Positions 1 to 18,217 of a stretch of 18,217 nt of DNA are shown here, in pieces. How positions within the stretch are numbered: the stretch's first letter is position 1; every line of letters starts with the position of its first letter. Position numbers and translations under genes: made by a program. Origin of the DNA: a virus. The notes under the pieces are model-generated. The model was not told the origin of the DNA, did not search any database, and worked only from the letters and a program-made list of their open reading frames with translations. The stretch is from the UHGV virus genome UHGV-0816550. The stretch is one strand, 5' to 3'.

Positions 1-438
1 TTAACCCATCCCACTGGAACAACCAGCCTGTTAACTTTGTCTCGTTTCGGGAGTCGTTTCATTTTCTATCCTAGTATTGAAGCAGATACTCCTGTTTATC
101 CTGATGATGGAAGCCCTTTGATTCCAGCAGAAAACTCAGTGATTCTTAGCTATTATGCGGACCCACCGGAATTCCATGAAGATACAGATACCAGTGCTAT
201 CCTTACTATTGCACCAGAGCTTCTTCTGTATTTCACTCTACGTCACGCTTGCTTATTTGTTCAAGATGATAATGGAGTTCAGAAATGGTCTGCATTAGGA
301 AAAGCTATCCTTGATGAAATAGTAGAGCAGCATAAGAAACAAGAGTACTCAGGTTCACCTATCGCAATTCCGAATAACATGACTCGACTTCAGAGCAGCT
401 TGCCTGATATTTATGGTATTCGTACTTCTCGTGTATAA
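1..438 (+). CDS. 5'-truncated hypothetical phage structural protein (baseplate or fibre-adjacent), C-terminal part only
   Basis: Frame 1 is open from base 1 with no stop, so the ORF enters from upstream of the window; TAA at 436-438. The stop lies 9 nt before the tail fibre start, with the fibre's AAGGAG site at 437-442 overlapping it. No family motif recognised. Confidence 0.55.
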   Translation, partial: LTHPTGTTSLLTLSRFGSRFIFYPSIEADTPVYPDDGSPLIPAENSVILSYYADPPEFHEDTDTSAILTIAPELLLYFTLRHACLFVQDDNGVQKWSALGKAILDEIVEQHKKQEYSGSPIAIPNNMTRLQSSLPDIYGIRTSRV

Positions 439-447
439 GGAGATAAT

Positions 448-3400
448 ATGATCGTTTATAATAGCCAAGCACCTGATGCAGTGAATGATGTTGGGCAGTT
501 TGGTGCTAAGGAAGGCTCTATCGGAGCTTACAAGCAAGCAGCAGAATATGCAGCTGACTCCAAATATTGGGCACTGCTAGCGGAGTCTAAGTTTGGTACA
601 ATTGATGACTTGATCACTGAAGTAGAACGTCTGTATCAACAAGGTGTTTTAATGAAGCAAGATATCGAAGATCTTAAACAGGACTTTAAAGATCAAGATG
701 CTCGTTTGATGACACTTATTGCTCAGACTAACGCAGCAGTGTCGGATGCTAATAATGCCGTTGCTTTAATCAATCAGAAACTTATTGAGGTTCAGAAACA
801 GCTTGATGTTCTGTTGGGAATGTCTGTTGACGTAACTACACTTCCTCCGGGAACTCCGGCTACTGGCTCTTTTAATCCGAACACTGGTGTAATCTCTTTA
901 GGTATTCCAGAAGGTGATCCCGGAAAGGATGGTTCTGTTAAAGATTTGGATACAGCACCTACTGGTGTTCCAGAGCTAGGTGATTTAGGTTTCTATGTTG
1001 ACAAAGATGACAATACTGTCCACAAGACTACTCTAGAGAATATTGCTAACTTAATTCCATCTGTTCGTTCTGTGTCTGTTAACGGTGGAACACCTGCTGA
1101 TGGAGAAGTTAATCTGGTCCTAGACAAAACTACTGTAGGTCTTAATAACGTAGTTAACGTAGCCTCTTATAGTATCTCTCAAGTTGACGGTAAAGTGGAT
1201 GGGTATGTTAAAACCTACAGAACCAAAGCTGCTGCGGATGCTGATGTAGTTAACCGAAAGGTTGGCGAAAACATCCTAGTTTGGGAGGATTATAAATACG
1301 TCTTCTACACTGTAGCTGCCGATAAAACACTAACTCTTTCTAAAACAGAAAATAGGATTGTTACGGTAAACTCTCGAGTTCCGGATTCTACTGGTAATAT
1401 TGATATTACGATACCTACCGGTAACCCGTCTTTGTATTTGGGTGAGATGTTAATGTTCCCTTATGACCCAGCCAAACAGGTGTCATATCCGGGTGTTCTT
1501 CCAGCTGATGGTCGTCTGGTGTCTAAAGATAACGCTGCTGATTTAGGCCCATCTCTTGTCAGTGGTCAACTTCCTGTTGTTTCTGAAACTGCGTGGCAAG
1601 CTGGAGCTAAACAGTATTTCTCTTGGGGCAAGTTAGCTGATGGGGTTACTGATGCGGATTCAACAAACTTTATCAATATTCGACTTCCCGATTGGACAGG
1701 TGGTGAGGCAATTAGATCTCCAAGTAAAACAAGTGACACTCAGTATGATGGAAGACCTCTTTCTCAGGTTCCTTATGTTGTTGCTGTTAACGGTAAGATC
1801 CCTAATGAAGCAACAGGTAATGTTACAGTCACAGCATCAGATGTAGGTGCCCTTCCTACTACTGGTGGTAAGATGACAGGCCATCTAAATCTCAGCTCTG
1901 GGATTGTGTTAACAGGTACCGCGAGTTCTGGAACATCCATTAATATCGCAACTGTTGCAACTGATGGTTCCGTTCTTCTCGGTAGTGATACAGTTAAAGC
2001 TAAAGTCCTATCTTCTGATGTCCCTGTTTATGCAAGCGCTTCGGGAGAGAAGAAGTTTTACACTGAGGCTAACAAACCAACTCCTGCTGAAATAGGGGCT
2101 GCTGCTATCACCTCTGCTGGGGTTAACGGGGATATCACTAAGCTTGAAGGTTTGGTTGGCCCTACTCGACTGGGTGGAGATGCTGTAGGTGATCTAGATG
2201 CTGTTACCTTACGTCAGTTAAGAAACCAAGGGGGTGGCGGTGGTGGGGCTAGCTTGAACGGTGTCTCTAATTTCAATATTGGTGATTTCCGTTTAGTAGA
2301 CAGTCGTGCTCTTATTCACTCTAATGACGTAACTTCTGACGGTCAATTATTATCTCGTACGGCATACCCAGATCTGTGGGCTTATGCTCAAGCGTTGTCT
2401 CCTATCACAGATGCTGCTTGGCTGGCTGACCCCCAACAAAGAGGTAAATACTCTTTAGGTGATGGTTCTACTACATTCCGTGTCCCTGACCGAAATGGTG
2501 TCCAAAGCGGCTCTATCACAGGGTTGTTTGGTAGGGGTGACTCTGGTAATTCTTCTAACAGTGGTTCAGTTTCTGATGCTTCTCTGCCAAACATCACAGC
2601 TAGCTTCTCTTCAGACTTAAACGGAAAAGCTTGGTTTCCTTTCACTACAGCTGACGGGTCTATGCTTGTCTCAACATCCGGTAGTGGAACTTTTATGCCA
2701 ACTGCTGGATATGAAACTGGGACCCAAGGAAATATACTTAGGTTCGATGCATCTAGACAATCCTCAGTTTATGGTCGATATAGTAACACCCAGAACGTAA
2801 TACCTAAAAGTTTTACTGGCGTTTGGGTAATCAGGGCTACTGGTGGATTCACTGCTGCTAATACAGAGTGGTCTGTTATTAACTCCGATGCAACCAAACC
2901 TTCTACTGGGTTTACAGTGTCTGGTGGTTTAGTCCGCTCTGAGTATAAAATAGGGACCGACCTAACTTACTCAGCAACCTTGTCTGCTTATGGGCAAATT
3001 GATGGAGCCTCCGGAACATCTGGAGCTAAAATCTTAAACGGGTCTCAGGAGTGGAAATTCAACAATGCTGGAACATTAGTTCTTCCTAATGCGGTATCTC
3101 AGCTTGGTACAGAAAGACCTGATGGAGCTATCAATGTTGATGCATACCTAAGACCTAAAGATTTGGTAGCCAACTCACTGAACTCTGTCGGTGTTGCGGC
3201 TTACGAGCGAAACGGTATGAGGATGATTAACTTCAATCAAACCACTCCTGGATATGTTTCTTACTTCTCTGGGGATTGGTATGATGGCAGTTACACTCTT
3301 GGTGGCGTTCGTGGTACTGGTACAGACCTGATTCATGCTCAGATTGCGGTAAACAACGGTCAAGGTGTAGCAGCTGATTTTAAGTTCATGCCGGACGGAA

Positions 3401-3762
3401 CTGCTCAAGCAGGGAACTGGTCAAGCACTTCAGACGAAAGACTTAAAACTAACATCAAGCGTATTGAGAATCCTATTGAAAAACTTAAGGCTATCAAAGG
3501 TGTTACTTGGGAACGTCTTGATAAACTTCCTAAACCTAATGGTATTGGCTTCCTTGCGCAAGATGTGGAGAAGGTTTTCCCTGACGCTGTTAAGGCTCTC
3601 CAGTATTCAGACACTGAATTGAAAGATGGAACTATTGTGAAAGATGTTAAGTCTGTAGACACCTATGGGGTAGCTGCTGCACTGCATCACGAAGTCCTAT
3701 TAGTTTTGTTAGATAGAATAGAAGCTCTTGAGAAAGAAGTAAATGAATTAAGGGCACGGTAA
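448..3762 (+). CDS. Tail fibre / tailspike protein 1 (1104 aa) with tail-collar module and C-terminal intramolecular chaperone domain
   Basis: ATG 448 preceded by AAGGAG (437-442). Predicted coiled-coil N-terminus; poly-Gly hinge (QGGGGGGAS); collar-like motif AYPDLWAYAQAL...GDGSTTFRVPDRNG at about 2362-2500; C-terminal S-DERLKTNIKRIENPIEKLKAIKGVTWERLD...LHHEV typical of peptidase S74 self-cleaving chaperone domains. Confidence 0.9.
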   Translation: MIVYNSQAPDAVNDVGQFGAKEGSIGAYKQAAEYAADSKYWALLAESKFGTIDDLITEVERLYQQGVLMKQDIEDLKQDFKDQDARLMTLIAQTNAAVSDANNAVALINQKLIEVQKQLDVLLGMSVDVTTLPPGTPATGSFNPNTGVISLGIPEGDPGKDGSVKDLDTAPTGVPELGDLGFYVDKDDNTVHKTTLENIANLIPSVRSVSVNGGTPADGEVNLVLDKTTVGLNNVVNVASYSISQVDGKVDGYVKTYRTKAAADADVVNRKVGENILVWEDYKYVFYTVAADKTLTLSKTENRIVTVNSRVPDSTGNIDITIPTGNPSLYLGEMLMFPYDPAKQVSYPGVLPADGRLVSKDNAADLGPSLVSGQLPVVSETAWQAGAKQYFSWGKLADGVTDADSTNFINIRLPDWTGGEAIRSPSKTSDTQYDGRPLSQVPYVVAVNGKIPNEATGNVTVTASDVGALPTTGGKMTGHLNLSSGIVLTGTASSGTSINIATVATDGSVLLGSDTVKAKVLSSDVPVYASASGEKKFYTEANKPTPAEIGAAAITSAGVNGDITKLEGLVGPTRLGGDAVGDLDAVTLRQLRNQGGGGGGASLNGVSNFNIGDFRLVDSRALIHSNDVTSDGQLLSRTAYPDLWAYAQALSPITDAAWLADPQQRGKYSLGDGSTTFRVPDRNGVQSGSITGLFGRGDSGNSSNSGSVSDASLPNITASFSSDLNGKAWFPFTTADGSMLVSTSGSGTFMPTAGYETGTQGNILRFDASRQSSVYGRYSNTQNVIPKSFTGVWVIRATGGFTAANTEWSVINSDATKPSTGFTVSGGLVRSEYKIGTDLTYSATLSAYGQIDGASGTSGAKILNGSQEWKFNNAGTLVLPNAVSQLGTERPDGAINVDAYLRPKDLVANSLNSVGVAAYERNGMRMINFNQTTPGYVSYFSGDWYDGSYTLGGVRGTGTDLIHAQIAVNNGQGVAADFKFMPDGTAQAGNWSSTSDERLKTNIKRIENPIEKLKAIKGVTWERLDKLPKPNGIGFLAQDVEKVFPDAVKALQYSDTELKDGTIVKDVKSVDTYGVAAALHHEVLLVLLDRIEALEKEVNELRAR
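3430..3759 (+). other. Intramolecular chaperone (peptidase S74-like) domain of fibre 1, with predicted autocleavage near the Ser-Asp at 3430-3435
   Basis: Motif SDERLKTNI...GVTWERL...GIGFLAQDVEKVFPDAV...LHHEVLLVLLDRIEALEKEVNELR matches the conserved endosialidase/tailspike C-terminal chaperone signature ending in a coiled coil. Confidence 0.7.
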
Positions 3763-3772
3763 TATAAATAAT

Positions 3773-3791
3773 GCTCCCTTCGGGGAGCTTT
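3773..3791 (+). terminator. Stem-loop GCTCCC-TTCG-GGGAGC followed by TTT; candidate terminator or RNA processing/stability hairpin
   Basis: Perfect 6-bp GC-rich inverted repeat with a UUCG tetraloop 11 nt after the fibre 1 stop; only a short U-tract; the AAGGAG site of the next gene follows at 3792. Confidence 0.5.
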
Positions 3792-3803
3792 AAGGAGATT
3801 TAA

Positions 3804-5900
3804 ATGTCTAGAGATTTAATGCCCAAATCTGGCATACTTCAACCATATGTTGTTGTTTCCAGAGATGCAGCTGTTGTTGGCGTTTCCACTGTAGATGGTG
3901 TTGCTGGAGCTGTAAATTTAACTGATAAATACTTGCAGAAAACAGAAGCGGCTGATGTATATCAAACTAAAACAGAAGGTGCATCTAAAGATTATGTATT
4001 AGATTCAATTAAACCTATCATGGAAGGTGCTTTGTTCAAAGCAGACCCTTTTGTAGATAATAACATCCCTTTCCGTTCTGCTGGGGCTAATGGTGTAGAG
4101 TCTGTGGATATGATGAAAGTCACCACTGATAACTCAATTAAGATTGGTAGTTATGCTTCCTCAGTTCAAGGTGTAGAAATTCACTCTGCTGGTCGTCTTC
4201 AGGTTGTTGACCAGAATGACTCTGGGGTAGAAACTAAGTACCCTGTTTATTCTAAACGATACCGCCCTGAGATTGAAGATTTACCTTTCGCTGCAATCGG
4301 AACTTATGTTAAAGATTCAAAAGGTCGTACTGTTGGTGTTACCCGTACAGGTATTAACTCTGATATCAAACAGCTTACACAGAAGGTTACTTTCACTCAG
4401 CCAGTAACTGTTGCCGATGCAGTTGGTGACTATGATGCTGTCACACTAAGACAACTCCGTAATAGTAGTGGTGGTTCTGGTGGTCCTACAATGAGCGGTA
4501 TTTCTAACTTTGGTATTGGTGATTTCAGACTAGTAGACAGCCGTGCTTTTATCCAATCAAATGATGTTACCTCAGATGGTCAGCTGTTAAATCGTGCTGA
4601 TTACCCAGAGCTTTGGGCTTACGCACAACTATTGACCCCAATTAGTGATGCAGATTGGCTGGCTGACCCCCAACAAAGAGGTAAATACTCTTTAGGTGAT
4701 GGTTCTACTACTTTCCGCGTTCCTGATAGAAATGGCGTTCAAACCGGTTCTATCTCTGGTCTGTATGCTCGCGGTGACGGTGGTAACAGCTCCAACGACG
4801 GTACTGTTCAGCAGAACGCCGCGCCTGATATTACAGGCTCCGTTGGTGCGAACATATGGAGCGTATATGGAGATCCTACGGGGGCGATGTTTGCGGCTGA
4901 TCCAGCACTTAATATTCCGTTAGGCGCAGGAACCACACCAGCGCTTTCCGTCGGCTTTCGAGCGGGCCTATCAAACGCCGCTTATGGTCGCGACAACACG
5001 ACCGAAGTCCGCACCAACAGCTTCATAGGTGTCTGGGTTATTCGTGCTAATGGTGGCTTTACTGCTGCTAATACTTCTTGGTCTGTTATTAATGGCGACA
5101 GCGTTGCTCCGGGTACTGGAACAAAGATAGTAGGTGGTGAGATTCGTTCTGACTATAATATTGGAGACTCTATGCACATAAGATCCTCTATGCGTGCTGA
5201 TGGTAACTACGGTCAACGTGGAGGTGGTGTATGGAGAATTGAGGACTATCAAGGTAAAAGTGCAGAGATATCTTTCAACCTTGGTGGTGAGTTAGTGGTC
5301 CCAACATACACCAGAGGCGTGGGGTCGGGTTTCATTGCATCTTCTAAATTAGGGTCTGATGGTCAGTGGCCTACAACATCCCCGGCGTTTATTTGTGAGC
5401 TAACAGGCAGAGTGGGTAATCCCGGAACACCGGGTGCTGTTTTCTCCATGTCTATGGCGGAGAACGTGGGTGTTGATAGCTTTGGCATACTTAGATTCTC
5501 AGGAGCAGGGGTGAATGTGGACTGGCTGTTTAACCAGTTTGGTAGTGCCATAGCTCCTGCTAACTGGGTGAGTAATTCGGATATCCGAATTAAAAAGGAT
5601 ATTGCTAAGATAGAAGAACCTCTTGAGAAGATGAAGAAACTACATGGGTACACTTGGCGACGCTTAGACGGGGGCCAGTTTGGTATTGGGTTCATTGCTC
5701 AAGAAGTTCAGGATATCTATCCAGAGTTGGTCTATACAGGCCCAGACAGAACCCTCCCTGATGGAACAGTTGTCAAAGGTGTCCTATCTCCAGATTCTAC
5801 TGGTATTGCGATTGGTCTTCACCACGAAGCTATTCTGGCTTTGATGGAACAAATCGACACCCTTAAAGCAGAGATTGCTGAACTCAAATCTAACAAATGA
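3804..5900 (+). CDS. Tail fibre / tailspike protein 2 (698 aa), paralogue of fibre 1 with collar module and C-terminal intramolecular chaperone domain
   Basis: ATG 3804 with AAGGAG at 3792-3797. Collar-like motif ADYPELWAYAQLL...GDGSTTFRVPDRNG at about 4596-4737, roughly 80% aa-identical to fibre 1 over this module; C-terminal SDIRIKKDIAKIEEPLEKMKKLHGYTWRRLD...LHHEAILALMEQIDTLKAEIAELK. Confidence 0.9.
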   Translation: MSRDLMPKSGILQPYVVVSRDAAVVGVSTVDGVAGAVNLTDKYLQKTEAADVYQTKTEGASKDYVLDSIKPIMEGALFKADPFVDNNIPFRSAGANGVESVDMMKVTTDNSIKIGSYASSVQGVEIHSAGRLQVVDQNDSGVETKYPVYSKRYRPEIEDLPFAAIGTYVKDSKGRTVGVTRTGINSDIKQLTQKVTFTQPVTVADAVGDYDAVTLRQLRNSSGGSGGPTMSGISNFGIGDFRLVDSRAFIQSNDVTSDGQLLNRADYPELWAYAQLLTPISDADWLADPQQRGKYSLGDGSTTFRVPDRNGVQTGSISGLYARGDGGNSSNDGTVQQNAAPDITGSVGANIWSVYGDPTGAMFAADPALNIPLGAGTTPALSVGFRAGLSNAAYGRDNTTEVRTNSFIGVWVIRANGGFTAANTSWSVINGDSVAPGTGTKIVGGEIRSDYNIGDSMHIRSSMRADGNYGQRGGGVWRIEDYQGKSAEISFNLGGELVVPTYTRGVGSGFIASSKLGSDGQWPTTSPAFICELTGRVGNPGTPGAVFSMSMAENVGVDSFGILRFSGAGVNVDWLFNQFGSAIAPANWVSNSDIRIKKDIAKIEEPLEKMKKLHGYTWRRLDGGQFGIGFIAQEVQDIYPELVYTGPDRTLPDGTVVKGVLSPDSTGIAIGLHHEAILALMEQIDTLKAEIAELKSNK
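5577..5897 (+). other. Intramolecular chaperone (peptidase S74-like) domain of fibre 2
   Basis: NSDIRIKKDI...HGYTWRRL...GIGFIAQEVQDIYPELV...GLHHEAIL plus terminal coiled coil; homologous to the fibre 1 C-terminus but divergent (I estimate about 40% identity by eye). Confidence 0.7.
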
Positions 5901-5903
5901 GAT

Positions 5904-5922
5904 AAGCCCCTTCGGGGGCTTT
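5904..5922 (+). terminator. Stem-loop AAGCCCC-TTCG-GGGGCTT; candidate terminator or processing hairpin after fibre 2
   Basis: Perfect 7-bp stem with UUCG tetraloop 4 nt after the TGA stop; same architecture as the hairpin at 3773-3791; weak U-tract. Confidence 0.45.
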
Positions 5923-5992
5923 AGTAGTAAGTACCCTTAGTAAGTAATGAAACTAATATATCCCAAGAGGTTAATATATAGGAGACACTCAA

Positions 5993-6211
5993 ATGAAAAT
6001 GATGAAACAGGCTGCATATGGTTTAATCTGTTTAGTTGCAGGCGTTGTGGTATCAACCGCAGTTCCTGTAAGCGCAGTTCATCCATTAGTAACTGTCCCT
6101 GCTCCAGTAGAGAAGCTTAGCTCTCAATGCAAGCAGAGAACAATTCAAAATAACTTAGTTGTTATTTGCCCCGATGCTGAATCTAACGCTCTGAGAAAGA
6201 TACTACCTTAA
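5993..6211 (+). CDS. Small membrane protein (72 aa), putative holin or lysis accessory protein
   Basis: ATG 5993 with AGGAG at 5980-5984. One N-terminal hydrophobic segment (AAYGLICLVAGVVVSTAV), a proline-rich stretch and a charged C-terminal tail; sits immediately upstream of a lysozyme that has no signal or anchor sequence. Confidence 0.5.
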   Translation: MKMMKQAAYGLICLVAGVVVSTAVPVSAVHPLVTVPAPVEKLSSQCKQRTIQNNLVVICPDAESNALRKILP

Positions 6212-6240
6212 TTTAAAGGGACTACAAAAGGAGGTTAGGA

Positions 6241-6732
6241 ATGGATAACGCCGCATTGCCACCTGTACAACTAAACTTAAGCCCAGCTGGAATGGAATTC
6301 ATCATGAAGCATGAGGGTATGAGAACCAAGGCTTATAAAGATTCCGCAGGTATATGGACTATATGTGTAGGGGCTACGCGCGATATGAATGGTTATCCGG
6401 TTAGACAAGGATTAACGTATTCTATAGAGGATTGTCTAGCTCTGCTAGATAGAGACACACAAGACTCTGTTCGTGCTACTCAAAAGAACATAAAGGTTCC
6501 TTTACTAGTTCATGAGTTTGATGCACTCACTTCTTTCAACTTCAATGTTGGCAGTGGTGCTTTGAGCACATCTAAGTTAAGGAAGGTTATCAATGGAGAA
6601 GTTAAAGGGGATGTATATTCCGAATTTCTTCGTTGGGATAAAATAACGGTCAAGGGAGAGAAGCAGAGAAGTCAGGGTCTTCATAATAGAAGGGTTGCAG
6701 AAGCTGATCTTTACACCGAAGGTAAATATTAA
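6241..6732 (+). CDS. Endolysin, T4-type lysozyme (glycoside hydrolase family 24)
   Basis: ATG 6241 with AAAGGAGG at 6226-6233. HEG-MRTKAYKD-SAGIWTICVG reproduces the T4 lysozyme catalytic spacing Glu-(9)-Asp-(6)-Thr (T4 E11/D20/T26; here E25/D34/T40). No N-terminal hydrophobic segment, so it would be holin-dependent. Confidence 0.9.
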   Translation: MDNAALPPVQLNLSPAGMEFIMKHEGMRTKAYKDSAGIWTICVGATRDMNGYPVRQGLTYSIEDCLALLDRDTQDSVRATQKNIKVPLLVHEFDALTSFNFNVGSGALSTSKLRKVINGEVKGDVYSEFLRWDKITVKGEKQRSQGLHNRRVAEADLYTEGKY

Positions 6733-6744
6733 TGGAGGTGCCTT

Positions 6745-7548
6745 TTGGCTATCGAAACTAATGCGGTAGTTATTACCGACTTAAACCCGCTCTATCCTAG
6801 AGACAGGGATTACATCTACGAAGGGGCGGCTCAAATCCGCCTCATTAAACAAACGTTACAGAACACATTCCCCAATGTTACAGAACCGGTTGATATAGAT
6901 TCTGATACCTTTAAGATTATGTCAGAGAAGCTTAAGTTTACTGGTGATGCAATGGATGTTGGTGGTCTTATGATCAAGAATGTTACTCCGGGAACTGGTG
7001 ACAAGGATGTTGTTACTAAAGGCCAGATGGAAGCGTTCATGAAGAACTGGATGGAGAATAAGCTCTATCGAATTGGTTCTTACTATATCACTGAAGAAGA
7101 CATTAACCCAGGTGATTCAATCTCCTTAGGGTTTGGTTCTTGGGCTAAAGTGACTGGTGTCATTATGGGTACTGGTGTAGTAAACCCTGATGGAACTGTT
7201 CCTAATGCTCAGAGAGTTGAGTTCCAAGCAGGTGGTACTGGTGGTCGTGTCTTCAATACTATTCGAACTGAGAACGTACCTTTGATGACAGTTAATGGCT
7301 CCAGCTTCTCTCTATCCAGTAATACTCACAGTCACAATATGGTGTTTGGTCGTGGGGATGCTAGTGGTCATAACAGCTCACCAAACTGGTATAGTCCGGG
7401 TGGTGGTTATAGTCAGAGAACTGATAATGACACACATACTCATACAATCTCTGGTAGTGTAAGTCTTGGTCGTGATGATATCTCTCGTCAACCTATTAAC
7501 ACTTTGCCACCATTCAGAGCAGCTCACATTTGGAGACGTATTAGCTAA
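6745..7548 (+). CDS. Short tail fibre-like / receptor-binding tail protein (267 aa) with two HxH motifs
   Basis: TTG start at 6745 with GGAGG at 6734-6738; no in-frame ATG nearby. C-terminal region NTHSHNMVFGRGDASGHNSS...DTHTHTISG has HxH motifs and an FGRGD-x-G-x-NSS motif also present in both fibres, recalling the T4 gp12 type collar and metal-binding tip region. Confidence 0.7.
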   Translation: MAIETNAVVITDLNPLYPRDRDYIYEGAAQIRLIKQTLQNTFPNVTEPVDIDSDTFKIMSEKLKFTGDAMDVGGLMIKNVTPGTGDKDVVTKGQMEAFMKNWMENKLYRIGSYYITEEDINPGDSISLGFGSWAKVTGVIMGTGVVNPDGTVPNAQRVEFQAGGTGGRVFNTIRTENVPLMTVNGSSFSLSSNTHSHNMVFGRGDASGHNSSPNWYSPGGGYSQRTDNDTHTHTISGSVSLGRDDISRQPINTLPPFRAAHIWRRIS

Positions 7549-7557
7549 GGAGGAATT

Positions 7558-10500
7558 ATGGCGCTGTATCCAATAAAGTCACTAGGTGCTGTAGGCGTTA
7601 TCGCTGATCAGGCTCCGACAGACTTAGCTCCTAATGCTTTCACTAATGCTATAAATGCTCGATTTGTTGAGCAGAGAGTATTTAAGACGGGGGGCAATGC
7701 CCCTCTTTCTTATGTAGATGAAGATAAGGATTTAACCCCTCTGTCTTTCGTTTCTATGCCTTTCGATTATTATAGCGCAGGTAATAGCTTTCTTGTTGTA
7801 GGTACTAATAAGAAGTTATATAAACTGACAGATGAAAGCTTGACTGATATTAGCCGTAAGGTTGCTACAGTCACTAAGAAGGCTTCTGCCTCAATTAAGA
7901 TTTATCCAGTTGTTTCTCAGATCGTTCCTAAAGAATCAACTATCTCAATGAACTTCAATCAGACCAAGAATCTAGAGGTTTCTCTTCTCCCTGCTGATGC
8001 TAACAATACCGATCTTATTTGGGAGGTTAGTAACTCATCCTATGGAAGTATTACGGTAGACCCTAGTGACTCTAAACTTGCTACTCTAACATCTTTTGAG
8101 AAAGAGGGTAATCTTGTAGTAACTATCTCTACTGCCAATGAATCCGTAGTGGCTCAGATTGCTGTTAATATTATCGATGGCGATTCAGGCATCTTCTTGA
8201 GTCAAGACACTGTTACAATTCGTAAAGGAGGGACTACTACTCTCACGGCTGTTACTGGCAAGACTCCTGTAACTTGGTCCAGCAATAACGCTTCTATTGT
8301 ATCTGTAACCCCTAATGCCAACTCTTTAACTGCTGTCATTACAGCGAATGGAGAAGGTAATGTAACAATCACTGCTGATAACGGGACTAAGACTGCTTCT
8401 TGTGAGATTGTTTCTATCCCTCAGATTGATAGTATCTCTTTAAGCCAGTCAGATGTTACTGTGAGTAGAGGTTCTCAGTATATTTTAACTGCCACCCTTT
8501 CTCCTGCTAACGCCCCTAATCAAAACATTACTTGGACCTCTTCTAACCCAAATATTGCAACAGTATCAGGGACTAGCACACAAGGGACGATCAACGCTCT
8601 GCTTGCTGGTTTTACTGAGATTACAGCTACCACTGAAGAAGGTAACAGAGTTGCTGTCTGTACTGTACGTGTGGATTTAGCTGGAAGGACAATGAGAACA
8701 AGTGCTATGGCATTTGCCGCTCCTGTGTCAGAGTCAGTAGAAACTCAAGAGGAAGAAGTAGTAACTCCTCCTGAAAGTGAAGAGACGGTTTATTTTGCTG
8801 AGCCTACATCCGGTATTGATACGTCAGGGATGTATGAAGGTAACAACTTCTACGACTACTCTAACGTGAATGACATTGAAGGTTTTGCAAGAGCTTCTTT
8901 ACTGGCAACCCCTTTGTCGTCTGTAACCTTAGATATTGTCAGCGCCTCCCTTGATGTTGGTGAAGAGATTGTCATTACAGCCACAGCTTCTCCAGAAGGT
9001 GAGTACTCTTATCAGTGGTCTGTTGATAAAACTGGTTATGTTTCTACAACTTCAGTTACTGGTAAATCTATCAAACTGGTTGCTCTTCGTAAAGGAGAGA
9101 TTAACGTAACATGTACTGTCAGCCAGATGACTCAGAAAGATTATGATGCTTTTGATGACTACCCTTGGTATCACGCTGTTATCTCTAACTGTGCAGTTGC
9201 TACAACTCACTATGAAACTCCTCAGGTAAAAGAATTCGAATCAGAATACTTTGTAGACCTCCCGGGGTGGGGTGAGCAAACAGTTGTTGATAATGATGGA
9301 AACCCTTCAGTCAAGAAGTTTAACTGGAAATGTGAGAGAGTGAGATCTTTTAACAACCGTCTTTTTGCTCTGAATATGAGAGAGGCTAATGCTTCTGGTG
9401 TTACCACTAACTATCCGCTTCGTCTTCGTTGGTCTAACTTTGCCAATGAGAACAAGGCTCCTACACTGTGGGATGACTTTGCCTATGATCGAGTTGTGTC
9501 TTCGGACTTAGCTTCTAACATCGTAGGGCAGACTCAGGCTCTAGAGAATGGGTATGCTGGTTACATCGACTTAGCAGATTCTAATGGTAGCTTGATTGAT
9601 ATCCTACCTCTTAAAGACTACTTGTTTGTTTATACAGAGTTTGAAACGTATATTGGTTCTCCGACTAATAACACATACCAACCTCTGATGTTCAAGAAGC
9701 TCTTTAACGACTCTGGTATCCTTGCTCCCGAGTGTGTGGTTGAAGTAGAAGGCAGTCACTTCGTAGTTACTCAGAACGATGTAATCTTACACAATGGCGC
9801 AACCAAGAAGTCAATTGCATCTAACCGTGTCAAGAACATGCTGATTAACGAGGTGTGTCTGGTTAATCCTCTAGCAACTCGAGTACACTTGCATCAGGAT
9901 AAGAAAGAAGTTTGGGTTCTGTATGTAGGTCCGGGAGAACCAAAAGAAAGCTTCGCTTGCACCAAAGCTGCTGTATGGAATTATGAGTTTGATACCTGGT
10001 CTTTCCGTACTATCCCATATGCTCAGTGTATTGGTCTGGTTGATCCTCCTGTTTTAGAAAGAGGTCCAATCTGGTCTGACTTCCAAGAAATCACTTGGGA
10101 TGATCCGTCTATTAAAGAACTCGTTTGGAGAAAGGATGCAACAAACTTTAGACAGAGGGTTACGATAGTAGGTTCGTTCTTGAGGGGATTCTATCAGGTG
10201 GATGTAGGTGCTCTTGATTATTTCTATGACAGGCTAAACGATGTTGTTATAGAGAAGCCTCTGGAAATGAGGTTGGAGAGGACTGGTATAGATTTTGATA
10301 ATGTGACGAATGAGTGGAATCAGAAGCATATTAATAGATTCCGACCTCAGACAACTGGCTCAGGTACTTACATATTTGAAGCTGGTGGCAGTCAATTCTC
10401 AAATGAATATGGACACCCACATACATCTAAGACTTATACAATCGGTGTTGACAGGCATGTCTCGGTGAGACTGAACCATCCATACCTTTTCTATAATGTT

Positions 10501-10575
10501 ATAGATAATGATGTTAACAGTAATGCTGCTATCAATGGTTTGACGATAGAGTTTGCTGTTGGCGGGCGGAGATAA
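7558..10575 (+). CDS. Large virion structural protein (1005 aa) with four internal Ig-like (Big_2-type) domains
   Basis: ATG 7558 with AAGGAGG at 7547-7553. Four roughly 80-aa repeats between about 7903 and 9120 with the Big_2 pattern (for example TISMNFNQTKNLEVSLLPADANNTDLIWEVSNSSYGSITVD; VTIRKGGTTTLTAVTGKTPVTWSSNNASIVSV; VTVSRGSQYILTATLSPANAPNQNITWTSSNPNIATV). Flanking N- and C-terminal regions not recognised. Confidence 0.8.
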   Translation: MALYPIKSLGAVGVIADQAPTDLAPNAFTNAINARFVEQRVFKTGGNAPLSYVDEDKDLTPLSFVSMPFDYYSAGNSFLVVGTNKKLYKLTDESLTDISRKVATVTKKASASIKIYPVVSQIVPKESTISMNFNQTKNLEVSLLPADANNTDLIWEVSNSSYGSITVDPSDSKLATLTSFEKEGNLVVTISTANESVVAQIAVNIIDGDSGIFLSQDTVTIRKGGTTTLTAVTGKTPVTWSSNNASIVSVTPNANSLTAVITANGEGNVTITADNGTKTASCEIVSIPQIDSISLSQSDVTVSRGSQYILTATLSPANAPNQNITWTSSNPNIATVSGTSTQGTINALLAGFTEITATTEEGNRVAVCTVRVDLAGRTMRTSAMAFAAPVSESVETQEEEVVTPPESEETVYFAEPTSGIDTSGMYEGNNFYDYSNVNDIEGFARASLLATPLSSVTLDIVSASLDVGEEIVITATASPEGEYSYQWSVDKTGYVSTTSVTGKSIKLVALRKGEINVTCTVSQMTQKDYDAFDDYPWYHAVISNCAVATTHYETPQVKEFESEYFVDLPGWGEQTVVDNDGNPSVKKFNWKCERVRSFNNRLFALNMREANASGVTTNYPLRLRWSNFANENKAPTLWDDFAYDRVVSSDLASNIVGQTQALENGYAGYIDLADSNGSLIDILPLKDYLFVYTEFETYIGSPTNNTYQPLMFKKLFNDSGILAPECVVEVEGSHFVVTQNDVILHNGATKKSIASNRVKNMLINEVCLVNPLATRVHLHQDKKEVWVLYVGPGEPKESFACTKAAVWNYEFDTWSFRTIPYAQCIGLVDPPVLERGPIWSDFQEITWDDPSIKELVWRKDATNFRQRVTIVGSFLRGFYQVDVGALDYFYDRLNDVVIEKPLEMRLERTGIDFDNVTNEWNQKHINRFRPQTTGSGTYIFEAGGSQFSNEYGHPHTSKTYTIGVDRHVSVRLNHPYLFYNVIDNDVNSNAAINGLTIEFAVGGRR

Positions 10576-10579
10576 CAAC

Positions 10580-10608
10580 AAGGGGCTTCGTGCCCCTTTT
10601 ATTGTTTT
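10580..10608 (+). terminator. Rho-independent terminator-like hairpin AAGGGGC-TTCGT-GCCCCTT followed by a U-rich tract
   Basis: 7-bp GC-rich stem at 10580-10586 / 10592-10598, then TTATTGTTTT; lies 5 nt after the TAA stop at 10573-10575 and before the next gene's GGAGGA site. Confidence 0.6.
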
Positions 10609-10618
10609 GGAGGAACTT

Positions 10619-11587
10619 ATGGGTGCAGGTGGTTTTCGTAAGAATACTGGTCGCAACAATACCACACTCCCGTACAACGTTGGGTTTCTCAATAATGTAC
10701 AGGACACAGAAACATATAACGTAGCCGTATATGATGAGCTACAAAAAGTCAGTACAGCTACTAACCAAATGTTCCAAGCTATAGATGAAATTCACGAAGA
10801 GATTGATGTTCGTATTAAAGCTCTTAATGCAATGAATCTACAATTTGATGAGCTTGAGAATAGAATTACTACAGAGATAGAAACAGCTATTGCAGATATC
10901 CAAACCCAGATGGGGAACCTGTCCACTGAGGATATTTGGGATAATTCTGTTCAACCTCCTGTGAAGCTGGAAAGCACTGTATCTGGTTTTAAGACTAGCA
11001 TCGAAGGTAACACAACTAAGATTCAGACAGTAGAAGGTATTGTTAACGATCAAGGTCAAGAGATTGCTCTTGTTCAGACAGAACTGCAAAATATCAACGG
11101 AAGCCTTTCTCAGTATATGAAACTCTCTGAGTATGAAGCTACGTGGGGTGTTAACTCTACAGTCAACGGAAGATATGCTGGGGTCAAGTTAACTAACAAC
11201 GGAACAAACAGTCAATTCCAAGTAACAGCTAACAAATTTATTGTTGGTGATGGCAGCTCTGGGAATACTCCCTTCGTATTTGAGGGTGGGCGAGCTAGGA
11301 TGGAATTCGCTGATATAAAGAATGTCAATATCACAACAGCTCAGATTGCTAACGCTAGAATCCAATGGGCACAGATTGATAACGTATCCATCTCCAACGC
11401 CCAGATTCAGAACTTGTCAGCGGATAAGATTACTGCTGGTTCTATGTGGGGTTCTAACTGGAGACTTACTGTTGGTGGTGACTTTGTTATGGGTGGTACA
11501 GGTGGAGCGCAGTTGTGGATGAATGGTAACAGAATAGACTTCTATGATGGAAGTGGTGCTCTTAGAATCAGGATAGGGAGTTGGTAA
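10619..11587 (+). CDS. Tail protein (322 aa) with coiled-coil region and J-like beta-repeat C-terminal domain
   Basis: ATG 10619 with GGAGGA at 10609-10614; the ORF-track start at 10553 is a TTG inside the previous gene and terminator. Heptad-like central region; C-terminal repeats NITTAQIANARIQWAQIDNVSISNAQIQNLSADKITAGS resemble tail tip / host-specificity protein repeats. Confidence 0.75.
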   Translation: MGAGGFRKNTGRNNTTLPYNVGFLNNVQDTETYNVAVYDELQKVSTATNQMFQAIDEIHEEIDVRIKALNAMNLQFDELENRITTEIETAIADIQTQMGNLSTEDIWDNSVQPPVKLESTVSGFKTSIEGNTTKIQTVEGIVNDQGQEIALVQTELQNINGSLSQYMKLSEYEATWGVNSTVNGRYAGVKLTNNGTNSQFQVTANKFIVGDGSSGNTPFVFEGGRARMEFADIKNVNITTAQIANARIQWAQIDNVSISNAQIQNLSADKITAGSMWGSNWRLTVGGDFVMGGTGGAQLWMNGNRIDFYDGSGALRIRIGSW

Positions 11588-11588
11588 T

Positions 11589-12620
11589 ATGGCATATGGA
11601 ATATGGACACAACCAGTAGGGCCGGGGCCAGCAACCCCCGCTCCCTTATTTATTGATAGCGGAAGTACTTTCCCTCAGTTCAAGAATAGTATAAGAGGGA
11701 GTTTTAACTTTAATGGAGCTGGGAGATCTTTCCCTATTAGTGGATGGGATGGCAGTGGTCAGATAGTTATTGTTCCCACCGGTTCTTTATGCTGGCAATG
11801 GGAAGTCCCTCCTAACCTAGTTCCTGATGTTTATTGTGTGAATAATATCTACGTAGAAAACAGTTCCTCTTTTAGAGTTACTCTGAATCAGAACCCCGGC
11901 AGTAACCCCTTATTTGACTGTGGGTTCAACGTATATCAAATATGGCCTAGAGCGGATAGGAATTACGGAATTACCTTTTCTAATACAGCAGACTACTTCT
12001 CGATATCTGATAGTGGGGTCGTCGGTCAATGTATTTGGGCTTGGCAGGGGACCATAAACAATGCCCTTCAGATACCAAATATCGGTGGGTTCAATATGAC
12101 CAATGCTGTTGTGTTTGCTAATTGGTCTGATGGAGGGATAGGACTATCTTATACTTCTGATGACAGGGTTATTCGTGTTTATCAGAACAGACCTTACATA
12201 AACGGCAACACTAATGAGGGTGGTTCTGTGTTTGCTAGAATTGCAGTATTCTGCAATGGAGCAGGAGTTCCGGAACATAACGGAGGTTTGAATATTTACT
12301 CTCCGGGTACCACGCAATGTGTCTTCTCTACTAATAGAACACCTTTCACTGTGGATACTTTTATAGGCTCAGGAGGTGGTAACACTGGAATGTCATACCC
12401 TATGATACCTCTTACCTCTGGAATAGGTGCGATAAAAGGCCAAGGCAGTGGATGGAGGTATCAGCAAATGAGATCTCACACAATGAGTGGTTCTAGCATA
12501 GGAACTGGTTATGGAAGATATCTATTTCAATGGGATCAAAATTACGACCTAGGAGCTGATACTGTAGTTAATTTATCAGTTCCTGTAATAAATGCAGCTA
12601 AGGTTTTTGCTGGACTATAA
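11589..12620 (+). CDS. Hypothetical virion protein (343 aa), Gly/Asn/Trp-rich
   Basis: ATG 11589 lies 1 nt after the TAA of the previous gene (TAATATG), suggesting translational coupling. Long ORF with composition like neighbouring structural genes; no family motif recognised. Confidence 0.7.
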   Translation: MAYGIWTQPVGPGPATPAPLFIDSGSTFPQFKNSIRGSFNFNGAGRSFPISGWDGSGQIVIVPTGSLCWQWEVPPNLVPDVYCVNNIYVENSSSFRVTLNQNPGSNPLFDCGFNVYQIWPRADRNYGITFSNTADYFSISDSGVVGQCIWAWQGTINNALQIPNIGGFNMTNAVVFANWSDGGIGLSYTSDDRVIRVYQNRPYINGNTNEGGSVFARIAVFCNGAGVPEHNGGLNIYSPGTTQCVFSTNRTPFTVDTFIGSGGGNTGMSYPMIPLTSGIGAIKGQGSGWRYQQMRSHTMSGSSIGTGYGRYLFQWDQNYDLGADTVVNLSVPVINAAKVFAGL

Positions 12621-12632
12621 CAAGGAGATATT

Positions 12633-13415
12633 ATGGCAATTAAAATGGGTATTGAAGAACTAGACCCAATGGTTCAACAGGCTTCAAAGAAGTATGGGAT
12701 TCCTGCTGCTTTGATTCATGCTGTAATCCAAAGAGAGTCTAGTGGTCGTCCTACGGTAGCCTCTGGAACTGGTCCTGTAGGTTTAATGCAGATCAGTAAA
12801 GGGTTGGCTAAAGACTACGGTTACAAACTAGAAGACAGACTTGACCCAGCAAAGAATATTGATATGGGTGCTCGTTATATTAGAGATAACTTAAAGGCTT
12901 TTAATGGTGATGTTAAGAAAGCAATGGTTGGTTATTCAGAAGGTATAGGTGGAGCTAAGCAAATGTTTGCCGGTAAAAAGGGATTTACACCTCAAGCCCT
13001 TGACTCAATGAACAACAAACACTTTCTTCCTTTCTATGATGATGCAGCTTCTCAGATTGCTAACCCTATTGGAGCTTTGCAAGCTGTTCAACCAGTCAAT
13101 CAGTTTAGTCCGGATACTCTTGATAGGGAGAAGGCTGCTCAAGCCCCAACTCAGGCAGAAATTACTGCTTCTAAGACTGGTGCTTTAGGTGGCAATCCAG
13201 TAGAGTTTTACTCTGATGAAGTGCAGGAAGGAGAAAACCAGAAGCCTCAACAGAACTTTGGTAATGCAGTATTAGGGGTAGCTGCTATGCTTGCCGGTAA
13301 ACCTCCTACTTCTCAAACAGTTCAGAGGGCAAGTGCACCACATGCAGCAGGTTCTCAGTACAGTCCACAAACACAAGCAGTGCTCAGACGTTTAGCTAGC
13401 ATTGGTGTAAAGTAA
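12633..13415 (+). CDS. Virion-associated lytic transglycosylase (SLT-domain) protein, 260 aa
   Basis: ATG 12633 with AAGGAG at 12623-12627. N-terminal signature AVIQRESSGRPTVASGTGPVGLMQIS, with the candidate catalytic Glu35 at codon 12735-12737; placed beside putative ejection proteins, as with peptidoglycan-cutting internal virion proteins. Confidence 0.8.
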   Translation: MAIKMGIEELDPMVQQASKKYGIPAALIHAVIQRESSGRPTVASGTGPVGLMQISKGLAKDYGYKLEDRLDPAKNIDMGARYIRDNLKAFNGDVKKAMVGYSEGIGGAKQMFAGKKGFTPQALDSMNNKHFLPFYDDAASQIANPIGALQAVQPVNQFSPDTLDREKAAQAPTQAEITASKTGALGGNPVEFYSDEVQEGENQKPQQNFGNAVLGVAAMLAGKPPTSQTVQRASAPHAAGSQYSPQTQAVLRRLASIGVK

Positions 13416-13434
13416 TAATCTTTAAGGAGGACTT

Positions 13435-14487
13435 ATGTCTTTATTTGGAAAATCAGCTTCTAGCAAAACCACAGTGGCCCCTTCCTCTCAGGTTGATGCC
13501 CTGCTGAAGCAGATTGTTGCTAATGCTCAGAATATGCAGAACAACGATCCGGGATTCATCTCCCAACAGCTGGCTGGGTTTAATGGCAACCAACAAGGTG
13601 CTCTGAACAACTTAGCAGCTTCTACTACTCAGAAGCAATTGGCTGATATGTACACGCCTCGTACACAGCAAGGGTTGGACCAATTAAACTCTCTTGCACA
13701 GCAGTATCAGAATATTGTCAATGGTGGTGGTCTAACTGCTGATGGTGTTAATAACTTCAGTAAAGGATTGAATAACTCAGCTCTTGCTCAAGCGACTAGT
13801 AAGGCAGCTTCCAATGTATCCCTCGGAAATGGTTCTGACTCTGGTTCTCTTCGTAGGGCTGCGGCTCAAGGGGCTGCTTTGAACAGTGCTAATACAAACT
13901 TAGCCCGTACTATCAGTGGCAAGAATATGGGAATCAGTGCTCTCCAACAAGACCAAAACTTTCAGAGGGGTTTACTTGGTGCTCAGTCAGGATTGGCTGG
14001 ACAGAATCTCAACCTTGGTGCTCAAGGTGTTCAGGCAACTCAACAAGCTATCCAGAATCAACTCATGGCTGGTAATCTACAACAGCAACAAGCCCAAGCT
14101 CAAGCTGATATTAATTGGCAGAACGCTATTGGCTCTCAACAGTATGGGTGGAATCAGCTTAACAATCAGCTTAATGTATTAAACAGTGTAAGTCCAATGG
14201 CTGGGTACACGATTAAGAATGCTGCTCCGGGAGTCAATACTGGACAACAGCTCCTAGGTGCTGGTATCACTGGTTTAGGTATTGCAGGTCGTATGGGTGC
14301 TTTCTCTCCTAACCAACAGACTCAGAATGCTTGGAGTTCCTATAACAACTCAGGTGGGCAATCTGGAATGGCTGGACCTATGATTGGAGGTTCTAATCTT
14401 TCTCAACAGAGAGGTCAGTCTAACTGGTTATCCACAGCAGGTAGTAATATCTTAGGTGGTGTCTTAGGGGCATTTGGAGTAAACTAA
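13435..14487 (+). CDS. Q/N/G-rich low-complexity virion protein (350 aa) with C-terminal glycine-zipper segment; putative ejection/internal protein
   Basis: ATG 13435 with AAGGAGG at 13425-13431. Strongly biased composition (poly-Q, N, G, A, S) and a C-terminal small-residue hydrophobic segment (GSNILGGVLGAFGV). Confidence 0.75.
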   Translation: MSLFGKSASSKTTVAPSSQVDALLKQIVANAQNMQNNDPGFISQQLAGFNGNQQGALNNLAASTTQKQLADMYTPRTQQGLDQLNSLAQQYQNIVNGGGLTADGVNNFSKGLNNSALAQATSKAASNVSLGNGSDSGSLRRAAAQGAALNSANTNLARTISGKNMGISALQQDQNFQRGLLGAQSGLAGQNLNLGAQGVQATQQAIQNQLMAGNLQQQQAQAQADINWQNAIGSQQYGWNQLNNQLNVLNSVSPMAGYTIKNAAPGVNTGQQLLGAGITGLGIAGRMGAFSPNQQTQNAWSSYNNSGGQSGMAGPMIGGSNLSQQRGQSNWLSTAGSNILGGVLGAFGVN

Positions 14488-14499
14488 AGGAGATTTGAT

Positions 14500-15469
14500 A
14501 TGGGACTTTTCGGAGGAGGGGGTAGTAAAACTACTTCCCAAATGATTCGCCCTGAATATATTCAACAGTATATTGACCAGCTTAACCAGCAGATTGGTAA
14601 TACTAGTTCTAGGGGATTATGTCTATCGTGACAACGTAGGATTTAATAACAACCAGACAGAAGCCCTTAATAATTTGGCTCAATCCGGTGCTTTAGGGAC
14701 TCTCTCGCAGCAATATATGGATGCAGCAGGTCAAGGGTTGGGTTATCTGGATAATGCCTATAAAGGCTACCAGAGCCTCTCTGGACAAGGTGGGATTACT
14801 GGAGAACAGATTGGTGCTCTCGCTGGTCAACTGTATGACGATGATGCTGTGCAAGCAGCCATTACCGCTAATAATGAACAGGTTCAACAGAACTTGGCAC
14901 GTAATGCTCTTCCTCAATTAGCTCAACAGTTTGCTGGTCAGCAAGGTTCAGGTGCTCGTATGGCTAAATCTTTTGCCCAAGGTGATGCTCTGAATCAGAT
15001 GCAAGGCCAAGCAACAGATATTACCAACAGTGCCTATAACTCGGCTATTAGCCAAGCTGAAAGCATCCTCTCTGGTAATAGACAGAATCAAGCAGCTGCT
15101 CTCTCAGGTCTTTCTAATATTGGTTCTAACCTTTCTAACCTAGGTCAGCAGGGTGCTAATTTGTCTCAACAGCAAATAATGAATCAATGGAATGCAGGAT
15201 TGCAGCAACAACAGCAACAACAGAATGAATATGATAATGCCTACCAGAATGCTCAGAACGCAGCTAATTGGGGATGGCAAGATATCAATAACCAACTCGG
15301 TGCAGCAGGTGTACTTAACGGTGCTCTCGGACAAACTACAACTACTAAAACATCTGGAGGTAGGGGTGGCTTCTTAGGAGGGGGTATGAGTGGTGCAGCA
15401 GCAGGCTCTTCCTTTGGACCTTGGGGTGCATTAGCTGGGGGTGTAATCGGTGGGTTGGCTAGTACTTAA
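14500..15469 (+). CDS. Q/N/G-rich paralogue of the preceding protein, interrupted by an apparent +1 frame change near the G4 run at 14612-14615 (sequencing indel, pseudogene or recoding)
   Basis: ATG 14500 with AAGGAG at 14487-14492 opens a frame that stops at TGA 14629-14631 after 43 codons. The long downstream frame (open from 14546 to 15469) has no ATG start with a ribosome-binding site. Both parts align to the upstream paralogue (MSLFGKSASSKTT vs MGLFGGGGSKTT; GFNGNQQGALNNL vs GFNNNQTEALNNL) only if one base is removed. Confidence 0.6.
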
Positions 15470-15482
15470 TTAGGAGACAAAT

Positions 15483-16274
15483 ATGCAACAGACAACTTAC
15501 GCTCAGGTCAGAAGTCGTGACCCGAGAAATACTTTCTATGGTGTTAATCCGGGAGCGGCTTCGGCCTCTCCTTATATGGCTAGACCAACTCAGACAGCAG
15601 ATATTTCTATGTATCAACGTCCTGCTATACCTGCTGGGCTTTCCTCTCTTGTAGGTCAAACTTCAGTAGATTATCAGAATATGTTGAATCCTGTTCAGAG
15701 TAATGGTCTTCCTTCTGATATCCCAAATGATGTACAACCTCAAGCACAACAGGCTGTAACTCTTCCTGAGTTTGAGAATCAAGAAACCATGCAAGCTGCT
15801 GGACTTTCTCCTTCTTCTATTCCTCCAGAATCAGAACCTCTTCCGGTAACACCTCCTACTAAACCGTTAGAAGCTGGTCCTATGGAGTTTACTCCTTCTC
15901 AGGTGGAACAGGCACAAGGTGTGATTAATACTCTTGCTCAAGGACAAGACGCTGGTGATGGAATGACTGCTGCTACTCGTGCTAAAGATCAGGAACGTGT
16001 TAACAACGATATCTTGCAAGTTGCTAAAGCTAAAAATCCTTCAGAAGCTTGGAATAAACTACAGAAAGAACCTTTCTATCAGAACTCCAGTTTCTATACA
16101 GGTTTAATGGGTGTAGGTCTTTCTATCATGTCAGGTAAGTCTCCTATTGAAGCTTTCCAGATTGGTCAGGGAATGGCTAATCAAGATGAGACTAAGAAGC
16201 AACTGGAAGCTAACCGTGATGCTCTGATTGAACAAGGCTTCTCCCAAGACTCGATCGCAGCTGCTATTGCTTAA
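15483..16274 (+). CDS. Hypothetical virion/ejection-associated protein (263 aa) with Pro-rich linker and C-terminal hydrophobic segment
   Basis: ATG 15483 with AGGAG at 15473-15477. Pro/Ser-rich linker (SPSSIPPESEPLPVTPPTKPLEAGP) and hydrophobic FYTGLMGVGLSIMSG near the C-terminus; no family motif recognised. Confidence 0.65.
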   Translation: MQQTTYAQVRSRDPRNTFYGVNPGAASASPYMARPTQTADISMYQRPAIPAGLSSLVGQTSVDYQNMLNPVQSNGLPSDIPNDVQPQAQQAVTLPEFENQETMQAAGLSPSSIPPESEPLPVTPPTKPLEAGPMEFTPSQVEQAQGVINTLAQGQDAGDGMTAATRAKDQERVNNDILQVAKAKNPSEAWNKLQKEPFYQNSSFYTGLMGVGLSIMSGKSPIEAFQIGQGMANQDETKKQLEANRDALIEQGFSQDSIAAAIA

Positions 16275-17967
16275 CACGTTGAGAGCGAGCACGCTGAGAA
16301 GAGAAGCGATTCAGAGCATACTTAGCAGCACCGAGAGTGTTCATTACCAGACTAGGTGAAGAAGCCTCACGGAATCCATCATCAGTCAGGGAAGTCCAAC
16401 CACGATCTTGGTTACTCATAAACTTAGCCGTATTGTTCAGAGTGTAAGCATCTTGGATAGGATTAAAACCTTCAGGCATGCCTTTCAGTTTCTTCAACCC
16501 ACCGATAGCTTTCTTCATCTCTGGAGAAACGTTATCAGCCATCTTCTGTAGTTCAGCAGCTTTCTCTACGAAGTTGTTAAAGTCTTCACCATCACGAGCT
16601 TTGAATCGATTTGCTTCGTTATAGAAAGTCTTGTACGCATCAATGAAATCACGGTCAGCTTGTGTGCGATTCTTAATATCAATCGGACTGCCAGTAAAGT
16701 CACCAGAAGCTCGGAGAGAAACTAACTCACGATCAAGATTATCCAGAACATCTGTAAGAGCTTTAGTGTTATCCTTGGTGTAGTCAGCCATTGCATCTTT
16801 CATAGCGACAGCTTGCTTCTGGTTGTGCTCATTATCAGCGAAGGCTTTACCACGAGTCTTAGCCGGAGAAGCTAAAGGGTTAAGGCCCGGAATGTTGGAA
16901 TGTTCTTTCTGAACAGAAGCAGCTTTCTCAGCACGAGCTTGGTCAGTATTAAGAATACGCTGAGCAGCAGGAGAATCTACAGCAACAGCATCTGTGATAC
17001 GGAATCCGTTCTCGTCGAGAAGGTTCAGAGCAGAAGCAGCGTTAGCAGTTTCAGCTTTAGAGTAAGCCTCTTTCAGCTCATCAATATTCTTAGCACCACG
17101 AATCAGTTCATCATCAGCAGCAATATCAGTCTTCGCATATTCTGGAGTGTTCTTGAAGACAGCAGAATCCGGACGGCTAATCAAACCATGAACTCCACCA
17201 ACTGCACCACCAAATGCAGCACCCATAGCCCCTTCTTCAATAACCCCTTCCAATGTCTTAGCTAAATCATTGTCATCACCATACTTGTTCTGAACTTCAG
17301 CAGCACCAACAAGAGCACCACCTTTAGCACCAGCCACTGCGTTACTAGCAACGTTCTGACCAATACGACCAAGTGTGGACTCAGCTGTACCAACAGCACC
17401 CGGAAGGATTCTCTGAGCTGCATAGTTAGCACCACCAACTAAGGCTGCATCTAGAACAGACTTATCTTCTCCCTCTTCAGGGGTTTGGTCTGCATACGCA
17501 CGACCGGTCTCACGACCTGCGATGATAGCAGCGGCAGCTAATGGGTTAGCAACTGTCAGACCAATGTCGGCAACCACCCCAGCATACTGACCAGCAGACT
17601 TACCAATCCCATCCTCAATCTTATCCATACGTTCTTTCAAGAGGTTTTGAGCGTTCTCTTGCATACGCTTCCCGTAACCAGTTTGTGCTCCAGTTAGATC
17701 TTCACCAATCTCAACTAAGCCCCCAATACCTCTAGCAAGATTAGCAGAGATGTTAGCACTGCCGGACTGAAGAGCATTTGACACACCTTGAGCAAACTCA
17801 CCTATAGCACCACGTTCTTCTTGTTGTGGTTGTGCTACTGGCTGTTCCTCAGGAATAGAGCCACCTGCTGCCTTATATTGTTCTCTCATTCGAGCTTGTT
17901 GCTCCGGAGAGGCATTCAGATACGCAGGAGCTTTGGAAGCTTCTTCCCACGGTTTAATGTTAGCCAT
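16264..17967 (-). CDS. Hypothetical Gly/Ala-rich protein (567 aa), function unknown
   Basis: Minus-strand ATG at 17965-17967 preceded by AAGGAG; product begins MANIKPWEEAS. The ORF-track start at 18012 has no ribosome-binding site. Stop TAG at 16264-16266 overlaps the 3' end of the + strand gene ending at 16274. Confidence 0.75.
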   Translation of the reverse strand: MANIKPWEEASKAPAYLNASPEQQARMREQYKAAGGSIPEEQPVAQPQQEERGAIGEFAQGVSNALQSGSANISANLARGIGGLVEIGEDLTGAQTGYGKRMQENAQNLLKERMDKIEDGIGKSAGQYAGVVADIGLTVANPLAAAAIIAGRETGRAYADQTPEEGEDKSVLDAALVGGANYAAQRILPGAVGTAESTLGRIGQNVASNAVAGAKGGALVGAAEVQNKYGDDNDLAKTLEGVIEEGAMGAAFGGAVGGVHGLISRPDSAVFKNTPEYAKTDIAADDELIRGAKNIDELKEAYSKAETANAASALNLLDENGFRITDAVAVDSPAAQRILNTDQARAEKAASVQKEHSNIPGLNPLASPAKTRGKAFADNEHNQKQAVAMKDAMADYTKDNTKALTDVLDNLDRELVSLRASGDFTGSPIDIKNRTQADRDFIDAYKTFYNEANRFKARDGEDFNNFVEKAAELQKMADNVSPEMKKAIGGLKKLKGMPEGFNPIQDAYTLNNTAKFMSNQDRGWTSLTDDGFREASSPSLVMNTLGAAKYALNRFSSQRARSQRVKQ

Positions 17968-18035
17968 AACGTCTCCTTTTATAAATAAAAATGTCCTACC
18001 CCCTATATACATTATAGAAGGCAGGACTTAGGTCT

Positions 18036-18217
18036 TATTGAGTGAACCAGCTCGTATCTTCAACAGCTGATAGAGCACCATTAAGCTTAGGATTGGTTGC
18101 TGCACCACCAACCGCTTCTTCTGCTTGTTCAGAGAAAACACCTAGAGGGTCATAGAAACCACCAGAAGGGATTGCACGGTTAACCAATGCAGTAGCCCTC
18201 TTCTTGTCCATACCAGA
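18036..18217 (-). CDS. Small minus-strand ORF, possibly the C-terminus of a gene that starts beyond the window end
   Basis: Frame open from the window edge to TAA (complement of 18036-18038); internal ATG at 18209-18211 would give a 57-aa product MDKKRATALVNRAIPSGGFYDPLGVF...; codon usage like neighbours. Start not determinable. Confidence 0.35.

What the first reader, a model, noticed from the sequence alone, without database searches (positions are those of the whole stretch)
448..5900. Two tandem tail fibre/spike genes that are mosaic paralogues
Fibre 1 (1104 aa) and fibre 2 (698 aa) differ in their N-terminal regions but share a central collar module at about 80% aa identity, a second homologous block (FTGVWVIRATGGFTAANTEWSVIN vs FIGVWVIRANGGFTAANTSWSVIN) and divergent C-terminal chaperone domains. 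This module-shuffled architecture implies two receptor-binding proteins and possibly dual host or receptor specificity.
Basis: partly seen in the sequence, partly recalled or inferred. Interest (0 to 1): 0.6.

Follow-up and report, generated by a model that had tools for sequence, protein, structure and literature searches.

The report
Two-armed kuravirus long tail fibre
These two adjacent genes encode the two subunits of the long tail fibre of a phiEco32/SU10-like E. coli phage, and here both subunits carry their own receptor-binding arm, a known arrangement (as in phage DT57C) that probably lets the phage recognise more kinds of bacterial surface sugar.

Summary
ORFs 448-3762 (F1, 1104 aa) and 3804-5900 (F2, 698 aa) are mosaic paralogues (BLASTP E 3e-129). 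A collar block is ~78-80% identical, a second block 62-77%, and the Peptidase_S74 chaperones ~45%; a hypervariable insert and a variable tip are 10-30% identical.

The window is the structural module of a Kuravirus. F1 is the long-tail-fibre proximal subunit (aa 1-468, 82% to SU10 gp12). F2 is the distal subunit (72% to SU10 gp13). They are parts of one fibre, not two independent fibres or spikes.

F1 lacks the usual SU10-type C-terminus. It carries an arm colinear with LtfA of the T5-like phages DT57C and DT571/2, and F2 matches LtfB. The best reading is therefore a branched fibre with two receptor-binding arms.

This F1 type is common: 34 of the 120 best F1 homologue clusters have it, including LAMP, PAS59, EK010 and pEC-N1203-2Af.1.

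The conserved blocks act as crossover sites. F2 nt ~900-1263 is 89-98% identical to F1 genes of relatives but only 24-57% to F2 orthologues. A 57-nt exact repeat links the window's own F1 and F2.

Verdict: an ordinary, well-supported new member of a known kind.

The parts
1..438 (+). 3' part of the adaptor (gatekeeper) gene, which is cut by the window start. The adaptor dodecamer is the docking site of the F1 N-termini.
   Evidence: PF24175 SU10_adaptor, E 3.4e-9. Synteny with SU10 gp11 and with pEC-N1203-2Af.1.
448..3762 (+). F1: long-tail-fibre proximal subunit, 1104 aa, with its own LtfA-type receptor-binding arm
   Evidence: aa 1-499 match SU10 gp12 (PDB 7z47_D), E 6e-251. aa 236-884 match DT57C LtfA (PDB 8hqz_d), E 1e-123. 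A profile hit to LtfA covers positions 249-1093, E 7e-200.
448..1152 (+). F1 aa 1-235: adaptor-binding N-terminus and coiled coil
   Evidence: 96.5% identical to SU10 gp12 over aa 1-200. Residues 1-90 of gp12 are resolved bound to the adaptor in SU10 (PMC9509320).
1153..1851 (+). F1 aa 236-468: conserved mid-region and proposed dock for the F2 N-terminus. This is the last segment shared by all F1 types.
   Evidence: 68-99% identical in every Gordonclarkvirinae F1 examined, whatever its C-terminus. Homologous to LtfA 223-471, the proposed LtfB contact (PMC4728585).
1852..2178 (+). F1 aa 469-577: linker or shaft, where F1 departs from SU10 gp12
   Evidence: Identity to SU10 gp12 ends at aa 468. 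94-97% identical to most of the closest arm-type F1s (69-74% in two).
2179..2577 (+). F1 block A (aa 578-710): conserved collar scaffold of the Gp12-like RBD1
   Evidence: 78% aa and 75% nt identity to F2 block A. Pfam Collar 20.9-21.3 bits, below the 24-bit cut-off.
2418..2474 (+). 57-nt exact repeat with F2 (4655-4711), inside a 102-nt tract (2416-2517 / 4653-4754) at 90% identity. Likely the footprint of an F1-F2 exchange.
   Evidence: The chance of such a run at 72% background identity is about 2.5e-6.
2518..2850 (+). F1 recombinant patch, containing the hypervariable RBD1 insert (aa 711-776, nt 2578-2775), here called allele X
   Evidence: 28-57% nt identity to the otherwise 95-100% identical F1 genes of L013 and N1203, but 82-97% to L015 F1. 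Insert aa identity to close relatives is 17-27% against a 92-100% backbone.
2776..2952 (+). F1 block B (aa 777-835): second conserved scaffold block of RBD1
2953..3432 (+). F1 aa 836-995: variable distal tip (the T5-like RBD2 by homology), ending at the predicted cleavage serine S995
   Evidence: 65-99% identical to close F1s and ~52% to some F2 tips. SDERLK motif with Ser995.
3433..3762 (+). F1 intramolecular chaperone (aa 996-1104) plus stop codon
   Evidence: PF13884 at 54.4 bits. Aligns to the S16 fibre IMC (PDB 6f45_A), including the SD.R.K motif. dN/dS 0-0.06 against close relatives.
3773..3788 (+). GC-rich hairpin with a UUCG tetraloop in the F1-F2 spacer, followed by AAGGAG and the F2 ATG
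   Evidence: It was flagged only on the minus strand as terminator-like. There is no T-run on the plus strand.
3804..5900 (+). F2: long-tail-fibre distal subunit, 698 aa (the 'T-shaped' fibre family)
   Evidence: aa 1-451 are 72% identical to SU10 gp13. 55-59% full-length identity to EP335 gp13, Bas89 and EcoN5 distal fibres. aa 1-500 are 43% identical to DT571/2 LtfB 1-510.
3804..4415 (+). F2 aa 1-204: conserved N-terminus (proposed plug into F1) and shaft
   Evidence: aa 1-100 are 72-99% identical in all relatives. The first ~45 aa are shared with LtfB (PMC4728585).
4416..4814 (+). F2 block A (aa 205-337)
4703..5066 (+). F2 recombinant patch (gene nt ~900-1263), containing the RBD1 insert aa 338-396 (allele Y), whose closest relatives sit in F1 genes
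   Evidence: 89-98% nt identity to the F1 genes of L013 and L014, against 24-57% to orthologous F2 genes and to the window's own F1. aa identity is 83-90% to F1 inserts of P0004-6 and 75-78% to the best F2 inserts.
4992..5165 (+). F2 block B (aa 397-454)
5166..5579 (+). F2 aa 455-592: variable distal tip, ending at the predicted cleavage serine S592
   Evidence: With the IMC, the best GenBank match is T5-like Salmonella phages Kenya-K42/K36 at 67%; all other matches are 37% or lower. SDIRIK motif.
5580..5900 (+). F2 intramolecular chaperone (aa 593-698) plus stop codon
   Evidence: PF13884 at 53.8 bits. PDB 6f45_A hit, E 3.7e-6.
5904..5921 (+). Second UUCG-tetraloop hairpin, directly after F2
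6745..7548 (+). Context: short tail fibre (SU10 gp16 homologue), a conserved further receptor-binding protein of the same virion
   Evidence: PF21939 Gp10_C. phrog_6465. Synteny.

Best explanation
The two genes encode the proximal (F1) and distal (F2) subunits of the six long tail fibres of a Kuravirus (phiEco32/SU10-like podophage of E. coli). The F1 trimer anchors to the adaptor ring through aa 1-90. Its conserved mid-region (aa 236-468) most likely receives the conserved N-terminus of the F2 trimer. In this phage F1 does not end in the usual SU10-type C-terminal domain. It continues into its own receptor-binding arm of the DT57C LtfA type. The fibre is therefore branched, with two arms. Each arm has a Gp12-like collar domain (RBD1: conserved blocks A and B around a hypervariable insert), a variable distal tip (RBD2), and a Peptidase_S74 intramolecular chaperone. 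The chaperone is predicted to fold the trimer and then cut itself off, after Ser995 in F1 and Ser592 in F2. The two arms carry unrelated insert and tip alleles, so they probably bind different surface glycans (O-antigens) and widen or diversify host recognition. The conserved blocks shared by the two genes also serve as crossover sites through which RBD1 inserts move between phages and between the F1 and F2 positions. Shown here: gene identities, module boundaries, colinearity with LtfA/LtfB, purifying selection, and recombinant patches. Inferred: docking site, branching, autoproteolysis, glycan targets.
For: Phage identity and synteny. F1 aa 1-468 is 82% identical to SU10 gp12 and then diverges; F2 aa 1-451 is 72% identical to gp13; PDB hits 7z47_D and 8hqz_d. 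W_F1 246-1104 is colinear with DT571/2 LtfA 230-1039 (E 3e-172), and W_F2 1-500 with LtfB 1-510 (E 7e-105). LtfA and LtfB are themselves mosaic paralogues. The F2 N-terminus and F1 aa 236-468 are conserved in all relatives, while F1 C-termini fall into at least 3 unrelated types. This argues that F2 docks on the conserved part of F1, as proposed for LtfA/LtfB and phiEco32 gp14/gp15 (PMC4728585). Both IMCs are above the Pfam cut-off and have the S-D-x-R-x-K motif. dN/dS is 0-0.25 for all alignable F1 arm modules and 0.03-0.5 for F2 modules. Cassette behaviour. Published function of homologues: EP335 gp13 binds O157 and O26 cells and self-cleaves at Ser621 (PMC8217332); LtfA and LtfB recognise different O-antigens (PMC4728585); the distal fibre is described as T-shaped with dual RBDs (PMC11990801).
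Against: No structural evidence was obtained here. The AF2 monomer of the arm was poor (pLDDT 48.5) and Foldseek gave no significant match. Pfam Collar hits in the window's proteins are below the gathering score. The SU10 paper describes the fibre as proximal plus distal segments with one elbow, not explicitly as branched (PMC9509320). Branching in phiEco32 rests on a personal communication cited in PMC4728585. GFP-tagged EP335 gp12, which by its ~927-aa size and 91% identity to EcoN5 F1 appears to be an SU10-type F1, bound no tested strain (PMC8217332), so receptor binding by an F1 protein has never been shown in a kuravirus. The glycan targets are unknown.
Confidence: 0.75

Rival explanations
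1. Linear fibre. F2 attaches end-to-end to the distal end of F1, and the F1 collar/tip region is only a structural joint (the 'elbow'), not a receptor-binding arm.
For: The SU10 paper describes a 700 Å (70 nm) fibre with one elbow, made of proximal and distal trimers (PMC9509320). GFP-gp12 of EP335 bound no cells (PMC8217332).
Against: The F1 C-terminus is of at least 3 unrelated types, while the F2 N-terminus is 72-99% conserved. This is hard to reconcile with C-terminal docking. The F1 arm ends in a self-cleaving chaperone typical of fibre tips and is colinear with LtfA, whose C-terminal region determines host specificity (PMC4728585). The F1 insert is hypervariable and is exchanged like an RBD cassette.
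Confidence: 0.1
2. Two independent fibres or spikes, each attached separately to the tail.
For: There are two complete ORFs, each with its own RBS and each followed by a hairpin. GenBank annotates the PAS59 homologues as RBP1 and RBP2 'tailspike'.
Against: F2 lacks any homologue of the adaptor-binding N-terminus. In SU10 the six adaptor sites are occupied by gp12, and the nozzle sites by the short fibre gp16 (PMC9509320). LtfB depends on LtfA for function (PMC4728585). No depolymerase or beta-helix domain was found.
Confidence: 0.05
3. One of the two arms is a decaying, non-functional duplicate left over from recombination.
For: In relatives the distal subunit can lose its chaperone: the N1203 and Bas93 F2 proteins are 625 aa with no Peptidase_S74. 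PMC11990801 notes the truncation in Bas93.
Against: Both window ORFs are intact with complete IMC motifs. dN/dS is 0-0.25 in F1 arm modules and 0.04-0.38 in F2 modules against close relatives. The arm-type F1 is maintained in 34 of 120 homologue clusters.
Confidence: 0.07

Closest known systems
LtfA/LtfB branched L-shaped tail fibres of T5-like phages DT57C and DT571/2 (Golomidova et al. 2016, PMC4728585; PDB 8hqz, PMC10713586)
   Same: F1 aa 246-1104 is colinear with LtfA 230-1039: dock region, linker, collar RBD, tip and IMC. The F2 N-terminus and RBD1 match LtfB. The two proteins are mosaic paralogues of each other in both systems. Both end in Peptidase_S74. Recombination between the two genes is documented there, in the form of deletion fusions.
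   Different: The first ~235 aa of F1 are the kuravirus adaptor-binding anchor, not the T5 pb1/LtfC-binding anchor. The virion is a podovirus with six fibres rather than a siphovirus with three. Insert and tip alleles differ (25-32% identity in the insert).
SU10 / phiEco32 long tail fibre: gp12 proximal plus gp13 distal (Siborova et al. 2022, PMC9509320; PDB 7z47)
   Same: Same genus-level backbone, gene order and adaptor anchor. F1 1-468 is 82% and F2 1-451 is 72% identical.
   Different: SU10 gp12 (786 aa) ends in a PF25670 domain with no collar RBD or chaperone. The window's F1 replaces this with a ~635-aa segment (aa 469-1104: a ~110-aa linker plus an LtfA-type arm).
'T-shaped' dual-RBD tail fibres of Gordonclarkvirinae, Wifcevirus and some Tequintavirus (BASEL collection paper, PMC11990801); EP335 gp13 (PMC8217332)
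   Same: F2 is an orthologue, 55-59% identical full-length to EP335 gp13 and Bas89. The F1 arm is 50-64% identical to such fibres from Wifcevirus phages (FEC19 and others) and EP335. The architecture is RBD1, RBD2, IMC, with RBDs frequently exchanged horizontally.
   Different: That work describes the T-shaped module on the distal subunit only. Here, and in LAMP, PAS59, EK010 and pEC-N1203-2Af.1, the proximal subunit carries a second copy of the module.
Escherichia phage pEC-N1203-2Af.1 (OQ540978), the closest GenBank genome
   Same: F1 is 91% identical (1103 aa), with the same arm, tip and IMC. The rest of the module is ~91% identical at nt level.
   Different: Its F1 RBD1 insert is a different allele (27% identity). 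Its F2 is 625 aa, lacks the chaperone, and is only 66% identical over aa 1-463.

Membership tests
Kuravirus long-tail-fibre proximal subunit (SU10 gp12 / phiEco32 gp14) | N-terminal adaptor-binding region and coiled coil homologous to gp12 residues 1-90 and beyond | tested here: met
   PDB 7z47_D, E 6e-251 over aa 1-499. 96.5% identity over aa 1-200.
Kuravirus long-tail-fibre proximal subunit (SU10 gp12 / phiEco32 gp14) | Gene lies between the adaptor gene and the distal-subunit gene | tested here: met
   PF24175 adaptor fragment at 1-438 and F2 downstream. Synteny with SU10 and N1203.
Kuravirus long-tail-fibre proximal subunit (SU10 gp12 / phiEco32 gp14) | C-terminal PF25670 (Phage_tail_C_2) domain, as in SU10 and phiEco32 | tested here: not met
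   No PF25670 hit in F1, whereas SU10, phiEco32, KBNP1711 and Bas93 F1 have it. It is a variable feature: 72 of 120 clusters have it.
Kuravirus long-tail-fibre distal subunit (SU10 gp13; 'T-shaped' fibre) | Conserved N-terminal ~100 aa | tested here: met
   F2 aa 1-100 is 72-99% identical to all relatives, 77% to SU10 gp13.
Kuravirus long-tail-fibre distal subunit (SU10 gp13; 'T-shaped' fibre) | Gp12-like collar RBD1 | tested here: inconclusive
   Pfam Collar scores 17.6-21.3 bits, below the 24-bit cut-off, in both proteins. The homologous N1203 F2 passes at 34.4 bits. F2 is 55% identical full-length to EP335 gp13, whose central segment was assigned to the T4 gp12 tip by HHpred (PMC8217332).
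Kuravirus long-tail-fibre distal subunit (SU10 gp13; 'T-shaped' fibre) | T5 pb1-like RBD2 fold and overall T shape of the trimer | tested here: inconclusive
   The AF2 monomer had pLDDT 48.5. Foldseek against the PDB gave no match at E<=1e-3.
Peptidase_S74 intramolecular chaperone (IMC) of fibres and spikes | C-terminal domain scoring above the Pfam gathering score | tested here: met
   F1 54.4 bits and F2 53.8 bits against a cut-off of 22. Profile hits to the MYRF ICA domain (7dc3), 8jov and 6f45.
Peptidase_S74 intramolecular chaperone (IMC) of fibres and spikes | Conserved cleavage serine, with Lys five residues downstream (S-D/E-x-R-x-K) | tested here: met
   F1 S995-DERLK and F2 S592-DIRIK, aligned to SSDRRIK of the S16 fibre IMC. 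The role of these residues comes from the literature (EP335 gp13 cleaved at Ser621, PMC8217332).
Peptidase_S74 intramolecular chaperone (IMC) of fibres and spikes | Autoproteolytic release after trimer folding | not testable with these tools
   Needs SDS-PAGE or mass spectrometry of the expressed protein or of virions.
LtfA/LtfB-type branched lateral fibre (DT57C, DT571/2) | LtfA-like subunit colinear from the dock region to the IMC | tested here: met
   8hqz_d, E 1e-123. Profile E 7e-200 over positions 249-1093. DT571/2 LtfA, E 3e-172.
LtfA/LtfB-type branched lateral fibre (DT57C, DT571/2) | LtfB-like subunit with the conserved N-terminal ~45 aa, encoded immediately downstream | tested here: met
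   F2 1-500 against LtfB 1-510: 43% identity, E 7e-105. N-termini MSRDLMPKSG... and MSRNLMPKSG....
LtfA/LtfB-type branched lateral fibre (DT57C, DT571/2) | T5 pb1-type N-terminal anchor that inserts into the LtfC ring | tested here: not met
   The F1 alignment with LtfA starts only at aa 236-246. The F1 N-terminus is the SU10-type anchor. The window works like the LtfA/LtfB system but is not a T5-type fibre.
LtfA/LtfB-type branched lateral fibre (DT57C, DT571/2) | Physical attachment of subunit B through subunit A, and distinct O-antigen specificity of the two arms | not testable with these tools
   Inferred from conservation patterns only.
Enzymatic tailspike (depolymerase) | Beta-helix, pectate-lyase, hydrolase or esterase catalytic domain | tested here: not met
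   No such Pfam family in either protein, even at E<=1 on sub-fragments. PHROG hits are all tail-fibre families.

The most novel reading that the evidence does not exclude
The two fibre genes work as a two-slot cassette system. The conserved blocks A and B, present in both paralogues, are crossover sites through which RBD1 specificity inserts are repeatedly moved between the proximal and distal subunit, as well as between phages. One pool of inserts therefore serves both arms, and new pairs of specificities arise by ectopic recombination. The window phage would be a recent double recombinant. Its F2 insert was copied from an F1 gene, possibly its own, as suggested by the 57-nt exact repeat. 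Its F1 insert was then replaced by another allele.
Probability: 0.6. Interest if true: 0.45.

Novelty: new member of a known kind. Interest (0 to 1): 0.3.

Why it matters
Kuraviruses are frequently isolated coliphages with broad host ranges and are candidates for therapy and biocontrol. Which proteins set their host range is still only partly known. This locus shows that in a sizeable minority of the group the proximal fibre subunit also carries a full receptor-binding arm. Host-range prediction or engineering that looks only at the distal subunit would miss half of the determinants.

The mapped module boundaries and natural crossover points (blocks A and B) give ready-made junctions for swapping specificity cassettes. 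The evidence that the same insert works in either subunit suggests the two arms are functionally interchangeable scaffolds.

It does not reveal a new kind of system.

Tried and rejected
(1) Structure. An AlphaFold2 monomer of the F1 arm (aa 560-1104, 26-sequence alignment) gave mean pLDDT 48.5, with only the collar core above 70. Foldseek against the PDB gave no match at E<=1e-3. These fibres are intertwined trimers, so I did not spend the second job.

(2) A 110-aa query (F2 aa 320-429) to the 5.8-billion-protein search returned nothing, with only 7 candidates, although 90%-identical inserts exist. This is a limit of the word index with short queries, not a biological result.

(3) Source of the window. 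The exact proteins are on one 28,121-nt NCBI contig. No encoding contig was on record. Exact-pattern scans of genome contigs and viral contigs found nothing.

(4) IMG/VR held only 4 related loci, so the survey used GenBank phages and the protein database instead.

(5) I tested whether the F1 dock region (aa 300-470) is an internal copy of the collar block. The Smith-Waterman score was not above shuffles (z 3.3 and 1.6, below the shuffle maxima). DT571/2 LtfA has a sub-threshold Collar hit there, and a LtfA 347-398 / F2 257-308 match has E 1e-8. I left this as a weak lead.

(6) Sharing of RBD2 tips between F1 and F2 pools. None was seen at 60% identity or above among kuravirus proteins. The one 'mixed' cluster involves an 899-aa protein of another phage type. 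The motif-based extraction captured only 27 of 120 F2 proteins, so the counts are lower bounds.

(7) Whole-block gene conversion as the reason for the 80% block. Rejected as a general explanation: block A is 70-80% identical between almost any F1 and F2 of any phage and only 75% at DNA level. Only a 102-nt sub-tract shows recent exchange.

(8) Promoter and terminator scans found no more sites than in shuffled sequence.

Full report
**What the window is.** The 18.2-kb window is the virion-structural and lysis module of a Kuravirus (Gordonclarkvirinae; phiEco32/SU10-like prolate podophages of E. coli). Megablast finds 103 phage records. The best is Escherichia phage pEC-N1203-2Af.1, at 91.4% identity over 82% of the window. 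The gene order matches SU10:
- adaptor (cut by the window start)
- F1 and F2
- holin and endolysin
- short tail fibre, nozzle and tail needle
- ejection proteins

Relatives align poorly only inside the two fibre genes.

**Checking the observation.** ORFs 448-3762 (F1, 1104 aa) and 3804-5900 (F2, 698 aa) are as described. BLASTP aligns F1 497-1103 with F2 100-696 at 41% identity, E 3e-129. The similarity is mosaic:

| Module | F1 aa | F2 aa | F1-F2 identity |
|---|---|---|---|
| Block A | 578-710 | 205-337 | 78% |
| Insert | 711-776 | 338-396 | ~21% |
| Block B (holds both quoted motifs) | 777-835 | 397-454 | 62% overall, 70-77% in its core |
| Distal tip | 836-989 | 455-588 | 10-37% |
| Peptidase_S74 domain | 990-1104 | 589-698 | ~45% |

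Both chaperone domains score far above the Pfam threshold. At DNA level the conserved blocks are 75-77% identical. The similarity is not low-complexity sequence.

**What the two proteins are.**
- F1 aa 1-468 is 82% identical to SU10 gp12 and then diverges. It matches PDB 7z47_D at E 6e-251.
- F2 aa 1-451 is 72% identical to SU10 gp13.
- In SU10, cryo-EM showed that gp12 and gp13 are the proximal and distal trimers of one long tail fibre, anchored to the adaptor by gp12 residues 1-90 (PMC9509320). F1 and F2 are therefore subunits of one fibre, not separate fibres or spikes.
- No enzymatic domain is present.

**How F1 differs from SU10.** SU10-type F1 proteins end in a PF25670 domain. The window's F1 instead carries ~635 aa (aa 469-1104, a linker plus a receptor-binding arm) that resemble the distal subunit. 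They are colinear, from aa ~236 to the C-terminus, with LtfA of the T5-like phages DT57C and DT571/2. The supporting hits are PDB 8hqz_d at E 1e-123, an alignment profile at E 7e-200, and DT571/2 LtfA at E 3e-172. F2 aa 1-500 matches LtfB aa 1-510 (E 7e-105), including the N-terminal ~45 aa. LtfA and LtfB are also mosaic paralogues of each other, 55% identical over 428 aa.

**Mechanism.** Golomidova et al. (PMC4728585) showed genetically that:
- LtfA anchors the fibre;
- LtfB depends on LtfA;
- the two recognise different O-antigens.

They proposed that LtfA 223-471, which is homologous to phiEco32 gp14 239-508, contacts the LtfB N-terminus to give a branched fibre.

My survey supports the same docking logic here. 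F1 aa 236-468 and F2 aa 1-100 are conserved in every relative, at 68-99% and 72-99%. The F1 C-terminus, in contrast, comes in at least three unrelated forms. A conserved plug is unlikely to fit three unrelated sockets, so F2 most likely docks on the conserved mid-region and the F1 arm forms a second branch.

Each arm belongs to the family described as 'T-shaped', with a Gp12-like RBD1, a T5-like RBD2 and an intramolecular chaperone (IMC) (PMC11990801). F2 is 55-59% identical to EP335 gp13 and Bas89. The F1 arm is 50-64% identical to such fibres. EP335 gp13 binds O157 and O26 cells and self-cleaves at a conserved serine (PMC8217332).

Both window proteins have the S-D-x-R-x-K motif, with Ser995 in F1 and Ser592 in F2. 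All arm modules that can be aligned are under purifying selection (dN/dS 0-0.25 for F1). Branching, cleavage and glycan targets are inferred, not shown. My attempt at structural confirmation failed.

**How common the arrangement is.** Among the 120 best F1 homologue clusters in the 5.8-billion-protein collection:
- 72 have the SU10-type C-terminus;
- 34 have the collar-plus-block-B arm, all with Peptidase_S74;
- about 13 have other forms;
- one has the phage Paul type.

GenBank examples of the arm type are pEC-N1203-2Af.1, LAMP gp14, PAS59 (annotated RBP1) and EK010. Distances between the F1 and F2 start codons in about 40 genomes give discrete F1 sizes from ~758 to ~1150 aa. The window is one more member of an established, if little discussed, class.

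**Cassette exchange, the most informative result.**
- Close relatives of F1 share a 92-100% identical backbone but are only 17-27% identical in the insert. Others share the insert but differ in the tip and chaperone.
- W_F1 is 95-100% identical at DNA level to L013 and N1203 F1, except for nt 2518-2850. There identity falls to 28-57%, and L015 F1 is closest at 82-97%.
- W_F2 matches F2 orthologues at 83-96% on both sides of gene nt ~900-1263. Inside that patch it is 24-57% identical to them and to its own F1, but 89-98% identical to the F1 genes of relatives L013 and L014.
- At protein level the F2 insert is 83-90% identical to F1 inserts of P0004-6 and 75-78% to the best F2 inserts. The F1 insert allele also occurs in F2-length proteins, at 67-68%.
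- In a partial survey, five insert families at 70% identity or above contain both F1 and F2 members, with cross-pairs up to 98.6% identical.
- Both crossovers of each patch lie in blocks A and B.
- Within block A, a 57-nt exact repeat (2418-2474 / 4655-4711) sits in a 102-nt tract of 90% identity. The background there is ~72%, so the chance of such a run is about 2.5e-6. The tract ends where the F1 patch begins.

A simple scenario is that an F1 insert was copied into F2 within one genome, and the F1 insert was later replaced from another phage. The order and direction of these events are inferred.

Homologous recombination between ltfA and ltfB, giving deletion fusions, was already observed experimentally in DT57C-like phages (PMC4728585). 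Horizontal exchange of these RBDs between phage groups is also described (PMC11990801). This result therefore extends known behaviour rather than revealing a new kind.

**Origins of the alleles.** Outside its own lineage, the F1 arm is closest to fibres of Wifcevirus myophages isolated on O157:H7 (FEC19, EC150, Ro157lw; 60-64%) and to EP335 gp13 (53%). The F2 tip plus chaperone is 67% identical to T5-like Salmonella phages Kenya-K42/K36 and 37% or less to everything else in GenBank. These similarities are only hints about receptors.

**Verdict.** The correction is that the two proteins build one, probably branched, long tail fibre. The arrangement is already known from DT57C/DT571/2 and is frequent among kuraviruses. 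Interest is modest. The useful additions are the exact module map and the evidence that the conserved blocks mediate exchange of specificity inserts between the two subunits.

Noticed in passing
window 16267-18217 (junction at 16267-16275): The last ~1.95 kb of the window matches kuravirus genomes on the opposite strand from the rest. For example, in MN03 window 1-16275 corresponds to record 16052-31668 (+) and window 16267-18217 to record 34294-32344 (-). This implies a ~2.6-kb inversion with 9 nt of microhomology (TTGCTTAAC) at the junction. It truncates the gp23 homologue to 263 aa (ORF 15483-16274; 551 aa in SU10) and splits the large gp24 homologue (minus-strand ORF 16264-18012). It is either a misassembly or chimera in the source contig, or a defective genome.
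   Followed up: partly
window 3773-3788 and 5904-5921: Each fibre gene is followed by a GC-rich hairpin with a UUCG tetraloop (GCTCCC-TTCG-GGGAGC and AAGCCCC-TTCG-GGGGCTT). Neither has a clear T-run on the + strand. They may be mRNA-stabilising or attenuating elements rather than full terminators.
   Followed up: no
L001 5300-7455 (pEC-N1203-2Af.1) and L009 5102-7537 (AidaStucki Bas93): In these relatives the distal subunit is only 625 aa and lacks the Peptidase_S74 chaperone. It is followed by two or three small ORFs before the holin. The distal arm can therefore lose its tip and chaperone in natural isolates.
   Followed up: partly
F1 homologues P0065, P0077-P0081, P0087, P0088 (for example IMEP8, 903 aa); Paul F1, L010 7001-10453: There are further F1 C-terminal types. 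Proteins of ~850-903 aa have Peptidase_S74 but no collar block. Phage Paul has a 1150-aa F1 with a C-terminus matching no Pfam family. The proximal subunit is much more variable than the published SU10 model suggests.
   Followed up: partly
window 5100-5897 (F2 aa 433-698): The tip and chaperone of F2 have only one close GenBank relative, the T5-like Salmonella phages Kenya-K42 and Kenya-K36 (67% aa). All other matches are 37% or lower. This points to exchange between podophages of E. coli and siphophages of Salmonella.
   Followed up: no
window 2125-3759 (F1 arm): Outside its own lineage the F1 arm is most similar to tail fibres of Wifcevirus myophages isolated on E. coli O157:H7 (60-64%), and to EP335 gp13 (53%), which binds O157 and O26. 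This is a hint, not evidence, that this arm targets a related O-antigen.
   Followed up: no
window ~1420-1720 (F1 aa ~325-425): The conserved 'dock' region contains a degenerate collar-like motif (ADGRL...FINIRLPDWTG). Its similarity to block A is not significant in the window. However, DT571/2 LtfA has a sub-threshold Pfam Collar hit at the equivalent place, and LtfA 347-398 matches F2 257-308 at E 1e-8. F1 may thus hold two collar domains.
   Followed up: partly
window 10553-11587: The tail-needle ORF as listed starts at a TTG that overlaps the end of the nozzle gene. The PHROG match begins at residue 23, so the real start is probably a downstream codon.
   Followed up: no

What the first reader, a model, noticed from the sequence alone, without database searches (positions are those of the whole stretch)
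2418..2474. 57-nt tract identical between the two fibre genes
Positions 2418-2474 in fibre 1 and 4655-4711 in fibre 2 are identical (TTGGCTGGCTGACCCCCAACAAAGAGGTAAATACTCTTTAGGTGATGGTTCTACTAC), while flanking DNA shows many synonymous and non-synonymous differences. Identity at synonymous sites is not expected from protein constraint alone, so recent gene conversion or a recombination hotspot is likely; recombination here would create chimeric or deleted fibres.
Basis: seen in the sequence. Interest (0 to 1): 0.5.

Follow-up and report, generated by a model that had tools for sequence, protein, structure and literature searches.

The report
Recombination patch shared by two fibre genes
Two neighbouring tail-fibre genes of a phiEco32-like E. 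coli phage share a perfect 57-base stretch that is a footprint of recombination at the edge of a swappable receptor-binding segment, which is real but an ordinary kind of event for phage fibre genes.

Summary
Window 2418-2474 and 4655-4711 are identical, in the same codon phase, inside two paralogous long-tail-fibre genes (f1 448-3762, f2 3804-5900) of a Kuravirus-like podophage.

Chance, protein constraint and codon bias do not explain it. Outside the tract only 44% of same-amino-acid codons are identical; inside, 17 of 18 are. No permutation out of 20,000 reached 57 nt.

The tract is not a conserved nucleotide element:
- It is absent from every collection searched.
- In 22 related modules it is no more conserved than its flanks.
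- It has no RNA-structure, promoter or terminator signal.

The f1 ortholog in phage pEC-N1203-2Af.1 encodes the same peptide but with six synonymous differences.

The tract lies within the roughly 100-nt zone where the variable part of the receptor-binding module begins. A metagenomic relative carries 407 nt of this window's f2 segment, 99.5% identical, inside its f1 gene, and the 5' junction falls at tract position 21.

Best reading: a short ectopic homologous-recombination (gene-conversion) patch between the two modules. The direction is unresolved.

It is a new instance of well-known tail-fibre mosaicism. The repeat could also yield an in-frame 1071-aa f1-f2 fusion; this was not tested.

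The parts
448..3762 (+). Fibre gene f1 (1104 aa), at the position of phiEco32 gp14 / SU10 proximal long-tail-fibre protein. Here it is extended by its own C-terminal receptor-binding module and Peptidase_S74 intramolecular chaperone.
   Evidence: ORF. Synteny with phiEco32. Pfam Peptidase_S74 1.6e-14 and a sub-threshold Collar hit. About 97% identical to pEC-N1203-2Af.1 f1 outside the variable segment.
3804..5900 (+). Fibre gene f2 (698 aa), at the position of phiEco32 gp15 / SU10 distal long-tail-fibre protein, with a receptor-binding module and S74 chaperone.
   Evidence: N-terminal ~300 nt (3808-4107) 97-100% identical to pEC-N1203-2Af.1 f2. Homologous to DT57C LtfA residues 559-1015 (PDB 8HQZ chain d, E = 5.5e-94).
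2418..2474 (+). Copy 1 of the 57-nt identical tract (in f1). Sub-part S1, 2418-2441, is shared with the f1 ortholog of pEC-N1203-2Af.1. Sub-part S2, 2442-2474, is shared with f2 and with the L068 f1 gene but differs at six synonymous sites from the pEC-N1203-2Af.1 ortholog.
4655..4711 (+). Copy 2 of the 57-nt identical tract (in f2).
2170..2619 (+). f1 side of the ungapped homologous block (150 codons) that contains the tract. It runs from the DAVTLRQLRN motif through the FRVPDRNG 'collar' motif.
   Evidence: Codon alignment. 65% nt identity outside the tract.
4407..4856 (+). f2 side of the same homologous block.
4675..5081 (+). f2 segment (407 nt) that is 99.5% identical, with two mismatches, to a segment sitting inside the f1 gene of metagenomic contig CYGL01002189.1 (L068 548-954). 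Its 5' end is tract position 21. Its 3' end lies in the AANT-x-WSVIN motif.
2806..2882 (+). f1 copy of the 3' conserved arm (GVWVIRA..GGFTAANT.WSVIN), 77% identical to the f2 copy. Identity between this f1 and the pEC-N1203-2Af.1 f1 resumes at 2869.
   Evidence: family D2.
5016..5092 (+). f2 copy of the 3' conserved arm. The identity with L068 ends at 5081/5082, and the f2-like stretch of pEC-N1203-2Af.1 f1 ends at 5078/5079.

Best explanation
The tract is the footprint of ectopic homologous recombination, a short gene-conversion-like patch between the homologous receptor-binding modules of the phage's two long-tail-fibre genes.

Shown: the two modules are old, diverged paralogs (about 65% nt identity), and a 57-nt stretch of them has been made identical.

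Inferred: the first 24 nt (2418-2441), which the f1 lineage already shared with f2, acted as the perfectly matched pairing and crossover site. The next 19-33 nt (2442-2460/2474) were copied from one gene to the other. This erased six synonymous differences and changed no amino acid.

The patch sits in the ~100-nt zone where the conserved part of the module gives way to a variable segment of about 400 nt. Related phages demonstrably exchange that segment, even between the f1 and f2 positions.

The direction is not resolved; f2 to f1 is slightly favoured. The tract has no function of its own. As a 57-bp direct repeat 2237 bp apart and in matching codon phase, it is now a substrate for further recombination that would fuse f1 and f2 in frame.
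For: - The identity is real and far beyond chance, protein constraint or codon bias.
- The f1 ortholog in pEC-N1203-2Af.1 is about 97% identical to the window's f1 up to 2441. It then differs at 2442, 2451, 2454, 2455, 2457 and 2460, all synonymous, exactly where the window's f1 equals its own f2.
- The f1 gene of metagenomic contig L068 is f1-like upstream and downstream but carries 407 nt that are 99.5% identical to the window's f2 4675-5081. This segment therefore moves between f1 and f2 positions, and the 5' junction lies inside the tract.
- pEC-N1203-2Af.1 f1 also carries f2-type patches at 2512-2547 and about 2779-2868.
- In the T5-like pair DT57C and DT571/2, ltfA identity ends at the position equivalent to 2432 and resumes in the GVWVIRA...WSVIN island.
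- Long identical blocks inside otherwise diverged pairs are common in this module, for example 135 nt in EP335/KBNP1711.
- The tract is not a conserved element. The full 57-mer is absent from IMG/VR, a 35-nt core of it is absent from GTDB representative genomes, and BLAST found not even a shared 28-mer in the phage collection or in E. coli genomes. It is no more conserved than its flanks in 22 other modules.
- Literature: the receptor-binding domains of these fibres are described as frequently transferred horizontally (PMC11990801). Recombination within the divergent part of ltfA switches DT57C/DT571/2 host range at about 1e-4 (PMC4728585).
Against: - Direct f1<->f2 transfer within this genome cannot be distinguished from each gene recombining with a third, unsampled fibre gene.
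- Only one close f1 ortholog (pEC-N1203-2Af.1) and one close relative of the f2 segment (L068) exist in the collections, so the ancestral state and direction are uncertain. pEC-N1203-2Af.1, rather than the window, could be the lineage that changed.
- No other genome with the module in both fibres shows a comparable shared run (26 nt or less), so this is a single event, not a demonstrated recurrent process.
- A single-breakpoint (max-chi-square) scan places the major breakpoints of diverged pairs over about 2320-2518, not tightly on the tract.
- The same window has an apparent inversion that truncates two conserved genes, so assembly quality cannot be taken for granted.
Confidence: 0.75

Rival explanations
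1. Both fibre genes acquired the same short stretch independently from a third fibre gene, in a co-infecting phage or a prophage, rather than exchanging it directly with each other.
For: The module is a patchwork shared across Kuravirus, Suseptimavirus and T5-like phages. L068 and the window share a 99.5% identical 407-nt segment although the rest of L068 is only about 78% identical, so inter-phage transfer is frequent. The window's f1 positions 2476-2505 are identical to LAMP/Bas93 f2.
Against: No third sequence carrying the 57-mer, or even a shared 28-mer or its 35-nt core, was found in 50,697 phage records, IMG/VR, 5,426 E. coli genomes or GTDB species representatives. This reading needs two events with the same endpoints instead of one.
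Confidence: 0.12
2. The identity is an assembly or consensus-polishing artefact, in which reads from one paralog were used to correct the other.
For: The window ends with an apparent inversion of about 2.6 kb relative to about 99 relatives. It truncates two conserved genes, which hints at imperfect assembly.
Against: The flanks are only about 65-70% identical, so read mis-mapping across a 57-nt island is unlikely. Comparable mosaic patches occur in independently assembled genomes (pEC-N1203-2Af.1, L068, DT57C/DT571/2). The patch is synonymous and in phase, as expected of a real recombinant.
Confidence: 0.05
3. The tract is kept identical by selection on the nucleotide sequence itself, as an RNA structure, a regulatory or recombinase site, or a translational signal present in both genes.
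For: It contains a small hairpin (AAAGAG-N7-CTCTTT) and an AAGAGG motif (read directly from the sequence).
Against: Folding is no better than shuffled controls (z = 0.27, 0.83 and -0.61). There is no Rfam match and no promoter or terminator in the tract. The hairpin is destroyed in the pEC-N1203-2Af.1 ortholog. Across 22 related modules the tract codons are less conserved than the flanks. No invertase or reverse transcriptase is encoded in the window, and no Chi site lies nearby.
Confidence: 0.02
4. The identity is chance plus shared peptide and codon preference.
For: The encoded peptide is identical in f1, f2 and pEC-N1203-2Af.1 f1, and several codons (GGT, GAT, TCT, ACT) are the preferred ones.
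Against: P is about 6e-8 from codon usage. None of 20,000 permutations reached 57 nt. Rare codons (CCC at 6% and CTG at 13% of their synonymous families) are also shared.
Confidence: 0.005

Closest known systems
Recombination between conserved motifs that swaps adhesin segments in T-even distal tail-fibre genes (Tetart et al., J Mol Biol 1998, recalled from my own knowledge; one search shows the title is cited in 30 library papers)
   Same: Variable receptor-recognition segments are flanked by short conserved motifs. Natural chimeras have junctions in those motifs. The outcome is mosaic fibre genes.
   Different: This is a different phage family (a podovirus of Gordonclarkvirinae) and a different domain. 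Here the two recombining copies lie in two fibre genes of one genome, and the visible event is a 57-nt silent patch, not a host-range-changing swap.
Branched LtfA/LtfB lateral fibres of T5-like phages DT57C and DT571/2 (PMC4728585), and the 'T-shaped' dual-receptor-binding-domain fibres of Gordonclarkvirinae, Wifcevirus and Tequintavirus (PMC11990801)
   Same: Direct homologs: window f2 against DT57C LtfA gives E = 5.5e-94, with 71-77% aa identity in the module. The papers report that phiEco32 gp14/gp15 form one fibre, that host range can be switched by recombination in the divergent ltfA region, and that the receptor-binding domains move horizontally. The start of divergence between DT57C and DT571/2 ltfA maps to the tract's homologous position.
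   Different: Those papers do not describe exchange between the two fibre genes of one genome or a shared identical tract. In DT57C the longest LtfA-LtfB shared run is 26 nt.
Interlocus gene conversion between diverged paralogs (general phenomenon)
   Same: A run of perfect identity that includes synonymous sites sits inside diverged paralogs, conflicts with the ortholog, and is flanked by short pre-existing identity.
   Different: In a lytic phage the partner may equally be a co-infecting genome. Donor, recipient and timing cannot be assigned from the data available.

Membership tests
Gene-conversion / ectopic recombination tract between paralogs | A run of identity significantly longer than flanking divergence predicts, including synonymous sites | tested here: met
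   57 nt against a permutation maximum of 40-54 nt. 17 of 18 codons identical inside against 44% outside, Fisher p = 6e-5. Codon-usage P of about 6e-8.
Gene-conversion / ectopic recombination tract between paralogs | Phylogenetic incongruence: the paralog matches where the ortholog does not | tested here: met
   Six sites at 2442-2460 where window f1 = window f2 = L068 f1 but pEC-N1203-2Af.1 f1 differs. The flanks show the opposite grouping.
Gene-conversion / ectopic recombination tract between paralogs | Donor and recipient are the two copies in the same genome, with a known direction | tested here: inconclusive
   No external carrier of the tract was found. Only one close ortholog exists per gene, so the direction is unresolved.
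Conserved-motif-mediated segment swapping in tail-fibre adhesins (T-even type) | A variable segment bracketed by conserved motifs | tested here: met
   Window f1 against pEC-N1203-2Af.1 f1 is 97% identical up to 2441, 30-87% over 2442-2868, and 97% again from 2869. DT57C/DT571/2 show the same layout.
Conserved-motif-mediated segment swapping in tail-fibre adhesins (T-even type) | Natural chimeras with junctions inside the motifs | tested here: met
   L068 f1 carries window f2 4675-5081 at 99.5% identity, with junctions at tract position 21 and in AANT-x-WSVIN. However, breakpoints of other pairs spread over about 2320-2518.
Conserved-motif-mediated segment swapping in tail-fibre adhesins (T-even type) | The swapped segment sets host specificity | not testable with these tools
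   Only indirect support from the literature: recombination in the divergent part of ltfA switches host range (PMC4728585), and the Gp12-like domain correlates with host range (PMC11990801).
T-shaped dual-domain tail fibre (Gp12-like RBD1 + T5-like RBD2 + intramolecular chaperone) | C-terminal Peptidase_S74 intramolecular chaperone | tested here: met
   Pfam PF13884, 1.6e-14 in f1 and 2.3e-14 in f2.
T-shaped dual-domain tail fibre (Gp12-like RBD1 + T5-like RBD2 + intramolecular chaperone) | Gp12-like ('collar') receptor-binding fold in the region holding the tract | tested here: inconclusive
T-shaped dual-domain tail fibre (Gp12-like RBD1 + T5-like RBD2 + intramolecular chaperone) | Sequence homology to fibres described as such (Bas87-93, DT57C LtfA/LtfB) | tested here: met
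Diversity-generating retroelement (template and variable repeats) | A reverse transcriptase nearby and adenine-specific mismatches between the repeats | tested here: not met
   No reverse-transcriptase domain in any window ORF. The 137 mismatches involve all bases and fall mainly at third codon positions.
Invertible tail-fibre segments (Gin/Cin/Min type) | Inverted crossover sites plus a serine invertase gene | tested here: not met
   The repeats are direct, not inverted. No recombinase domain was found in the window.
Structured RNA or regulatory DNA element | Conservation or covariation across relatives, or stability above background | tested here: not met
   z-scores of 0.27, 0.83 and -0.61. 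No Rfam hit. No consensus promoter or terminator in the tract. The tract is not conserved in relatives.

The most novel reading that the evidence does not exclude
The identical tract is not a passive footprint but a maintained 'linker'. Under this reading it lets the phage reshuffle receptor-binding segments between the two arms of its branched fibre. It could also let the phage collapse the two genes into one in-frame 1071-aa hybrid by deleting 2237 bp. Either outcome would give a built-in, recombination-driven host-range switch within a single genome.
Probability: 0.07. Interest if true: 0.55.

Novelty: new member of a known kind. Interest (0 to 1): 0.3.

Why it matters
The tract documents, at single-nucleotide resolution, how receptor-binding modules of phage fibres are patched together. 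Exchange happens through short stretches of perfect identity at the border of a variable segment, and it occurs even between the two different fibre genes of one virion.

This has practical value for phage host-range engineering. The W-L-A-D...GDGSTTFRVPD and GVWVIRA...WSVIN motifs are natural splice points for swapping this segment in Kuravirus and T5-like fibres.

It also warns that this phage carries a 57-bp direct repeat that could generate fibre-fusion deletion variants in production stocks.

It does not reveal a new mechanism.

Tried and rejected
- RNA structure: folding of the tract and of both 97-nt contexts is no better than shuffles.
- Rfam scan of the whole window: no match.
- Promoter and terminator scan: nothing in the tract.
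- Chi site as a hotspot cause: the only GCTGGTGG is at 10381.
- Diversity-generating retroelement and invertible-segment readings: rejected.
- External donor search: BLAST with the 57-mer or its 86-nt context found no match (not even a shared 28-mer) in phage records or E. coli genomes, and exact-pattern scans found neither the 57-mer in IMG/VR nor a 35-nt core of it in GTDB representatives.
- Closer f1 orthologs, needed to fix the direction of conversion: the large protein search returned only relatives at 56% identity or less, mostly T5-like. The genome contigs locus search found none. The phage collection holds a single close relative.
- Tight clustering of breakpoints exactly on the tract: a max-chi-square scan over 325 pairs gave only 10 significant breakpoints, spread over about 2320-2518. 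I therefore claim only a junction zone, not a point hotspot.
Full report
**Context.** The window is the structural and lysis region of a phiEco32-like podophage (Kuravirus, Gordonclarkvirinae). About 100 phage records match it by megablast. The best is Escherichia phage pEC-N1203-2Af.1, at 91% identity over 82% of the window, and the gene order is that of phiEco32 gp13-gp25.

The two 'fibre genes' are f1 (448-3762, 1104 aa) and f2 (3804-5900, 698 aa). They sit at the positions of phiEco32 gp14 and gp15. In phage SU10 the corresponding proteins are the proximal and distal subunits of the long tail fibre (PMC9509320). For phiEco32 they are reported to form a branched fibre, like LtfA/LtfB of the T5-like phage DT57C (PMC4728585).

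Both window proteins end in a Peptidase_S74 intramolecular chaperone and have a sub-threshold 'tail collar' match at the FRVPDRNG motif. Window f2 is homologous to DT57C LtfA residues 559-1015 (E = 5.5e-94). Fibres of this type were recently described as 'T-shaped', with a Gp12-like receptor-binding domain, a T5-like one and a chaperone. Both domains are reported to be highly variable and often transferred horizontally (PMC11990801).

In most kuraviruses only f2 carries this module. In this window and a minority of relatives (pEC-N1203-2Af.1, EK010, PAS59, LAMP, SDYTW1-F1-2-2_3, L068, L069), f1 carries one as well.

**The observation.** They are bounded by mismatches on both sides and are the only exact repeat of 20 nt or more in the window. 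Both copies are in the same codon phase and encode WLADPQQRGKYSLGDGSTT, immediately before FRVPDRNG.

The surrounding 150-codon ungapped block is 72% identical in protein and 65% identical in DNA outside the tract. Among codons with the same degenerate amino acid, 39 of 88 are identical outside the tract and 17 of 18 inside (Fisher p = 6e-5). None of 20,000 shuffles of codon columns exceeded 40 nt, and none of 20,000 shuffles of synonymous status exceeded 54 nt. From the window's own codon usage, the chance of identical codons for this peptide is about 6e-8, and rare codons such as CCC and CTG are shared.

**Not a conserved sequence element.**
- The full 57-mer was not found in IMG/VR and a 35-nt core of it was not found in GTDB species representatives. 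BLAST with the 57-mer or its 86-nt context found not even a shared 28-mer in 50,697 phage records or 5,426 E. coli genomes.
- In 22 homologous modules from other phages, the tract codons are less conserved than the flanks. Amino-acid conservation is 0.67 against 0.79, and codon identity among same-residue pairs is 0.42 against 0.47.
- The RNA does not fold better than shuffled controls. There is no Rfam match, no promoter or terminator consensus in the tract, and no Chi site near it.
- The mismatches between the paralogs are not adenine-specific. No reverse transcriptase or invertase is encoded in the window, and the repeats are direct. Retroelement-driven diversification and invertible-segment systems are therefore excluded.

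**Evidence for recombination.** The f1 gene of pEC-N1203-2Af.1 is the only close ortholog available. It is about 97% identical to the window's f1 from about 1100 to 2441 and again from 2869 to the end. Between these points the two differ strongly.

Within the tract, the ortholog shares the first 24 nt. It then differs at 2442, 2451, 2454, 2455, 2457 and 2460. All six differences are synonymous, so it encodes the same peptide. At those six sites the window's f1 equals the window's f2. Directly downstream (2481-2507), the window's f1 groups with its ortholog again and against f2. This is the classic incongruence pattern of a short conversion patch.

**A second line of evidence from a metagenomic contig.** CYGL01002189.1 (L068) is a more distant kuravirus, about 78% identical elsewhere. 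Its f1 gene is f1-like both upstream and downstream. In between it contains 407 nt (L068 548-954) that match the window's f2 4675-5081 with only two mismatches. The 5' junction corresponds to tract position 21 (f1-equivalent 2438). The 3' junction lies in the AANT-x-WSVIN motif. This segment has therefore recently moved between an f2 gene and an f1 gene, with an end inside the tract.

**Other mosaic patches in the module.**
- pEC-N1203-2Af.1 f1 carries two f2-type patches, at 2512-2547 and about 2779-2868. The second ends at 5078/5079 in f2 coordinates, 3 nt from the L068 junction.
- In the T5-like sister phages DT57C and DT571/2, ltfA identity ends at the position equivalent to 2432. It returns for a 74-nt island equivalent to 2830-2903.
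- The 135-nt perfect block shared by EP335 and KBNP1711 f2 ends at the equivalent of 2412.
- A single-breakpoint max-chi-square scan gave only 10 significant breakpoints among 325 pairs. They spread over about 2320-2518.

I therefore describe a junction zone of roughly 100 nt that contains the tract, not a point hotspot.

**No regular homogenisation of f1 and f2.** In 11 other genomes the longest run shared by the two fibre genes is 0-26 nt. These include five genomes that have the module in both genes. The 57-nt identity is therefore a single event in this lineage.

**Most likely mechanism (inferred).** Before the event, the two modules already shared 24 perfect nucleotides (2418-2441) and 14 more (2461-2474). 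Between them lay 19 nt with six synonymous mismatches, the state still seen when pEC-N1203-2Af.1 f1 is compared with the window's f2. That 24-nt block is about the minimum length of perfect identity needed for efficient homologous recombination in E. coli. This figure is recalled from my own knowledge of RecA-dependent recombination and was not tested here.

Pairing of f1 with f2, either within one genome or between co-infecting sister genomes, followed by heteroduplex repair or a short double crossover, would have copied 19-33 nt from one gene to the other.

The f2-to-f1 direction is slightly favoured. The 3' part of the tract is contiguous with f2-type downstream sequence in two genomes (window f2 and L068). 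In addition, the pEC-N1203-2Af.1 codons (TAT TCA CT.) resemble other f1-type modules such as LAMP f1 and SDYTW1 f1. The reverse direction, or exchange through an unsampled third gene, cannot be excluded.

**Consequences.** The patch changed no amino acid, so it is selectively silent. It does leave a 57-bp direct repeat 2237 bp apart in matching codon phase. Recombination between the copies would delete the f1 C-terminus and the f2 N-terminus. The result would be an in-frame 1071-aa hybrid, f1 residues 1-676 joined to f2 residues 304-698. The hybrid would resemble the natural f1/f2 chimera seen in L068. Whether such deletants arise or are viable was not tested.

**Comparison with known systems and novelty.** The phenomenon belongs to the well-known mosaicism of phage fibre genes. 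One precedent is segment swapping at conserved motifs in T-even adhesins (Tetart et al. 1998, recalled from my own knowledge; the title is found in 30 library papers). [quoted passage not shown]

What is specific here is a clean, datable-in-principle conversion patch between the two fibre genes of one genome. There is also direct evidence that the same segment can sit in either gene. I rate it a new member of a known kind, of modest interest.

**Caveats.**
- Only one close ortholog is available per gene.
- L068 is a low-quality metagenomic assembly with frameshifts, though its nucleotide identity to the window is unambiguous.
- The structural placement of the tract rests on a low-confidence monomer model. 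That model predicts a helix followed by a loop, then a strand at TFR, with pLDDT 78-88 locally.
- The window's 3' end shows an apparent inversion relative to all relatives. This leaves a small possibility of assembly problems in this record.

Noticed in passing
window 16267-18217 (junction near 16267-16275): This stretch is inverted relative to phiEco32 and about 99 relatives. Window 15000-16271 matches phiEco32 23855-25132 on the forward strand. Window 16267-18217 then matches phiEco32 27761 down to 25811 on the reverse strand. This implies an inversion of about 2.6 kb that truncates the gp25 homolog (263-aa ORF 15483-16274, against 551 aa) and the gp26 homolog (582-aa ORF 16264-18012 on the minus strand, against 1473 aa). 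It is either a misassembly or a defective genome.
   Followed up: partly
window 3773-3788 and 5904-5921: Palindromic GC-rich hairpins (GCTCCC-GAAG-GGGAGC type) lie a few bases after the stop codon of each fibre gene. They are likely terminators or RNA-stabilising hairpins.
   Followed up: no
window 448-3762 (f1) compared with L001 1447-4089 (phiEco32 gp14): f1 is 1104 aa and carries its own complete receptor-binding module and S74 chaperone, whereas phiEco32 gp14 is 880 aa and has no such module. Only a minority of Gordonclarkvirinae (pEC-N1203-2Af.1, EK010, PAS59, LAMP, SDYTW1, L068, L069) have the module in both fibre genes, which implies two receptor-binding arms per fibre.
   Followed up: partly
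window 3088-3207: A second short divergent patch between the window's f1 and pEC-N1203-2Af.1 f1 (62-85% identity, within flanks of about 97%). It lies in the distal part of the fibre and is probably another exchanged patch.
   Followed up: no
window 2476-2505: The 30 nt immediately after the tract in f1 are identical to the f2 genes of phages LAMP and AidaStucki_Bas93, although those modules are only about 75% identical overall. This is another sign of fine-scale mosaicism.
   Followed up: no
window 2388-2645, minus strand: An 85-aa antisense ORF with a GTG start overlaps tract copy 1. There is no counterpart opposite copy 2, so it is most likely spurious.
   Followed up: no
L067 3754-3909 (DT57C ltfA, residues 346-400): DT57C LtfA contains a second, more divergent copy of the collar-type motif (ADGREV...GDGSTTFRLPD) upstream of the main module, so the motif is duplicated within one fibre protein.
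   Followed up: no

What the first reader, a model, noticed from the sequence alone, without database searches (positions are those of the whole stretch)
3430..3759. Both fibres carry C-terminal self-cleaving chaperone domains
Both C-termini match the intramolecular chaperone signature (S-D-x-R-x-K ... GYTWxRLD ... GIGFxAQ(D/E)V ... LHHE). By analogy to endosialidases and related tailspikes, these domains would assist trimer folding and then be removed by autoproteolysis at the conserved Ser, leaving mature fibres roughly 110 residues shorter than the ORFs.
Basis: established knowledge. Interest (0 to 1): 0.45.

Follow-up and report, generated by a model that had tools for sequence, protein, structure and literature searches.

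The report
Self-cleaving chaperone ends on phage fibres
Both proteins of this coliphage's branched long tail fibre end in the well-known self-removing "intramolecular chaperone" domain (peptidase S74), which is an ordinary, already described feature of phage fibres rather than a discovery.

Summary
The window is the structural module of a Kuravirus-like (phiEco32/SU10-type) E. coli podophage. ORF A (448-3762, 1104 aa) and ORF B (3804-5900, 698 aa) each end in a Pfam PF13884 Peptidase_S74 domain, at 54.4 and 53.8 bits against a cut-off of 22. Both have the Ser/Lys(+5) dyad: SDERLK from Ser995 and SDIRIK from Ser592. Both have a long C-terminal helix. Both predicted folds match only solved intramolecular-chaperone structures (MyRF ICA, endosialidase K1F, T5 pb1).

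Autoproteolysis was not tested here and is inferred. The inference is strong, because the ORF B orthologue, EP335 gp13 (56% identical), was shown by mass spectrometry to lose its 11.8 kDa C-terminal domain at the same serine. The predicted losses here are 110 aa (12.4 kDa) for A and 107 aa (11.9 kDa) for B.

Two corrections apply. A and B are the proximal and distal subunits of one branched long tail fibre, not two independent fibres. The true short tail fibre (6745-7548) has no such domain.

Carrying the domain on both subunits is a minority arrangement, seen in 2 of 15 related loci examined. It has precedents in Kuravirus LAMP and the T5-like phages DT57C and DT571/2. Novelty is low.

The parts
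448..3762 (+). ORF A, 1104 aa: proximal subunit of the long tail fibre. Its N-terminal part resembles SU10 gp12 and phiEco32 gp14. [quoted passage not shown]
   Evidence: Residues 1-499 match SU10 'putative tail fiber' PDB 7z47 at E 6e-251, and residues 236-884 match DT57C LtfA PDB 8hqz at E 1e-123. PHROG 10305 and 6921, both tail fibre families. 91% identical to the proximal fibre of Kuravirus pEC-N1203-2Af.1.
3430..3759 (+). IMC / peptidase S74 domain of ORF A (Ser995-Arg1104, 110 aa, 12.4 kDa). This is the stretch given in the finding.
   Evidence: PF13884 at 54.4 bits, E 1.6e-14. Profile hits to PDB IMC domains. AF2 model with mean pLDDT 73 matches only 7dc3 and 3gw6. 100% identical to the C-terminal domain of the pEC-N1203-2Af.1 fibre.
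3430..3447 (+). Predicted catalytic motif SDERLK of ORF A: Ser995 (3430-3432) and Lys1000 (3445-3447). The scissile bond is Thr994-Ser995 or Ser995-Asp996.
   Evidence: Sequence. Ser is conserved in 155/160 and Lys in 160/160 homologues. T5 S1264/K1269 and EP335 S621 are the characterised equivalents.
3661..3756 (+). Long C-terminal helix of the ORF A IMC (about residues 1072-1103), predicted to form the trimeric coiled-coil core of the chaperone.
   Evidence: AF2 helix at residues 108-139 of the 140-aa query, with pLDDT 80-92. In T5 pb1 the chaperone has a central trimeric coiled coil.
3804..5900 (+). ORF B, 698 aa: distal (branch) subunit of the long tail fibre, equivalent to phiEco32 gp15, SU10 gp13, EP335 gp13 and DT57C LtfB. 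It has a C-terminal IMC.
   Evidence: PHROG 6921 at E 3e-251. 56% identical over its full length to EP335 gp13. 41% identical to ORF A residues 497-1103.
5577..5897 (+). IMC / peptidase S74 domain of ORF B (Ser592-Lys698, 107 aa, 11.9 kDa). The motif SDIRIK lies at 5577-5594 (Ser592, Lys597), and the C-terminal helix at about 5796-5891.
   Evidence: PF13884 at 53.8 bits, E 2.3e-14. AF2 model with mean pLDDT 75.5 matches only 7dc3, 3gw6 and 4uw8. 46% identical to the ORF A C-terminal domain.

Best explanation
ORF A and ORF B are the proximal and distal subunits of a branched long tail fibre of a phiEco32/SU10-type podophage (Gordonclarkvirinae). [quoted passage not shown]

By analogy with characterised members, three copies of the domain associate through the long C-terminal helix. 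They nucleate and register folding of the intertwined trimeric receptor-binding tip that lies just upstream. Once the tip is correctly folded, the conserved Ser (A Ser995, B Ser592) is activated by the Lys five residues downstream (A Lys1000, B Lys597) and cuts the chain at that serine. The roughly 12 kDa chaperone is released and the receptor-binding tip is unmasked. Mature proteins would be about 994 aa (104 kDa) for A and about 591 aa (62 kDa) for B.

Shown here: domain membership by sequence profile, the catalytic dyad, the predicted fold, and the position at the extreme C-terminus of the fibre proteins. Inferred from relatives: the chaperone function, the cleavage and the unmasking.
For: Pfam PF13884 scores more than 30 bits above the cut-off in both proteins. 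A profile built from the two domains and their homologues hits the solved IMC domains of S16 gp37 (6f45, E 3e-16), MyRF (7dc3, 2e-11), a phage tail fibre (8jov, 1e-10), GA-1 gp12 (3gud, 4e-6) and DT57C LtfA (8hqz, 4e-3). AF2 models of both domains retrieve only IMC structures from the PDB: 7dc3 at E 1e-5 to 1e-6 with TM 0.54-0.64, 3gw6 with probability 0.97-0.99, and 4uw8. Every other hit has E above 0.8.

The Ser and Lys(+5) are present in both proteins. Across homologues Ser is found in 155/160 (the remaining 5 have Cys) and Lys in 160/160. The dyad is also kept in all 14 IMC domains detected across the 14 related Gordonclarkvirinae loci surveyed.

Experimental precedent in the same phage subfamily: EP335 gp13, 56% identical to ORF B, loses 11.8 kDa by LC-ESI-MS at Ser621, and that serine is position 1 of its Pfam S74 match. 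T5 pb1: the S1264A mutation blocks cleavage, Lys1269 activates the Ser, and the uncleaved protein fails to compete for the receptor. For DT57C LtfA and LtfB the same domain was noted on both subunits of a branched fibre homologous to phiEco32 gp14 and gp15. There is no room for a separate chaperone gene between ORF B and the holin gene (5900 to 5993).
Against: No experiment on these two proteins exists and none can be done here, so cleavage rests on homology. The upstream 'folding sensor' residues described for T5 (Arg1250 and Asp1239 of a neighbouring chain) could not be located by position in either protein, because the tip domains are too divergent to align. The AF2 models are monomers of a domain that functions as an intertwined trimer, and their confidence is only moderate (pLDDT 73-75). 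The literature disagrees on whether the cut falls before the serine (T5) or after it (EP335).
Confidence: 0.87

Rival explanations
1. The S74-like domains are present but are not removed in one or both proteins. They would stay on the mature fibre as a permanent C-terminal trimerisation cap, or as a mask over the receptor site.
For: Cleavage was not measured here. The T5-type Arg/Asp sensor residues could not be identified. In phi29 and T5 the literature is not fully consistent about the fate of the serine.
Against: Both proteins keep the Ser and the Lys(+5), which are 97-100% conserved. The closest characterised relative, EP335 gp13, does cleave. Uncleaved T5 pb1 cannot engage its receptor, so retention would probably disable the fibre.
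Confidence: 0.07
2. The domain's main role here is something other than folding the tip. For example, it could time or order the docking of ORF B onto ORF A during assembly of the branched fibre, with cleavage acting as a checkpoint.
For: Both subunits of a single branched fibre carry the domain, which is uncommon in this subfamily (2 of 15 loci). Nothing in the data excludes an additional assembly role.
Against: The presence of the IMC tracks with the type of distal tip module, not with the branch architecture. Relatives with the same branch junction carry the domain on one subunit only, or on neither. The domain travels with the receptor-binding tip between unrelated phage families.
Confidence: 0.04
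3. The motif resemblance is coincidental and the C-termini are not homologous to S74 domains.
For: None found.
Against: Pfam E-values near 1e-14, PDB profile hits, fold hits restricted to IMC structures, and 13,176 representative homologues at E <= 1e-3.
Confidence: 0.01

Closest known systems
EP335 gp13, tail fibre of a Gordonclarkvirinae (Nieuwekanaalvirus) phage (Witte et al. 2021, PMC8217332)
   Same: It is the orthologue of ORF B: 56% identical over its full length, with the same N-terminal docking region, collar/gp12-like domain and C-terminal PF13884 domain. Autoproteolysis at the conserved Ser was shown by LC-ESI-MS, with a loss of 11.8 kDa.
   Different: The distal tip and C-terminal domain are only about 50% identical. 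In EP335 only the distal subunit has the IMC, while its proximal gp12 ends in PF25670 Phage_tail_C_2.
[quoted passage not shown] 2016, PMC4728585; PDB 8hqz)
   Same: A two-protein branched fibre in which both subunits end in pfam13884. ORF A residues 236-884 are homologous to LtfA at E 1e-123. The branch junction is homologous to phiEco32 gp14 and gp15.
   Different: These are siphovirus fibres, attached through a T5-type N-terminus and the LtfC collar. The LtfA motif is SGIEYK rather than SDxRxK.
Escherichia phage LAMP gp14 and gp15 (Kuravirus, MG673519)
   Same: The only other Gordonclarkvirinae locus among the 14 examined in which both long-tail-fibre subunits carry an IMC-type C-terminal domain.
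   Different: Its domains are divergent, with motifs SDANVK and SGINFK and much lower scores against the profile built here.
T5 pb1 L-shaped tail fibre with IMC (Garcia-Doval et al. 2015, PMC4690869; PDB 4uw8)
   Same: A C-terminal IMC with a Ser/Lys(+5) dyad, a central coiled coil and a hairpin 'tentacle'. The ORF B model hits 4uw8. It provides the mechanistic model for cleavage and unmasking.
   Different: A single unbranched fibre protein with a 133-aa chaperone and low sequence identity (12% in the structural alignment).
Endosialidase K1F C-terminal intramolecular chaperone domain (PDB 3gw6), the founding member of peptidase family S74
   Same: Same Pfam family and fold: both models hit it with probability 0.97-0.99. 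Same Ser-Lys autoproteolysis logic (from the literature cited).
   Different: It caps a tailspike with a triple beta-helix stalk and sialidase domain, not a fibre tip. Identity is 13-16%.
MyRF ICA domain (PDB 7dc3), the eukaryotic homologue
   Same: It is the best structural match for both models, with TM 0.54-0.64, and a profile hit at E 2e-11.
   Different: A eukaryotic membrane-bound transcription factor, where cleavage releases a transcription factor rather than maturing a virion fibre.

Membership tests
Peptidase S74 / C-terminal intramolecular chaperone domain (Pfam PF13884) | Significant match to the family profile above the curated threshold | tested here: met
   ORF A scores 54.4 bits and ORF B 53.8 bits against a cut-off of 22. 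A custom profile hits solved IMC domains.
Peptidase S74 / C-terminal intramolecular chaperone domain (Pfam PF13884) | Conserved nucleophile Ser with a Lys five residues downstream (catalytic dyad) | tested here: met
   A has Ser995 and Lys1000 (SDERLK). B has Ser592 and Lys597 (SDIRIK). In homologues Ser is found in 155/160 and Lys in 160/160.
Peptidase S74 / C-terminal intramolecular chaperone domain (Pfam PF13884) | Located at the extreme C-terminus of a trimeric phage fibre or spike protein, directly after the distal tip | tested here: met
   The domains occupy the last 110 and 107 residues of two proteins identified as tail fibre subunits.
Peptidase S74 / C-terminal intramolecular chaperone domain (Pfam PF13884) | IMC fold: a small alpha/beta unit, a hairpin, and a long C-terminal helix that forms a trimeric coiled coil | tested here: met
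   AF2 monomer models (pLDDT 73 and 75.5) show a terminal helix of about 32 residues. Foldseek against the PDB returns only 7dc3, 3gw6 and 4uw8 as significant. Trimer formation itself was not modelled.
Peptidase S74 / C-terminal intramolecular chaperone domain (Pfam PF13884) | Autoproteolytic release of the domain after folding, abolished by a Ser-to-Ala mutation | not testable with these tools
   Shown for the orthologue EP335 gp13 and for T5 pb1, but not for these proteins.
Peptidase S74 / C-terminal intramolecular chaperone domain (Pfam PF13884) | Folding-sensor residues from a neighbouring chain of the mature part (T5 Arg1250 and Asp1239) that complete the active site | tested here: inconclusive
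   No Arg or Asp at equivalent spacing could be assigned in the divergent upstream tip sequences. This needs a trimer model or a solved structure.
Branched long tail fibre of Gordonclarkvirinae (phiEco32 gp14/gp15, SU10 gp12/gp13) | Proximal subunit with an SU10 gp12-type N-terminus, followed by a distal subunit with the conserved MSR(D/E)LMPKSGI N-terminus, in the structural module after the adaptor gene | tested here: met
   ORF A residues 1-499 match PDB 7z47 at E 6e-251. The ORF B N-terminus is conserved in the relatives. The SU10_adaptor Pfam domain lies upstream at 37-435, and the short fibre, nozzle and needle genes lie downstream.

The most novel reading that the evidence does not exclude
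The fibre of this phage is a doubly tipped branch. ORF A has acquired a full distal-type module (collar-like receptor-binding domain, T5-like tip and IMC), so each of the six fibres would mature two independently folded tips, each self-processed. The two IMCs could then be cleaved at different times, or one could be retained, to stage the exposure of two receptor specificities. That would be a regulatory use of the chaperone rather than mere folding help.
Probability: 0.06. Interest if true: 0.45.

Novelty: new member of a known kind. Interest (0 to 1): 0.14.

Why it matters
The value is practical rather than conceptual. The annotation predicts the true mature sizes of the two receptor-binding proteins (about 104 and 62 kDa). 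It also says where to end expression constructs: the IMC should be included so the protein folds, and loss of about 12 kDa should then be expected. It further marks the boundaries of the exchangeable tip-plus-chaperone cassette, which matters for host-range engineering. Finally, it documents that the tip-plus-IMC cassette moves between podophages and T5-like siphophages. It does not open a new question.

Tried and rejected
1. The search for homologous proteins with the ORF A C-terminal domain returned only 21 mostly short proteins. These sufficed as an AF2 alignment but not for a survey. The exhaustive representative search was used for conservation counts instead.

2. The search for related loci in viral contigs with the ORF B N-terminus gave only 4 loci. 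I added 8 annotated phage loci by hand.

3. I tried to find the T5 Arg1250/Asp1239 'folding sensor' equivalents by spacing upstream of the Ser. No convincing candidates emerged, so this is left inconclusive.

4. The SU10 structure paper contains nothing on fibre cleavage or chaperones. The DT57C cryo-EM paper resolves only the LtfA N-terminus.

5. I checked whether any other tail protein in the window has the domain. The short tail fibre (Gp10_C), the nozzle (Big_2) and the needle (Phage_Tail_Tip) do not.

6. The 69-aa ORFs that follow the IMC-less distal fibres of pEC-N1203-2Af.1 and Bas93 were tested as possible separate chaperones. They have no PHROG match, so this remains only a hint.

7. 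The idea that the motifs are a chance resemblance is rejected.

Full report
**What the window is**

The 18.2 kb window is the virion structural module of a phiEco32/SU10-type E. coli podophage (subfamily Gordonclarkvirinae, genus Kuravirus or a close relative).
- The fibre region matches Kuravirus pEC-N1203-2Af.1 at 92.9% DNA identity over 76% of its length. About 85 other Escherichia, Shigella and Salmonella phage records of the same group match at lower identity.
- The gene order is: C-terminal part of the adaptor (37-438, Pfam SU10_adaptor); ORF A (448-3762, 1104 aa); ORF B (3804-5900, 698 aa); holin; endolysin; short tail fibre (6745-7548, Gp10_C); nozzle protein (7558-10575); tail needle; and ejection or internal proteins.

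**Checking the observation**

- The finding's start, 3430, is exactly the codon of Ser995 in ORF A (SDERLK). The end, 3759, is the last sense codon.
- All four quoted motifs are present in both proteins. The one difference is that ORF A has GVTWERLD rather than GYTW.
- The finding's coordinates cover only the ORF A domain. The ORF B domain is at 5577-5897.
- Pfam PF13884 (Peptidase_S74, 'chaperone of endosialidase') matches A residues 995-1049 at 54.4 bits (E 1.6e-14). It matches B residues 592-644 at 53.8 bits (E 2.3e-14). The curated cut-off is 22 bits, so this is not a chance resemblance.

**Further tests of family membership**

- A profile built from the two domains plus 17 database homologues (alignment A1) was searched against all PDB sequences. 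It finds the solved intramolecular chaperone (IMC) domains of these proteins:

| Protein | PDB | E-value |
|---|---|---|
| Salmonella phage S16 gp37 | 6f45 | 3e-16 |
| MyRF | 7dc3 | 2e-11 |
| a phage tail fibre | 8jov | 1e-10 |
| Bacillus phage GA-1 gp12 | 3gud | 4e-6 |
| DT57C LtfA | 8hqz | 4e-3 |

- AlphaFold2 monomer models of the last 140 aa of A and the last 137 aa of B have mean pLDDT 73 and 75.5. Each shows a small alpha/beta unit, a hairpin and a terminal helix of about 32 residues.
- Foldseek against the PDB returns only IMC structures as significant. These are MyRF ICA 7dc3 (E 1e-5 to 1e-6, TM 0.54-0.64) and endosialidase K1F IMC 3gw6 (probability 0.97-0.99). For B, T5 pb1 with its chaperone (4uw8) also appears. 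The next hits have E above 0.8.
- An exhaustive search of 1.84 billion representative proteins found 13,176 homologues at E <= 1e-3.
- In the alignment of the closest representatives, the position of Ser995 is Ser in 155 of 160 and Cys in the other 5. Asp996 is conserved at 97%, Arg998 at 92% and Lys1000 at 100%.
- The two window domains are 46% identical to each other.

**How it most likely works**

The mechanism is taken from characterised relatives, not shown here.
- In T5 pb1 the 133-residue C-terminal domain forms a trimer with a central coiled coil and three hairpin 'tentacles' that lie in grooves of the receptor-binding tip.
- In T5, Ser1264 is activated by Lys1269 and the chain is cut once the trimer is correctly folded. 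The S1264A mutation blocks cleavage, and the uncleaved protein cannot compete for the receptor (PMC4690869).
- Within the same phage subfamily as the window, EP335 gp13 was shown by LC-ESI-MS to lose 11.8 kDa at Ser621 (PMC8217332).
- EP335 gp13 is 56% identical to ORF B over its whole length. Ser621 is position 1 of its Pfam S74 match, which is the exact equivalent of Ser592 in B and Ser995 in A.
- My mass calculation for EP335 (11,838 Da for residues 622-729, against 11,925 Da for 621-729) fits the published 11.8 kDa better with a cut after the serine. The T5 paper places the cut before the serine, so the scissile bond is uncertain by one residue.
- Predicted products are as follows:

| Protein | Full length | Mature protein | Released domain |
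|---|---|---|---|
| ORF A | 116.5 kDa | about 104.1 kDa | 12.4 kDa (110 aa) |
| ORF B | 74.1 kDa | about 62.2 kDa | 11.9 kDa (107 aa) |

- A and B are not two independent fibres. The ORF A N-terminus (1-499) is the SU10 gp12 'long tail fibre proximal protein' (PDB 7z47, E 6e-251).
- ORF B is the counterpart of SU10 gp13, phiEco32 gp15 and DT57C LtfB, which dock onto the proximal protein to form a branched fibre.
- The phage's real second fibre type, the short tail fibre (6745-7548), has no S74 domain. Neither do the nozzle or the needle.
- ORF A is a composite. After the branch region it carries its own distal-type module that is 41% identical to ORF B over about 650 residues, including the collar-like domain, the tip and the IMC. 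This is the same layout as DT57C LtfA.

**How usual the arrangement is**

I scanned the long-tail-fibre genes of 14 related Gordonclarkvirinae loci with an HMM of the domain. Together with the window this makes 15 loci:

| IMC present on | Loci |
|---|---|
| Distal subunit only | 11 (including phiEco32, NJ01, KBNP1711, EP335, Bas90 and SGF2) |
| Proximal subunit only | 1 (pEC-N1203-2Af.1; Pfam confirmation) |
| Neither subunit | 1 (Bas93) |
| Both subunits | 2 (phage LAMP and the window) |

- All detected domains keep the Ser and Lys(+5), with motif variants SDxRxK, SDENLK, SDANVK and SGINFK.
- The double arrangement is therefore a minority variant. It has precedent inside the subfamily (LAMP) and in the T5-like phages DT57C and DT571/2, where it was described in 2016. 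IMC domains on Gordonclarkvirinae 'T-shaped' fibres are also shown in the 2025 BASEL collection paper.
- The domain travels with the tip. The last 268 residues of ORF B are closest (67%) to a fibre of the T5-like Salmonella phages Kenya-K42 and Kenya-K36, and at most 37% identical to anything else in the phage collection. The ORF A domain is 100% identical to that of pEC-N1203-2Af.1.

**Verdict**

The feature is a new member of a well-known kind and its interest is low. What remains unproven is the cleavage itself and the exact scissile bond in these two proteins. Intact-mass MS and Ser-to-Ala mutants would settle both.

**Outside the finding**

From 16267 to the end of the window, the sequence is the reverse complement of what follows colinearly in every related genome. 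This break truncates two conserved virion-protein genes. It looks like an inversion or an assembly artefact and deserves a separate look.

Noticed in passing
window 16267-18217 (junction at 16267-16275): This stretch is inverted relative to all relatives. Window 14105-16275 aligns colinearly with MN03 (L015 1-2169), but window 16267-18217 aligns to L015 4795->2845 on the opposite strand, with a 9-bp overlap at the junction. None of 99 related records is colinear across the junction. The break truncates the 549-aa virion protein gene (leaving ORF 15483-16274, 263 aa). It also makes the minus-strand ORF 16264-18012 an inverted fragment that starts inside the intergenic spacer and runs into the 1473-aa protein gene. 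This is either a genuine inversion of about 2.6 kb or more, or an assembly artefact.
   Followed up: partly
window 1936-3762 versus 3804-5900: ORF A residues 497-1103 are a paralogue of ORF B residues 100-696 (41% identity over 654 aligned positions). The proximal fibre protein therefore carries a fused copy of a distal-type module (collar-like domain, tip and IMC), as in DT57C LtfA.
   Followed up: partly
window 5094-5897: The distal 268 residues of ORF B (tip plus IMC) are 67% identical to a fibre of the T5-like Salmonella phages Kenya-K42 and Kenya-K36, but at most 37% identical to any other phage record, including all Kuraviruses. The nearest Kuravirus, pEC-N1203-2Af.1, diverges from ORF B after about window 5092. 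This looks like exchange of the tip-plus-chaperone cassette between phage families.
   Followed up: partly
window about 2515-2820 (ORF A residues about 690-790): ORF A is 91% identical to the pEC-N1203-2Af.1 proximal fibre, and the differences are concentrated in one patch of about 100 residues just after the collar-like domain. This is likely a receptor-contact region under diversifying exchange.
   Followed up: no
window 3773-3788 and 5904-5921: Each fibre gene is followed within 15 nt by a GC-rich hairpin with a TTCG (UUCG) tetraloop: GCTCCCTTCGGGGAGC and AAGCCCCTTCGGGGGCTT. The first sits directly before the ORF B ribosome-binding site. These are possibly transcript-stabilising or weak terminator elements.
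   Followed up: no
L001 19233-19442 and L008 7481-7690: In the two relatives whose distal fibre lacks an IMC (625 aa; pEC-N1203-2Af.1 and Bas93), a 69-aa ORF follows the fibre gene immediately. That ORF is absent from the window. It could be a separate fibre chaperone replacing the fused one, but it has no PHROG match.
   Followed up: partly
homologues of the domain (alignment): Five of 160 close representative homologues have Cys instead of the nucleophile Ser at the position of Ser995, with the Lys(+5) retained. These may be Cys-nucleophile variants of the S74 domain.
   Followed up: no
window 10553-11587: The listed ORF for the tail needle starts at a TTG that overlaps the nozzle gene. The PHROG match begins at residue 23, so the real start is probably an internal codon about 66 nt downstream.
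   Followed up: no

What the first reader, a model, noticed from the sequence alone, without database searches (positions are those of the whole stretch)
3773..10608. Three GC-stem/UUCG-loop hairpins bracket the fibre cassettes and the Big_2 gene
Hairpins at 3773-3791 (GCTCCC-TTCG-GGGAGC), 5904-5922 (AAGCCCC-TTCG-GGGGCTT) and 10580-10598 (AAGGGGC-TTCGT-GCCCCTT) share a CCC-TTCG-GGG type core and each lies within 11 nt of a stop codon. No comparable hairpin was seen at the other tight gene junctions. They may be terminators, attenuators or RNA-processing/stability elements that set fibre expression level and define exchangeable cassettes.
Basis: seen in the sequence. Interest (0 to 1): 0.45.

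Follow-up and report, generated by a model that had tools for sequence, protein, structure and literature searches.

The report
Terminator-type hairpins in phage late operon
The three hairpins are real, conserved RNA stem-loops of the ordinary intrinsic-terminator kind, sitting after two tail-fibre genes and one Ig-like gene of a phiEco32-like coliphage; two of them are already annotated as terminators in related phage genomes, so the finding is sound but ordinary.

Summary
The window is the late structural region of a Kuravirus, a phiEco32-like E. coli podophage. All three hairpins exist at the stated coordinates, 3-10 nt after the stop codons of gp14, gp15 and gp19. They are far beyond chance: 3 TTCG-type loops against 0 in 300 shuffles. 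All other gene junctions in the window are unstructured.

Across 19 relatives from three genera the hairpins keep their positions while the stems change by compensatory substitutions, or by insertion of a whole base pair. The TTCG loop and sense-strand polarity are kept, so selection acts on an RNA structure.

HP3 has a canonical U-tract and is annotated as a terminator in phages Paul and WFI101126. HP1 and HP2 have only UUU and score as marginal terminators; HP2 is also annotated as a terminator in WFI101126. All three lie inside the single late unit P13 to gene 25, so they must be leaky attenuators or 3'-end stabilisers.

The same design occurs genome-wide in phiEco32 and after fibre genes of unrelated phages, so it is not fibre-specific. 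HP1 and HP2 coincide with the 3' edge of the variable fibre modules, but left edges lie inside the genes and remnant 3' coding ends show crossovers upstream of the hairpins.

Verdict: known kind, low interest.

The parts
448..3762 (+). gp14 tail fibre gene (1104 aa). The N-terminal part is conserved. The C-terminal part, from about 1800-2550 to 3758, is variable and ends in a Peptidase_S74 chaperone domain.
   Evidence: ORF list; phiEco32 synteny; Pfam; homology breakpoints
3773..3791 (+). HP1: GCTCCC-UUCG-GGGAGC, a C(UUCG)G tetraloop with a 6-bp stem, plus UUU. The Shine-Dalgarno AAGGAG of gp15 follows at 3792-3797. It is a marginal intrinsic terminator or a 3'-stabilising hairpin.
   Evidence: 4 of 7 pairs with compensatory change; variants GCCCTC/GAGGGC, AACCCC/GGGGTT and an 8-bp stem with GAAA loop in Paul; only 3 U in the tail
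3804..5900 (+). gp15 tail fibre gene (698 aa). The N-terminal ~320 aa are conserved. The C-terminal module (~4790-5900) is variable and ends in Peptidase_S74.
2179..2549 (+). Segment of gp14 that is 75.5% identical to gp15 4416-4786. It lies just upstream of the variable module and is the candidate left-hand homology for module exchange.
   Evidence: also matched across relatives
4416..4786 (+). gp15 copy of the segment shared with gp14. Similarity to relatives ends at about 4750-4790.
5904..5922 (+). HP2: AAGCCCC-UUCG-GGGGCUU, a C(UUCG)G tetraloop, followed by UAGUAGUAAG. It is a marginal intrinsic terminator or 3'-stabilising hairpin. Its homologue is annotated as 'terminator' in phage WFI101126.
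   Evidence: variants CCCCGC/GCGGGG (L007), AACCCTC/GAGGGTT (WFI101126) and an unrelated 11-bp stem in XT18
5923..5992 (+). Conserved 70-nt spacer between HP2 and the holin start. It contains AAGTAATGAAACTAATATATC and two 8/9 matches to the gp36 promoter consensus. Its function is unknown and it is context only.
7558..10575 (+). gp19 Ig-like (Big_2) virion protein gene, the last gene before HP3
10580..10608 (+). HP3: AAGGGGC-UUCGU-GCCCCUU plus the U-tract UUUUAUUGUUUU (10 of 12 U after the GC core). It is a canonical intrinsic terminator, with an A-rich 5' flank able to extend the stem. The SD GGAGG of gp20 is at 10609-10613.
   Evidence: annotated terminator in Paul and WFI101126; UUCG tetraloop form and compensatory A-U pair insertion in relatives
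10619..11587 (+). gp20 tail-tip fibre gene, the first gene that depends on read-through of HP3
   Evidence: no TAATGTATA promoter between P13 and P26 in phiEco32

Best explanation
HP1, HP2 and HP3 are sense-strand RNA hairpins of the rho-independent (intrinsic) terminator type. They lie inside the single late transcription unit of a phiEco32-like phage. That unit runs from promoter P13 to gene 25 and is transcribed by host RNA polymerase carrying the phage sigma factor gp36.

HP3 is a canonical but necessarily leaky terminator (an attenuator). It has a GC stem followed by UUUUAUUGUUUU.

HP1 and HP2 have the same fast-folding, very stable C(UUCG)G hairpin but only a UUU tract. They are therefore weak terminators at best. 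Their main effect is probably to form a stable 3' hairpin on terminated or 3'-trimmed transcripts, which protects the upstream fibre cistron from 3'-to-5' exonucleases.

Together the three would give a stepwise 5'-to-3' decrease in mRNA dose: gp13-14 > gp15 > lysis genes/gp18-19 > gp20-25.

HP2 and HP3 start only 3-4 nt after a stop codon. A ribosome terminating there should partly melt the 5' arm, which makes read-through depend on translation.

Shown here: the structures, their excess over chance, positional conservation with compensatory changes, sense-strand polarity, and their position inside one promoter-to-promoter unit. Inferred: termination or attenuation, mRNA stabilisation, and dosage setting.
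For: Sequence and fold:
- The hairpins are present and stable and in excess over shuffles.
- The only structured junctions in the window are these three.

Conservation across Kuravirus, Nieuwekanaalvirus and Suseptimavirus, with compensatory changes:
- HP1: 4 of 7 pairs show compensatory change. Orthologous Suseptimavirus copies carry two double substitutions, GCTCCC/GGGAGC to GCCCTC/GAGGGC.
- HP2: variant stems CCCCGC/GCGGGG and AACCCTC/GAGGGTT.
- HP3: a whole A-U pair is inserted, GGGGC/GCCCC to GGGAGC/GCTCCC.
- The TTCG loop is nearly invariant.
- G-U wobbles and the U-tract make sense only on the + strand RNA.

Terminator criteria:
- HP3 passes the terminator scan and has a tail score like the trp attenuator.
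- Curated GenBank records annotate the homologues as terminators: HP3 in Paul; HP2 and HP3 in WFI101126.

Transcription context:
- phiEco32-like phages have no RNA polymerase of their own (PMC4281155). RNAP-gp36 holoenzyme assembled from E. coli core enzyme transcribes phiEco32 late and middle promoters in vitro (PMC12276001).
- gp36 promoters (TAATGTATA) lie upstream of genes 6, 13 and 26 only in the late region (PMC4331800). A pattern search finds no copy between genes 13 and 25 of phiEco32. Genes 20-25 therefore need read-through.

Generality:
- The same design is used genome-wide in phiEco32, after genes 5, 7, 12, 48, 91 and 111.
- It also follows fibre genes of a T5-like phage and a Wifcevirus.

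Translation effect: terminators a few bp after a stop codon are repressed by the ribosome (PMC4824070).
Against: HP1 and HP2 fail the U-tract criterion on the + strand: 3 U, then AAGGAG or AGUAGUAAG. My rough d-scores are about 0 or negative. The SU10 paper's FindTerm list did not include any of the three. No 3'-end mapping, Northern or in vitro termination data for these sites was found; the two key phiEco32 papers (Savalia 2008, Pavlova 2012) were not available. The dosage gradient is inferred, not measured.
Confidence: 0.7

Rival explanations
1. HP1 and HP2 (and perhaps HP3) are purely mRNA-stability or processing elements. RNA polymerase reads through them completely. After endonucleolytic cleavage downstream, 3' exonucleases stall at the UUCG hairpin, giving segmental differences in half-life within the polycistronic late mRNA, as with REP or the puf-operon hairpins.
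For: HP1 and HP2 lack a U-tract, yet their structure is under selection. The UUCG tetraloop maximises thermodynamic stability. In Paul a GAAA-loop hairpin with an 8-bp stem replaces HP1, which suggests any very stable hairpin will do.
Against: HP3 and the sister hairpin after gene 12 have textbook U-tracts. All HP1 and HP2 variants keep at least UUU directly after the stem, which a pure exonuclease block would not need. The two roles are not exclusive.
Confidence: 0.2
2. The hairpins act at the DNA level as module-boundary or recombination linkers. The near-identical HP1 and HP2 cores (CCCTTCGGGG..CTTTA) provide conserved right-hand microhomology. Together with the 372-nt segment shared by gp14 and gp15 on the left, this would let receptor-binding modules be exchanged between phages or between the two fibre slots, analogous to the PeSL cassettes of T4-type phages.
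For: Similarity to most relatives resumes within -14 to +2 nt of HP1 (window 3759-3790) and at HP2 (5900-5907). At least 3 different gp14 C-termini are joined to the identical HP1. Phages with a single fibre gene in place of gp14 and gp15 rejoin the backbone at HP2 and carry their own hairpin variants. gp14 and gp15 share a 372-nt repeat just left of the variable modules.
Against: A divergence boundary at the end of a variable domain is expected whatever the crossover site, because crossovers inside the conserved flank leave no trace. O18-011 and pEC-N1203-2Af.1 retain remnants of the ancestral fibre 3' coding end between the new module and the hairpin, so the joints there were upstream of the hairpin. 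HP3 is at no mosaic boundary. Compensatory stem changes, the strand-specific UUCG loop and G-U pairs point to RNA-level selection. Sixteen to eighteen bp is short for homologous recombination.
Confidence: 0.07
3. The hairpins serve as translational insulators or enhancers. They uncouple translation of the downstream gene from the upstream one and present the Shine-Dalgarno in an unstructured stretch just 3' of a rigid hairpin.
For: HP1 ends 3 nt before AAGGAG and HP3 ends about 10 nt before GGAGG. The same hairpin-UUU-AAGGAGG arrangement recurs in phages 7-11 and GAP52 at another junction.
Against: HP2 lies 70 nt upstream of the holin SD. Nine other junctions in the window work without any hairpin.
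Confidence: 0.03

Closest known systems
Rho-independent terminators annotated in related Kuravirus genomes: vB_EcoP_WFI101126 (NC_070991) and Paul (NC_070992)
   Same: These are orthologous positions and near-identical sequences. The WFI101126 record marks 'terminator' at the HP2 and HP3 homologues and after the Ig gene. The Paul record marks the HP3 homologue and the one after the head gene.
   Different: No record I inspected annotates HP1. The annotations are predictions, not mapped 3' ends. SU10's published terminator list omits all three.
C(UUCG)G hairpins of phage T4 intercistronic regions and of bacterial terminators (Tuerk et al. 1988 PNAS; d'Aubenton Carafa et al. 1990; cited from my own knowledge)
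   Same: An exceptionally stable UUCG tetraloop is closed by C-G on a short GC stem. It is placed between cistrons or at terminators. HP1 and HP2 fit exactly, and HP3 fits in several relatives.
   Different: In this window HP3 has a UUCGU pentaloop. This is a structural motif class, not a homologous family.
Internal leaky terminators of phage late operons, for example T7 T-phi after gene 10 and the phiEco32/SU10 terminator after the head/Ig genes
   Same: A terminator sits inside a long late operon after an abundant structural gene, and essential genes downstream need read-through. The sister hairpin after gene 12 has a TTCG loop and a strong T-tract.
   Different: T7 T-phi acts on a single-subunit phage RNAP, whereas here the enzyme is host RNAP. 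HP1 and HP2 have much weaker U-tracts.
PeSL (promoter-early stem-loop) cassettes of T4-type phages (Arbiol et al. 2010; cited from my own knowledge)
   Same: Conserved intergenic stem-loops lie at the edges of variable gene modules.
   Different: PeSLs pair a promoter with the stem-loop and flank modules on both sides. Here no promoter motif adjoins HP1-3, and the left module edges are inside coding sequence.

Membership tests
Rho-independent (intrinsic) terminator of bacterial RNA polymerase | Stable GC-rich stem-loop on the transcribed (sense) RNA | tested here: met
   Stems of 6-7 bp with 5 GC pairs; -12.5, -12.6 and -15.1 kcal/mol for the 38-nt contexts
Rho-independent (intrinsic) terminator of bacterial RNA polymerase | U-rich tract (about 7-9 nt, mostly U) immediately 3' of the stem: HP3 | tested here: met
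   UUUUAUUGUUUU after the GC core. It passes the + strand scan and has a tail score comparable to the trp attenuator. The tract is conserved in all 19 relatives.
Rho-independent (intrinsic) terminator of bacterial RNA polymerase | U-rich tract immediately 3' of the stem: HP1 and HP2 | tested here: not met
   Only UUU, then AAGGAG (HP1) or AGUAGUAAG (HP2). Neither is reported on the + strand by the scan, and the rough d-scores are -6.5 and -0.4. They work like, at most, weak terminators.
Rho-independent (intrinsic) terminator of bacterial RNA polymerase | Located just downstream of a stop codon, co-oriented with the gene | tested here: met
   10, 3 and 4 nt after the gp14, gp15 and gp19 stops
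Rho-independent (intrinsic) terminator of bacterial RNA polymerase | Transcribed by a multisubunit bacterial RNAP | not testable with these tools
   From the literature: phiEco32-like phages lack their own RNAP (PMC4281155). E. coli core enzyme with gp36 transcribes phiEco32 late and middle promoters in vitro (PMC12276001).
Rho-independent (intrinsic) terminator of bacterial RNA polymerase | RNA 3' ends generated at the site in vivo or in vitro | not testable with these tools
   No Term-seq or 3'-mapping data for any Kuravirus in the held library
Conserved structured RNA element (any) | Base pairs maintained by compensatory change in homologues | tested here: met
   HP1: 4 of 7 pairs. HP2: 2 of 5 pairs, plus a re-registered CCCCGC/GCGGGG stem. 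HP3: a compensatory A-U pair insertion.
C(UUCG)G tetraloop hairpin | Four-nucleotide UUCG loop closed by a C-G pair | tested here: met
   HP1 CCC-UUCG-GGG and HP2 CCCC-UUCG-GGGG. The loop is invariant in 14 of 15 and 17 of 18 homologues.
C(UUCG)G tetraloop hairpin | Same feature, for HP3 in this window | tested here: not met
   The loop is UUCGU, 5 nt. Seven of the 19 aligned sequences (L005, L006, EP335, MLP3, SU7, EK010 etc.) have GC-UUCG-GC.
PeSL-type mobile regulatory cassette | Promoter adjoining the stem-loop, and elements flanking the variable module on both sides | tested here: not met
   There is no TAATGTATA or sigma-70 match at HP1-3. The left edges of the variable modules are inside gp14 and gp15.
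Rfam-curated RNA family | Match to any covariance model | tested here: not met
   No hit at gathering threshold over the whole window. Nothing at the hairpins at E<=5 over 3700-10700.

The most novel reading that the evidence does not exclude
HP1 and HP2 are not terminators. They are dual-purpose module-end markers: a near-identical CCC-UUCG-GGG hairpin closes each receptor-binding module, stabilises its mRNA 3' end and, at the DNA level, supplies the right-hand microhomology. Together with the 372-nt repeat shared by gp14 and gp15, this would let fibre tips be swapped between the two fibre slots and between phages. That would make them a podophage counterpart of T4-type PeSL cassettes.
Probability: 0.08. 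Interest if true: 0.45.

Novelty: already known. Interest (0 to 1): 0.18.

Why it matters
The practical value is modest. For anyone engineering host range in phiEco32-like therapeutic phages, the data show where natural fibre modules begin and end. The left edge is after the shared ~370-nt segment. The right edge is the stop codon, with the hairpin belonging to the backbone in most cases. An inserted module should therefore keep a stable hairpin before the next Shine-Dalgarno. The data also predict that genes 20-25 depend on read-through of a canonical terminator placed 4 nt after a stop codon, which is a simple natural test case for ribosome-modulated termination. Conceptually nothing new is added: stable-tetraloop terminators inside phage late operons are textbook.

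Tried and rejected
- **Chance.** Rejected by shuffles and by the contrast with the other junctions.
- **Minus-strand terminators.** The scan flags all three on the - strand because the upstream flank is A-rich. There are no - strand genes or promoters here, and the loop would be the unremarkable CGAA. G-U pairs in homologues would become A-C mismatches.
- **Known RNA family.** Rfam finds none.
- **Fibre-specific device.** Rejected by the genome-wide scan of phiEco32.
- **Hairpin travels with the fibre module across phage families.** The T5-like and Wifcevirus homologues of the modules end their similarity 20-70 nt before the stop codon. They carry their own unrelated terminator hairpins.
- **Deep conservation.** Grimontviridae (7-11, GAP52, Privateer) lack hairpins at the equivalent junctions. 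7-11 and GAP52 have AAGGGGC-TTCG-GCCCCTT after the ejection-protein gene instead.
- **Promoter next to the hairpins.** None is convincing. Two 8/9 matches to TAATGTATA lie in the HP2-holin spacer, but one-mismatch 8-mer matches occur at the chance rate: 19 observed against 18.8 expected.
- **Papers not obtained.** Savalia 2008 and Pavlova 2012 are not held.
- **Alignment limits.** MAFFT mis-registers the stems that differ by an inserted pair (L007 in HP2; four sequences in HP3). The RNAalifold counts for HP2 and HP3 therefore understate the covariation.
- **d-score.** The formula was recalled from memory and used with modern energy parameters, so it serves for ranking only. It mis-scores rrnB T1 and lambda tR2 as I partitioned them.


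Full report
**What the window is**

Megablast and blastn against GenBank phages give 90-95% identity to about 50 Kuravirus genomes, including phiEco32, SU10, MN03 and pEC-N1203-2Af.1. Synteny with annotated phiEco32 and Pfam give the following + strand map:

| Coordinates | Feature |
|---|---|
| to 438 | gp13, 3' end |
| 448-3762 | gp14 fibre (Peptidase_S74 end) |
| 3773-3788 | HP1 |
| 3804-5900 | gp15 fibre (Peptidase_S74 end) |
| 5904-5921 | HP2 |
| 5993-6211 | holin |
| 6241-6732 | endolysin |
| 6745-7548 | gp18 (Gp10_C) |
| 7558-10575 | gp19 (Big_2) |
| 10580-10598 | HP3 |
| 10619-11587 | gp20 (Phage_Tail_Tip) |
| from 11589 | gp21-gp25 |

Yes.
- The three sequences are exactly where stated.
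- They fold as single hairpins of -12.5, -12.6 and -15.1 kcal/mol.
- Dinucleotide shuffles of the window give 1.03 +/- 1.01 hairpins of this quality against 4 observed. They give none with a TTCG(N) loop in 300 shuffles against 3 observed.
- The three junctions that carry them fold at -16 to -20 kcal/mol. The other nine junctions fold at 0 to -7.6.

Two corrections apply. HP3 has the reverse arm polarity (GGGGC...GCCCC) and a UUCGU pentaloop in this window, so only HP1 and HP2 share the CCC-UUCG-GGG core. And HP2 and HP3 bracket four genes, not just the Big_2 gene.

**Conservation**

I fetched the region from 19 relatives spanning Kuravirus, Nieuwekanaalvirus and Suseptimavirus. All that have the same gene junction carry a hairpin there.

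- **HP1.** The common form is GCTCCC/GGGAGC. It becomes GCCCTC/GAGGGC in SU7 and L006, which is two double substitutions behind an otherwise orthologous gp14 end. It becomes AACCCC/GGGGTT in IMEP8. In Paul an 8-bp stem with a GAAA loop replaces it. RNAalifold finds compensatory change at 4 of 7 pairs.
- **HP2.** The common form is AAGCCCC/GGGGCTT. It becomes CCCCGC/GCGGGG in L007 and AACCCTC/GAGGGTT in WFI101126. In XT18 an unrelated 11-bp stem replaces it.
- **HP3.** GGGGC-TTCGT-GCCCC becomes the true tetraloop GGGGC-TTCG-GCCCC in five relatives. In four others a whole A-U pair is inserted, giving GGGAGC/GCTCCC.

The TTCG loop is almost invariant, G-U wobbles occur, and the T-tract lies 3' on the + strand only. 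Selection is therefore on a sense-strand RNA structure.

**Transcriptional context**

- phiEco32-like phages have no RNA polymerase of their own (PMC4281155). RNAP-gp36 holoenzyme assembled from E. coli core enzyme transcribes phiEco32 late and middle promoters in vitro (PMC12276001).
- The gp36 promoter element TAATGTATA lies upstream of genes 6, 13, 26, 40, 58 and 68 (PMC4331800).
- In the fetched loci it recurs before gene 13 in every relative where that stretch was fetched, and before gene 26 wherever the locus reaches it. It is absent between genes 13 and 25 of phiEco32.
- HP1-3 are thus internal to one late unit, and genes 20-25 (tail tip and ejection proteins) can only be expressed by read-through of HP3.

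**Terminator quality**

HP3 has UUUUAUUGUUUU after the GC core and passes the + strand scan. It scores like the trp attenuator in a rough d'Aubenton-Carafa-type score; the formula was recalled from memory and is for ranking only. HP1 (UUUAAGGAG) and HP2 (UUUAGUAGUAAG) fail the U-tract criterion and score about 0 or below.

Curated GenBank records already call the homologues terminators: HP3 in Paul, and HP2 and HP3 in WFI101126. The SU10 paper's list of four predicted terminators contains none of them. It does contain the sister element after the head/Ig genes, ccctgcc-ttcg-ggcgggg-tttttt.

**Is it fibre-specific?**

No. A scan of the whole phiEco32 genome finds the same post-stop GC hairpins at many other sites:
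- After genes 5, 6, 7, 12, 14, 15, 19, 25 and 26 on the late strand.
- After genes 111, 91 and 48 on the other strand, all with TTCG loops.
- After further genes with GAAA or UACG loops.

TTCG is the commonest tetraloop among GC-rich hairpins in the genome.

Fibre genes in unrelated phages that share module similarity with this window also end with their own stable-tetraloop terminators:
- T5-like Kenya-K36: AGCGCGTC-TTCG-GGCGCGCT-TTTTT.
- Wifcevirus EC150: AGGCGCT-GAAA-AGCGCCT-TTACTTT.

In Grimontviridae (7-11, GAP52) AAGGGGC-TTCG-GCCCCTT-TTTAAGGAGG sits after the ejection-protein gene. The 7-11 record annotates it as a terminator.

**Cassette idea**

Similarity of relatives to the window drops inside gp14 (about 1720-2550) and inside gp15 (about 4750-4790). 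It resumes at 3759-3790 and at 5900-5907, which are HP1 and HP2.
- Three or more different gp14 C-termini are joined to an identical HP1.
- Phages with one large fibre gene in place of gp14 and gp15 (WFI101126, XT18, L007, myPSH1131) rejoin the backbone at HP2.
- gp14 and gp15 share a 372-nt segment (75.5% identity) immediately left of their variable parts.

So the hairpins mark the 3' edge of the modules. A divergence edge at the end of a variable domain is expected wherever the crossover was, however. In O18-011 and pEC-N1203-2Af.1 the ancestral fibre 3' coding end survives as a remnant between the new module and the hairpin, so those joints lie upstream of the hairpin. HP3 is at no mosaic edge. 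The linker reading is therefore weak.

**Mechanism I commit to (confidence about 0.7)**

These are intrinsic-terminator-type hairpins.
- HP3 is a canonical, leaky attenuator.
- HP1 and HP2 are weak terminators whose main role is probably to stabilise the 3' end of the upstream fibre message.
- Because HP2 and HP3 begin 3-4 nt after a stop codon, a terminating ribosome should partly occlude the 5' arm and favour read-through. This was shown for tR2 placed a few bp after a gene (PMC4824070).
- The outcome would be a stepwise decline of late mRNA dose along the operon.

Everything after 'hairpin under selection, sense strand, inside one transcription unit' is inference.

**Verdict**

This is a known kind of element with annotated orthologues, so interest is low.

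Noticed in passing
window 16267-18217: This stretch is the reverse complement of phiEco32 27761-25811 (93% identity). Window 15834-16271 matches phiEco32 24695-25132 in forward orientation. Relative to every fetched relative there is thus an inversion with a 5-nt overlap at the joint, which breaks gp25 and gp26. The other breakpoint lies beyond the window. It could be a real rearrangement or an assembly error.
   Followed up: partly
window 17993-18027, minus strand: The top 'terminator-like' hit of the scan is a 15-bp inverted repeat, GTCCTGCCTTCTATA-ATGTA-TATAGGGGGTAGGAC, plus ATTTTTATTT. It contains the gp36 late-promoter element TAATGTATA (SU10 late promoter 25622; phiEco32 P26). A promoter embedded in a terminator-shaped hairpin directly after gene 25 is curious.
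   Followed up: partly
window 5923-5992: The 70-nt spacer between HP2 and the holin start is highly conserved across three genera, with AAGTAATGAAACTA.TATATC near-invariant. It holds two 8/9 matches to TAATGTATA, at 5954 and 5972. It may be a lysis-gene regulatory element or a weak promoter, and it is not explained.
   Followed up: partly
window 2179-2549 and 4416-4786: gp14 and gp15 share a 372-nt segment at 75.5% identity just upstream of their variable C-terminal modules. A second 65-nt match links 2818-2882 and 5028-5092. This is potential homology for exchange between the two fibre genes.
   Followed up: partly
window 2818-3692 and 4998-5880: The gp14 C-terminal module is 67-72% identical at DNA level to fibre genes of Wifcevirus and related myophages (EC150, FEC19, Ro157lw). 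The gp15 C-terminal module is 67% identical to a T5-like Salmonella phage fibre (Kenya-K36). Both window fibres end in Peptidase_S74 chaperone domains. This indicates cross-family module sharing.
   Followed up: partly
window 7689-7705: A GC-rich hairpin, GGGGGG-CAATG-CCCCTC, followed by TTTCTTATG lies inside the gp19 coding sequence. It is identical in phiEco32, N1203, L005, Paul and SU7 but absent in L006, L007, WFI101126 and XT18. It may be chance or an in-gene pause or terminator.
   Followed up: partly
L018 (WFI101126), L020 (XT18), L007, L019 (myPSH1131): These relatives have a single large fibre gene (or a split one) where this window has gp14 and gp15. O18-011 and pEC-N1203-2Af.1 carry extra small ORFs between a fibre gene and the following hairpin.
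   Followed up: no
L002 14725, L004 15180, L005 15191, L011 12798: Some relatives have an exact TAATGTATA inside gene 21. The window has CAATGTAT at 12027. This could be an extra internal late promoter downstream of HP3 in those phages, or it could be chance.
   Followed up: no

What the first reader, a model, noticed from the sequence alone, without database searches (positions are those of the whole stretch)
4745..5040. GC-rich patch inside fibre 2
Counting bases in 60-nt blocks gives about 52-63% GC for 4741-5040, against about 42% for the adjacent 5041-5100 and about 43% for the window. The patch encodes the region just distal to the conserved collar module (GDGGNSSNDGTVQQNAAPDITGSV...AYGRDNTTEVRTNS) and uses GC-rich codons (GCG, CGC, GGC) that are rare elsewhere. 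This fits a segment acquired by recombination from a higher-GC relative, a likely host-range determinant.
Basis: seen in the sequence. Interest (0 to 1): 0.55.

Follow-up and report, generated by a model that had tools for sequence, protein, structure and literature searches.

The report
Swapped receptor-binding cassette in tail fibre
The GC-rich patch is real: it is the variable core of a receptor-binding domain in a coliphage tail-fibre gene, brought in by recombination with its own foreign codon usage. This is a clear example of the well-known shuffling of phage host-recognition modules.

Summary
**Observation confirmed.** Window 4745-5040 is 55.7% GC against 43.5% for the window, the strongest GC peak in 18 kb. 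About one third of the excess comes from amino-acid composition. Two thirds comes from atypical synonymous codons: GC3 is 0.50 against 0.29 expected, z=5.3.

**What it is.** The window is the structural module of a phiEco32-like (Kuravirus) coliphage. The patch is the variable core of the 'Gp12-like' receptor-binding domain of the second lateral tail fibre (3804-5900). It lies between two ultra-conserved blocks.

**Recombination is shown directly.**
- A related metagenomic Kuravirus contig matches 4675-5081 at 99.5%, but only about 50-68% immediately outside that tract.
- There the tract sits in the other fibre gene.
- The same allele, always with GC3 of about 0.45-0.56, also occurs in two more Kuraviruses, a T5-like phage and a 59-kb siphovirus. 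All have low-GC backgrounds.
- Among 118 homologues, 48 patch types and 25 distal-domain types form 76 combinations.

**Limits.**
- No higher-GC donor carrying this allele was found. A parallel case (Dhillonvirus to T5-like LtfB) shows that such transfer happens.
- The host-range role rests on homology to the experimentally mapped DT57C LtfA determinant.

**Verdict.** A known kind of mosaicism, of modest interest.

The parts
448..3762 (+). Fibre 1 (phiEco32 gp14 / DT57C LtfA-like lateral fibre, 1104 aa). It carries its own copy of the same domain, plus a distal domain and a C-terminal chaperone.
   Evidence: ORF and translation. Pfam gives Peptidase_S74 at E=1.6e-14 and a sub-threshold Collar match. 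Synteny matches annotated Kuravirus genomes.
2500..2817 (+). The patch-equivalent segment of fibre 1. It has ordinary composition (GC 0.43, GC3 0.31) and serves as an internal control.
   Evidence: Motif-bounded segment survey. Its allele resembles the fibre-2 patch of P0005/L051.
3804..5900 (+). Fibre 2 (phiEco32 gp15 / LtfB-like 'T-shaped' fibre, 698 aa). Order of modules: conserved N-terminal attachment module, Gp12-like RBD1, distal RBD2, self-cleaving chaperone.
   Evidence: ORF and translation. Megablast to 74 phiEco32-like phages covers only the N-terminal half. PDB 8hqz_d (DT57C LtfA) matches at E=3e-93. Literature: PMC8217332, PMC11990801.
4416..4736 (+). Upstream conserved block of RBD1, ending ...GDGSTTFRVPDRNG. 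It is the left arm for homologous exchange and is repeated in fibre 1 at 2179-2478.
   Evidence: Direct repeat D1, 75% identity. A 60-nt stretch (4644-4703) is 93% identical to fibre 1. Protein residues are invariant across 25 phage loci. Synonymous divergence is high (pS 0.5-1.0) with pN/pS of 0.03-0.12.
4737..5027 (+). The GC-rich patch: the variable core of RBD1 ('Q-type' allele), 97 codons with GC 0.553 and GC3 0.495.
   Evidence: The same allele with the same composition occurs in L027, L047, L049, L050 (fibre 1) and L056.
4839..4955 (+). Hypervariable centre of the patch. It has most of the amino-acid differences among Q-type alleles.
   Evidence: Nucleotide identity is 0.75-0.91 here, against 0.90-0.97 in the two GC-rich arms. 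pN/pS is 0.6-1.3.
4675..5081 (.). The recombination tract shared with metagenomic Kuravirus contig L027: 407 nt with 2 mismatches. In L027 the tract sits in fibre 1.
   Evidence: Alignment and mismatch map. Fisher p=3e-33. BLASTN shows the rest of L027 is about 78% identical to the window.
5016..5092 (+). Downstream conserved block (NSFIGVWVIRANGGFTAANTSWSVIN). It is the right arm for exchange and is repeated in fibre 1 at 2806-2882.
   Evidence: Direct repeat D2, 77% identity. DNA homology to other Kuraviruses resumes here. GC returns to 41.7% in 5041-5100.
5093..5576 (+). Distal domain (T5-like RBD2 in the BASEL nomenclature). It is a separately assorting module, mildly GC3-enriched.
   Evidence: It is shared at 80-98% nt with L050 and L051, which have different patches, and is absent from L047, which has the same patch. 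GC3 is 0.375 observed against 0.329 expected over 5043-5897, which also includes the chaperone.
5577..5900 (+). C-terminal intramolecular chaperone (Peptidase_S74).
   Evidence: Pfam PF13884 at E=2.3e-14, residues 592-644. PDB 6f45 chaperone match. Cleavage was shown for the orthologue EP335 gp13 (PMC8217332).

Best explanation
**What it is.** The window is the tail and fibre module of a phiEco32-like (Kuravirus, Gordonclarkvirinae) coliphage. Its second lateral fibre gene (3804-5900) is built from four exchangeable modules. The GC-rich patch (about 4737-5027) is the variable core of the 'Gp12-like' receptor-binding domain. It is bracketed by two blocks that are almost invariant at the protein level across podo-, sipho- and myophage fibres, and in both fibre genes of this phage.

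**How it got there (shown).** Homologous recombination in those blocks replaces the core as a cassette of about 300-430 nt, independently of the rest of the gene. The allele present here was imported that way.

**Why it is GC-rich (part shown, part inferred).** The allele keeps a codon usage unlike the resident genome: GC3 of about 0.5 against about 0.3, rich in GCG, CGC, AAC, ACC and GGC. That is the reason it stands out in GC. Inferred: the allele lineage originated in, or circulates through, phages of roughly 50-55% GC.

**What it does (inferred).** By homology with mapped determinants, the core forms the glycan (O-antigen) recognition surface. Swapping it would therefore retarget the fibre.
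For: 1. **Real and mostly synonymous.** Observed GC is 0.553 against 0.474 ± 0.015 expected from the patch's amino acids. GC3 is 0.50 against 0.29 expected.
2. **Homology breakpoints coincide with the GC shift.** DNA homology to 74 Kuravirus records stops at about 4735-4753 and resumes at about 5020-5100.
3. **Direct recombination tract.** 4675-5081 is 99.5% identical to L027, with about 68% identity upstream and about 50% downstream (p=3e-33). There the tract lies in the paralogous fibre-1 gene of a genome otherwise about 78% identical.
4. **Independent assortment.**
   - P0003, P0004 and P0005 share the N-terminal and distal parts but have other patches.
   - P0007 shares the N-terminal part and the patch but not the distal domain.
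   - P0008 and P0061 share the patch and distal domain but not the N-terminus.
   - Across 118 proteins, 48 patch clusters and 25 distal clusters give 76 combinations.
5. **Young patch in old flanks.** Among carriers of the allele, pS is 0.05-0.27 in the patch but 0.5-1.0 in the protein-conserved upstream flank.
6. **Composition travels with the allele.** Six carriers in three or more phage groups all show GC 0.55-0.59 and GC3 0.45-0.56, against rest-of-gene GC3 of 0.29-0.35.
7. **Not a family-wide property.** Over 63 distinct patch segments, the mean of (patch GC3 minus gene GC3) is +0.001. Values range from 0.17 to 0.65.
8. **Precedent for the direction of transfer.** The DT57C LtfB patch (GC3 0.62, gene 0.43) is 88-100% nt identical over about 480 nt to Dhillonvirus Envy, a 54% GC phage.
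9. **Function.** DT57C LtfA and the phiKT fibre share only this domain. Golomidova et al. report that the mapped specificity determinant is the part 82% identical to phiKT, and that swapping it switches O-antigen host range (PMC4728585). The orthologue EP335 gp13 binds O157 and O26 (PMC8217332). The phylogeny of Gp12-like RBD1 tracks host range (PMC11990801).
Against: - **No donor found.** No carrier of this allele has a genome whose composition matches the patch. The 'higher-GC donor' is inferred from codon usage only.
- **Part of the excess needs no transfer.** About one third of the GC excess is amino-acid composition (Gly, Ala, Pro, Arg, Thr).
- **Fold assignment not reproduced.** The Gp12-like assignment could not be confirmed with my tools:
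  - Pfam Collar is only sub-threshold.
  - hhalign against T4 gp12 is negative.
  - Fold searches with a monomer AF2 model are negative.
- **Function rests on homologues.** No binding or host-range data exist for this allele. Its identity to the mapped DT57C LtfA patch is only about 42%.
- **Direction unresolved.** The direction and timing of the L027/window exchange cannot be determined.
Confidence: 0.8

Rival explanations
1. The GC excess is a by-product of amino-acid composition. A Gly/Ala/Pro/Arg/Thr-rich loop region forces GC-rich first and second codon positions, and there is no foreign ancestry.
For: GC at codon positions 1 and 2 of the patch is 0.58, and it is about 0.49-0.60 in all 63 homologous segments whatever the carrier. 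Expected GC from the amino-acid sequence alone is 0.474, against 0.435 for the window. That accounts for about 4 of the 12 percentage points.
Against: Observed GC exceeds the amino-acid expectation by 5.3 sd (0 of 20,000 resamplings). GC3 is 0.50 against 0.29 expected. Kuravirus relatives with equally Gly/Ala-rich patches have GC of only 0.43-0.47.
Confidence: 0.05
2. The GC enrichment is produced locally. One route is GC-biased gene conversion at a recombination hot spot. Another is selection on the DNA or mRNA of this segment. In either case it is not inherited from a higher-GC lineage.
For: The segment is demonstrably a recombination hot spot. At least three unrelated alleles in Kuravirus backgrounds are GC3-rich: the Q-type, the P0003-type and the P0006-type. 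All known carriers of the Q-type allele are low-GC phages, yet the allele has not drifted towards their composition.
Against: There is no systematic effect. Across 63 segments the mean of patch-minus-gene GC3 is +0.001. Thirty-three of the 42 segments in low-GC3 carrier genes have patch GC3 below 0.45, and four alleles are more than 0.15 poorer in GC3 than their carriers, phiKT among them. There is no RNA structure signal (z=-0.01) and no Rfam hit. In the Dhillonvirus/T5-like case the patch composition simply equals the donor genome's.
Confidence: 0.1
3. The patch reflects another overlapping feature: an embedded or antisense gene, a structured RNA, or the variable region of a diversity-generating retroelement.
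For: A 93-codon antisense ORF (4971-5252) overlaps the 3' end of the patch. The centre of the patch is hypervariable.
Against: Every alternative frame carries 3-18 stop codons across the region in all five allele copies. The RNA fold z-score is -0.01 and Rfam finds nothing. The only repeats in the window are the fibre-1/fibre-2 conserved flanks, so there is no template copy of the patch. None of the window proteins scanned against Pfam (seven ORFs plus the two fibres) hit a reverse transcriptase, and none appears among the Pfam calls on related contigs.
Confidence: 0.02

Closest known systems
T-shaped lateral tail fibres with Gp12-like RBD1 plus T5-like RBD2 plus intramolecular chaperone (Gordonclarkvirinae, Wifcevirus, some Tequintavirus; Humolli et al. 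2025, PMC11990801)
   Same: The gene position is the same: second fibre gene, downstream of a long proximal fibre, in a Kuravirus. The module order is the same, and so is the Peptidase_S74 chaperone. That paper already reports both RBDs as highly variable and frequently transferred horizontally across phage morphotypes, and it reports that RBD1 phylogeny correlates with host range.
   Different: Four points here go beyond that description.
- The exchanged unit is a sub-domain core of about 300-430 nt, bounded by conserved blocks inside RBD1.
- It assorts independently of RBD2 within one gene (76 combinations).
- It moves between the two paralogous fibre genes.
- Individual alleles keep distinct GC3 signatures.

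In this phage fibre 1 also carries the same domain and chaperone, as DT57C LtfA does.
DT57C / DT571-2 LtfA-LtfB branched L-shaped fibres (Golomidova et al. 2016, PMC4728585; PDB 8hqz)
   Same: There is direct sequence homology: query residues 203-644 align with LtfA 559-1015 at E=3e-93. Specificity for O22-like or O87 O-antigen was switched experimentally by recombination through conserved flanks. The mapped determinant is the region shared with phiKT, which is this domain.
   Different: The carrier is a different phage family (a siphovirus). The patch allele is only about 42% identical. The solved structure covers only the LtfA N-terminus, so no experimental structure of the patch exists.
T4 gp12 short-tail-fibre receptor-binding tip / Pfam Collar domain (PF07484)
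   Different: The relation was not reproduced here: Pfam is below threshold, hhalign is negative, and monomer fold searches are negative. Here the domain sits mid-fibre with a second domain beyond it, and it probably targets O-antigen rather than LPS core.
Classical tail-fibre gene mosaicism (P2/Mu/lambda/T-even fibre segment exchange; tailspike module swapping, e.g. PMC10408124)
   Same: Host-range segments are exchanged by recombination at conserved junctions across unrelated phages, and compositional discontinuity serves as a footprint.
   Different: This is a different protein family. The junctions here lie inside a single folded domain rather than between domains.

Membership tests
Kuravirus / Gordonclarkvirinae lateral fibre 2 (phiEco32 gp15, EP335 gp13 orthologue) | Conserved N-terminal attachment module, and synteny: adaptor, fibre 1, fibre 2, holin, lysozyme, Gp10_C short fibre, Big_2 protein. 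| tested here: met
   The N-terminal 225 aa are 81-96% identical to 114 of 118 homologues. DNA is 77-88% identical over 3804-4750 to 74 Kuravirus-type records. Gene order matches annotated genomes and related contigs.
Kuravirus / Gordonclarkvirinae lateral fibre 2 (phiEco32 gp15, EP335 gp13 orthologue) | C-terminal self-cleaving intramolecular chaperone (Peptidase_S74). | tested here: met
   PF13884 at E=2.3e-14, 53.8 bits against a cutoff of 22. PDB chaperone hits 6f45, 7dc3 and 3gud. Cleavage itself was not tested here.
Gp12-like receptor-binding domain (SSF88874 / Pfam Collar PF07484) | Significant sequence match to the Collar / gp12 tip profile. | tested here: inconclusive
   Collar scores 17.7-20.9 bits against a gathering cutoff of 24, matching only model positions 38-54. 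Sub-threshold hits occur in 16 of 22 homologous domains. hhalign of profile A4 against T4 gp12 gives probability 0.3%. Literature HHpred and InterPro do assign the domain to this family (PMC8217332, PMC11990801).
Gp12-like receptor-binding domain (SSF88874 / Pfam Collar PF07484) | Fold similarity to the T4 gp12 tip or the gp37 knob. | tested here: inconclusive
Horizontally exchanged mosaic cassette (recombinant segment) | Abrupt identity breakpoints against a relative. | tested here: met
   There are 2 mismatches in 407 nt inside 4675-5081, against 66 in 199 nt outside (p=3e-33).
Horizontally exchanged mosaic cassette (recombinant segment) | Phylogenetic incongruence or independent assortment relative to neighbouring segments. 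| tested here: met
   Module identity table. 48 patch clusters and 25 distal clusters give 76 combinations. The same allele occurs in fibre 1, fibre 2, a T5-like fibre and a siphovirus fibre.
Horizontally exchanged mosaic cassette (recombinant segment) | An identified donor lineage whose genome composition matches the segment. | tested here: not met
   No Q-type allele was found in a high-GC background in phages, IMG/VR, E. coli genomes, GTDB genomes or metagenomes. Only an analogous case with a different allele exists: Dhillonvirus Envy and DT57C LtfB.
Diversity-generating retroelement variable region | A template repeat copy and a reverse transcriptase nearby. | tested here: not met
   There is no second copy of the patch in the window. 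None of the window proteins scanned against Pfam (seven ORFs plus the two fibres) or the neighbouring genes on related contigs hit a reverse transcriptase.
O-antigen specificity determinant of the fibre | Swapping the segment changes host range or binding. | not testable with these tools
   Support comes only from homology to the mapped DT57C LtfA determinant (PMC4728585) and from correlation in BASEL (PMC11990801).

The most novel reading that the evidence does not exclude
The two invariant blocks inside the Gp12-like domain may act as universal 'adaptor' sequences. They would let a sub-domain receptor-binding core of about 300-430 nt circulate as a free cassette in three ways:
- among at least four coliphage lineages of 39-55% GC;
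- between the two paralogous fibres of one virion;
- independently of the second receptor-binding domain.

If so, the GC3 of each core allele would be a usable tracer of the direction of gene flow. On this reading the Q-type allele marks an as yet unsampled phage lineage of about 50-55% GC that feeds receptor specificities into low-GC virulent coliphages.
Probability: 0.4. Interest if true: 0.45.

Novelty: new member of a known kind. Interest (0 to 1): 0.3.

Why it matters
This pins a host-recognition swap to exact coordinates in a group of phages used for therapy and biocontrol. The exchangeable unit is smaller than a domain and is flanked by sequences conserved across very different phages. 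That makes it a natural, ready-made design for retargeting fibres by cassette replacement. The persistence of a foreign codon signature also offers a simple way to trace which phage lineages supply receptor specificities. Conceptually, though, it adds detail to an established picture of mosaic tail fibres and horizontally transferred receptor-binding domains. It does not change that picture.

Tried and rejected
**Donor searches**
- BLASTN of 4700-5110 against phage genomes matched only the conserved flanks.
- BLASTN against 5,426 complete E. coli genomes gave one 73-nt flank hit.
- TBLASTN of the patch against phage genomes gave at most 53% identity.
- IMG/VR peptide and degenerate-DNA scans found no Q-type allele. 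L057 shares only the YGRDNTTEVRTN motif.
- GTDB genomes gave one Kluyvera MAG at 42% identity.
- The metagenome scan gave L027, which is a low-GC Kuravirus and not a donor.
- A protein search with the 175-aa fragment returned a single hit. This is a tool limitation; the full-length query worked.
- An exact-protein contig look-up for fibre 2 found nothing. P0002 is an unnamed 100% identical NCBI entry.

**Alternative features**
- RNA structure: z=-0.01.
- Rfam: no hit.
- DGR template or other repeats: none.
- Overlapping ORFs: stop codons in all other frames in all alleles.

**Fold and family confirmation**
- A profile search against PDB found only DT57C LtfA and chaperone domains.
- hhalign against T4 gp12 was negative.
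- PDB 8hqz models only the LtfA N-terminus, so it gives no structure for the patch.

**Hypotheses rejected**
- An amino-acid-only explanation, rejected by codon resampling.
- A family-wide GC-rich patch, rejected by the survey of 63 segments.
Full report
**1.

- Sliding-window composition puts the highest GC of the whole 18,217-nt window at 4651-5100, at about 52.5% in 300-nt windows.
Blocks from 4741 to 5040 give 55.0, 53.3, 51.7, 63.3 and 53.3%. Block 5041-5100 gives 41.7%, and the window mean is 43.5%.
- 4745-5040 is 55.7% GC. The best 296-nt window is 4734-5029, at 56.1% and z=4.1. A maximal-scoring-segment scan returns 4767-5037.
- By codon position within ORF 3804-5900, GC3 rises from about 0.13-0.33 upstream to 0.37-0.53 in the patch. 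GC2 also rises.
- I resampled synonymous codons for the patch's own amino-acid sequence using the codon usage of the window's other genes. This gives an expected GC of 0.474 ± 0.015 against 0.553 observed (z=5.3, 0 of 20,000). Expected GC3 is 0.29 against 0.50 observed.
- This is the top-ranked 100-codon window of all ORFs. GCG, CGC, ACC, AAC, GGC and GTC are all over-used.
- So about one third of the excess comes from amino-acid composition and about two thirds from atypical synonymous codons.

**2. What the region is**

- The window is the structural module of a phiEco32-like podovirus (Kuravirus, Gordonclarkvirinae).
  - ORF 3804-5900 matches 74 such phage records at 77-88% nt, but only over its first 930-1300 nt or so.
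  - Neighbouring genes are the SU10-type adaptor, a 1104-aa fibre 1, lysozyme, a Gp10_C short fibre, a Big_2 protein, a tail tip protein and an SLT transglycosylase.
- Both fibres end in a Peptidase_S74 intramolecular chaperone, and both give a sub-threshold Collar-domain match at the TTFRVPDRNG motif.
- Fibre 2 residues 203-644 align to DT57C LtfA residues 559-1015 (PDB 8hqz_d, E=3e-93). Only the LtfA N-terminus is modelled in that structure (PMC10713586).
- Published work calls this architecture a 'T-shaped' fibre: a Gp12-like RBD1, a T5-like RBD2 and a chaperone (PMC11990801). It also relates EP335 gp13 residues 236-422 to the T4 gp12 tip (PMC8217332).
- An alignment of 25 IMG/VR homologues shows two nearly invariant blocks...GDGSTTFRVPDRNGVQ... 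upstream (with RGDGG at the patch's 5' edge) and ...GVWVIRAxGGFxAANTSWSVIN downstream. They enclose a hypervariable stretch of about 70-110 residues. The GC-rich patch is that stretch.
- Within the window, the only repeats touching fibre 2 are these two blocks, which are shared with fibre 1: 2179-2478 with 4416-4715, and 2806-2882 with 5016-5092.

**3. Recombination is directly visible**

- Full-length homologues show module shuffling.

| Relative | N-terminal part | Patch | Distal domain |
|---|---|---|---|
| P0003, P0004, P0005 | shared | 22-38% aa identity | shared (80-98% nt for P0003 and P0005) |
| P0007 | shared | shared (77-92% nt) | unrelated |
| P0008 (T5-like context, next to LtfC) | unrelated | shared | shared |
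| P0061 (59-kb siphovirus) | unrelated | shared | shared |

- Clustering 118 proteins at 60% identity gives 4 N-terminal clusters (114 proteins in one), 48 patch clusters, 25 distal clusters and 76 patch-distal combinations.
- The sharpest evidence is metagenome contig L027.
  - It is a Kuravirus fragment about 78% identical to the window overall. It contains the 3' part of fibre 1 followed by fibre 2.
  - It differs from window 4675-5081 at only 2 of 407 positions, against 66 of 199 immediately outside (Fisher p=3e-33).
  - The shared tract lies in its fibre-1 gene.
- L050 also carries this allele in fibre 1.
- Among carriers of the allele, synonymous divergence is low in the patch (pS 0.05-0.27). 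It is high in the protein-conserved upstream flank (pS 0.5-1.0). This is the pattern expected for a recently shared segment set in old, diverged backgrounds.
- The centre of the patch (4839-4955) has pN/pS of 0.6-1.3, against 0.03-0.12 in the upstream flank.

**4. Why it is GC-rich**

- The composition belongs to the allele, not to the position.
- Six carriers have patch GC of 0.55-0.59 and GC3 of 0.45-0.56, against rest-of-gene GC3 of 0.29-0.35. They are window fibre 2, L027 fibre 1, L050 fibre 1, L047 fibre 2, the T5-like L049 and the siphovirus L056.
- Other alleles in the same Kuravirus background have ordinary values. Fibre 1 of this window has GC3 0.31, the phiEco32-type 0.28 and the P0005-type 0.26.
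- Across 63 distinct segments:
  - patch GC3 ranges from 0.17 to 0.65;
  - it correlates only weakly with the carrier gene (r=0.44);
  - the mean difference is +0.001;
  - nine alleles are more than 0.15 richer than their carrier and four are more than 0.15 poorer.
- This rules out a position-specific bias such as biased gene conversion or selection on the DNA. It fits a shared allele pool that circulates among phages of 39-55% GC.
- One case shows the direction of transfer. The DT57C/DT571-2 LtfB patch (GC3 0.62 in a gene of GC3 0.43) is 88-100% nt identical over about 480 nt to Dhillonvirus Envy, whose whole gene has GC3 0.63.
- The reverse also occurs. phiKT (52% GC) carries the low-GC3 DT57C LtfA allele.
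- For the Q-type allele itself no compositionally matching donor was found.

**5. Function**

- Golomidova et al. switched the O-antigen host range of DT57C and DT571-2 by recombining the divergent C-terminal part of ltfA through conserved flanks. They found that only part of it was needed, and that this part is 82% identical to the phiKT fibre (PMC4728585).
- My BLASTP shows that DT57C LtfA and the phiKT fibre are highly similar only across this domain, patch included. They diverge in the distal domain. The mapped determinant therefore corresponds to the patch-containing domain.
- DT57C and DT571-2 LtfA begin to diverge just before the patch.
- EP335 gp13, the fibre-2 orthologue, binds O157 and O26 cells.
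- In BASEL the Gp12-like RBD1 phylogeny tracks host range, while the RBD2 phylogeny does not.
- The AF2 monomer model predicts the patch as structured and beta-rich, with pLDDT mostly 70-94.
- I could not confirm the gp12 fold relation independently.

**6. Rivals**

- Amino-acid composition alone fails the resampling test.
- An overlapping gene, an RNA structure or a DGR are excluded.
- Local GC-biased processes are disfavoured by the zero mean offset across alleles. They are not formally excluded for this allele lineage, because every known carrier is low-GC.

**7. Verdict**

- The recombination interpretation is supported, with exact breakpoints.
- The higher-GC donor remains an inference.
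- The host-range role rests on homology.
- The phenomenon itself is already described: mosaic, horizontally transferred receptor-binding domains in T-shaped fibres. This is therefore a well-resolved new member of a known kind, with useful detail on the size, boundaries and compositional tracing of the exchange unit.

Noticed in passing
window 5573-5592: A perfect 20-nt palindrome (TAATTCGGATATCCGAATTA, with an EcoRV site at its centre) overlies the codons for the predicted chaperone autocleavage motif (SNSDIRIK), at the junction between the distal domain and the chaperone. None is expected by chance (0 of 200 shuffles). Among 69 fetched loci it recurs only in the fibre 2 of L027, so it is not broadly conserved.
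   Followed up: partly
window 17300-17595 (inside minus-strand ORF 16264-18012): This is the second-highest GC peak of the window, at 53.4% and z=3.2. It comes with strongly negative GC skew, in a 582-aa minus-strand ORF with no Pfam hit.
   Followed up: no
window 5244-5570: The distal domain of fibre 2 is also mildly enriched in GC3 (0.44-0.46 against 0.32 expected). It is shared at 65-92% nt with a T5-like contig (L049), and at 68% protein identity with a 59-kb siphovirus fibre (P0061/L056). It may be a second foreign module.
   Followed up: partly
L027 2851-3150; L050 6934-7275; L058 4746-5060 and 7001-7312: Other, unrelated patch alleles in Kuravirus backgrounds are also GC-rich (GC 0.53-0.54; GC3 0.50-0.54 where measured). 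Phage pEC-N1203-2Af.1 has such alleles in both fibres. GC-rich cores are therefore recurrent but allele-specific.
   Followed up: partly
L053 5756-6073 (DT57C ltfB) against L005 6112-6429 (Dhillonvirus Envy): A cassette of about 480 nt is 88-100% identical between a T5-like phage (about 39-40% GC) and a 54% GC Dhillonvirus. Its composition matches the Dhillonvirus. This is a clear case of transfer from a high-GC to a low-GC phage in the same domain.
   Followed up: yes
L055 2492-2821 (phiKT fibre): An Autographiviridae phage of 52% GC carries the DT57C LtfA-type patch with GC3 of 0.31, against 0.46 for the rest of its gene. This is the opposite compositional mismatch.
   Followed up: partly
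window 448-3762 against 3804-5900: Both lateral fibres of this phage carry the same domain, a distal domain and an S74 chaperone. The virion may therefore display up to four variable receptor-binding modules. Some relatives, such as L051, instead have an 852-aa fibre 1 with a Phage_tail_C_2 end.
   Followed up: no
L027 (CYGL01002189.1), whole contig: This metagenome contig has several frameshifts in both fibre genes, for example a 1-nt insertion near position 470. They are probably assembly or sequencing errors. The 99.5% identical tract lies within one uninterrupted reading frame.
   Followed up: partly

What the first reader, a model, noticed from the sequence alone, without database searches (positions are those of the whole stretch)
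5993..6732. Lysis cassette embedded between tail fibre genes
A 72-aa single-pass membrane protein is followed by a signal-less T4-type lysozyme, placed between fibre 2 and the short-fibre-like gene on the same strand. No separate spanin genes are evident. The small protein, with a proline-rich periplasmic stretch and three Cys, is not a textbook holin and could be a holin, a pinholin-like protein or a unimolecular spanin.
Basis: partly seen in the sequence, partly recalled or inferred. Interest (0 to 1): 0.5.

Follow-up and report, generated by a model that had tools for sequence, protein, structure and literature searches.

The report
Kuravirus holin–endolysin pair among tail genes
This is the already-annotated two-gene lysis cassette of phiEco32-like (Kuravirus) coliphages: a small membrane protein presumed to be the holin, followed by a soluble T4-type lysozyme, sitting between the long and short tail fibre genes; the layout is ordinary for this group, but nobody has tested whether the small protein is a holin.

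Summary
Two same-strand ORFs lie between the distal long-tail-fibre gene (3804..5900) and the short-tail-fibre gene (6745..7548). One encodes a 72-aa protein with one N-terminal hydrophobic helix (5993..6211). The other encodes a 163-aa PF00959 lysozyme with no signal or SAR domain (6241..6732).

The window is a Kuravirus (phiEco32/SU10-like). The pair equals phiEco32 gp16/gp17, annotated "putative holin / lysis protein" in the phiEco32 GenBank record and described in several papers, so the layout is already known.

- **Spanins:** they are absent from the window. In 99 related genomes an overlapped i-/o-spanin pair lies about 20 kb away.
- **Rejected readings:** u-spanin, pinholin and SAR-endolysin each fail a defining feature.
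- **The small protein:** it belongs to an orphan family with only about 25 sequence clusters. Every member examined sits directly upstream of the lysozyme. It is under purifying selection in three parts: a helix with a conserved small-residue face, a relaxed Pro-rich linker, and a near-invariant C-terminal β-hairpin flanked by two Cys.

The best reading is an N-in/C-out single-helix holin unrelated to T4 gpt, at about 0.55–0.6. A cleaved or SAR-type periplasmic lysis regulator is not excluded. No functional test was found. Interest is low to moderate.

The parts
3804..5900 (+). Upstream flank: distal long tail fibre gene (698 aa, C-terminal Peptidase_S74 chaperone); SU10 gp13 equivalent
   Evidence: Pfam and PHROG hits; SU10 structure paper PMC9509320
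5904..5921 (+). GC-rich hairpin (AAGCCCC-TTCG-GGGGCTT) just after the fibre stop codon. Its T-tract is weak here (TTTAG). A hairpin is kept at this position in divergent relatives, and one relative has a proper T-run.
   Evidence: L007 sequence
5944..5951 (+). GTAATGAA motif, invariant in four divergent genomes. Its core AATGAA matches 5 of 6 positions of the gp36 sigma-factor promoter core AATGTA. This is a possible weak internal late promoter (inferred, not shown).
   Evidence: Alignment A3; consensus from PMC12276001 and PMC4281155
5980..5984 (+). Shine-Dalgarno AGGAG, 8 nt upstream of the small gene's ATG
   Evidence: Sequence
5993..6211 (+). Small gene (72 aa), equal to phiEco32 gp16 / SU10 CDS14, annotated 'putative holin' (phrog_11161)
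6011..6076 (+). Codons 7-28: the single hydrophobic helix (AAYGLICLVAGVVVSTAVPVSA). Q6, Y9/G10, C13, G17, S21 and A28 are conserved on one helical face. It ends in a conserved PVxA motif that also looks like a signal peptidase I site.
6077..6109 (+). Codons 29-39: variable Pro-rich linker under relaxed selection (pN about equal to pS; indels in relatives)
6110..6208 (+). Codons 40-72: near-invariant C-terminal domain (EKLSSQCKQRTIQNNLVVICPD...). A β-hairpin is predicted at 47-51/54-58, flanked by Cys46 and Cys59 (probable disulfide, predicted periplasmic).
6230..6234 (+). Shine-Dalgarno GGAGG, 6 nt upstream of the lysozyme ATG
   Evidence: Sequence
6241..6732 (+). Endolysin (163 aa), GH24 T4/P22-type lysozyme with catalytic E25, D34, T40 (codons 6313-6315, 6340-6342, 6358-6360). 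No transmembrane or SAR domain. Equals phiEco32 gp17 / SU10 CDS15.
6745..7548 (+). Downstream flank: short tail fibre gene (267 aa, Gp10_C); SU10 gp16 equivalent

Best explanation
The two genes are the holin-endolysin module of a Kuravirus. They are carried inside the late structural operon between the distal long-tail-fibre gene and the short-tail-fibre gene.

**Proposed mechanism**
- The 163-aa GH24 lysozyme accumulates, folded and active, in the cytoplasm because it has no export signal.
- The 72-aa protein inserts in the inner membrane with its 6-residue N-terminus inside (K2, K5) and one helix across the bilayer.
- Its 44-residue C-terminal part lies in the periplasm: a flexible Pro-rich linker and a small β-hairpin clamped by a Cys46-Cys59 disulfide.
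- The helices pack through the conserved small-residue face (G10, C13, G17, S21).
- At a critical concentration they form holes that let the lysozyme reach the murein.
- The outer membrane is then disrupted by the overlapped i-/o-spanin pair, which these phages encode about 20 kb away in the middle-gene region.

**What is shown**
- Gene identity, conservation and synteny.
- The lack of any export signal on the lysozyme.
- The presence of spanins elsewhere in related genomes.
- The absence of both products from the virion proteome.

**What is inferred**
- The topology and the disulfide.
- Helix packing, and hole formation itself.
For: - **Family and annotation:** 99 phiEco32-like records carry the region at over 90% coverage. 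Many annotate holin plus endolysin. The literature describes the pair among the morphogenesis genes.
- **Lysozyme:** it matches PF00959 (E 4e-32) with the catalytic triad, and has no hydrophobic N-terminus. It therefore needs a membrane-permeabilising partner.
- **Best partner candidate:** the small protein is the only predicted membrane protein next to the lysozyme. None of the other small membrane proteins of phiEco32 hits a holin family.
- **Tight linkage:** the most divergent homologues (58%, 53% and 40% identity) all lie immediately upstream of the same lysozyme. This holds even where the upstream fibre genes are different.
- **Selection:** there is purifying selection on both the helix and the C-terminal domain, with a relaxed linker.
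- **Helix conservation:** the helix is as conserved as the C-terminal domain at 40% identity. Its conservation is helically periodic (permutation p = 0.03). That is expected of a retained, packing transmembrane helix rather than a discarded signal peptide.
- **Structure prediction:** AlphaFold2 gives a helix at 2-23 plus a hairpin at 47-58 flanked by the two Cys (low confidence).
- **Not virion proteins:** SU10 proteomics detected CDS11-13, 16-18 and 20-24 but neither CDS14 nor CDS15.
- **Spanins:** they are present elsewhere.
- **Precedent:** single-helix N-in/C-out holins exist, namely T4 gpt and phiKZ gp142 (PMC12894885).
Against: - No functional test of this protein was found in the searchable literature. 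Every 'holin' label traces back to position plus one hydrophobic segment.
- It matches no Pfam, NCBIfam or PDB family.
- The hydrophobic segment ends in a conserved PVxA motif that fits a signal peptidase I site. Its Gly/Ala/Ser/Thr content (about 0.37-0.47) resembles SAR domains and signal peptides. A crude hydrophobicity scale could not separate these cases.
- Its polar C-terminal domain is predicted periplasmic, unlike the cytoplasmic charged tail of most holins.
- The most distant homologue has no N-terminal positive charge, so its topology is uncertain.
- phiEco32 encodes other small membrane proteins that could be the real holin: gp66 (59 aa, 2 transmembrane domains) and gp102 (81 aa, 2 transmembrane domains).
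Confidence: 0.58

Rival explanations
1. The small protein is not the holin. It is an exported lysis accessory: either cleaved after VSA28 by signal peptidase I to give a 44-aa disulfide-bonded periplasmic peptide, or a SAR-type membrane-releasable protein like the T4 RI antiholin. It would tune lysis timing or lysozyme activity. The true holin would be one of the other small membrane proteins encoded elsewhere.
For: - The n-h-c layout (MKMMKQ / hydrophobic core / STAVPVSA) has P25, V26 and A28 invariant in Kuraviruses. A28 plus a V or T at -3 is kept in the distant homologues.
- The strongest conservation lies in the predicted periplasmic domain, with two invariant Cys.
- Other 2-transmembrane-domain small proteins exist in phiEco32.
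Against: - The hydrophobic segment is conserved as strongly as the mature part, and with helical periodicity. That is atypical of cleaved signal peptides.
- The distance from the last N-terminal charge to the putative cleavage site is 23 residues. That is longer than the typical 15-20 of E. coli signal peptides (own knowledge).
- None of the alternative membrane proteins hits a holin family, and all lie in the early or middle regions.
- A two-gene cassette kept together across fibre-gene swaps is most simply a holin plus an endolysin.
Confidence: 0.27
2. The small protein is a spanin: unimolecular, or an i-spanin-like component that disrupts the outer membrane.
For: There is a weak hit to phrog_812 'Rz-like spanin' (E 0.005). 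The periplasmic segment is Pro-rich and has Cys residues, as in Rz1-type proteins. No spanin is visible in the window.
Against: - There is no lipobox. GLIC at residues 10-13 is not one, and only 12 residues precede Cys13. There is no C-terminal transmembrane domain.
- The periplasmic part is only 44 aa and has no coiled coil.
- A bona fide overlapped i-spanin (phrog_1152, E 2e-37) and an o-spanin (lipobox MSAC) exist elsewhere in the same genomes. Both are catalogued by Kongari et al. 2018.
Confidence: 0.03
3. The small protein is a pinholin that merely depolarises the membrane, working with a SAR endolysin.
For: It is small and has a Gly-rich helix. One GenBank record (MN03) labels the lysozyme 'SAR-endolysin'.
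Against: Characterised pinholins have two transmembrane domains; this protein has one. The lysozyme has no hydrophobic N-terminal segment at all (best KD19 0.82) and no upstream start. Depolarisation alone could therefore not release it.
Confidence: 0.03
4. The lysozyme is a virion-associated cell-wall-penetrating enzyme. The small protein is a periplasmic immunity or superinfection-exclusion factor against it, like T4 Spackle against gp5.
For: The genes lie among tail genes. T4 Spackle is a small exported disulfide-containing inhibitor of a GH24 lysozyme (own knowledge).
Against: - Neither product was detected in SU10 particles although all neighbouring gene products were. Neither appears in the SU10 cryo-EM virion model.
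- The virion already carries an SLT transglycosylase among the ejection proteins (12633..13415).
- Expression inside the late operon does not suit an exclusion function.
Confidence: 0.04

Closest known systems
phiEco32 gp16 ('putative holin') / gp17 ('lysis protein'); SU10 CDS14/15; YF01 gp12/13
   Same: These are the same genes. The small protein differs from phiEco32 gp16 at 2 residues. The lysozyme is 100% identical to that of phage FS2B. Gene order is identical: fibre, fibre, small gene, lysozyme, short fibre, nozzle.
   Different: Nothing of substance. The window's upstream fibre 3' end differs from phiEco32, since most matches start at window position ~5900.
T4 gpt / T5 Hol (class IIIa holins) and phiKZ gp142 (class IIIb)
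   Same: The predicted gross topology is the same: one transmembrane domain, N-in/C-out. As in gpt, the conserved soluble part is periplasmic and probably carries a disulfide (PMC12894885; the gpt disulfide is from own knowledge).
   Different: No sequence relationship was found, with no Pfam hit. It is 72 aa against 218 aa, with only 6 cytoplasmic residues and a 44-aa periplasmic part. No RI/RIII-type antiholin is known for it. Function is untested.
T4 RI antiholin and the P1 Lyz SAR domain
   Same: It has an N-terminal, weakly hydrophobic, small-residue-rich helix that looks like a cleavable signal. It has a small periplasmic Cys-containing domain. Cys13 lies inside the helix and two Cys lie outside, recalling the Cys13/Cys44/Cys51 switch of P1 Lyz (own knowledge).
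   Different: There is no homology and no enzymatic domain. No partner holin with a periplasmic domain is known. Release from the membrane has not been tested.
Lambda Rz/Rz1 and T1 gp11 spanins
   Same: It is a small envelope protein with Pro and Cys in the periplasmic part, and it has a weak phrog_812 hit.
   Different: It has no lipobox, no C-terminal transmembrane domain and no coiled coil. The genome family has its own Rz/Rz1-type pair.
GH24 endolysins: P22 gp19 (2anv), R21 (3hdf/3hde), RrrD (4zpu), 8app, 7m5i
   Same: The lysozyme shares the PF00959 fold family and the E-x8-D-x5-T catalytic triad.
   Different: Unlike R21 it has no SAR domain. Its nearest phage relatives outside Kuravirus are Felix O1-like lysins at about 41% identity.

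Membership tests
Holin (functional class, criteria of Wang, Smith & Young 2000) | At least one transmembrane domain in a small protein | tested here: met
   One hydrophobic helix at residues ~7-28 (KD19 2.37) in 72 aa; AlphaFold2 helix at 2-23
Holin (functional class, criteria of Wang, Smith & Young 2000) | Gene adjacent to the endolysin gene and expressed late | tested here: met
   It lies 29 nt upstream of the lysozyme, and this adjacency is conserved in all homologues examined. Late-operon position comes from the literature. Timing was not measured here.
Holin (functional class, criteria of Wang, Smith & Young 2000) | Hydrophilic, highly charged C-terminal (usually cytoplasmic) tail | tested here: inconclusive
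   The C-terminal 44 aa are polar (5 K/R, 3 D/E). They are predicted periplasmic and contain two invariant Cys.
Holin (functional class, criteria of Wang, Smith & Young 2000) | Timed lethality, premature triggering by energy poisons, and release of a soluble endolysin (complementation of lambda S) | not testable with these tools
   This needs expression experiments. None was found in the literature searches.
T4 gpt holin family (class IIIa) | Sequence homology to gpt | tested here: not met
   No Pfam family at E <= 0.01, no NCBIfam family at E <= 1, and no PDB hit for the profile
T4 gpt holin family (class IIIa) | Single transmembrane domain, N-in/C-out, soluble domain in the periplasm | tested here: inconclusive
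   This is predicted from K2/K5 at the N-terminus and a Cys pair at the C-terminus. The most distant homologue lacks N-terminal charge. There is no experimental topology.
Pinholin (S21 type) | Two transmembrane domains, the first a SAR domain | tested here: not met
   Only one hydrophobic segment
Pinholin (S21 type) | Partner is a SAR endolysin | tested here: not met
   The lysozyme N-terminus is not hydrophobic (KD19 max 0.82) and has no upstream start
Unimolecular spanin (T1 gp11 type) | N-terminal lipoprotein signal with a lipobox Cys | tested here: not met
   No [LVI][ASTVI][GAS]C after a signal. Position -1 to Cys13 is I, V, L or A, and only 12 residues precede it.
Unimolecular spanin (T1 gp11 type) | C-terminal transmembrane domain | tested here: not met
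   The C-terminal 44 residues are polar
Two-component spanin (i-spanin) | N-terminal transmembrane domain, a long coiled-coil periplasmic domain, and a cognate o-spanin lipoprotein gene embedded, overlapped or adjacent | tested here: not met
   The periplasmic part is 44 aa with a β-hairpin prediction. There is no lipobox ORF in the window. The real pair is elsewhere in phiEco32.
GH24 phage lysozyme (PF00959), for the 163-aa protein | Profile match above the gathering score, and the Glu-8aa-Asp-5aa-Thr catalytic triad | tested here: met
   111.5 bits against a cut-off of 22.3. E25, D34 and T40 are read from the sequence. PDB relatives at E 9e-28.
SAR endolysin | N-terminal weakly hydrophobic transmembrane (SAR) domain | tested here: not met
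   the 'SAR-endolysin' label in record MT129653 is not supported
Sec/SPase I-cleaved secreted protein, for the 72-aa protein | n-h-c signal with small residues at -1 and -3, and actual cleavage | tested here: inconclusive
   The V26-x-A28 motif is conserved. The h+c length is 23, and the helix is conserved like a functional transmembrane domain. No trained signal-peptide predictor was available.

The most novel reading that the evidence does not exclude
The 72-aa protein founds a new, minimal holin family with class III topology, unrelated to T4 gpt. It would have 6 cytoplasmic residues, one helix with a small-residue zipper, and a 44-aa periplasmic disulfide-clamped hairpin. Its triggering would be gated by a thiol-disulfide switch between the invariant membrane-embedded Cys13 and the periplasmic Cys46-Cys59 pair. 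That would be analogous to the Cys13 switch of the P1 SAR endolysin, but acting on a holin or antiholin.
Probability: 0.1. Interest if true: 0.6.

Novelty: already known. Interest (0 to 1): 0.22.

Why it matters
As it stands, this only confirms a standard annotation. Kuraviruses keep their holin-endolysin pair inside the tail-gene block and their spanins elsewhere. The useful residue is that the 'holin' label, copied across about 100 genomes of therapeutically used coliphages, rests on position alone. If the small protein is confirmed, it would be a very small single-helix N-in/C-out holin. According to a 2026 paper, that topology class was until recently represented only by T4/T5 gpt homologues and now also by phiKZ gp142 (PMC12894885). 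With only 72 residues, it would be a tractable model for how one helix makes micron-scale holes.

Tried and rejected
- **Hydrophobicity comparison:** The ranges overlap completely, so the comparison does not discriminate.
- **AlphaFold2 on 23 sequences:** mean pLDDT was 57. I used it only for secondary structure and ran no fold search, because a low-confidence model gives meaningless matches.
- **Profile search of 1.84 billion representatives:** only two further true relatives appeared. The remaining hits were repeats in long proteins or a frameshift-like chimera (P0028).
- **PDB profile search and Pfam/NCBIfam:** nothing for the small protein.
- **Felix O1-like phages:** I looked upstream of their nearest non-Kuravirus lysozymes for a similar small gene and found none.
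- **Sigma-70 promoter scan:** no promoter-like site between the fibre stop codon and the small gene; the single site reported (6890-6917) lies inside the short-tail-fibre gene. The scan reports the hairpin only as a minus-strand terminator.
- **Full gp36 motif TAATGTATA:** at up to 2 mismatches it is not enriched in the window (61 matches against 72 expected).
- **Lambda-like dual start (Met1-Lys2-Met3-Met4):** rejected as a family feature because M3 and M4 are not conserved.
- **Original phiEco32 papers (PMC2587145, PMC3275717):** neither is held. I could not read the original rationale for 'holin' or the mapped transcripts.
Full report
**1. What is in the sequence**

- 5993..6211 encodes 72 aa: MKMMKQAAYGLICLVAGVVVSTAVPVSAVHPLVTVPAPVEKLSSQCKQRTIQNNLVVICPDAESNALRKILP.
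- 6241..6732 encodes 163 aa.

Each has a good Shine-Dalgarno sequence: AGGAG at 5980-5984 and GGAGG at 6230-6234.

The 163-aa protein is a GH24 phage lysozyme.
- It matches PF00959 at E 4e-32 and 111.5 bits and solved lysozymes such as 8app, 7m5i, P22 2anv and R21 3hde.
- It carries the E25-x8-D34-x5-T40 triad.
- Its most hydrophobic 19-residue window scores only 0.82 on the Kyte-Doolittle scale, and there is no in-frame start further upstream.
- It is therefore a soluble, signal-less endolysin. The 'SAR-endolysin' label in one GenBank record is wrong.

The 72-aa protein has one hydrophobic segment at residues ~7-28 (KD19 2.37). It has four prolines in residues 25-38 and three cysteines at 13, 46 and 59.

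The flanking genes are a 698-aa fibre ending in a Peptidase_S74 chaperone (3804..5900) and a 267-aa Gp10_C protein (6745..7548).

**2. Where the window comes from**

The window is the late structural block of a Kuravirus (phiEco32-like, Gordonclarkvirinae).
- 99 phage records carry the 5800-6900 region at over 80% coverage, most at 92-98% identity. Window positions 1-16275 are collinear with these genomes.
- In phiEco32 the two genes are gp16 ('holin') and gp17 ('endolysin').
- In SU10 they are CDS14/15. They sit between the distal long tail fibre (gp13) and the short tail fibre (gp16), followed by the nozzle protein (gp17).

The arrangement is described in print.
[quoted passage not shown] - YF01 gp12/gp13 are described as a holin and an endolysin.

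SU10 particle proteomics detected the products of CDS11-13, 16-18 and 20-24 but not CDS14 or CDS15. The pair is therefore non-structural even though it lies among virion genes.

**3. Spanins**

The window has no ORF with a lipobox and no homologue of the phiEco32 spanins.

The genome family does have spanins.
- phiEco32 gp39 is an i-spanin of 116 aa with an N-terminal transmembrane domain (phrog_1152, E 2e-37).
- The reading frame of gp38, extended upstream to position 35533, gives an 86-aa protein beginning MRKLNQFFIMSALVMSMSAC. This is a lipoprotein signal with an MSAC lipobox, and the gene overlaps gp39.
- Kongari et al. 2018 list phiEco32, NJ01, ECBP2 and KBNP1711 among phages with overlapped two-component spanins.
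- The locus is present at full length in 99 records, the same number that carry the cassette.

Nothing therefore forces the small protein to act on the outer membrane.

**4. The small protein as a family**

It has no Pfam, NCBIfam or PDB relative. Its only strong library hit is phrog_11161 (E 6e-49), a PHROG family of 72 profile positions labelled 'holin'. A weak hit to a spanin PHROG (E 0.005) spans nearly the whole protein (residues 3-70) and is too weak to weigh.

The family is small.
- A word-indexed search of 5.8 billion proteins gave 23 clusters, all 69-72 aa apart from one 54-aa fragment (P0022), and all at least 58% identical.
- An exhaustive profile search of 1.84 billion representatives added only two real relatives, at 53% and 40% identity.

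In every context examined the gene sits immediately upstream of the same lysozyme. This includes contigs whose upstream fibre genes belong to other families (Phage_tail_C_2, Gp53-like_C). In the most distant case it follows the fibre gene by 9 nt. The pairing with the lysozyme is thus the conserved unit.

**5. Architecture and selection**

The alignments show three parts.
- **Residues 1-28:** a short basic N-terminus (K2, K5) and a hydrophobic helix. Q6, Y9, G10, C13, G17, A23 and A28 are invariant down to 40% identity, and S21 is nearly so.
- **Residues 29-39:** a variable, Pro-rich linker with indels.
- **Residues 40-72:** this part is nearly invariant, and CKQRTIQNNLVVICPD is identical in all 23 close homologues.

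Codon analysis confirms a real gene.
- dN/dS is 0.07 against phiEco32.
- Against distant homologues the synonymous sites are saturated (pS 0.69-0.78) while pN is 0.22-0.44.
- In the linker pN is about equal to pS.

Conservation within residues 6-28 is periodic at 90-100 degrees per residue (permutation p = 0.03). This places Q6, Y9/G10, C13, G17, S21 and A28 on one helical face.

AlphaFold2 (mean pLDDT 57, so secondary structure only) gives a helix at 2-23 and a β-hairpin at 47-51/54-58. Cys46 and Cys59 lie at its open end. A cross-strand disulfide, and hence a periplasmic location, is the natural inference. It agrees with the positive-inside rule for K2 and K5.

**6. What it most likely does**

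A soluble endolysin needs a holin.
- This is the only membrane protein encoded beside the lysozyme. It is co-inherited with the lysozyme and lies in the late operon.
- No other small membrane protein of phiEco32 matches a holin family.
- The helix is conserved as strongly as the soluble domain and on one face. That is what a retained, self-packing transmembrane helix looks like, and not what a discarded signal peptide looks like.

I therefore favour (about 0.58) a single-helix, N-in/C-out holin with a small disulfide-stabilised periplasmic domain. This is the gross topology of class III holins. PMC12894885 states that, apart from phiKZ gp142, this class was known only from gpt homologues in T4- and T5-like phages. 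Membership of the gpt family is not met, because there is no homology.

Steps shown:
- identity, synteny and selection;
- a lysozyme with no export signal;
- spanins present elsewhere;
- absence of both products from virions.

Steps inferred:
- topology and the disulfide;
- helix packing and hole formation.

**7. What keeps the question open**

- The helix ends in a conserved PVxA motif that fits the -3/-1 rule of signal peptidase I.
- It is rich in small residues, like SAR domains such as that of the T4 RI antiholin.
- The best-conserved part is periplasmic.
- A crude hydrophobicity comparison could not separate signal peptides, SAR domains and holin helices.

A cleaved or membrane-releasable periplasmic lysis regulator remains a live rival (about 0.27). 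The true holin would then be among gp66-, gp102- or gp92-like proteins.

I found no expression, complementation or knockout data for this protein. The two original phiEco32 papers were not available.

The remaining alternatives are poorly supported.
- u-spanin, i-spanin and pinholin each fail a defining feature (see the membership table).
- The virion-lysozyme-plus-immunity idea conflicts with the proteomics.

**8. Regulation (minor, inferred)**

The 92-nt spacer between the fibre gene and the small gene starts with a GC-rich hairpin (5904-5921). Divergent relatives also have a hairpin there, and one of them has a proper T-run.

The spacer also contains an invariant GTAATGAA (5944-5951). Its core matches 5 of 6 positions of AATGTA, the element recognised by the phage sigma factor gp36.

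The published late promoters of SU10 and phiEco32 do not include one here. This is therefore only a hint of a weak internal promoter. The most distant relative has no spacer at all, so read-through from the fibre genes is sufficient.

**9. Verdict**

- The cassette reading is right.
- 'Holin' is plausible but unproven.
- Pinholin and u-spanin are rejected.
- The missing spanins are simply outside the window.

The feature is already known and annotated, so interest is low (0.22). The one point worth an experiment is whether this 72-aa orphan really is a minimal single-helix holin.

Noticed in passing
window 16267..18217 (breakpoint ~16,270): This stretch matches Kuravirus references on the opposite strand (for example EcK-vB 24019..25969, minus), while window 1..16275 matches the plus strand (8014..23343). 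Relative to the references, a segment of at least ~2 kb after the ejection-protein genes is inverted (about 2.6 kb if the inverted block starts directly at the breakpoint), or the contig is chimeric. The 582-aa ORF at 16264..18012 (-) has no Pfam hit.
   Followed up: partly
window 18006..18014 (-): This is the only exact copy in the window of the gp36 late-promoter motif TAATGTATA. It lies on the minus strand at the start of the inverted 582-aa ORF. It may correspond to the phiEco32 late promoter P26.
   Followed up: no
window 5904..5951: A conserved hairpin is followed by an invariant GTAATGAA in four divergent genomes. This could be a terminator/attenuator plus a weak gp36-type promoter just ahead of the lysis cassette.
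   Followed up: partly
L001 (phiEco32) 35273..35533 (-): RefSeq annotates gp38 as a 57-aa 'hypothetical protein' starting at 35446. Extending the frame to 35533 gives an 86-aa lipoprotein (lipobox MSAC) overlapping the i-spanin gene gp39. That is the o-spanin, so the annotated start is too far downstream.
   Followed up: yes
L001 35273..35768, and the window lysozyme 6241..6732: The Kuravirus spanin locus gives partial blastn matches in a further ~200 records, many named Salmonella or Felixounavirus (176 records in the 80-90% identity band). Kongari et al. place the phiEco32 i-spanin in the same family as Felix O1. The nearest non-Kuravirus relatives of the lysozyme are also Felix O1-like lysins (~41% aa). 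Lysis genes seem to have been exchanged between these unrelated phage groups.
   Followed up: partly
window 5993..6004: The small gene starts Met-Lys-Met-Met, which resembles the lambda S107/S105 dual-start motif. The second and third Met are not conserved in homologues (MKTLKQ, MKNAKC, MIIKQ), so this is probably not a regulated dual start.
   Followed up: yes
L002 (phiEco32) 5697..5876 (-) = record 45697..45876; and L002 25159..25404 (-): phiEco32 gp66 (59 aa, two transmembrane domains) and gp102 (81 aa, two transmembrane domains) are uncharacterised small membrane proteins in the middle and early regions. They are the main alternative holin candidates if gp16 is not the holin.
   Followed up: partly
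protein P0028 (metagenomic, 76 aa): It shares its first ~24 residues with the small protein family (the profile match covers residues 1-33) and then continues as a second hydrophobic stretch. It looks like a frameshifted or chimeric gene call.
   Followed up: no
GenBank MT129653.1 (phage MN03): The lysozyme is annotated 'SAR-endolysin', but the protein has no hydrophobic N-terminal segment. The label is not supported.
   Followed up: yes

What the first reader, a model, noticed from the sequence alone, without database searches (positions are those of the whole stretch)
6745..7548. Short-fibre-like protein with HxH motifs and a GRGD-x-G-x-NSS motif shared with both long fibres
The C-terminal part contains THSH and THTH motifs flanking FGRGDASGHNSS. 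The same short motif occurs in fibre 1 (FGRGDSGNSSNSG) and fibre 2 (ARGDGGNSSNDG) directly after their collar modules. HxH motifs coordinate metal ions in T4 short and long tail fibre tips, so this may be a metal-binding receptor-binding tip. The gene also uses a TTG start and sits between the lysis cassette and the large Ig-domain gene.
Basis: partly seen in the sequence, partly recalled or inferred. Interest (0 to 1): 0.55.

Follow-up and report, generated by a model that had tools for sequence, protein, structure and literature searches.

The report
Kuravirus short tail fibre, already solved
This gene encodes the short tail fibre of a phiEco32/SU10-like E. coli phage; its structure, role in the tail nozzle and paired histidine motifs are already published, and the short motif it seems to share with the long fibres is no better than a chance match.

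Summary
ORF 6745-7548 (267 aa, TTG start) differs by one residue from gp16 of Escherichia phage SU10. That protein is the short tail fibre modelled in PDB 7Z47/7Z4B/7Z4F. The 2022 paper (PMC9509320) already describes its three domains and its docking on the nozzle protein. It likens the fibre to the T4 gp12 and gp37 tips and suggests that two His pairs bind Fe2+. A 2025 paper (PMC11990801) again notes the HxH motifs.

The claim of a shared motif does not hold up:
- The two long fibres are paralogues, so their copies count as one occurrence.
- Local alignment of gp16 with either fibre scores no better than shuffled sequence.
- The codons differ between the three copies.
- In the long fibres the motif lies in the conserved collar-domain core. 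In gp16 it lies in the most variable segment of the family, between the two conserved HxH pairs.

That variable apex, clamped by two conserved His pairs, is the one modest addition made here. It fits a receptor-contact tip. Verdict: already known, low interest.

The parts
6733..6738 (+). Ribosome-binding site GGAGGT, 6 nt upstream of the TTG start
   Evidence: Sequence read directly.
6745..7548 (+). Short tail fibre gene, the orthologue of SU10 gp16 (267 aa, TTG start, stop at 7546-7548)
   Evidence: 99.3% identical to SU10 gp16. Matches PDB 7Z47_I at E=7e-182 and phrog_6465 'tail protein' at E=4e-113.
6745..7038 (+). Proximal helical domain, aa 1-98. It is the part that attaches the fibre to the nozzle protein.
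   Evidence: Built at 3.8 A in SU10. Profile positions 1-64 also match the Pseudomonas phage Pa223 tail fibre 9NXK at E=4e-14.
6811..6819 (+). Y23-I24-Y25 clamp that grips the nozzle protein's dock loop
   Evidence: Residues present in the window. Their role is described for SU10.
7057..7314 (+). Central domain core, T4 gp10_C-like (about aa 105-190), including the motif AGGTGGRVFNTIRTENVP
   Evidence: Pfam PF21939 Gp10_C at 41 bits against a cut-off of 27, E=4.8e-10, residues 105-266. Pairwise score 95 against the T4 gp10 C-terminus, z=8.4, reached by 0 of 1000 shuffles.
7327..7335 (+). First HxH motif (H195-S-H197), a putative metal ligand layer
   Evidence: Invariant in all 21 homologues. 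The SU10 paper proposes Fe2+ binding.
7336..7428 (+). Hypervariable apex between the two HxH motifs (aa 198-228, with W214, Y215, Y221). This is the probable receptor-contact tip.
   Evidence: Mean column entropy is 2.32, against 0.87-1.63 in the other segments. At least four unrelated tip sequence types occur in orthologues. The monomer model shows a hairpin, strands 189-203 and 221-234, with a low-confidence turn at 204-216.
7345..7380 (+). The flagged motif FGRGDASGHNSS (aa 201-212)
   Evidence: Kept only in relatives at 73% identity or more and replaced in more distant orthologues. In cultured phages this tip occurs only in 99 Gordonclarkvirinae records.
7435..7443 (+). Second HxH motif (H231-T-H233)
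   Evidence: Kept in at least 90% of homologues; P0024 lacks it.
7450..7545 (+). C-terminal return strand (aa 236-267; GRDDISRQPINTLPPFRAAHIWRRIS) that closes the gp10_C-like domain
   Evidence: Conserved, entropy 0.94. Aligns with the T4 gp10 C-terminus ...NIQPYITVYRWIRIA.
2527..2562 (+). Fibre 1 motif FGRGDSGNSSNS (aa 694-705), inside the gp12-like/collar domain
   Evidence: Conserved across the long-fibre family. Aligns with FLRGWDDGRG of members that carry PF07484. The same motif, FGRGDGGASS, occurs in the DT57C fibre protein in PDB 8HQZ_d.
4764..4799 (+). Fibre 2 motif YARGDGGNSSND (aa 321-332), the paralogous copy of the fibre 1 motif
   Evidence: Fibres 1 and 2 are 41% identical over 654 aa.
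7558..10575 (+). Nozzle protein gene (the 'large Ig-domain gene', orthologue of SU10 gp17), the docking partner of the short fibre
   Evidence: Big_2 domains, phrog_14417 over its full length, and the same position as SU10_017.
10072..10128 (+). Short-fibre dock loop of the nozzle protein, with W839, W847 and W857
   Evidence: All three Trp are present at those positions. Their role is described for SU10.
5993..6732 (+). Lysis cassette upstream: holin (5993-6211) and endolysin (6241-6732)
   Evidence: phrog_11161 holin, and Phage_lysozyme PF00959 at E=4e-32.

Best explanation
The ORF encodes the short tail fibre of a Kuravirus (phiEco32/SU10-like podophage of E. coli).

Shown for the near-identical SU10 protein:
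- Three chains form a straight fibre about 210 A long.
- The N-terminal helical domain (aa 1-98) grips a loop of the nozzle protein that carries three tryptophans, using Y23-I24-Y25.
- After the long fibres bind the cell, the six short fibres swing by 135 degrees. They then alternate with the straightened nozzle proteins to form a tail extension of about 28 nm that points the fibre tips at the outer membrane.

Inferred:
- Residues about 105-190 and 236-267 form a domain of the T4 gp10 C-terminal type.
- A beta-hairpin from each chain (about 189-234) projects from that domain and makes a short needle.
- The needle is clamped at two levels by HxH motifs (H195/H197 and H231/H233). Their six histidines per level would bind a metal ion on the trimer axis, as in the T4 gp37 tip.
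- The variable apex between the clamps (198-228) contacts the secondary receptor on the cell surface. It includes RGDASGHNSSPNWYSPGGGY.

The resemblance of FGRGDASGHNSS to a long-fibre motif is coincidental, or at most a recurring strand-and-turn pattern of this type of fold.
For: Identity:
- 99.3% identical to SU10 gp16, and E=7e-182 to PDB 7Z47_I.
- Same gene order as SU10.
- The Y23-I24-Y25 clamp and the nozzle residues W839/W847/W857 are all present.
- The mechanism, domain description and proposed Fe2+ binding come from PMC9509320. HxH ion coordination is restated in PMC11990801.

Fold:
- Pfam Gp10_C at 41 bits against a cut-off of 27.
- The A1 profile hits T4 gp10 structures 2FKK and 5HX2.
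- Pairwise z=8.4 against the T4 gp10 C-terminus.

His clamps and variable apex:
- H195/H197 are invariant, H231/H233 are kept in at least 90% of sequences, and residues 198-228 are the most variable segment.
- An orthologue with a different tip sits in the same gene order: lysozyme, fibre, Big_2 nozzle, tail needle.
- The hairpin is seen in the monomer model.
Against: - No experiment has shown a metal in this protein. The SU10 tip was an AlphaFold-multimer model fitted into a 15 A map.
- My own monomer model is poor, with mean pLDDT 57. Its Foldseek hits to T4 gp10 (E 0.1-0.2) and to JUB59 6OV6 (E 2.7) are weak.
- I could not model a trimer.
- The receptor is unknown. PMC11990801 suggests a 'more mechanical role', because the protein is highly conserved among cultured Gordonclarkvirinae.
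- One homologue, P0024, lacks the second HxH.
Confidence: 0.9

Rival explanations
1. One reading: GRGD-x-G-x-NSS is a functional element, for receptor or metal binding, that the short fibre and both long fibres share by common descent or by exchange of a tip module.
For: The strings are present in all three proteins. A profile of the long-fibre family gives a weak local match to gp16 194-213, at 1.0 bit and E=0.07 in a four-sequence search.
Against: - The two long-fibre copies are one paralogous occurrence.
- Alignment scores are no better than shuffles, BLASTP finds nothing, and hhalign does not align the motif.
- The codons differ.
- The long fibres have no HxH motif at all.
- In the long fibres the motif is conserved collar core, aligned with FLRGWDDGRG of members that carry PF07484. 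In gp16 it lies in the hypervariable apex and is lost in orthologues below about 73% identity.
- By the significant gp10 alignment, the gp16 segment at the collar-core position is GVIMGTGVVNPDG (138-150), not residues 201-212.
Confidence: 0.05
2. The motif resemblance reflects a recurring structural element of the gp10/gp12 collar-type fold: a hydrophobic strand ending in F/V-G-R/x-G, followed by a turn rich in Gly, Asp, Asn and Ser. The element occurs more than once in the fold, and there is no shared specific function.
For: - The best local match of gp16 to T4 gp12 pairs VFGRGDASG-HNSSPN with the gp12 collar motif LFVRGSGRGSHLTNPN.
- T4 gp10 has two such segments, KVLVGWNEDISDPN and SVIVGGCQYDPDESGP. 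The second aligns with the gp16 motif.
Against: The gp16-gp12 match scores 30, below the shuffle mean of 37. The internal-repeat idea therefore rests on inspection by eye and not on statistics.
Confidence: 0.25
3. The protein is mainly a mechanical part of the nozzle, a gp10-like structural strut. On this view the HxH-clamped tip only stabilises the trimer and has no specific receptor.
For: - The sequence-level family is T4 gp10_C, a baseplate structural protein.
- PMC11990801 argues for a mechanical role, because the protein is highly conserved across Gordonclarkvirinae, with 163 of 267 sites identical.
- The tip is 55-100% conserved across the 99 cultured records.
Against: - Across the wider family the apex is the most variable part, and whole tip types are swapped between orthologues in the same gene order. 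That pattern is typical of receptor contact.
- The SU10 tomography model places the tips against the outer membrane.
Confidence: 0.2

Closest known systems
Escherichia phage SU10 gp16, short tail fibre protein (PDB 7Z47, 7Z4B, 7Z4F; PMC9509320)
   Same: Same length and 266 of 267 residues identical. Same gene neighbourhood, N-terminal clamp residues, nozzle dock-loop tryptophans and both HxH pairs.
   Different: One substitution, T151 here against S in SU10. The paper numbers the histidines 194/196/230/232, whereas counting along the sequence gives 195/197/231/233.
T4 gp10 C-terminal domain (Pfam PF21939 Gp10_C; PDB 2FKK)
   Same: Significant sequence similarity over the whole domain. Shared features are the Y-x-IG start, GFGSW, AGGTGG...ENxP and the C-terminal strand ...P-x-x-x-x-x-W-x-R-I.
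   Different: T4 gp10 has no HxH motifs and is a baseplate wedge protein that anchors other fibres. In gp16 the segment after ENVP is turned into a His-clamped needle.
T4 gp12 short tail fibre tip (Zn2+ bound by H445/H447) and T4 gp37 long tail fibre tip (Fe2+ bound by seven HxH layers)
   Same: A trimeric fibre tip with HxH motifs, with the same role proposed for the SU10 orthologue on structural grounds. T4 gp12 does carry HKH at 445-447. Like gp12, the fibre is deployed second, after the long fibres bind.
   Different: No detectable sequence similarity to T4 gp12 and no Pfam Collar hit. There are only two HxH layers, against seven in gp37. The virion is a podovirus, and the fibre becomes part of the tail nozzle. 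Metal binding is not shown.
gp12-like receptor-binding domain of T-shaped or branched lateral fibres (DT57C fibre protein in PDB 8HQZ_d; phiEco32 gp14/gp15; PMC11990801, PMC8217332)
   Same: This is the family of the two long fibres in the window, and it carries the conserved F/Y-G/A-RGD-GG-x-S motif.
   Different: It is not the family of gp16. The motif sits in the collar core upstream of PNITG, and these domains have no HxH.

Membership tests
Kuravirus/Gordonclarkvirinae short tail fibre (SU10 gp16 family, phrog_6465) | Full-length sequence similarity to SU10 gp16 | tested here: met
   99.3% identity over 267 aa; E=7e-182 to 7Z47_I; phrog_6465 at E=4e-113 over positions 1-281 of 281.
Kuravirus/Gordonclarkvirinae short tail fibre (SU10 gp16 family, phrog_6465) | Gene placed between the endolysin and the nozzle (Big_2) gene | tested here: met
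   The window ORF order matches SU10_014 to SU10_018 and the orthologue locus L003.
Kuravirus/Gordonclarkvirinae short tail fibre (SU10 gp16 family, phrog_6465) | Docking interface: Y23-I24-Y25 in the fibre and W839/W847/W857 in the nozzle protein | tested here: met
   All six residues are present at those positions. The interface itself is defined in PMC9509320.
Kuravirus/Gordonclarkvirinae short tail fibre (SU10 gp16 family, phrog_6465) | Presence in the virion as six trimers | not testable with these tools
   Shown for SU10 by cryo-EM and inferred here from near-identity.
Pfam PF21939 Gp10_C (T4 baseplate gp10 C-terminal domain) | Score above the Pfam gathering threshold across the domain | tested here: met
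   41 bits against a cut-off of 27, residues 105-266 on profile positions 3-139 of 139. Pairwise z=8.4 against T4 gp10.
Pfam PF07484 Phage Tail Collar / T4 gp12 tip | Sequence match to the Collar profile or to T4 gp12 | tested here: not met
   No Collar hit for gp16 at E<=0.1. The A1 profile does not hit T4 gp12, and the pairwise score is below the shuffle mean. The long fibres do give weak Collar hits, at 20.9 and 17.7 bits, below the cut-off of 24.
Pfam PF07484 Phage Tail Collar / T4 gp12 tip | Structural similarity of the central domain to the gp12 tip (PDB 1PDI) | tested here: inconclusive
   Stated in PMC9509320 from an AlphaFold-multimer model. My monomer model has pLDDT 57, and its Foldseek search of the PDB returns the SU10 entries, then weak hits to gp10 and 6OV6, with no gp12 hit.
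HxH metal-clamped fibre tips (T4 gp37 type) | Conserved HxH motifs in the distal fibre segment | tested here: met
   H195/H197 are invariant, and H231/H233 are kept in at least 90% of 21 homologues.
HxH metal-clamped fibre tips (T4 gp37 type) | Six histidines, three HxH motifs, meeting on the trimer axis around a metal ion | not testable with these tools
No experimental density exists at the tip, which was fitted into a 15 A map.

The most novel reading that the evidence does not exclude
The segment between the two conserved HxH clamps (aa 198-228) is an exchangeable specificity cassette of the Kuravirus-type short fibre. Orthologues in the same gene order carry at least four unrelated apex sequences. 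On this reading the short fibre would select the secondary receptor and would not be a purely mechanical, invariant nozzle part, as was suggested from cultured isolates. The RGD...NSS...NWY apex would then be the E. coli-specific version.
Probability: 0.4. Interest if true: 0.3.

Novelty: already known. Interest (0 to 1): 0.1.

Why it matters
It matters little beyond annotation. The gene should be labelled 'short tail fibre protein (SU10 gp16-like)', not 'baseplate' or 'hypothetical', which many database records still use.

Two questions remain open and can be tested: whether the two His layers really hold a metal, and what the tip binds. Both have already been raised in the literature. The variable apex between conserved His clamps gives defined boundaries for tip-swap experiments on host range in a phage group that is used for therapy.

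Tried and rejected
1. AlphaFold2 monomer model from the 21-sequence alignment A1. Mean pLDDT was 57 and pTM 0.29, too poor to judge histidine geometry. A Foldseek search of the PDB with it gave only the SU10 entries at significant E-values. Hits to Pa223 9NXK, T4 gp10 and JUB59 6OV6 were weak.
2. A linked-trimer construct (residues 86-267 three times, joined by Gly/Ser linkers, with 12 paired homologues; A3) to test whether the histidines cluster on the axis.
3. Profile-profile comparison (hhalign) of the gp16 family with the long-fibre collar family. It aligned only the GDxDAVTxxQ neck and the first collar strand, with probability 1%.
4. HMM profiles of both families against T4 gp10, gp11 and gp12. 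Only the gp16 profile against gp10 was significant.
5. I first recalled from memory that T4 gp12 ends in a run of HxH repeats. Reading the real sequence showed a single HKH at 445-447, so I dropped that line of argument.
6. RGD as an integrin-type adhesion motif. I rejected this as irrelevant to a bacterial host, and the RGD is lost in orthologues.
7. Recent gene conversion between the fibre genes. I rejected this because the codons differ across the motif.

Full report
**What the window is.** Window 6000-8000 is 97.5-98% identical to the best-matching records, among them phiEco32, SU10 and SkaterBoy Bas90. In all, 99 Escherichia and Shigella phage records match it. These are prolate-headed podophages of the genus Kuravirus, subfamily Gordonclarkvirinae. 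From holin to the ejection-protein genes, the gene order matches SU10_014 to SU10_023.

**Checking the observation.**
- ORF 6745-7548 translates to 267 aa. It contains THSH (H195, H197), FGRGDASGHNSS (201-212) and THTH (H231, H233).
- TTG at 6745 is the first possible start after the in-frame stop at 6730-6732, and GGAGGT precedes it.
- The deposited SU10 chain starts at the same residue, and residues 3-6 are built in the cryo-EM model. The TTG start is therefore sound.
- The upstream genes are a holin and a phage lysozyme. The downstream gene is a 1005-aa Big_2 protein.
- Fibre 1 has FGRGDSGNSSNSG from residue 694, and fibre 2 has ARGDGGNSSNDG from residue 322. Each starts about ten residues after a weak Pfam Collar hit.

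**What the protein is.**
- It is 99.3% identical to SU10 gp16 and differs only at residue 151. That protein is present in PDB 7Z47, 7Z4B and 7Z4F.
- The SU10 paper (PMC9509320) identifies it as the short tail fibre: six trimers, each about 210 A long.
- The first 98 residues were built at 3.8 A. They attach to a dock loop of the nozzle protein gp17 through Y23-I24-Y25, against W839, W847 and W857. All six residues are present in the window.
- After the cell is bound, the short fibres rotate by 135 degrees. They then alternate with the straightened nozzle domains to form a 277 A nozzle.
- The central and distal domains were AlphaFold-multimer models fitted into 7 A and 15 A maps. The paper likens them to the T4 gp12 tip, the T4 gp37 tip and the JUB59 receptor-binding protein.
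Metal binding is still an inference.

**What I could add on the fold.**
- At sequence level the C-terminal two-thirds belongs to Pfam Gp10_C, at 41 bits against a cut-off of 27, residues 105-266.
- A profile of 21 homologues hits the T4 gp10 structures 2FKK and 5HX2.
- A pairwise alignment with the T4 gp10 C-terminus scores 95, with z=8.4 and 0 of 1000 shuffles reaching it.
- There is no hit to the Pfam Collar family or to T4 gp12.
- The gp10 alignment fixes the register. AGGTGGRVFNTIRTENVP of gp16 lines up with AGGTGGSTSVTLENANLP of gp10. The C-terminal strand ...PPFRAAHIWRRIS lines up with ...QPYITVYRWIRIA.
- The part between these landmarks, about residues 185-235, is the part that gp16 has turned into a His-clamped projection.
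- My monomer model is poor (pLDDT 57), but it shows this part as a long hairpin. The strands are 189-203 and 221-234, and the turn at 204-216 has low confidence.
- A trimer could not be modelled here.

**Conservation.**
- In 21 homologues down to 33% identity, H195 and H197 are invariant. H231 and H233 are kept in at least 90%.
- The 31 residues between the two motifs are the most variable part of the protein. Their mean column entropy is 2.32, against 0.87-1.63 elsewhere.
- RGDASGHNSS survives only in relatives at 73% identity or more. Orthologues at 50-71% identity carry unrelated apex sequences, such as ANVRLSIDDRHFYVESVDGRYPN.
- One of these orthologues sits in the same gene order on an 88.7 kb contig: lysozyme, fibre, Big_2 nozzle, tail needle, DUF6453, SLT.
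- Among cultured phages this apex type occurs only in the 99 Gordonclarkvirinae records.
- Conserved His clamps around a variable apex are what a receptor-contact tip would look like. This is my inference, and it goes a little beyond the 'mechanical role' suggested from cultured isolates.

**The shared motif.**
- Fibres 1 and 2 are paralogues, 41% identical over 654 aa and nearly identical around the motif. They count as one occurrence.
- gp16 shows no significant similarity to either fibre by BLASTP.
- The best Smith-Waterman score is 44 against each fibre, equal to what shuffled gp16 gives. The motif alignment alone scores 36 and 29.
- The codons differ between the three copies.
- hhalign between the two family alignments pairs only the GDxDAVTxxQ neck and the first collar strand.
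- In the long-fibre family the motif is conserved. It aligns with FLRGWDDGRG of members that carry PF07484, and PNITG follows it.
- The same motif is present in the solved DT57C fibre protein, PDB 8HQZ_d.
- In the long fibres it is therefore the core of the collar or gp12-like domain, which the literature already calls the Gp12-like RBD1 of T-shaped fibres.
- By the gp10 register, the gp16 segment at that position is GVIMGTGVVNPDG (138-150), not residues 201-212.
- The long fibres contain no HxH at all.
- I conclude that the match is chance in Gly/Ser/Asn-rich fibre sequence. At most it is a recurring strand-and-turn pattern of this fold. For example, gp16 VFGRGDASGHNSSPN also resembles the T4 gp12 collar motif LFVRGSGRGSHLTNPN, but not significantly.

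**Verdict.** The motif link to the long fibres is not supported. Novelty: already known. Interest: low.

Noticed in passing
window 16272-18217 (junction at 16271/16272): The right end of the window is inverted relative to SU10. Window 5900-16271 is collinear with SU10 14369-24745. Window 16627-18217 then matches SU10 27014 back to 25424 on the opposite strand. None of the 99 matching phage records covers at least 80% of the 15400-18217 query in one place. The breakpoint truncates the gp23 homologue (15483-16274, 263 aa against 551) and the gp24 homologue (minus-strand ORF 16264-18012). This is either a real inversion that disrupts two ejection-protein genes or an assembly artefact.
   Followed up: partly
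window 448-3762 (fibre 1) and 3804-5900 (fibre 2): Fibre 1 (1104 aa) carries its own distal module: a gp12-like/collar domain, a second binding domain and a Peptidase_S74 chaperone. This module is paralogous to the whole of fibre 2. The SU10 proximal fibre gp12 is 786 aa and ends instead in Phage_tail_C_2. The closest solved relative is the DT57C fibre protein in PDB 8HQZ_d, which fits the branched-fibre arrangement described for DT57C and phiEco32. No phage record covers 80% or more of this locus; the best is pEC-N1203-2Af.1, with 76% coverage at 92.9% identity.
   Followed up: partly
window 7327-7335 and 7435-7443: The SU10 paper numbers the fibre histidines 194/196 and 230/232. Counting from Met1 gives 195/197 and 231/233. 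The paper's Y23-I24-Y25 numbering does agree with the sequence, so the paper's histidine numbers appear to be off by one.
   Followed up: yes
window 6745-6936 (gp16 aa 1-64): The N-terminal anchor segment is a module shared with other phage fibres. The family profile matches the Pseudomonas phage Pa223 tail fibre (PDB 9NXK) at E=4e-14, and gp13 of PDB 8ZKK at E=1e-3, over the first 45-64 residues only.
   Followed up: no
window 10553-11587: The mechanically listed TTG start at 10553 for the tail-needle gene (SU10 gp18 homologue, Phage_Tail_Tip) overlaps the end of the nozzle gene and is probably not the real start. phrog_16534 matches from residue 23, and the SU10 annotation gives 322 aa. Both point to the ATG at 10619.
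   Followed up: partly
L003 2319-3131 and alignment A1: Metagenomic orthologues of the short fibre at 50-73% identity lie on contigs of 86-89 kb, larger than the 67-78 kb genomes of described Gordonclarkvirinae. At least the 88.7 kb contig that was inspected has the same tail gene order. They may represent an undescribed sister group.
   Followed up: no

What the first reader, a model, noticed from the sequence alone, without database searches (positions are those of the whole stretch)
7903..9120. Array of four Ig-like domains inserted into a large structural protein
Four tandem Big_2-like repeats occupy the middle of the 1005-aa protein, between unrelated N- and C-terminal regions. Ig-like domains are known accessory decorations on phage structural proteins that may bind cell-surface carbohydrates weakly; the insertion suggests modular gain.
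Basis: partly seen in the sequence, partly recalled or inferred. Interest (0 to 1): 0.4.

Follow-up and report, generated by a model that had tools for sequence, protein, structure and literature searches.

The report
Kuravirus nozzle protein Ig-like domains
The four immunoglobulin-like domains are real, but they are the already published "nozzle domains" of the tail nozzle protein of phage SU10-type coliphages, which swing out to lengthen the short tail for DNA delivery, so the finding is correct but not new.

Summary
ORF 7558..10575 (+) encodes a 1005-aa protein with four Ig-like (Big_2-type) domains at aa 116-206, 207-287, 288-374 and 451-527. They sit inside the reported 7903..9120.

The window is the tail module of a Kuravirus (phiEco32/SU10 group). 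The protein matches SU10 gp17 at 1003 of 1005 residues. SU10 gp17 is the nozzle protein solved by cryo-EM (PDB 7Z47, 7Z4A, 7Z4B, 7Z4F; Siborova et al. 2022, PMC9509320). That paper describes four Ig-like "nozzle domains" inserted between blades 2 and 3 of a seven-bladed beta-propeller. They are L-shaped in the virion and straighten on attachment. Together with the short tail fibres they form a 277 A nozzle.

Two details of the finding need correcting:
- **Not strictly tandem.** A 76-aa tether, unresolved by cryo-EM, separates the third and fourth domains.
- **Flanks are one fold.** The N- and C-terminal regions are two halves of the same platform and propeller.

"Modular gain" is supported. 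Most homologues are 500-580 aa and lack the insert. "Weak carbohydrate-binding decoration" is untested, and the published structure assigns a mechanical role instead.

Verdict: real, already known, low interest.

The parts
7558..10575 (+). Nozzle protein gene, homologue of SU10 gp17 (1005 aa plus stop)
   Evidence: 1003/1005 aa identical to SU10 gp17 and to PDB 7Z47_G. Full-length match to phrog_14417. Syntenic with SU10.
7558..7860 (+). [quoted passage not shown] Conserved in homologues that lack the insert.
   Evidence: Aligns to the N-termini of 500-620-aa homologues. Domain assignment comes from the SU10 structure.
7861..7902 (+). aa 102-115: entry segment from the propeller into the insert, predicted as a long beta-strand (aa 104-116)
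   Evidence: AlphaFold2 secondary structure. Insert boundary from comparison with P0123 and P0125.
7903..8175 (+). Ig-like domain Da (aa 116-206), first in sequence
   Evidence: Big_2 18.4 bits, below the cut-off. pLDDT about 80-90. hhalign to Db 97.2% and to Dc 97.5%.
8176..8418 (+). Ig-like domain Db (aa 207-287)
   Evidence: Big_2 29.4 bits, E = 7.7e-7. pLDDT about 85-92. hhalign to Dc 98.6%.
8419..8679 (+). Ig-like domain Dc (aa 288-374), the best Big_2 match. It contains residues 303-308, which the SU10 paper places in 'nozzle domain 4' as the contact with the short tail fibre.
   Evidence: Big_2 62 bits, E = 5.4e-17. Paper text.
8680..8907 (+). Tether, aa 375-450, not Ig-like. The first half (375-417) is acidic and hypervariable. 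The second half (418-450) is aromatic-rich and conserved.
   Evidence: No Pfam match at E below 0.1. pLDDT below 50 with no secondary structure. Residues 376-451 are not modelled in SU10 cryo-EM. Per-region identity and length variation. 14 D+E against 3 K+R.
8908..9138 (+). Ig-like domain Dd (aa 451-527), fourth in sequence and the most divergent. Inferred to be the domain next to the propeller.
   Evidence: Big_2 15.2 bits, below the cut-off. pLDDT about 75-86. hhalign to Dc 89% and to Da 82%.
9163..10572 (+). [quoted passage not shown] Includes the short-tail-fibre dock loop with Trp839, Trp847 and Trp857 (window 10072..10128).
   Evidence: Homologous to 1636 representatives, mostly 500-580 aa. 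Matches PDB 9NWI_Y, 8ZKK_O and 8ZKM_E. W839, W847 and W857 are invariant in A1 and A2. Their role is described in the paper.
6745..7548 (+). Short tail fibre gene (SU10 gp16 homologue), the partner that alternates with the Ig-like domains in the extended nozzle
   Evidence: One substitution relative to SU10 gp16. phrog_6465 tail protein. Role from the paper.
10619..11587 (+). Tail needle gene (SU10 gp18 homologue), which plugs the nozzle channel
   Evidence: Identical to SU10 gp18. phrog_16534 matches aa 23-344 of the longest ORF, so the true start is at 10619.

Best explanation
The gene encodes the tail nozzle protein of a Kuravirus, the homologue of SU10 gp17. Six copies form the hub below the portal-adaptor complex.

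The core of each copy is a platform domain and a seven-bladed beta-propeller. Both are built from the N-terminal ~100 and C-terminal ~470 residues together. A ~430-residue module (aa ~102-535) is inserted in the loop between blades 2 and 3. It holds four Ig-like (Big_2-type) domains and a 76-residue flexible tether.

In the resting virion the four domains lie in an L shape wrapped around the tail. They are held by contacts with neighbouring subunits and with the short tail fibre. [quoted passage not shown] The short fibres rotate by 135 degrees. [quoted passage not shown] The needle leaves and DNA is delivered.

What is shown by published cryo-EM of a protein identical at 1003 of 1005 residues: the fold, the insertion site and the two conformations.

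What I infer from 'residues 303-308 lie in nozzle domain 4', and did not check on coordinates:
- The spatial order differs from the sequence order. The fourth domain in sequence would sit next to the propeller, and the third in sequence would be the tip.
- The tether would be the return path of the chain.

The insert was gained once in the ancestor of this clade, by a hub protein that is normally 500-580 aa long.
For: - **Identity to the solved protein.** Match to PDB 7Z47_G, 7Z4A, 7Z4B and 7Z4F at 2266 bits over residues 1-1005. The only differences from SU10 gp17 are D152N and R876K.
- **Context.** Collinear with the SU10 tail module, between the short tail fibre and tail needle genes.
- **Published description (PMC9509320).** Platform, seven-bladed propeller, four Ig-like nozzle domains between blades 2 and 3, L-to-straight rearrangement, 277 A nozzle. 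Built residues 2-375, 452-648 and 664-1005.
- **Independent checks here.** Big_2 match. AlphaFold2 gives four confident beta domains and a disordered 375-449. Multi-Ig fold matches. Profile-profile relatedness of the domains.
- **Gain of the insert.** Among 150 representatives of the C-terminal region, only the closest clusters carry a 394-528-aa insert: P0058, P0121 and P0122, and P0063, a homologue measured. About 130 have none. Insert-less examples are GAP52 and Pa223 gp59.
- **Retention.** All 99 Gordonclarkvirinae records cover at least 80% of the query gene, and all 25 aligned homologues keep the four domains. dN/dS is 0.04-0.13 for the Ig domains against 0.01-0.04 for the propeller.
Against: Nothing contradicts it.

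Limits:
- The AlphaFold2 model did not reproduce the propeller (pLDDT below 50, shallow alignment). The propeller and platform assignment therefore rests on near-identity to the solved structure.
- I could not read PDB coordinates. The mapping of sequence domains to 'nozzle domains 1-4' is inferred from one sentence of the paper.
- The trigger and the order of events in the mechanism are the authors' model. It comes from two static states plus tomography.
Confidence: 0.93

Rival explanations
1. One reading: the Ig-like domains are accessory decorations of the kind described by Fraser et al. 2006 and in the Hoc/BAM model. They would weakly bind cell-surface or mucosal carbohydrates and would not be essential for virion mechanics.
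For: - Big_2 domains are a common class of phage Ig-like decoration (established knowledge; phrog_215, 341, 41 and 853 hits to Ig-bearing structural and major tail proteins).
- The domains evolve about three times faster than the propeller.
- In the extended nozzle they would cross the LPS and O-antigen layer, so contact with glycans is geometrically plausible (inference).
Against: - They sit inside a propeller loop, not at a terminus.
- They make defined contacts that hold the virion conformation, and they form half of the extended nozzle.
- Four domains are kept in all 25 aligned homologues, down to 55% identity, and all 99 Gordonclarkvirinae records cover at least 80% of the gene.
- They are under purifying selection, omega about 0.1.
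- No glycan-binding data exist for this protein. The heparan-sulfate-binding ES17 protein is a different, non-Ig tail fibre.
Confidence: 0.1
2. The protein is a receptor-binding protein or tail fibre that sets host range, as many GenBank records label it ('tail fiber protein; host specificity', 'putative receptor binding protein', 'cell adhesion domain protein').
For: - Database names.
- The Ig domains and the first half of the tether are the variable part of the protein.
- For the related Pa223 hub, its authors speculate on a role in host recognition.
Against: - The structure shows a hexameric hub, not a fibre.
- The long (gp12/gp13) and short (gp16) fibres carry the predicted receptor-binding domains.
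- In this window the mosaic, exchanged genes are the long fibre genes, while the nozzle gene is 97.9% identical to SU10.
- The database names predate the structure or follow from the Big_2 hit.
Confidence: 0.05

Closest known systems
Escherichia phage SU10 gp17 nozzle protein (PDB 7Z47, 7Z4A, 7Z4B virion; 7Z4F genome-release intermediate; Siborova et al. 2022, PMC9509320)
   Same: Same protein for practical purposes. 1005 aa, 1003 identical. Same neighbours: short tail fibre upstream, tail needle downstream. Same four Ig-like nozzle domains, tether and fibre-dock tryptophans.
   Different: Two conservative substitutions (D152N in the first Ig-like domain, R876K) and 63 nucleotide differences, almost all synonymous.
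Insert-less tail hub/nozzle proteins of the same family: Pseudomonas phage Pa223 gp59 (PDB 9NWI, 513 aa), 'nozzle gp16' of VP1 (PDB 8ZKK/8ZKM, 521 aa), Cronobacter phage GAP52 gp096 (579 aa), phrog_3287
   Same: Homologous N-terminal and C-terminal regions forming the propeller and the adaptor-binding domain. A fibre attachment loop. A hexameric hub closed by a needle or plug.
   Different: No Ig-like insert at the blade 2/3 site. Tail extension by a nozzle is not described for them. The Pa223 authors describe six blades.
T7 gp12 nozzle protein
   Same: Same domain logic of platform, beta-propeller and nozzle domain, and the same position in the tail, as stated in the SU10 paper.
   Different: No detectable sequence similarity. 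The T7 nozzle domain is not an array of four Ig-like domains and does not unfold to lengthen the tail (from the paper and general knowledge).
Ig-like (Big_2, I-set, FN3) decoration domains on phage structural proteins (Fraser et al. 2006), e.g. T4 Hoc and C-terminal Big_2 domains of siphovirus major tail proteins
   Same: Same domain class. PF02368 match, and PHROG matches to Ig-bearing major tail and structural proteins.
   Different: Those domains are usually terminal add-ons, often dispensable, with proposed weak glycan binding. Here the domains are internal to a propeller loop, kept at a count of four across the aligned homologues, and form a moving structural element.

Membership tests
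Pfam Big_2 (PF02368), bacterial Ig-like domain group 2 | HMM score at or above the gathering score (22.8 bits) | tested here: met
   Whole protein 80.9 bits. By domain: 62 and 29.4 bits are above, 18.4 and 15.2 bits are below. The two weak domains are tied to the strong ones by hhalign at 82-97.5%.
Pfam Big_2 (PF02368), bacterial Ig-like domain group 2 | Beta-sandwich (Ig-like) fold | tested here: met
   AlphaFold2 gives four all-beta domains of 7-8 strands at pLDDT 75-92. Foldseek matches to titin, S-layer and LigA Ig arrays. The cryo-EM paper calls them Ig-like.
Kuravirus nozzle protein (SU10 gp17 type) | Full-length sequence homology to SU10 gp17 | tested here: met
   1003/1005 identical.
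Kuravirus nozzle protein (SU10 gp17 type) | Gene lies between the short tail fibre gene and the tail needle gene in the tail module | tested here: met
   Window 6745..7548 is gp16 (one substitution) and 10619..11587 is gp18 (identical). The window is collinear with SU10 from 5900 to 15632.
Kuravirus nozzle protein (SU10 gp17 type) | Four Ig-like nozzle domains inserted into the propeller (between blades 2 and 3) | tested here: met
   Four domains found. The insert is bounded by sequence shared with insert-less homologues. The blade numbering is taken from the paper.
Kuravirus nozzle protein (SU10 gp17 type) | Short-tail-fibre dock loop with Trp839, Trp847 and Trp857 | tested here: met
   All three tryptophans are present and invariant in alignments A1 and A2.
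Kuravirus nozzle protein (SU10 gp17 type) | Platform plus seven-bladed beta-propeller fold of the N- and C-terminal parts | tested here: inconclusive
   The AlphaFold2 model of these parts has pLDDT below 50. The fold is accepted on near-identity to the solved chain.
Kuravirus nozzle protein (SU10 gp17 type) | L-shaped to straight rearrangement that builds the nozzle on attachment | not testable with these tools
   Known only from cryo-EM and cryo-ET of SU10.
Accessory Ig-like decoration domains of phages (Fraser et al. 2006; BAM model) | Added at a terminus of a structural protein or by frameshift, peripheral to the core fold | tested here: not met
   The insert is internal, at aa ~102-535 of 1005, within a propeller loop.
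Accessory Ig-like decoration domains of phages (Fraser et al. 2006; BAM model) | Dispensable or sporadically present among close relatives | tested here: not met
   All 99 Gordonclarkvirinae records cover at least 80% of the query gene. The 25 aligned homologues, down to 55% identity, all keep four domains. dN/dS is about 0.1.
Accessory Ig-like decoration domains of phages (Fraser et al. 2006; BAM model) | Weak binding to carbohydrates | not testable with these tools
   I found no binding data for this protein. ES17-TFP is another protein.

The most novel reading that the evidence does not exclude
The most novel reading not excluded concerns the 76-residue tether between the third and fourth Ig-like domains. 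It is invisible in both cryo-EM states, yet it may be more than a passive return loop. Its second half (aa 418-450, GIDTSGMYEGNNFYDYSNVNDIEGFARASLLA) is the best conserved stretch of the whole insert. It could be a latch or a contact site (for LPS, membrane or ejection proteins) that controls or completes nozzle extension. A related possibility is that the Ig-like domains also bind O-antigen glycans while crossing the LPS layer.
Probability: 0.12. Interest if true: 0.35.

Novelty: already known. Interest (0 to 1): 0.1.

Why it matters
It matters little as a discovery. The architecture and its role in tail extension were published in 2022 for an almost identical protein. At least one GenBank record (phage Paul) already notes "four Ig-like domains".

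Two things are useful:
- **Annotation.** This gene is widely mislabelled as "tail fiber protein; host specificity", "surface protein" or "cell adhesion domain protein". It should be called the nozzle (tail hub) protein.
- **Caution about Ig-like domains.** Ig-like domains in phage structural proteins are not always passive glycan-binding decorations. Here a module inserted into a propeller loop became a moving part.

The survey done here adds a small point. The blade 2/3 loop of this hub family is a recurrent insertion site, with inserts of about 65-530 aa of differing kinds in a few lineages.

Tried and rejected
1. **Full-length AlphaFold2 with a 26-sequence alignment.** It gave confident Ig domains only. 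The propeller and platform were not modelled (pLDDT below 50), so it could not test the insertion site by itself.
2. **DNA-level repeats.** None found, so a recent duplication is rejected.
3. **Pairwise BLASTP among the four domains.** Only 23-30% identity with weak scores. Profile-profile comparison was needed.
4. **ES17 lead.** I checked whether the heparan-sulfate and mucin-binding ES17 "tail fiber protein" was this protein, which would have given experimental support for glycan binding. It is a different protein with a pectinesterase/K5-lyase-like domain, and its authors state it has no Ig-like fold.
5. **Positive selection on the Ig domains.** Rejected at the domain level: pairwise dN/dS is 0.04-0.13. 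dS is saturated for distant pairs. Site models were not run.
6. **Literature search for the VP1 nozzle structures 8ZKK/8ZKM.** No paper found in the library.
7. **Full-length protein search.** It was swamped by unrelated multi-Big_2 bacterial proteins after the 63 orthologues. The C-terminal part alone was needed to find insert-less relatives.

Full report
**What is in the window.** The 18.2-kb window is a run of + strand genes. PHROG matches label them as tail fibres, endolysin, tail protein, a 1005-aa "tail fiber protein; host specificity", tail needle-like fibre, transglycosylase and DNA ejection proteins. Megablast places it in the Gordonclarkvirinae (phiEco32/SU10 group, genus Kuravirus). 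The 3018-nt gene at 7558..10575 is 97.9% identical to SU10 and 97.0% to phiEco32, and 99 phage records match it. The window is collinear with the SU10 tail module.

**Check of the observation.** The ORF 7558..10575 encodes 1005 aa. Pfam Big_2 matches at E = 6.7e-23.

| Segment (aa) | Big_2 result |
|---|---|
| 116-206 | 18.4 bits, below the 22.8 cut-off |
| 207-287 | 29.4 bits |
| 288-374 | 62 bits |
| 375-450 | no Big_2 match (best other E = 0.17) |
| 451-527 | 15.2 bits, below the cut-off |

- AlphaFold2, run on an alignment of 26 orthologues, predicts four all-beta domains at pLDDT about 75-92 over aa ~110-374 and ~450-525. Residues 375-449 are disordered.
- After the SU10 chains, the model's PDB matches are arrays of Ig domains: titin, S-layer proteins SbsB/SbsC/EA1, and LigA.
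- Profile-profile comparison of the four sub-alignments shows the first three are clearly homologous to each other (97-98.6% probability). The fourth is a divergent relative: 89% to the third, 82% to the first, not significant to the second. The linker resembles none of them.
- No repeat is detectable at the DNA level, and pairwise identity is only 23-30%. The duplication is therefore old.
No ORF of 80 aa or more overlaps the segment on the other strand.

**What it is.** The protein matches PDB chains 7Z47_G, 7Z4A, 7Z4B and 7Z4F over residues 1-1005 (2266 bits). It differs from SU10 gp17 at two positions, D152N and R876K. The SU10 paper (Siborova et al. 2022, PMC9509320) identifies gp17 as the nozzle protein and describes it as follows.
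- A hexamer is attached to the adaptor. Each subunit has a platform domain, a seven-bladed beta-propeller and four Ig-like "nozzle domains" inserted between propeller blades 2 and 3.
- In the virion the four domains form an L. Two make the blunt tip of the tail, there is an 82 degree turn, and two point back to the capsid. They are stabilised by contacts with neighbouring subunits and with the short tail fibre.
- In the genome-release intermediate they form a straight line. The short fibres rotate by 135 degrees. Nozzle proteins and short fibres then alternate in a 277 A nozzle.
- The fibre-dock tryptophans Trp839, Trp847 and Trp857 are present here and are invariant even in distant homologues.
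- The partner genes flank the nozzle gene. The short tail fibre (6745..7548) has one substitution relative to SU10 gp16, and the tail needle (10619..11587) is identical to gp18.

**Two corrections to the finding.**
- *The array is not four in tandem.* A 76-residue segment (aa 375-450) separates the third and fourth domains. It coincides with the residues not modelled in the SU10 map, whose built residues are 2-375, 452-648 and 664-1005 (Supplementary Table 1).
- *Spatial order probably differs from sequence order.* The paper places residues 303-308 in "nozzle domain 4", yet these residues lie in the third domain in sequence. The first three domains are directly concatenated, and the fourth leads back into the propeller at about aa 536. 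The only consistent spatial order is Dd (proximal), Da, Db, Dc (tip), with the tether as the return path. This is my inference. I could not read coordinates.
- *The flanks are not unrelated.* They are two halves of one platform and propeller. They are the parts shared with insert-less homologues.

**Modular gain.** A search with the C-terminal 479 aa against 1.84 billion representatives found 1636 relatives.
- Among the best 150, about 130 full-length proteins are 500-580 aa, with the C-terminal homology starting near residue 90-125. These have no insert.
- Only the closest clusters carry a 394-528-aa insert. P0058 contains this protein's type. P0121 is 964 aa with an almost absent tether. P0122 is 1111 aa with an extra SprB-like domain inside the tether. 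P0063 is a 1040-aa homologue from the full-length search and was measured with them.
- The nearest insert-less relative, P0123 (623 aa, 52% identity over the C-terminal part), has about 35 residues where this protein has about 434.
- Known insert-less examples are the syntenic 579-aa protein of Cronobacter phage GAP52, the Pa223 tail hub gp59 (PDB 9NWI, 513 aa) and "nozzle gp16" of VP1 (PDB 8ZKK/8ZKM).
- A few distant members have other inserts of about 65-340 aa with no Big_2 match: P0144, P0167, P0168 and P0169. The loop may therefore be a recurrent insertion site. For those proteins the exact site was only projected, not aligned.

**Constraint.**
- All 99 Gordonclarkvirinae records cover at least 80% of the gene.
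- All 25 aligned homologues, down to 55% identity, keep four domains.
- The Ig domains diverge faster than the core. At 64% overall identity they are 41-63% identical, against 76% for the core.
- They are nevertheless under purifying selection. dN/dS is 0.04-0.13, against 0.01-0.04 for the propeller and 0.2-0.5 for the first half of the tether. dS is saturated for the distant pairs.
- This fits a structural element with an exposed surface. It does not fit a dispensable ornament.

**The carbohydrate-binding idea.**
- Nothing in the papers I read reports glycan binding by this protein.
- The one lead, heparan-sulfate and mucin binding by the Kuravirus ES17 "tail fiber protein", concerns a different protein. 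Its authors state that it lacks an Ig-like fold.
- The BASEL paper assigns receptor recognition to the long and short fibres, citing the SU10 structure.
- A secondary, weak interaction of the Ig-like domains with LPS glycans while the nozzle crosses that layer is plausible but untested.

**Novelty.** The finding is already known. A cryo-EM paper describes exactly this feature in an almost identical protein. The GenBank note for phage Paul already reads "Contains four Ig-like domains identified by InterProScan".

- residue-level boundaries in this window;
- the coincidence of the non-Ig tether with the unmodelled segment;
- the strong conservation of the tether's second half;
- the family-wide picture of the insert as a clade-specific gain.

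Noticed in passing
window 16267..18217 (junction at 16267-16275): The last 1.95 kb is inverted relative to SU10, and the best-matching kuravirus records listed show the same relative inversion. The window is collinear with SU10 up to 16275, then continues as the reverse complement of a segment lying 676 bp further downstream. The junction falls at a short shared TTGCT motif. It cuts the gp23 homologue to 263 aa (15483..16274) and leaves the first ~567 aa of the gp24 homologue on the minus strand (ORF 16264..18012). Both are virion ejection proteins in SU10, so this is probably an assembly chimera or a defective genome.
   Followed up: partly
window 8809..8907 (aa 418-450 of the nozzle protein): The second half of the tether that is unresolved by cryo-EM (GIDTSGMYEGNNFYDYSNVNDIEGFARASLLA) is the best conserved stretch of the whole insert. 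15 of 33 positions are at least 90% conserved across 26 homologues. The first half (aa 375-417) is acidic, hypervariable and 20-50 aa long. The function of the conserved stretch is unknown.
   Followed up: partly
window 448..3762 and 3804..5900: The two long-tail-fibre genes are mosaic. Only their 5' parts match SU10 (window 1..1110 at 91%, 3759..4643 at 81%). The proximal fibre protein is 1104 aa here against 786 aa in SU10. This is consistent with exchange of receptor-binding parts, while the nozzle gene stays 97.9% identical.
   Followed up: no
proteins P0121, P0122, P0144, P0167, P0168, P0169 (homologues): The insertion site varies in other lineages of the hub family. P0121 has four Big_2 domains but almost no tether. 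P0122 has an extra SprB-like domain inside the tether. P0144, P0167, P0168 and P0169 carry inserts of about 140-340 aa with no Big_2 match. The blade 2/3 loop may be a recurrent insertion hot spot.
   Followed up: partly
window 7558..10575; GenBank records listed: Annotation of this gene across public records is inconsistent and mostly misleading. Names include 'tail fiber protein; host specificity', 'surface protein', 'cell adhesion domain protein', 'N-acetylmuramoyl-L-alanine amidase', 'viral capsid protein' and 'ChW-repeats and cell-adhesion domain containing protein'. The structure shows it is the nozzle (tail hub) protein.
   Followed up: no
window 1..438 and 10553..10618: The window starts inside the adaptor gene (SU10 gp11 homologue), so ORF 37..438 is only its 3' part. 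The longest ORF for the tail needle starts at a TTG at 10553 and overlaps the nozzle gene, but the real start is the ATG at 10619, as in SU10 gp18.
   Followed up: yes

What the first reader, a model, noticed from the sequence alone, without database searches (positions are those of the whole stretch)
12633..13415. Virion-type lytic transglycosylase as a separate small gene
The SLT signature (RESSGRP...GLMQIS) sits at the N-terminus of a 260-aa protein that is distinct from the lysozyme endolysin upstream. Two different peptidoglycan enzymes imply separate roles in entry (transglycosylase) and exit (lysozyme). The C-terminal 130 residues are low-complexity and uncharacterised.
Basis: partly seen in the sequence, partly recalled or inferred. 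Interest (0 to 1): 0.45.

Follow-up and report, generated by a model that had tools for sequence, protein, structure and literature searches.

The report
Known Kuravirus ejection-protein lytic transglycosylase

Summary
The ORF at 12633-13415 (+) is real. It is 260 aa, has an AAGGAG ribosome-binding site, matches Pfam SLT at E = 1.2e-23, and codon 12735-12737 is GAG = Glu35. The window is the structural module of a Kuravirus (phiEco32/SU10-like E. coli podophage). The gene is 94-96% identical in DNA to phiEco32 gp22 and SU10 gp20, which are annotated "transglycosylase" or "internal virion protein".

gp20 was found in virions by mass spectrometry. gp20-24 are present in virions but absent from genome-release intermediates, which marks them as ejection proteins. 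A separate GH24 lysozyme sits next to a holin at 5993-6732 and is the endolysin.

Glu35 aligns with the catalytic Glu37 of T7 gp16. The motifs ES, GLMQ and GYxxG are invariant in 26 homologues down to 40% identity.

The C-terminal 130 aa are not low-complexity in the strict sense. They are A/Q/P/G-rich, predicted mostly disordered, and carry four conserved islands. They occur only fused to this SLT domain in this phage lineage. Their role is unknown; I infer docking to the ejection channel.

Verdict: observation confirmed, interpretation supported, already known, low interest.

The parts
12622..12627 (+). Shine-Dalgarno AAGGAG, 5 nt upstream of the ATG
   Evidence: Read directly from the sequence.
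12633..13415 (+). CDS of 260 aa plus stop. Orthologue of phiEco32 gp22 (phi32_22) and SU10 gp20 (SU10_020): virion-internal ejection protein with an N-terminal lytic transglycosylase domain.
   Evidence: ORF list. Megablast gives 94-96% identity over 100% of the gene to 75 Kuravirus records. phrog_12507 matches end to end at 584 bits. Annotations are shown.
12669..12980 (+). SLT (family 1 lytic transglycosylase, GH23) catalytic domain, aa 13-116 by Pfam. The predicted folded domain spans about aa 7-135.
   Evidence: PF01464 at E = 1.2e-23. hhalign to T7-like gp16 N-termini gives probability 99.7%, aa 8-129 against 10-142. AF2 block-mean pLDDT is 83-91 for aa 71-130 and 88-89 for aa 11-30. All top Foldseek PDB hits are lytic transglycosylases.
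12735..12737 (+). GAG codon for the predicted catalytic Glu35 (E-S motif)
   Evidence: Glu35 aligns with T7 gp16 Glu37, named as the catalytic residue in PMC8954989. E35 and S36 are invariant in 26 homologues.
12780..12791 (+). GLMQ motif (aa 50-53), SLT motif II
   Evidence: Invariant in 26 homologues.
12930..12944 (+). GYSEG (aa 100-104), counterpart of the AYNxG motif III of SLT enzymes
   Evidence: G100, Y101 and G104 are invariant. The motif aligns with AYNQG of T7 gp16.
13023..13412 (+). C-terminal half (aa 131-260). It is lineage-specific, A/Q/P/G-rich and mostly predicted disordered. Conserved islands lie at about aa 141-150 (ANPxGAL), 168-176 (A..APTQAE), 209-221 (WGNAALAAxSMLA) and 241-256 (SPQTQxVLRxL). 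Inferred role: docking or tethering segment.
   Evidence: The region matches no family other than its own. A profile of this half finds only 10 cluster representatives among 1.84 billion proteins. Seven are 260-300 aa with the module behind an N-terminal SLT domain, two are short fragments and one is a repetitive sequence.
13435..14487 (+). Neighbouring ejection protein gene (phiEco32 gp23 / SU10 gp21 homologue)
   Evidence: phrog_4287 'DNA ejection protein' at E = 1.8e-117. SU10 gp21 is lost on genome release.
14500..15469 (+). Neighbouring ejection protein gene (phiEco32 gp24 / SU10 gp22 homologue). In this window it is interrupted by a 1-nt insertion near 14610.
   Evidence: phrog_4287 at E = 6.5e-97. 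Alignment with phiEco32 and SU10 shows the insertion.
6241..6732 (+). The separate GH24 phage lysozyme (endolysin; phiEco32 gp17 homologue). It is context for the entry/exit argument, not part of the ejection module.
   Evidence: PF00959 at E = 4.3e-32. phrog_7 endolysin. It sits next to the holin homologue at 5993-6211.

Best explanation
The gene encodes the small ejection (internal virion) protein of a Kuravirus, the orthologue of SU10 gp20 and phiEco32 gp22. It is made late, has no export signal, and is packaged in the head with four other ejection proteins. These are the products of the next four genes, homologues of gp21-24 in SU10 numbering. Published SU10 work shows that once the tail nozzle has formed and the tail needle has left, these proteins leave the head through the tail. 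I infer the remaining steps. In the periplasm the N-terminal SLT domain cuts the MurNAc-GlcNAc bond by the non-hydrolytic transglycosylase mechanism, with Glu35 as the acid/base catalyst. This opens a local hole in the murein so that the other ejection proteins can build a channel to the inner membrane. The disordered C-terminal half, with its conserved islands, most likely keeps the enzyme attached to that channel or directs its packaging. That would make it functionally comparable to the 'molecular tape' following the transglycosylase domain of T7 gp16, although it is not homologous to it. Cell lysis at the end of infection is done by the separate holin plus GH24 lysozyme pair. By analogy with T7 gp16, the enzyme may matter mainly when the murein is heavily cross-linked.
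For: Identity: 94-96% DNA identity over the full length to 75 Kuravirus records. The protein is 98.5% identical to that of phage ev_rybdy3, and phrog_12507 matches end to end. Enzyme: Pfam SLT at E = 1.2e-23. PDB sequence hits include T7 gp16 (7eyb/7k5c) and the bacterial enzymes MltC, MltE and Slt70. hhalign probability to T7-like gp16-N is 99.7%. Foldseek top hits are all lytic transglycosylases. E35-S36, G50-L51-M52-Q53 and G100-Y101..G104 are invariant in 26 homologues down to 40% identity. Virion location and release, from the literature on the orthologue: MS detection in virions (PMC4281155); gp20-24 present in virions and absent from genome-release intermediates on SDS-PAGE and MS (PMC9509320). 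Genomic context: the block tail needle, [DUF6453], SLT, then four large genes without Pfam matches is conserved in metagenomic relatives at 43-47% identity. No signal peptide or TM segment: the best 19-aa Kyte-Doolittle mean is 0.83. Separate endolysin: PF00959 lysozyme beside the holin homologue. C-half: conserved islands in a faster-evolving, low-pLDDT region. It is always fused to SLT in proteins of 260-300 aa. The T7 precedent for function under highly cross-linked peptidoglycan is described in PMC8954989.
Against: No enzymatic assay of any Kuravirus gp20/gp22 was found in the searchable literature; the SU10 paper infers activity from homology. Virion presence is shown for SU10, not for the phage in this window. 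The tethering role of the C-terminal half is inference only. Profile-profile comparison with T7 gp16 aligns only the SLT domain, and the C-half alone matches no other family. The SU10 cryo-EM maps did not resolve the ejection proteins, so stoichiometry and position are unknown. The window itself looks like draft-quality sequence: it has a frameshift in the gp24 homologue and an inverted junction at about 16270. The SLT gene itself is intact.
Confidence: 0.87

Rival explanations
1. It is a second lysis enzyme, an auxiliary endolysin acting from within at the end of infection, and not an entry enzyme.
For: SLT-type enzymes serve as endolysins in some phages; phiKZ gp144 is among the fold hits. 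Some GenBank records label this gene 'mltC'.
Against: The gene is 5.9 kb from the holin and lies inside the ejection-protein block. A dedicated GH24 lysozyme sits beside the holin. The orthologue is a virion component that leaves the particle on genome release. There is no signal-anchor or SAR sequence.
Confidence: 0.04
2. The SLT domain is retained as a peptidoglycan-binding or structural module, and the protein is a purely architectural ejection-channel component without catalytic function.
For: Activity has never been measured for this family. [quoted passage not shown]
Against: The catalytic Glu-Ser pair and the GLMQ and GYxxG motifs are invariant across 26 homologues, while the rest of the protein diverges to 40% identity. 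That pattern is expected under selection for catalysis.
Confidence: 0.06
3. The gene is organised like PRD1 gene VII/XIV. A nested in-frame start would make a separate C-terminal product (P14-like) that acts in DNA translocation, alongside the full-length transglycosylase.
For: PRD1-type P7 has the same layout: 269 aa with N-terminal SLT, 31% identity over 188 aa, E = 1e-16, and a nested P14 CDS starting at codon 116. In the window an in-frame ATG at codon 111 is preceded by GGTGGAG with 8-nt spacing.
Against: The SD-like sequence is lost by a synonymous change in phiEco32 (GGCGGTG). Codon 111 is Ile in the distant clade. The GGAG arises from invariant Gly-Ala codons of the catalytic motif. 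The passages of the SU10 papers that I read mention no 15-16 kDa gp20-derived band.
Confidence: 0.03

Closest known systems
Escherichia phage SU10 gp20 (AIF71773) and phiEco32 gp22 (YP_001671767), genus Kuravirus
   Same: Same length (260 aa), 94-96% DNA identity, same position between the DUF6453 gene and the ejection-protein genes, and the same annotation as transglycosylase or internal virion protein. SU10 gp20 is shown to be a virion protein released on genome ejection.
   Different: Only a few amino-acid substitutions. The surrounding window differs in its tail-fibre genes and carries a frameshift and an inverted junction downstream.
T7 gp16 N-terminal domain (internal virion protein D; PDB 7K5C, 7EYB)
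   Same: Both are SLT-type transglycosylase domains at the extreme N-terminus of a head-packaged ejection protein. The catalytic Glu is aligned (E35 with E37), identity is about 34%, and hhalign probability is 99.7%. In both, the domain is followed by an extended non-globular segment.
   Different: T7 gp16 is 1318 aa and also forms the inner-membrane and cytoplasmic part of the ejectosome. Here the enzyme is a separate 260-aa protein and the large ejection proteins are separate genes. The C-terminal half is not detectably homologous to the gp16 'molecular tape' at residues 157-228.
PRD1 P7 (Tectiviridae virion transglycosylase)
   Same: Similar size (269 aa against 260), N-terminal SLT domain, 31% identity over 188 aa at E = 1e-16. 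It is a virion-borne entry enzyme distinct from the phage's lysis enzyme (PMC5380687).
   Different: PRD1 P7 is associated with an internal viral membrane and has a nested gene (P14). The Kuravirus protein has no conserved nested start and comes from a tailed phage without a membrane.
Bacterial family 1 lytic transglycosylases (MltE/EmtA, MltC, Slt70)
   Same: Same catalytic fold and motifs.
   Different: The bacterial enzymes carry signal peptides or lipoboxes and accessory domains. The phage protein has none and scores far below the NCBIfam equivalog cut-offs, for example 37 bits against 375 for MltC. The 'mltC' label in some phage records is therefore a mis-transfer.

Membership tests
SLT / family 1 lytic transglycosylase domain (Pfam PF01464, GH23) | Profile match above the curated gathering score | tested here: met
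   83.3 bits against a cut-off of 21.3, E = 1.2e-23, aa 13-116 covering profile positions 2-109 of 117.
SLT / family 1 lytic transglycosylase domain (Pfam PF01464, GH23) | Catalytic Glu in an E-S motif at the end of the second helix | tested here: met
   E35-S36 (codon 12735-12737 = GAG). Invariant in 26 homologues. Aligned with T7 gp16 E37.
SLT / family 1 lytic transglycosylase domain (Pfam PF01464, GH23) | Conserved substrate-binding motifs GLMQ and AYNxG-like | tested here: met
   G50-L51-M52-Q53 invariant; G100-Y101-S-E-G104 with G, Y and G invariant.
SLT / family 1 lytic transglycosylase domain (Pfam PF01464, GH23) | All-alpha goose-lysozyme-like fold | tested here: met
   The AF2 model is helical with block-mean pLDDT 83-91 over aa 71-130. 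All top Foldseek PDB hits are lytic transglycosylases with probability 1.00. E-values are only about 3e-3 and TM 0.3-0.45, because half of the model is disordered.
SLT / family 1 lytic transglycosylase domain (Pfam PF01464, GH23) | Produces 1,6-anhydro-MurNAc products (non-hydrolytic cleavage) | not testable with these tools
   Needs a biochemical assay. No published assay for Kuravirus gp20/gp22 was found.
Podophage ejection (internal virion) proteins carrying a lysin domain (T7 gp16 type virion-associated lysin) | Protein is a component of the mature virion | not testable with these tools
   Literature on the 96%-identical orthologue: SU10 gp20 detected by MS in virions in two studies (PMC4281155; PMC9509320 Supplementary Table 1).
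Podophage ejection (internal virion) proteins carrying a lysin domain (T7 gp16 type virion-associated lysin) | Leaves the particle on genome release | not testable with these tools
   Literature: gp20-24 are absent from SU10 genome-release intermediates (PMC9509320).
Podophage ejection (internal virion) proteins carrying a lysin domain (T7 gp16 type virion-associated lysin) | Gene lies in a conserved block with the other ejection-protein genes, downstream of the tail genes and apart from the lysis cassette | tested here: met
   Same order in phiEco32 and SU10 and in metagenomic relatives at 43-47% identity. The holin-lysozyme pair is 5.9 kb upstream.
Podophage ejection (internal virion) proteins carrying a lysin domain (T7 gp16 type virion-associated lysin) | No Sec signal or membrane anchor (reaches the periplasm through the tail) | tested here: met
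   The N-terminus MAIKMGIEELDP is polar. The best 19-aa hydropathy mean is 0.83, at aa 212-230.
T7 gp16 family proper (full-length homology) | Homology beyond the SLT domain (molecular tape 157-228 and the large C-terminal domain) | tested here: not met
   hhalign aligns only aa 8-129 with 10-142. The C-half alone matches no T7-like PHROG. The protein is 260 aa against 1318 aa.
PRD1 P7/P14 arrangement | Nested in-frame gene giving a separate C-terminal product | tested here: not met
   The ATG111 plus GGTGGAG seen in the window is not conserved in phiEco32 or in distant homologues.
Endolysin of a holin-endolysin lysis cassette | Adjacent to a holin, or carrying a SAR or signal sequence | tested here: not met
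   The holin homologue at 5993-6211 is followed by the GH24 lysozyme at 6241-6732, not by this gene. No hydrophobic N-terminus.

The most novel reading that the evidence does not exclude
Kuraviruses and their metagenomic relatives have a 'split gp16'. The transglycosylase is a free-standing 260-aa ejection protein whose lineage-specific, disordered C-terminal half carries four conserved islands: ANPxGAL, APTQAE, WGNAALAAxSMLA and SPQTQxVLRxL. On this reading that half is a non-homologous functional equivalent of the T7 gp16 molecular tape. It would fold on binding to the periplasmic channel built by gp21-24 and so anchor the enzyme at the site of murein penetration, or alternatively act as the capsid-packaging signal.
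Probability: 0.3. Interest if true: 0.3.

Novelty: already known. Interest (0 to 1): 0.1.

Why it matters
It matters little beyond correct annotation. The gene is a textbook-type virion-associated lysin, already annotated in dozens of Kuravirus genomes and placed among the ejection proteins by SU10 proteomics and cryo-EM work. Two questions remain open. The first is a direct demonstration of transglycosylase activity and of the conditions under which it is needed. The second is the role of the conserved but disordered C-terminal half, which could show how a small enzyme is packaged in the head and positioned in a trans-periplasmic channel.

Tried and rejected
1. Homology of the C-terminal half to the T7 gp16 'molecular tape'. 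The full-length protein's PHROG match to phrog_342 runs to residue 212. Profile-profile comparison, however, aligns only the SLT domain, and the C-half alone does not hit phrog_342. Homology is rejected and only a positional analogy remains.

2. A PRD1 P7/P14-like nested gene starting at Met111. Rejected because neither the SD-like sequence nor the Met is conserved.

3. A membrane anchor at 'NAVLGVAAMLAG'. Hydropathy is far too low for a TM helix, at 0.83.

4. Formal low complexity of the C-half. Not met.

5. Occurrence of the C-terminal module in other architectures. An exhaustive profile search of 1.84 billion representatives found only 10 hits. All full-length true hits were SLT-fused proteins of 260-300 aa, and P0058 is a repetitive false hit.

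6. NCBIfam equivalogs MltC, MltE and MltF. All score far below their cut-offs, so the 'mltC' labels in some phage records are not justified.

7. The phiEco32 proteomics paper (Savalia 2008, PMC2587145) could not be read. Virion evidence therefore rests on the two SU10 papers.

Full report
**1. Observation**

The + strand carries an ATG-initiated ORF at 12633-13415 that encodes 260 aa. AAGGAG lies at 12622-12627, 5 nt upstream of the ATG. The preceding gene ends at 12620.

The translation contains RESSGRP (aa 34-40) and GLMQIS (aa 50-55).

Pfam SLT (PF01464) matches aa 13-116 at E = 1.2e-23, 83.3 bits against a gathering score of 21.3. The feature is therefore real and not a chance ORF.

A different peptidoglycan enzyme lies upstream at 6241-6732. 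It is a GH24 phage lysozyme (PF00959, E = 4.3e-32; phrog_7 endolysin). It follows directly the counterpart of the phiEco32 holin gene at window 5993-6211.

**2. What the window is**

Megablast places the window in the genus Kuravirus (Gordonclarkvirinae; phiEco32/SU10-like E. coli podophages with prolate heads).

- The SLT gene is 94-96% identical over 100% of its length to 75 phage records.
- The protein is 98.5% identical to that of phage ev_rybdy3.
- phrog_12507 ('transglycosylase', 260 positions) matches end to end at 584 bits.
- In phiEco32 the orthologue is gp22 (phi32_22, 'transglycosylase'; 'internal virion protein' in the original GenBank entry). In SU10 it is gp20 (SU10_020, 'internal virion protein').

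Gene order in the window matches the references: two tail fibres, holin, lysozyme, short tail fibre (Gp10_C), nozzle protein (Big_2), tail needle (Phage_Tail_Tip), DUF6453 protein, SLT protein, two phrog_4287 'DNA ejection proteins', then two large proteins.

**3. What is already known about the orthologue**

- Mirzaei et al. 2014 (PMC4281155) detected SU10 gp20 in phage preparations by mass spectrometry, with 39.6% coverage and 9 peptides at 27.5 kDa.
- Siborova et al. 2022 (PMC9509320) showed by SDS-PAGE and MS that gp20-24 are present in virions and absent from genome-release intermediates. They concluded that these are ejection proteins.
- The activity itself was inferred from homology: their Supplementary Table 1 lists the structures 4CFP, 4P0G (printed '4POG' there), 5O29 and 5A5X as similar. 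I found no assay.
- The ejection proteins were not resolved in the cryo-EM maps.

The criterion 'no muralytic activity' is still untested.

**4. My own tests of the enzyme assignment**

- PDB sequence search hits T7 gp16 (7EYB/7K5C; E = 3.5e-9, query aa 9-154), a phage tape-measure SLT domain, and the bacterial MltC, MltE and Slt70.
- In the ungapped part of the gp16 alignment, Glu35 pairs with gp16 Glu37. PMC8954989 identifies Glu37 as the catalytic glutamate of the gp16 transglycosylase fold.
- A profile of 26 homologues against a profile of four T7-like gp16 N-termini gives hhalign probability 99.7% over aa 8-129 against 10-142.
- Among 26 homologues reaching down to 40% identity, E35, S36, G50-L51-M52-Q53, G100, Y101 and G104 are invariant. 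This is as expected for an active enzyme.
- An AlphaFold2 model is confident for the helical N-terminal domain, with block-mean pLDDT 83-91 over aa 71-130 and 88-89 over aa 11-30.
- All top Foldseek PDB matches are lytic transglycosylases, including MltE, MltC, Slt, T7 gp16 and phiKZ gp144. Probability is 1.00, but E-values are modest because half of the model is disordered.
- The protein has no signal peptide and no TM segment; the maximum 19-aa hydropathy mean is 0.83. This fits delivery to the periplasm through the tail and not by secretion.
- It scores far below the NCBIfam equivalog cut-offs for MltC, MltE and MltF. The 'mltC' label in a few phage records is therefore a name transfer and not an orthology.

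**5. Context in distant relatives**

Metagenomic homologues at 43-47% identity lie on phage-sized contigs of about 88-108 kb. They keep the same block: Gp10_C protein, large nozzle-like protein, Phage_Tail_Tip needle, (DUF6453), SLT protein of 262-267 aa, then four genes of about 335-364, 324-326, 572-577 and 1350-1470 aa.

One lineage lacks both DUF6453 and the adjacent lysozyme but keeps the SLT gene fused to the ejection block. This ties the SLT gene to ejection and not to lysis.

**6. The C-terminal half (aa 131-260; nt 13023-13412)**

Formally it is not low-complexity. No 12-residue window falls below 2.2 bits, and overall entropy is 3.87 bits against 3.98 for the N-half.

It is rich in A, Q, P, G and S and is mostly predicted disordered. 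pLDDT is below 50 for residues 179-241, and short helices are predicted at 137-152, 160-181, 215-219 and 245-256.

It evolves faster than the enzyme domain: 27-36% identity against 51-61% in the distant homologues. It nevertheless keeps islands around aa 141-150 (ANPxGAL), 168-176 (A..APTQAE), 209-221 (WGNAALAAxSMLA) and 241-256 (SPQTQxVLRxL).

It matches no Pfam or NCBIfam family, and in PHROGs only its own family.

A profile of this half, searched exhaustively against 1.84 billion representative proteins, found ten hits:

- Seven are proteins of 260-300 aa with the module at the same position behind an N-terminal SLT domain.
- Two are short fragments.
- One (P0058) is a repetitive false positive.

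The module is therefore lineage-restricted and always coupled to this enzyme.

**7. Mechanism**

Shown, for SU10: the protein is in the head and leaves it together with gp21-24 on genome release.

Shown here: it has an intact SLT catalytic apparatus under purifying selection, no export signal, and conserved linkage to the ejection genes.

Inferred: after nozzle formation and needle release, the protein passes through the tail and cleaves glycan strands locally by the Glu35-dependent non-hydrolytic mechanism, letting the other ejection proteins complete a channel.

Inferred: the C-terminal half tethers it to that channel or serves in packaging. In T7, the gp16 transglycosylase domain (1-156) is followed by an extended 'molecular tape' (157-228) that cements gp15 (PMC8954989). 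The Kuravirus protein has the same layout in a free-standing 260-aa protein. I could not show homology of the two tails, so this is analogy only.

By analogy with T7, the activity may be required only when peptidoglycan is highly cross-linked (PMC8954989, citing Moak and Molineux 2000 and 2004).

**8. Rivals**

- A second endolysin. This is contradicted by location, virion data and the dedicated holin-lysozyme pair.
- A catalytically silent structural protein. This is contradicted by the invariant catalytic motifs.
- A PRD1 VII/XIV-like nested gene. PRD1-type P7 is 31% identical over 188 aa (E = 1e-16) and has a nested P14 CDS. The window does have ATG111 preceded by GGTGGAG. However, phiEco32 has GGCGGTG there and the distant clade has Ile at that codon, so I reject this.

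**9. Novelty and score**

What is not known is a direct activity measurement, the conditions of requirement, and the role of the C-terminal half.

Interest is low (0.1). The most novel reading still open is the 'split gp16' with a non-homologous tether, which I rate at about 0.3 probability and modest interest.

**10. Things seen in passing**

- The gp24 homologue (ejection protein) carries a 1-nt insertion near 14610 that breaks the frame.
- Collinearity with all reference genomes stops at about 16271-16275. The remaining 1.9 kb is the reverse complement of the gp25-end/gp26-start region, which truncates the gp25 homologue at 263 of 551 aa and puts the gp26 N-terminus on the minus strand.
- Together these suggest draft or mis-assembled sequence.
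- The two long tail-fibre genes are the most divergent part of the window, at 66-84% identity or unmatched. They share an internal module of about 120 aa with each other.

Noticed in passing
window 14500-15469 (insertion near 14610): The homologue of the ejection protein phiEco32 gp24 / SU10 gp22 starts at ATG 14500. It carries one extra T (AGTTCTAGGGG against AGTTC-AGGGG in phiEco32 and SU10), which creates a TAG and a frameshift. The rest of the gene continues as ORF 14573-15469. This is either a sequencing error or a pseudogene of an otherwise essential virion protein.
   Followed up: partly
window 16267-18217 (junction at about 16267-16275): Collinearity with all Kuravirus genomes ends here. 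The last 1.95 kb is the reverse complement of the gp25-3'end/gp26-5' region (phiEco32 locus L001 19273 back to 17323). The gp25 homologue is therefore cut at 263 of 551 aa, and the gp26 N-terminal 567 aa are encoded on the minus strand (16264-18012). There is a 5-nt overlap at the junction. It looks like an inversion or an assembly chimera.
   Followed up: partly
window 448-3762 and 3804-5900: The two long tail-fibre genes are the least conserved part of the window: 66-84% identity to phiEco32, with about 1790-3759 largely unmatched. They share an internal module of about 120 aa with each other (…DAVTLRQLRN…GDFRLVDSRA…QQRGKYSLGDGSTTFRVPDRNGVQ…). Both end in a similar C-terminal segment (…IKRIENPIEKLK…GVTWERLD… and …IAKIEEPLEKMK…GYTWRRLD…), which looks like an intramolecular-chaperone type domain. 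This is probably a host-range cassette exchange.
   Followed up: no
window 5993-6732: The lysis genes (72-aa holin homologue and GH24 lysozyme) are embedded in the middle of the tail gene cluster, between the long fibres and the short-fibre/nozzle genes, as in phiEco32 and SU10. One distant relative (L010) lacks a lysozyme at this position.
   Followed up: partly
window 11589-12620: The DUF6453 protein (343 aa; phrog_1265 'membrane protein') lies between the tail needle and the SLT gene. In SU10 the orthologue gp19 is listed as not detected in virions (PMC9509320 Supplementary Table 1). It is missing in the distant relative L010/L011. Its function is unknown.
   Followed up: no
window 13435-14487 and 14500-15469: The two ejection proteins downstream of the SLT gene both match the same family (phrog_4287), so they are paralogues. 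They have the lowest sequence entropy in the window (3.63-3.64 bits; Q/N/G/A-rich). These, and not the SLT protein's C-half, are the truly low-complexity-like proteins of the module.
   Followed up: no
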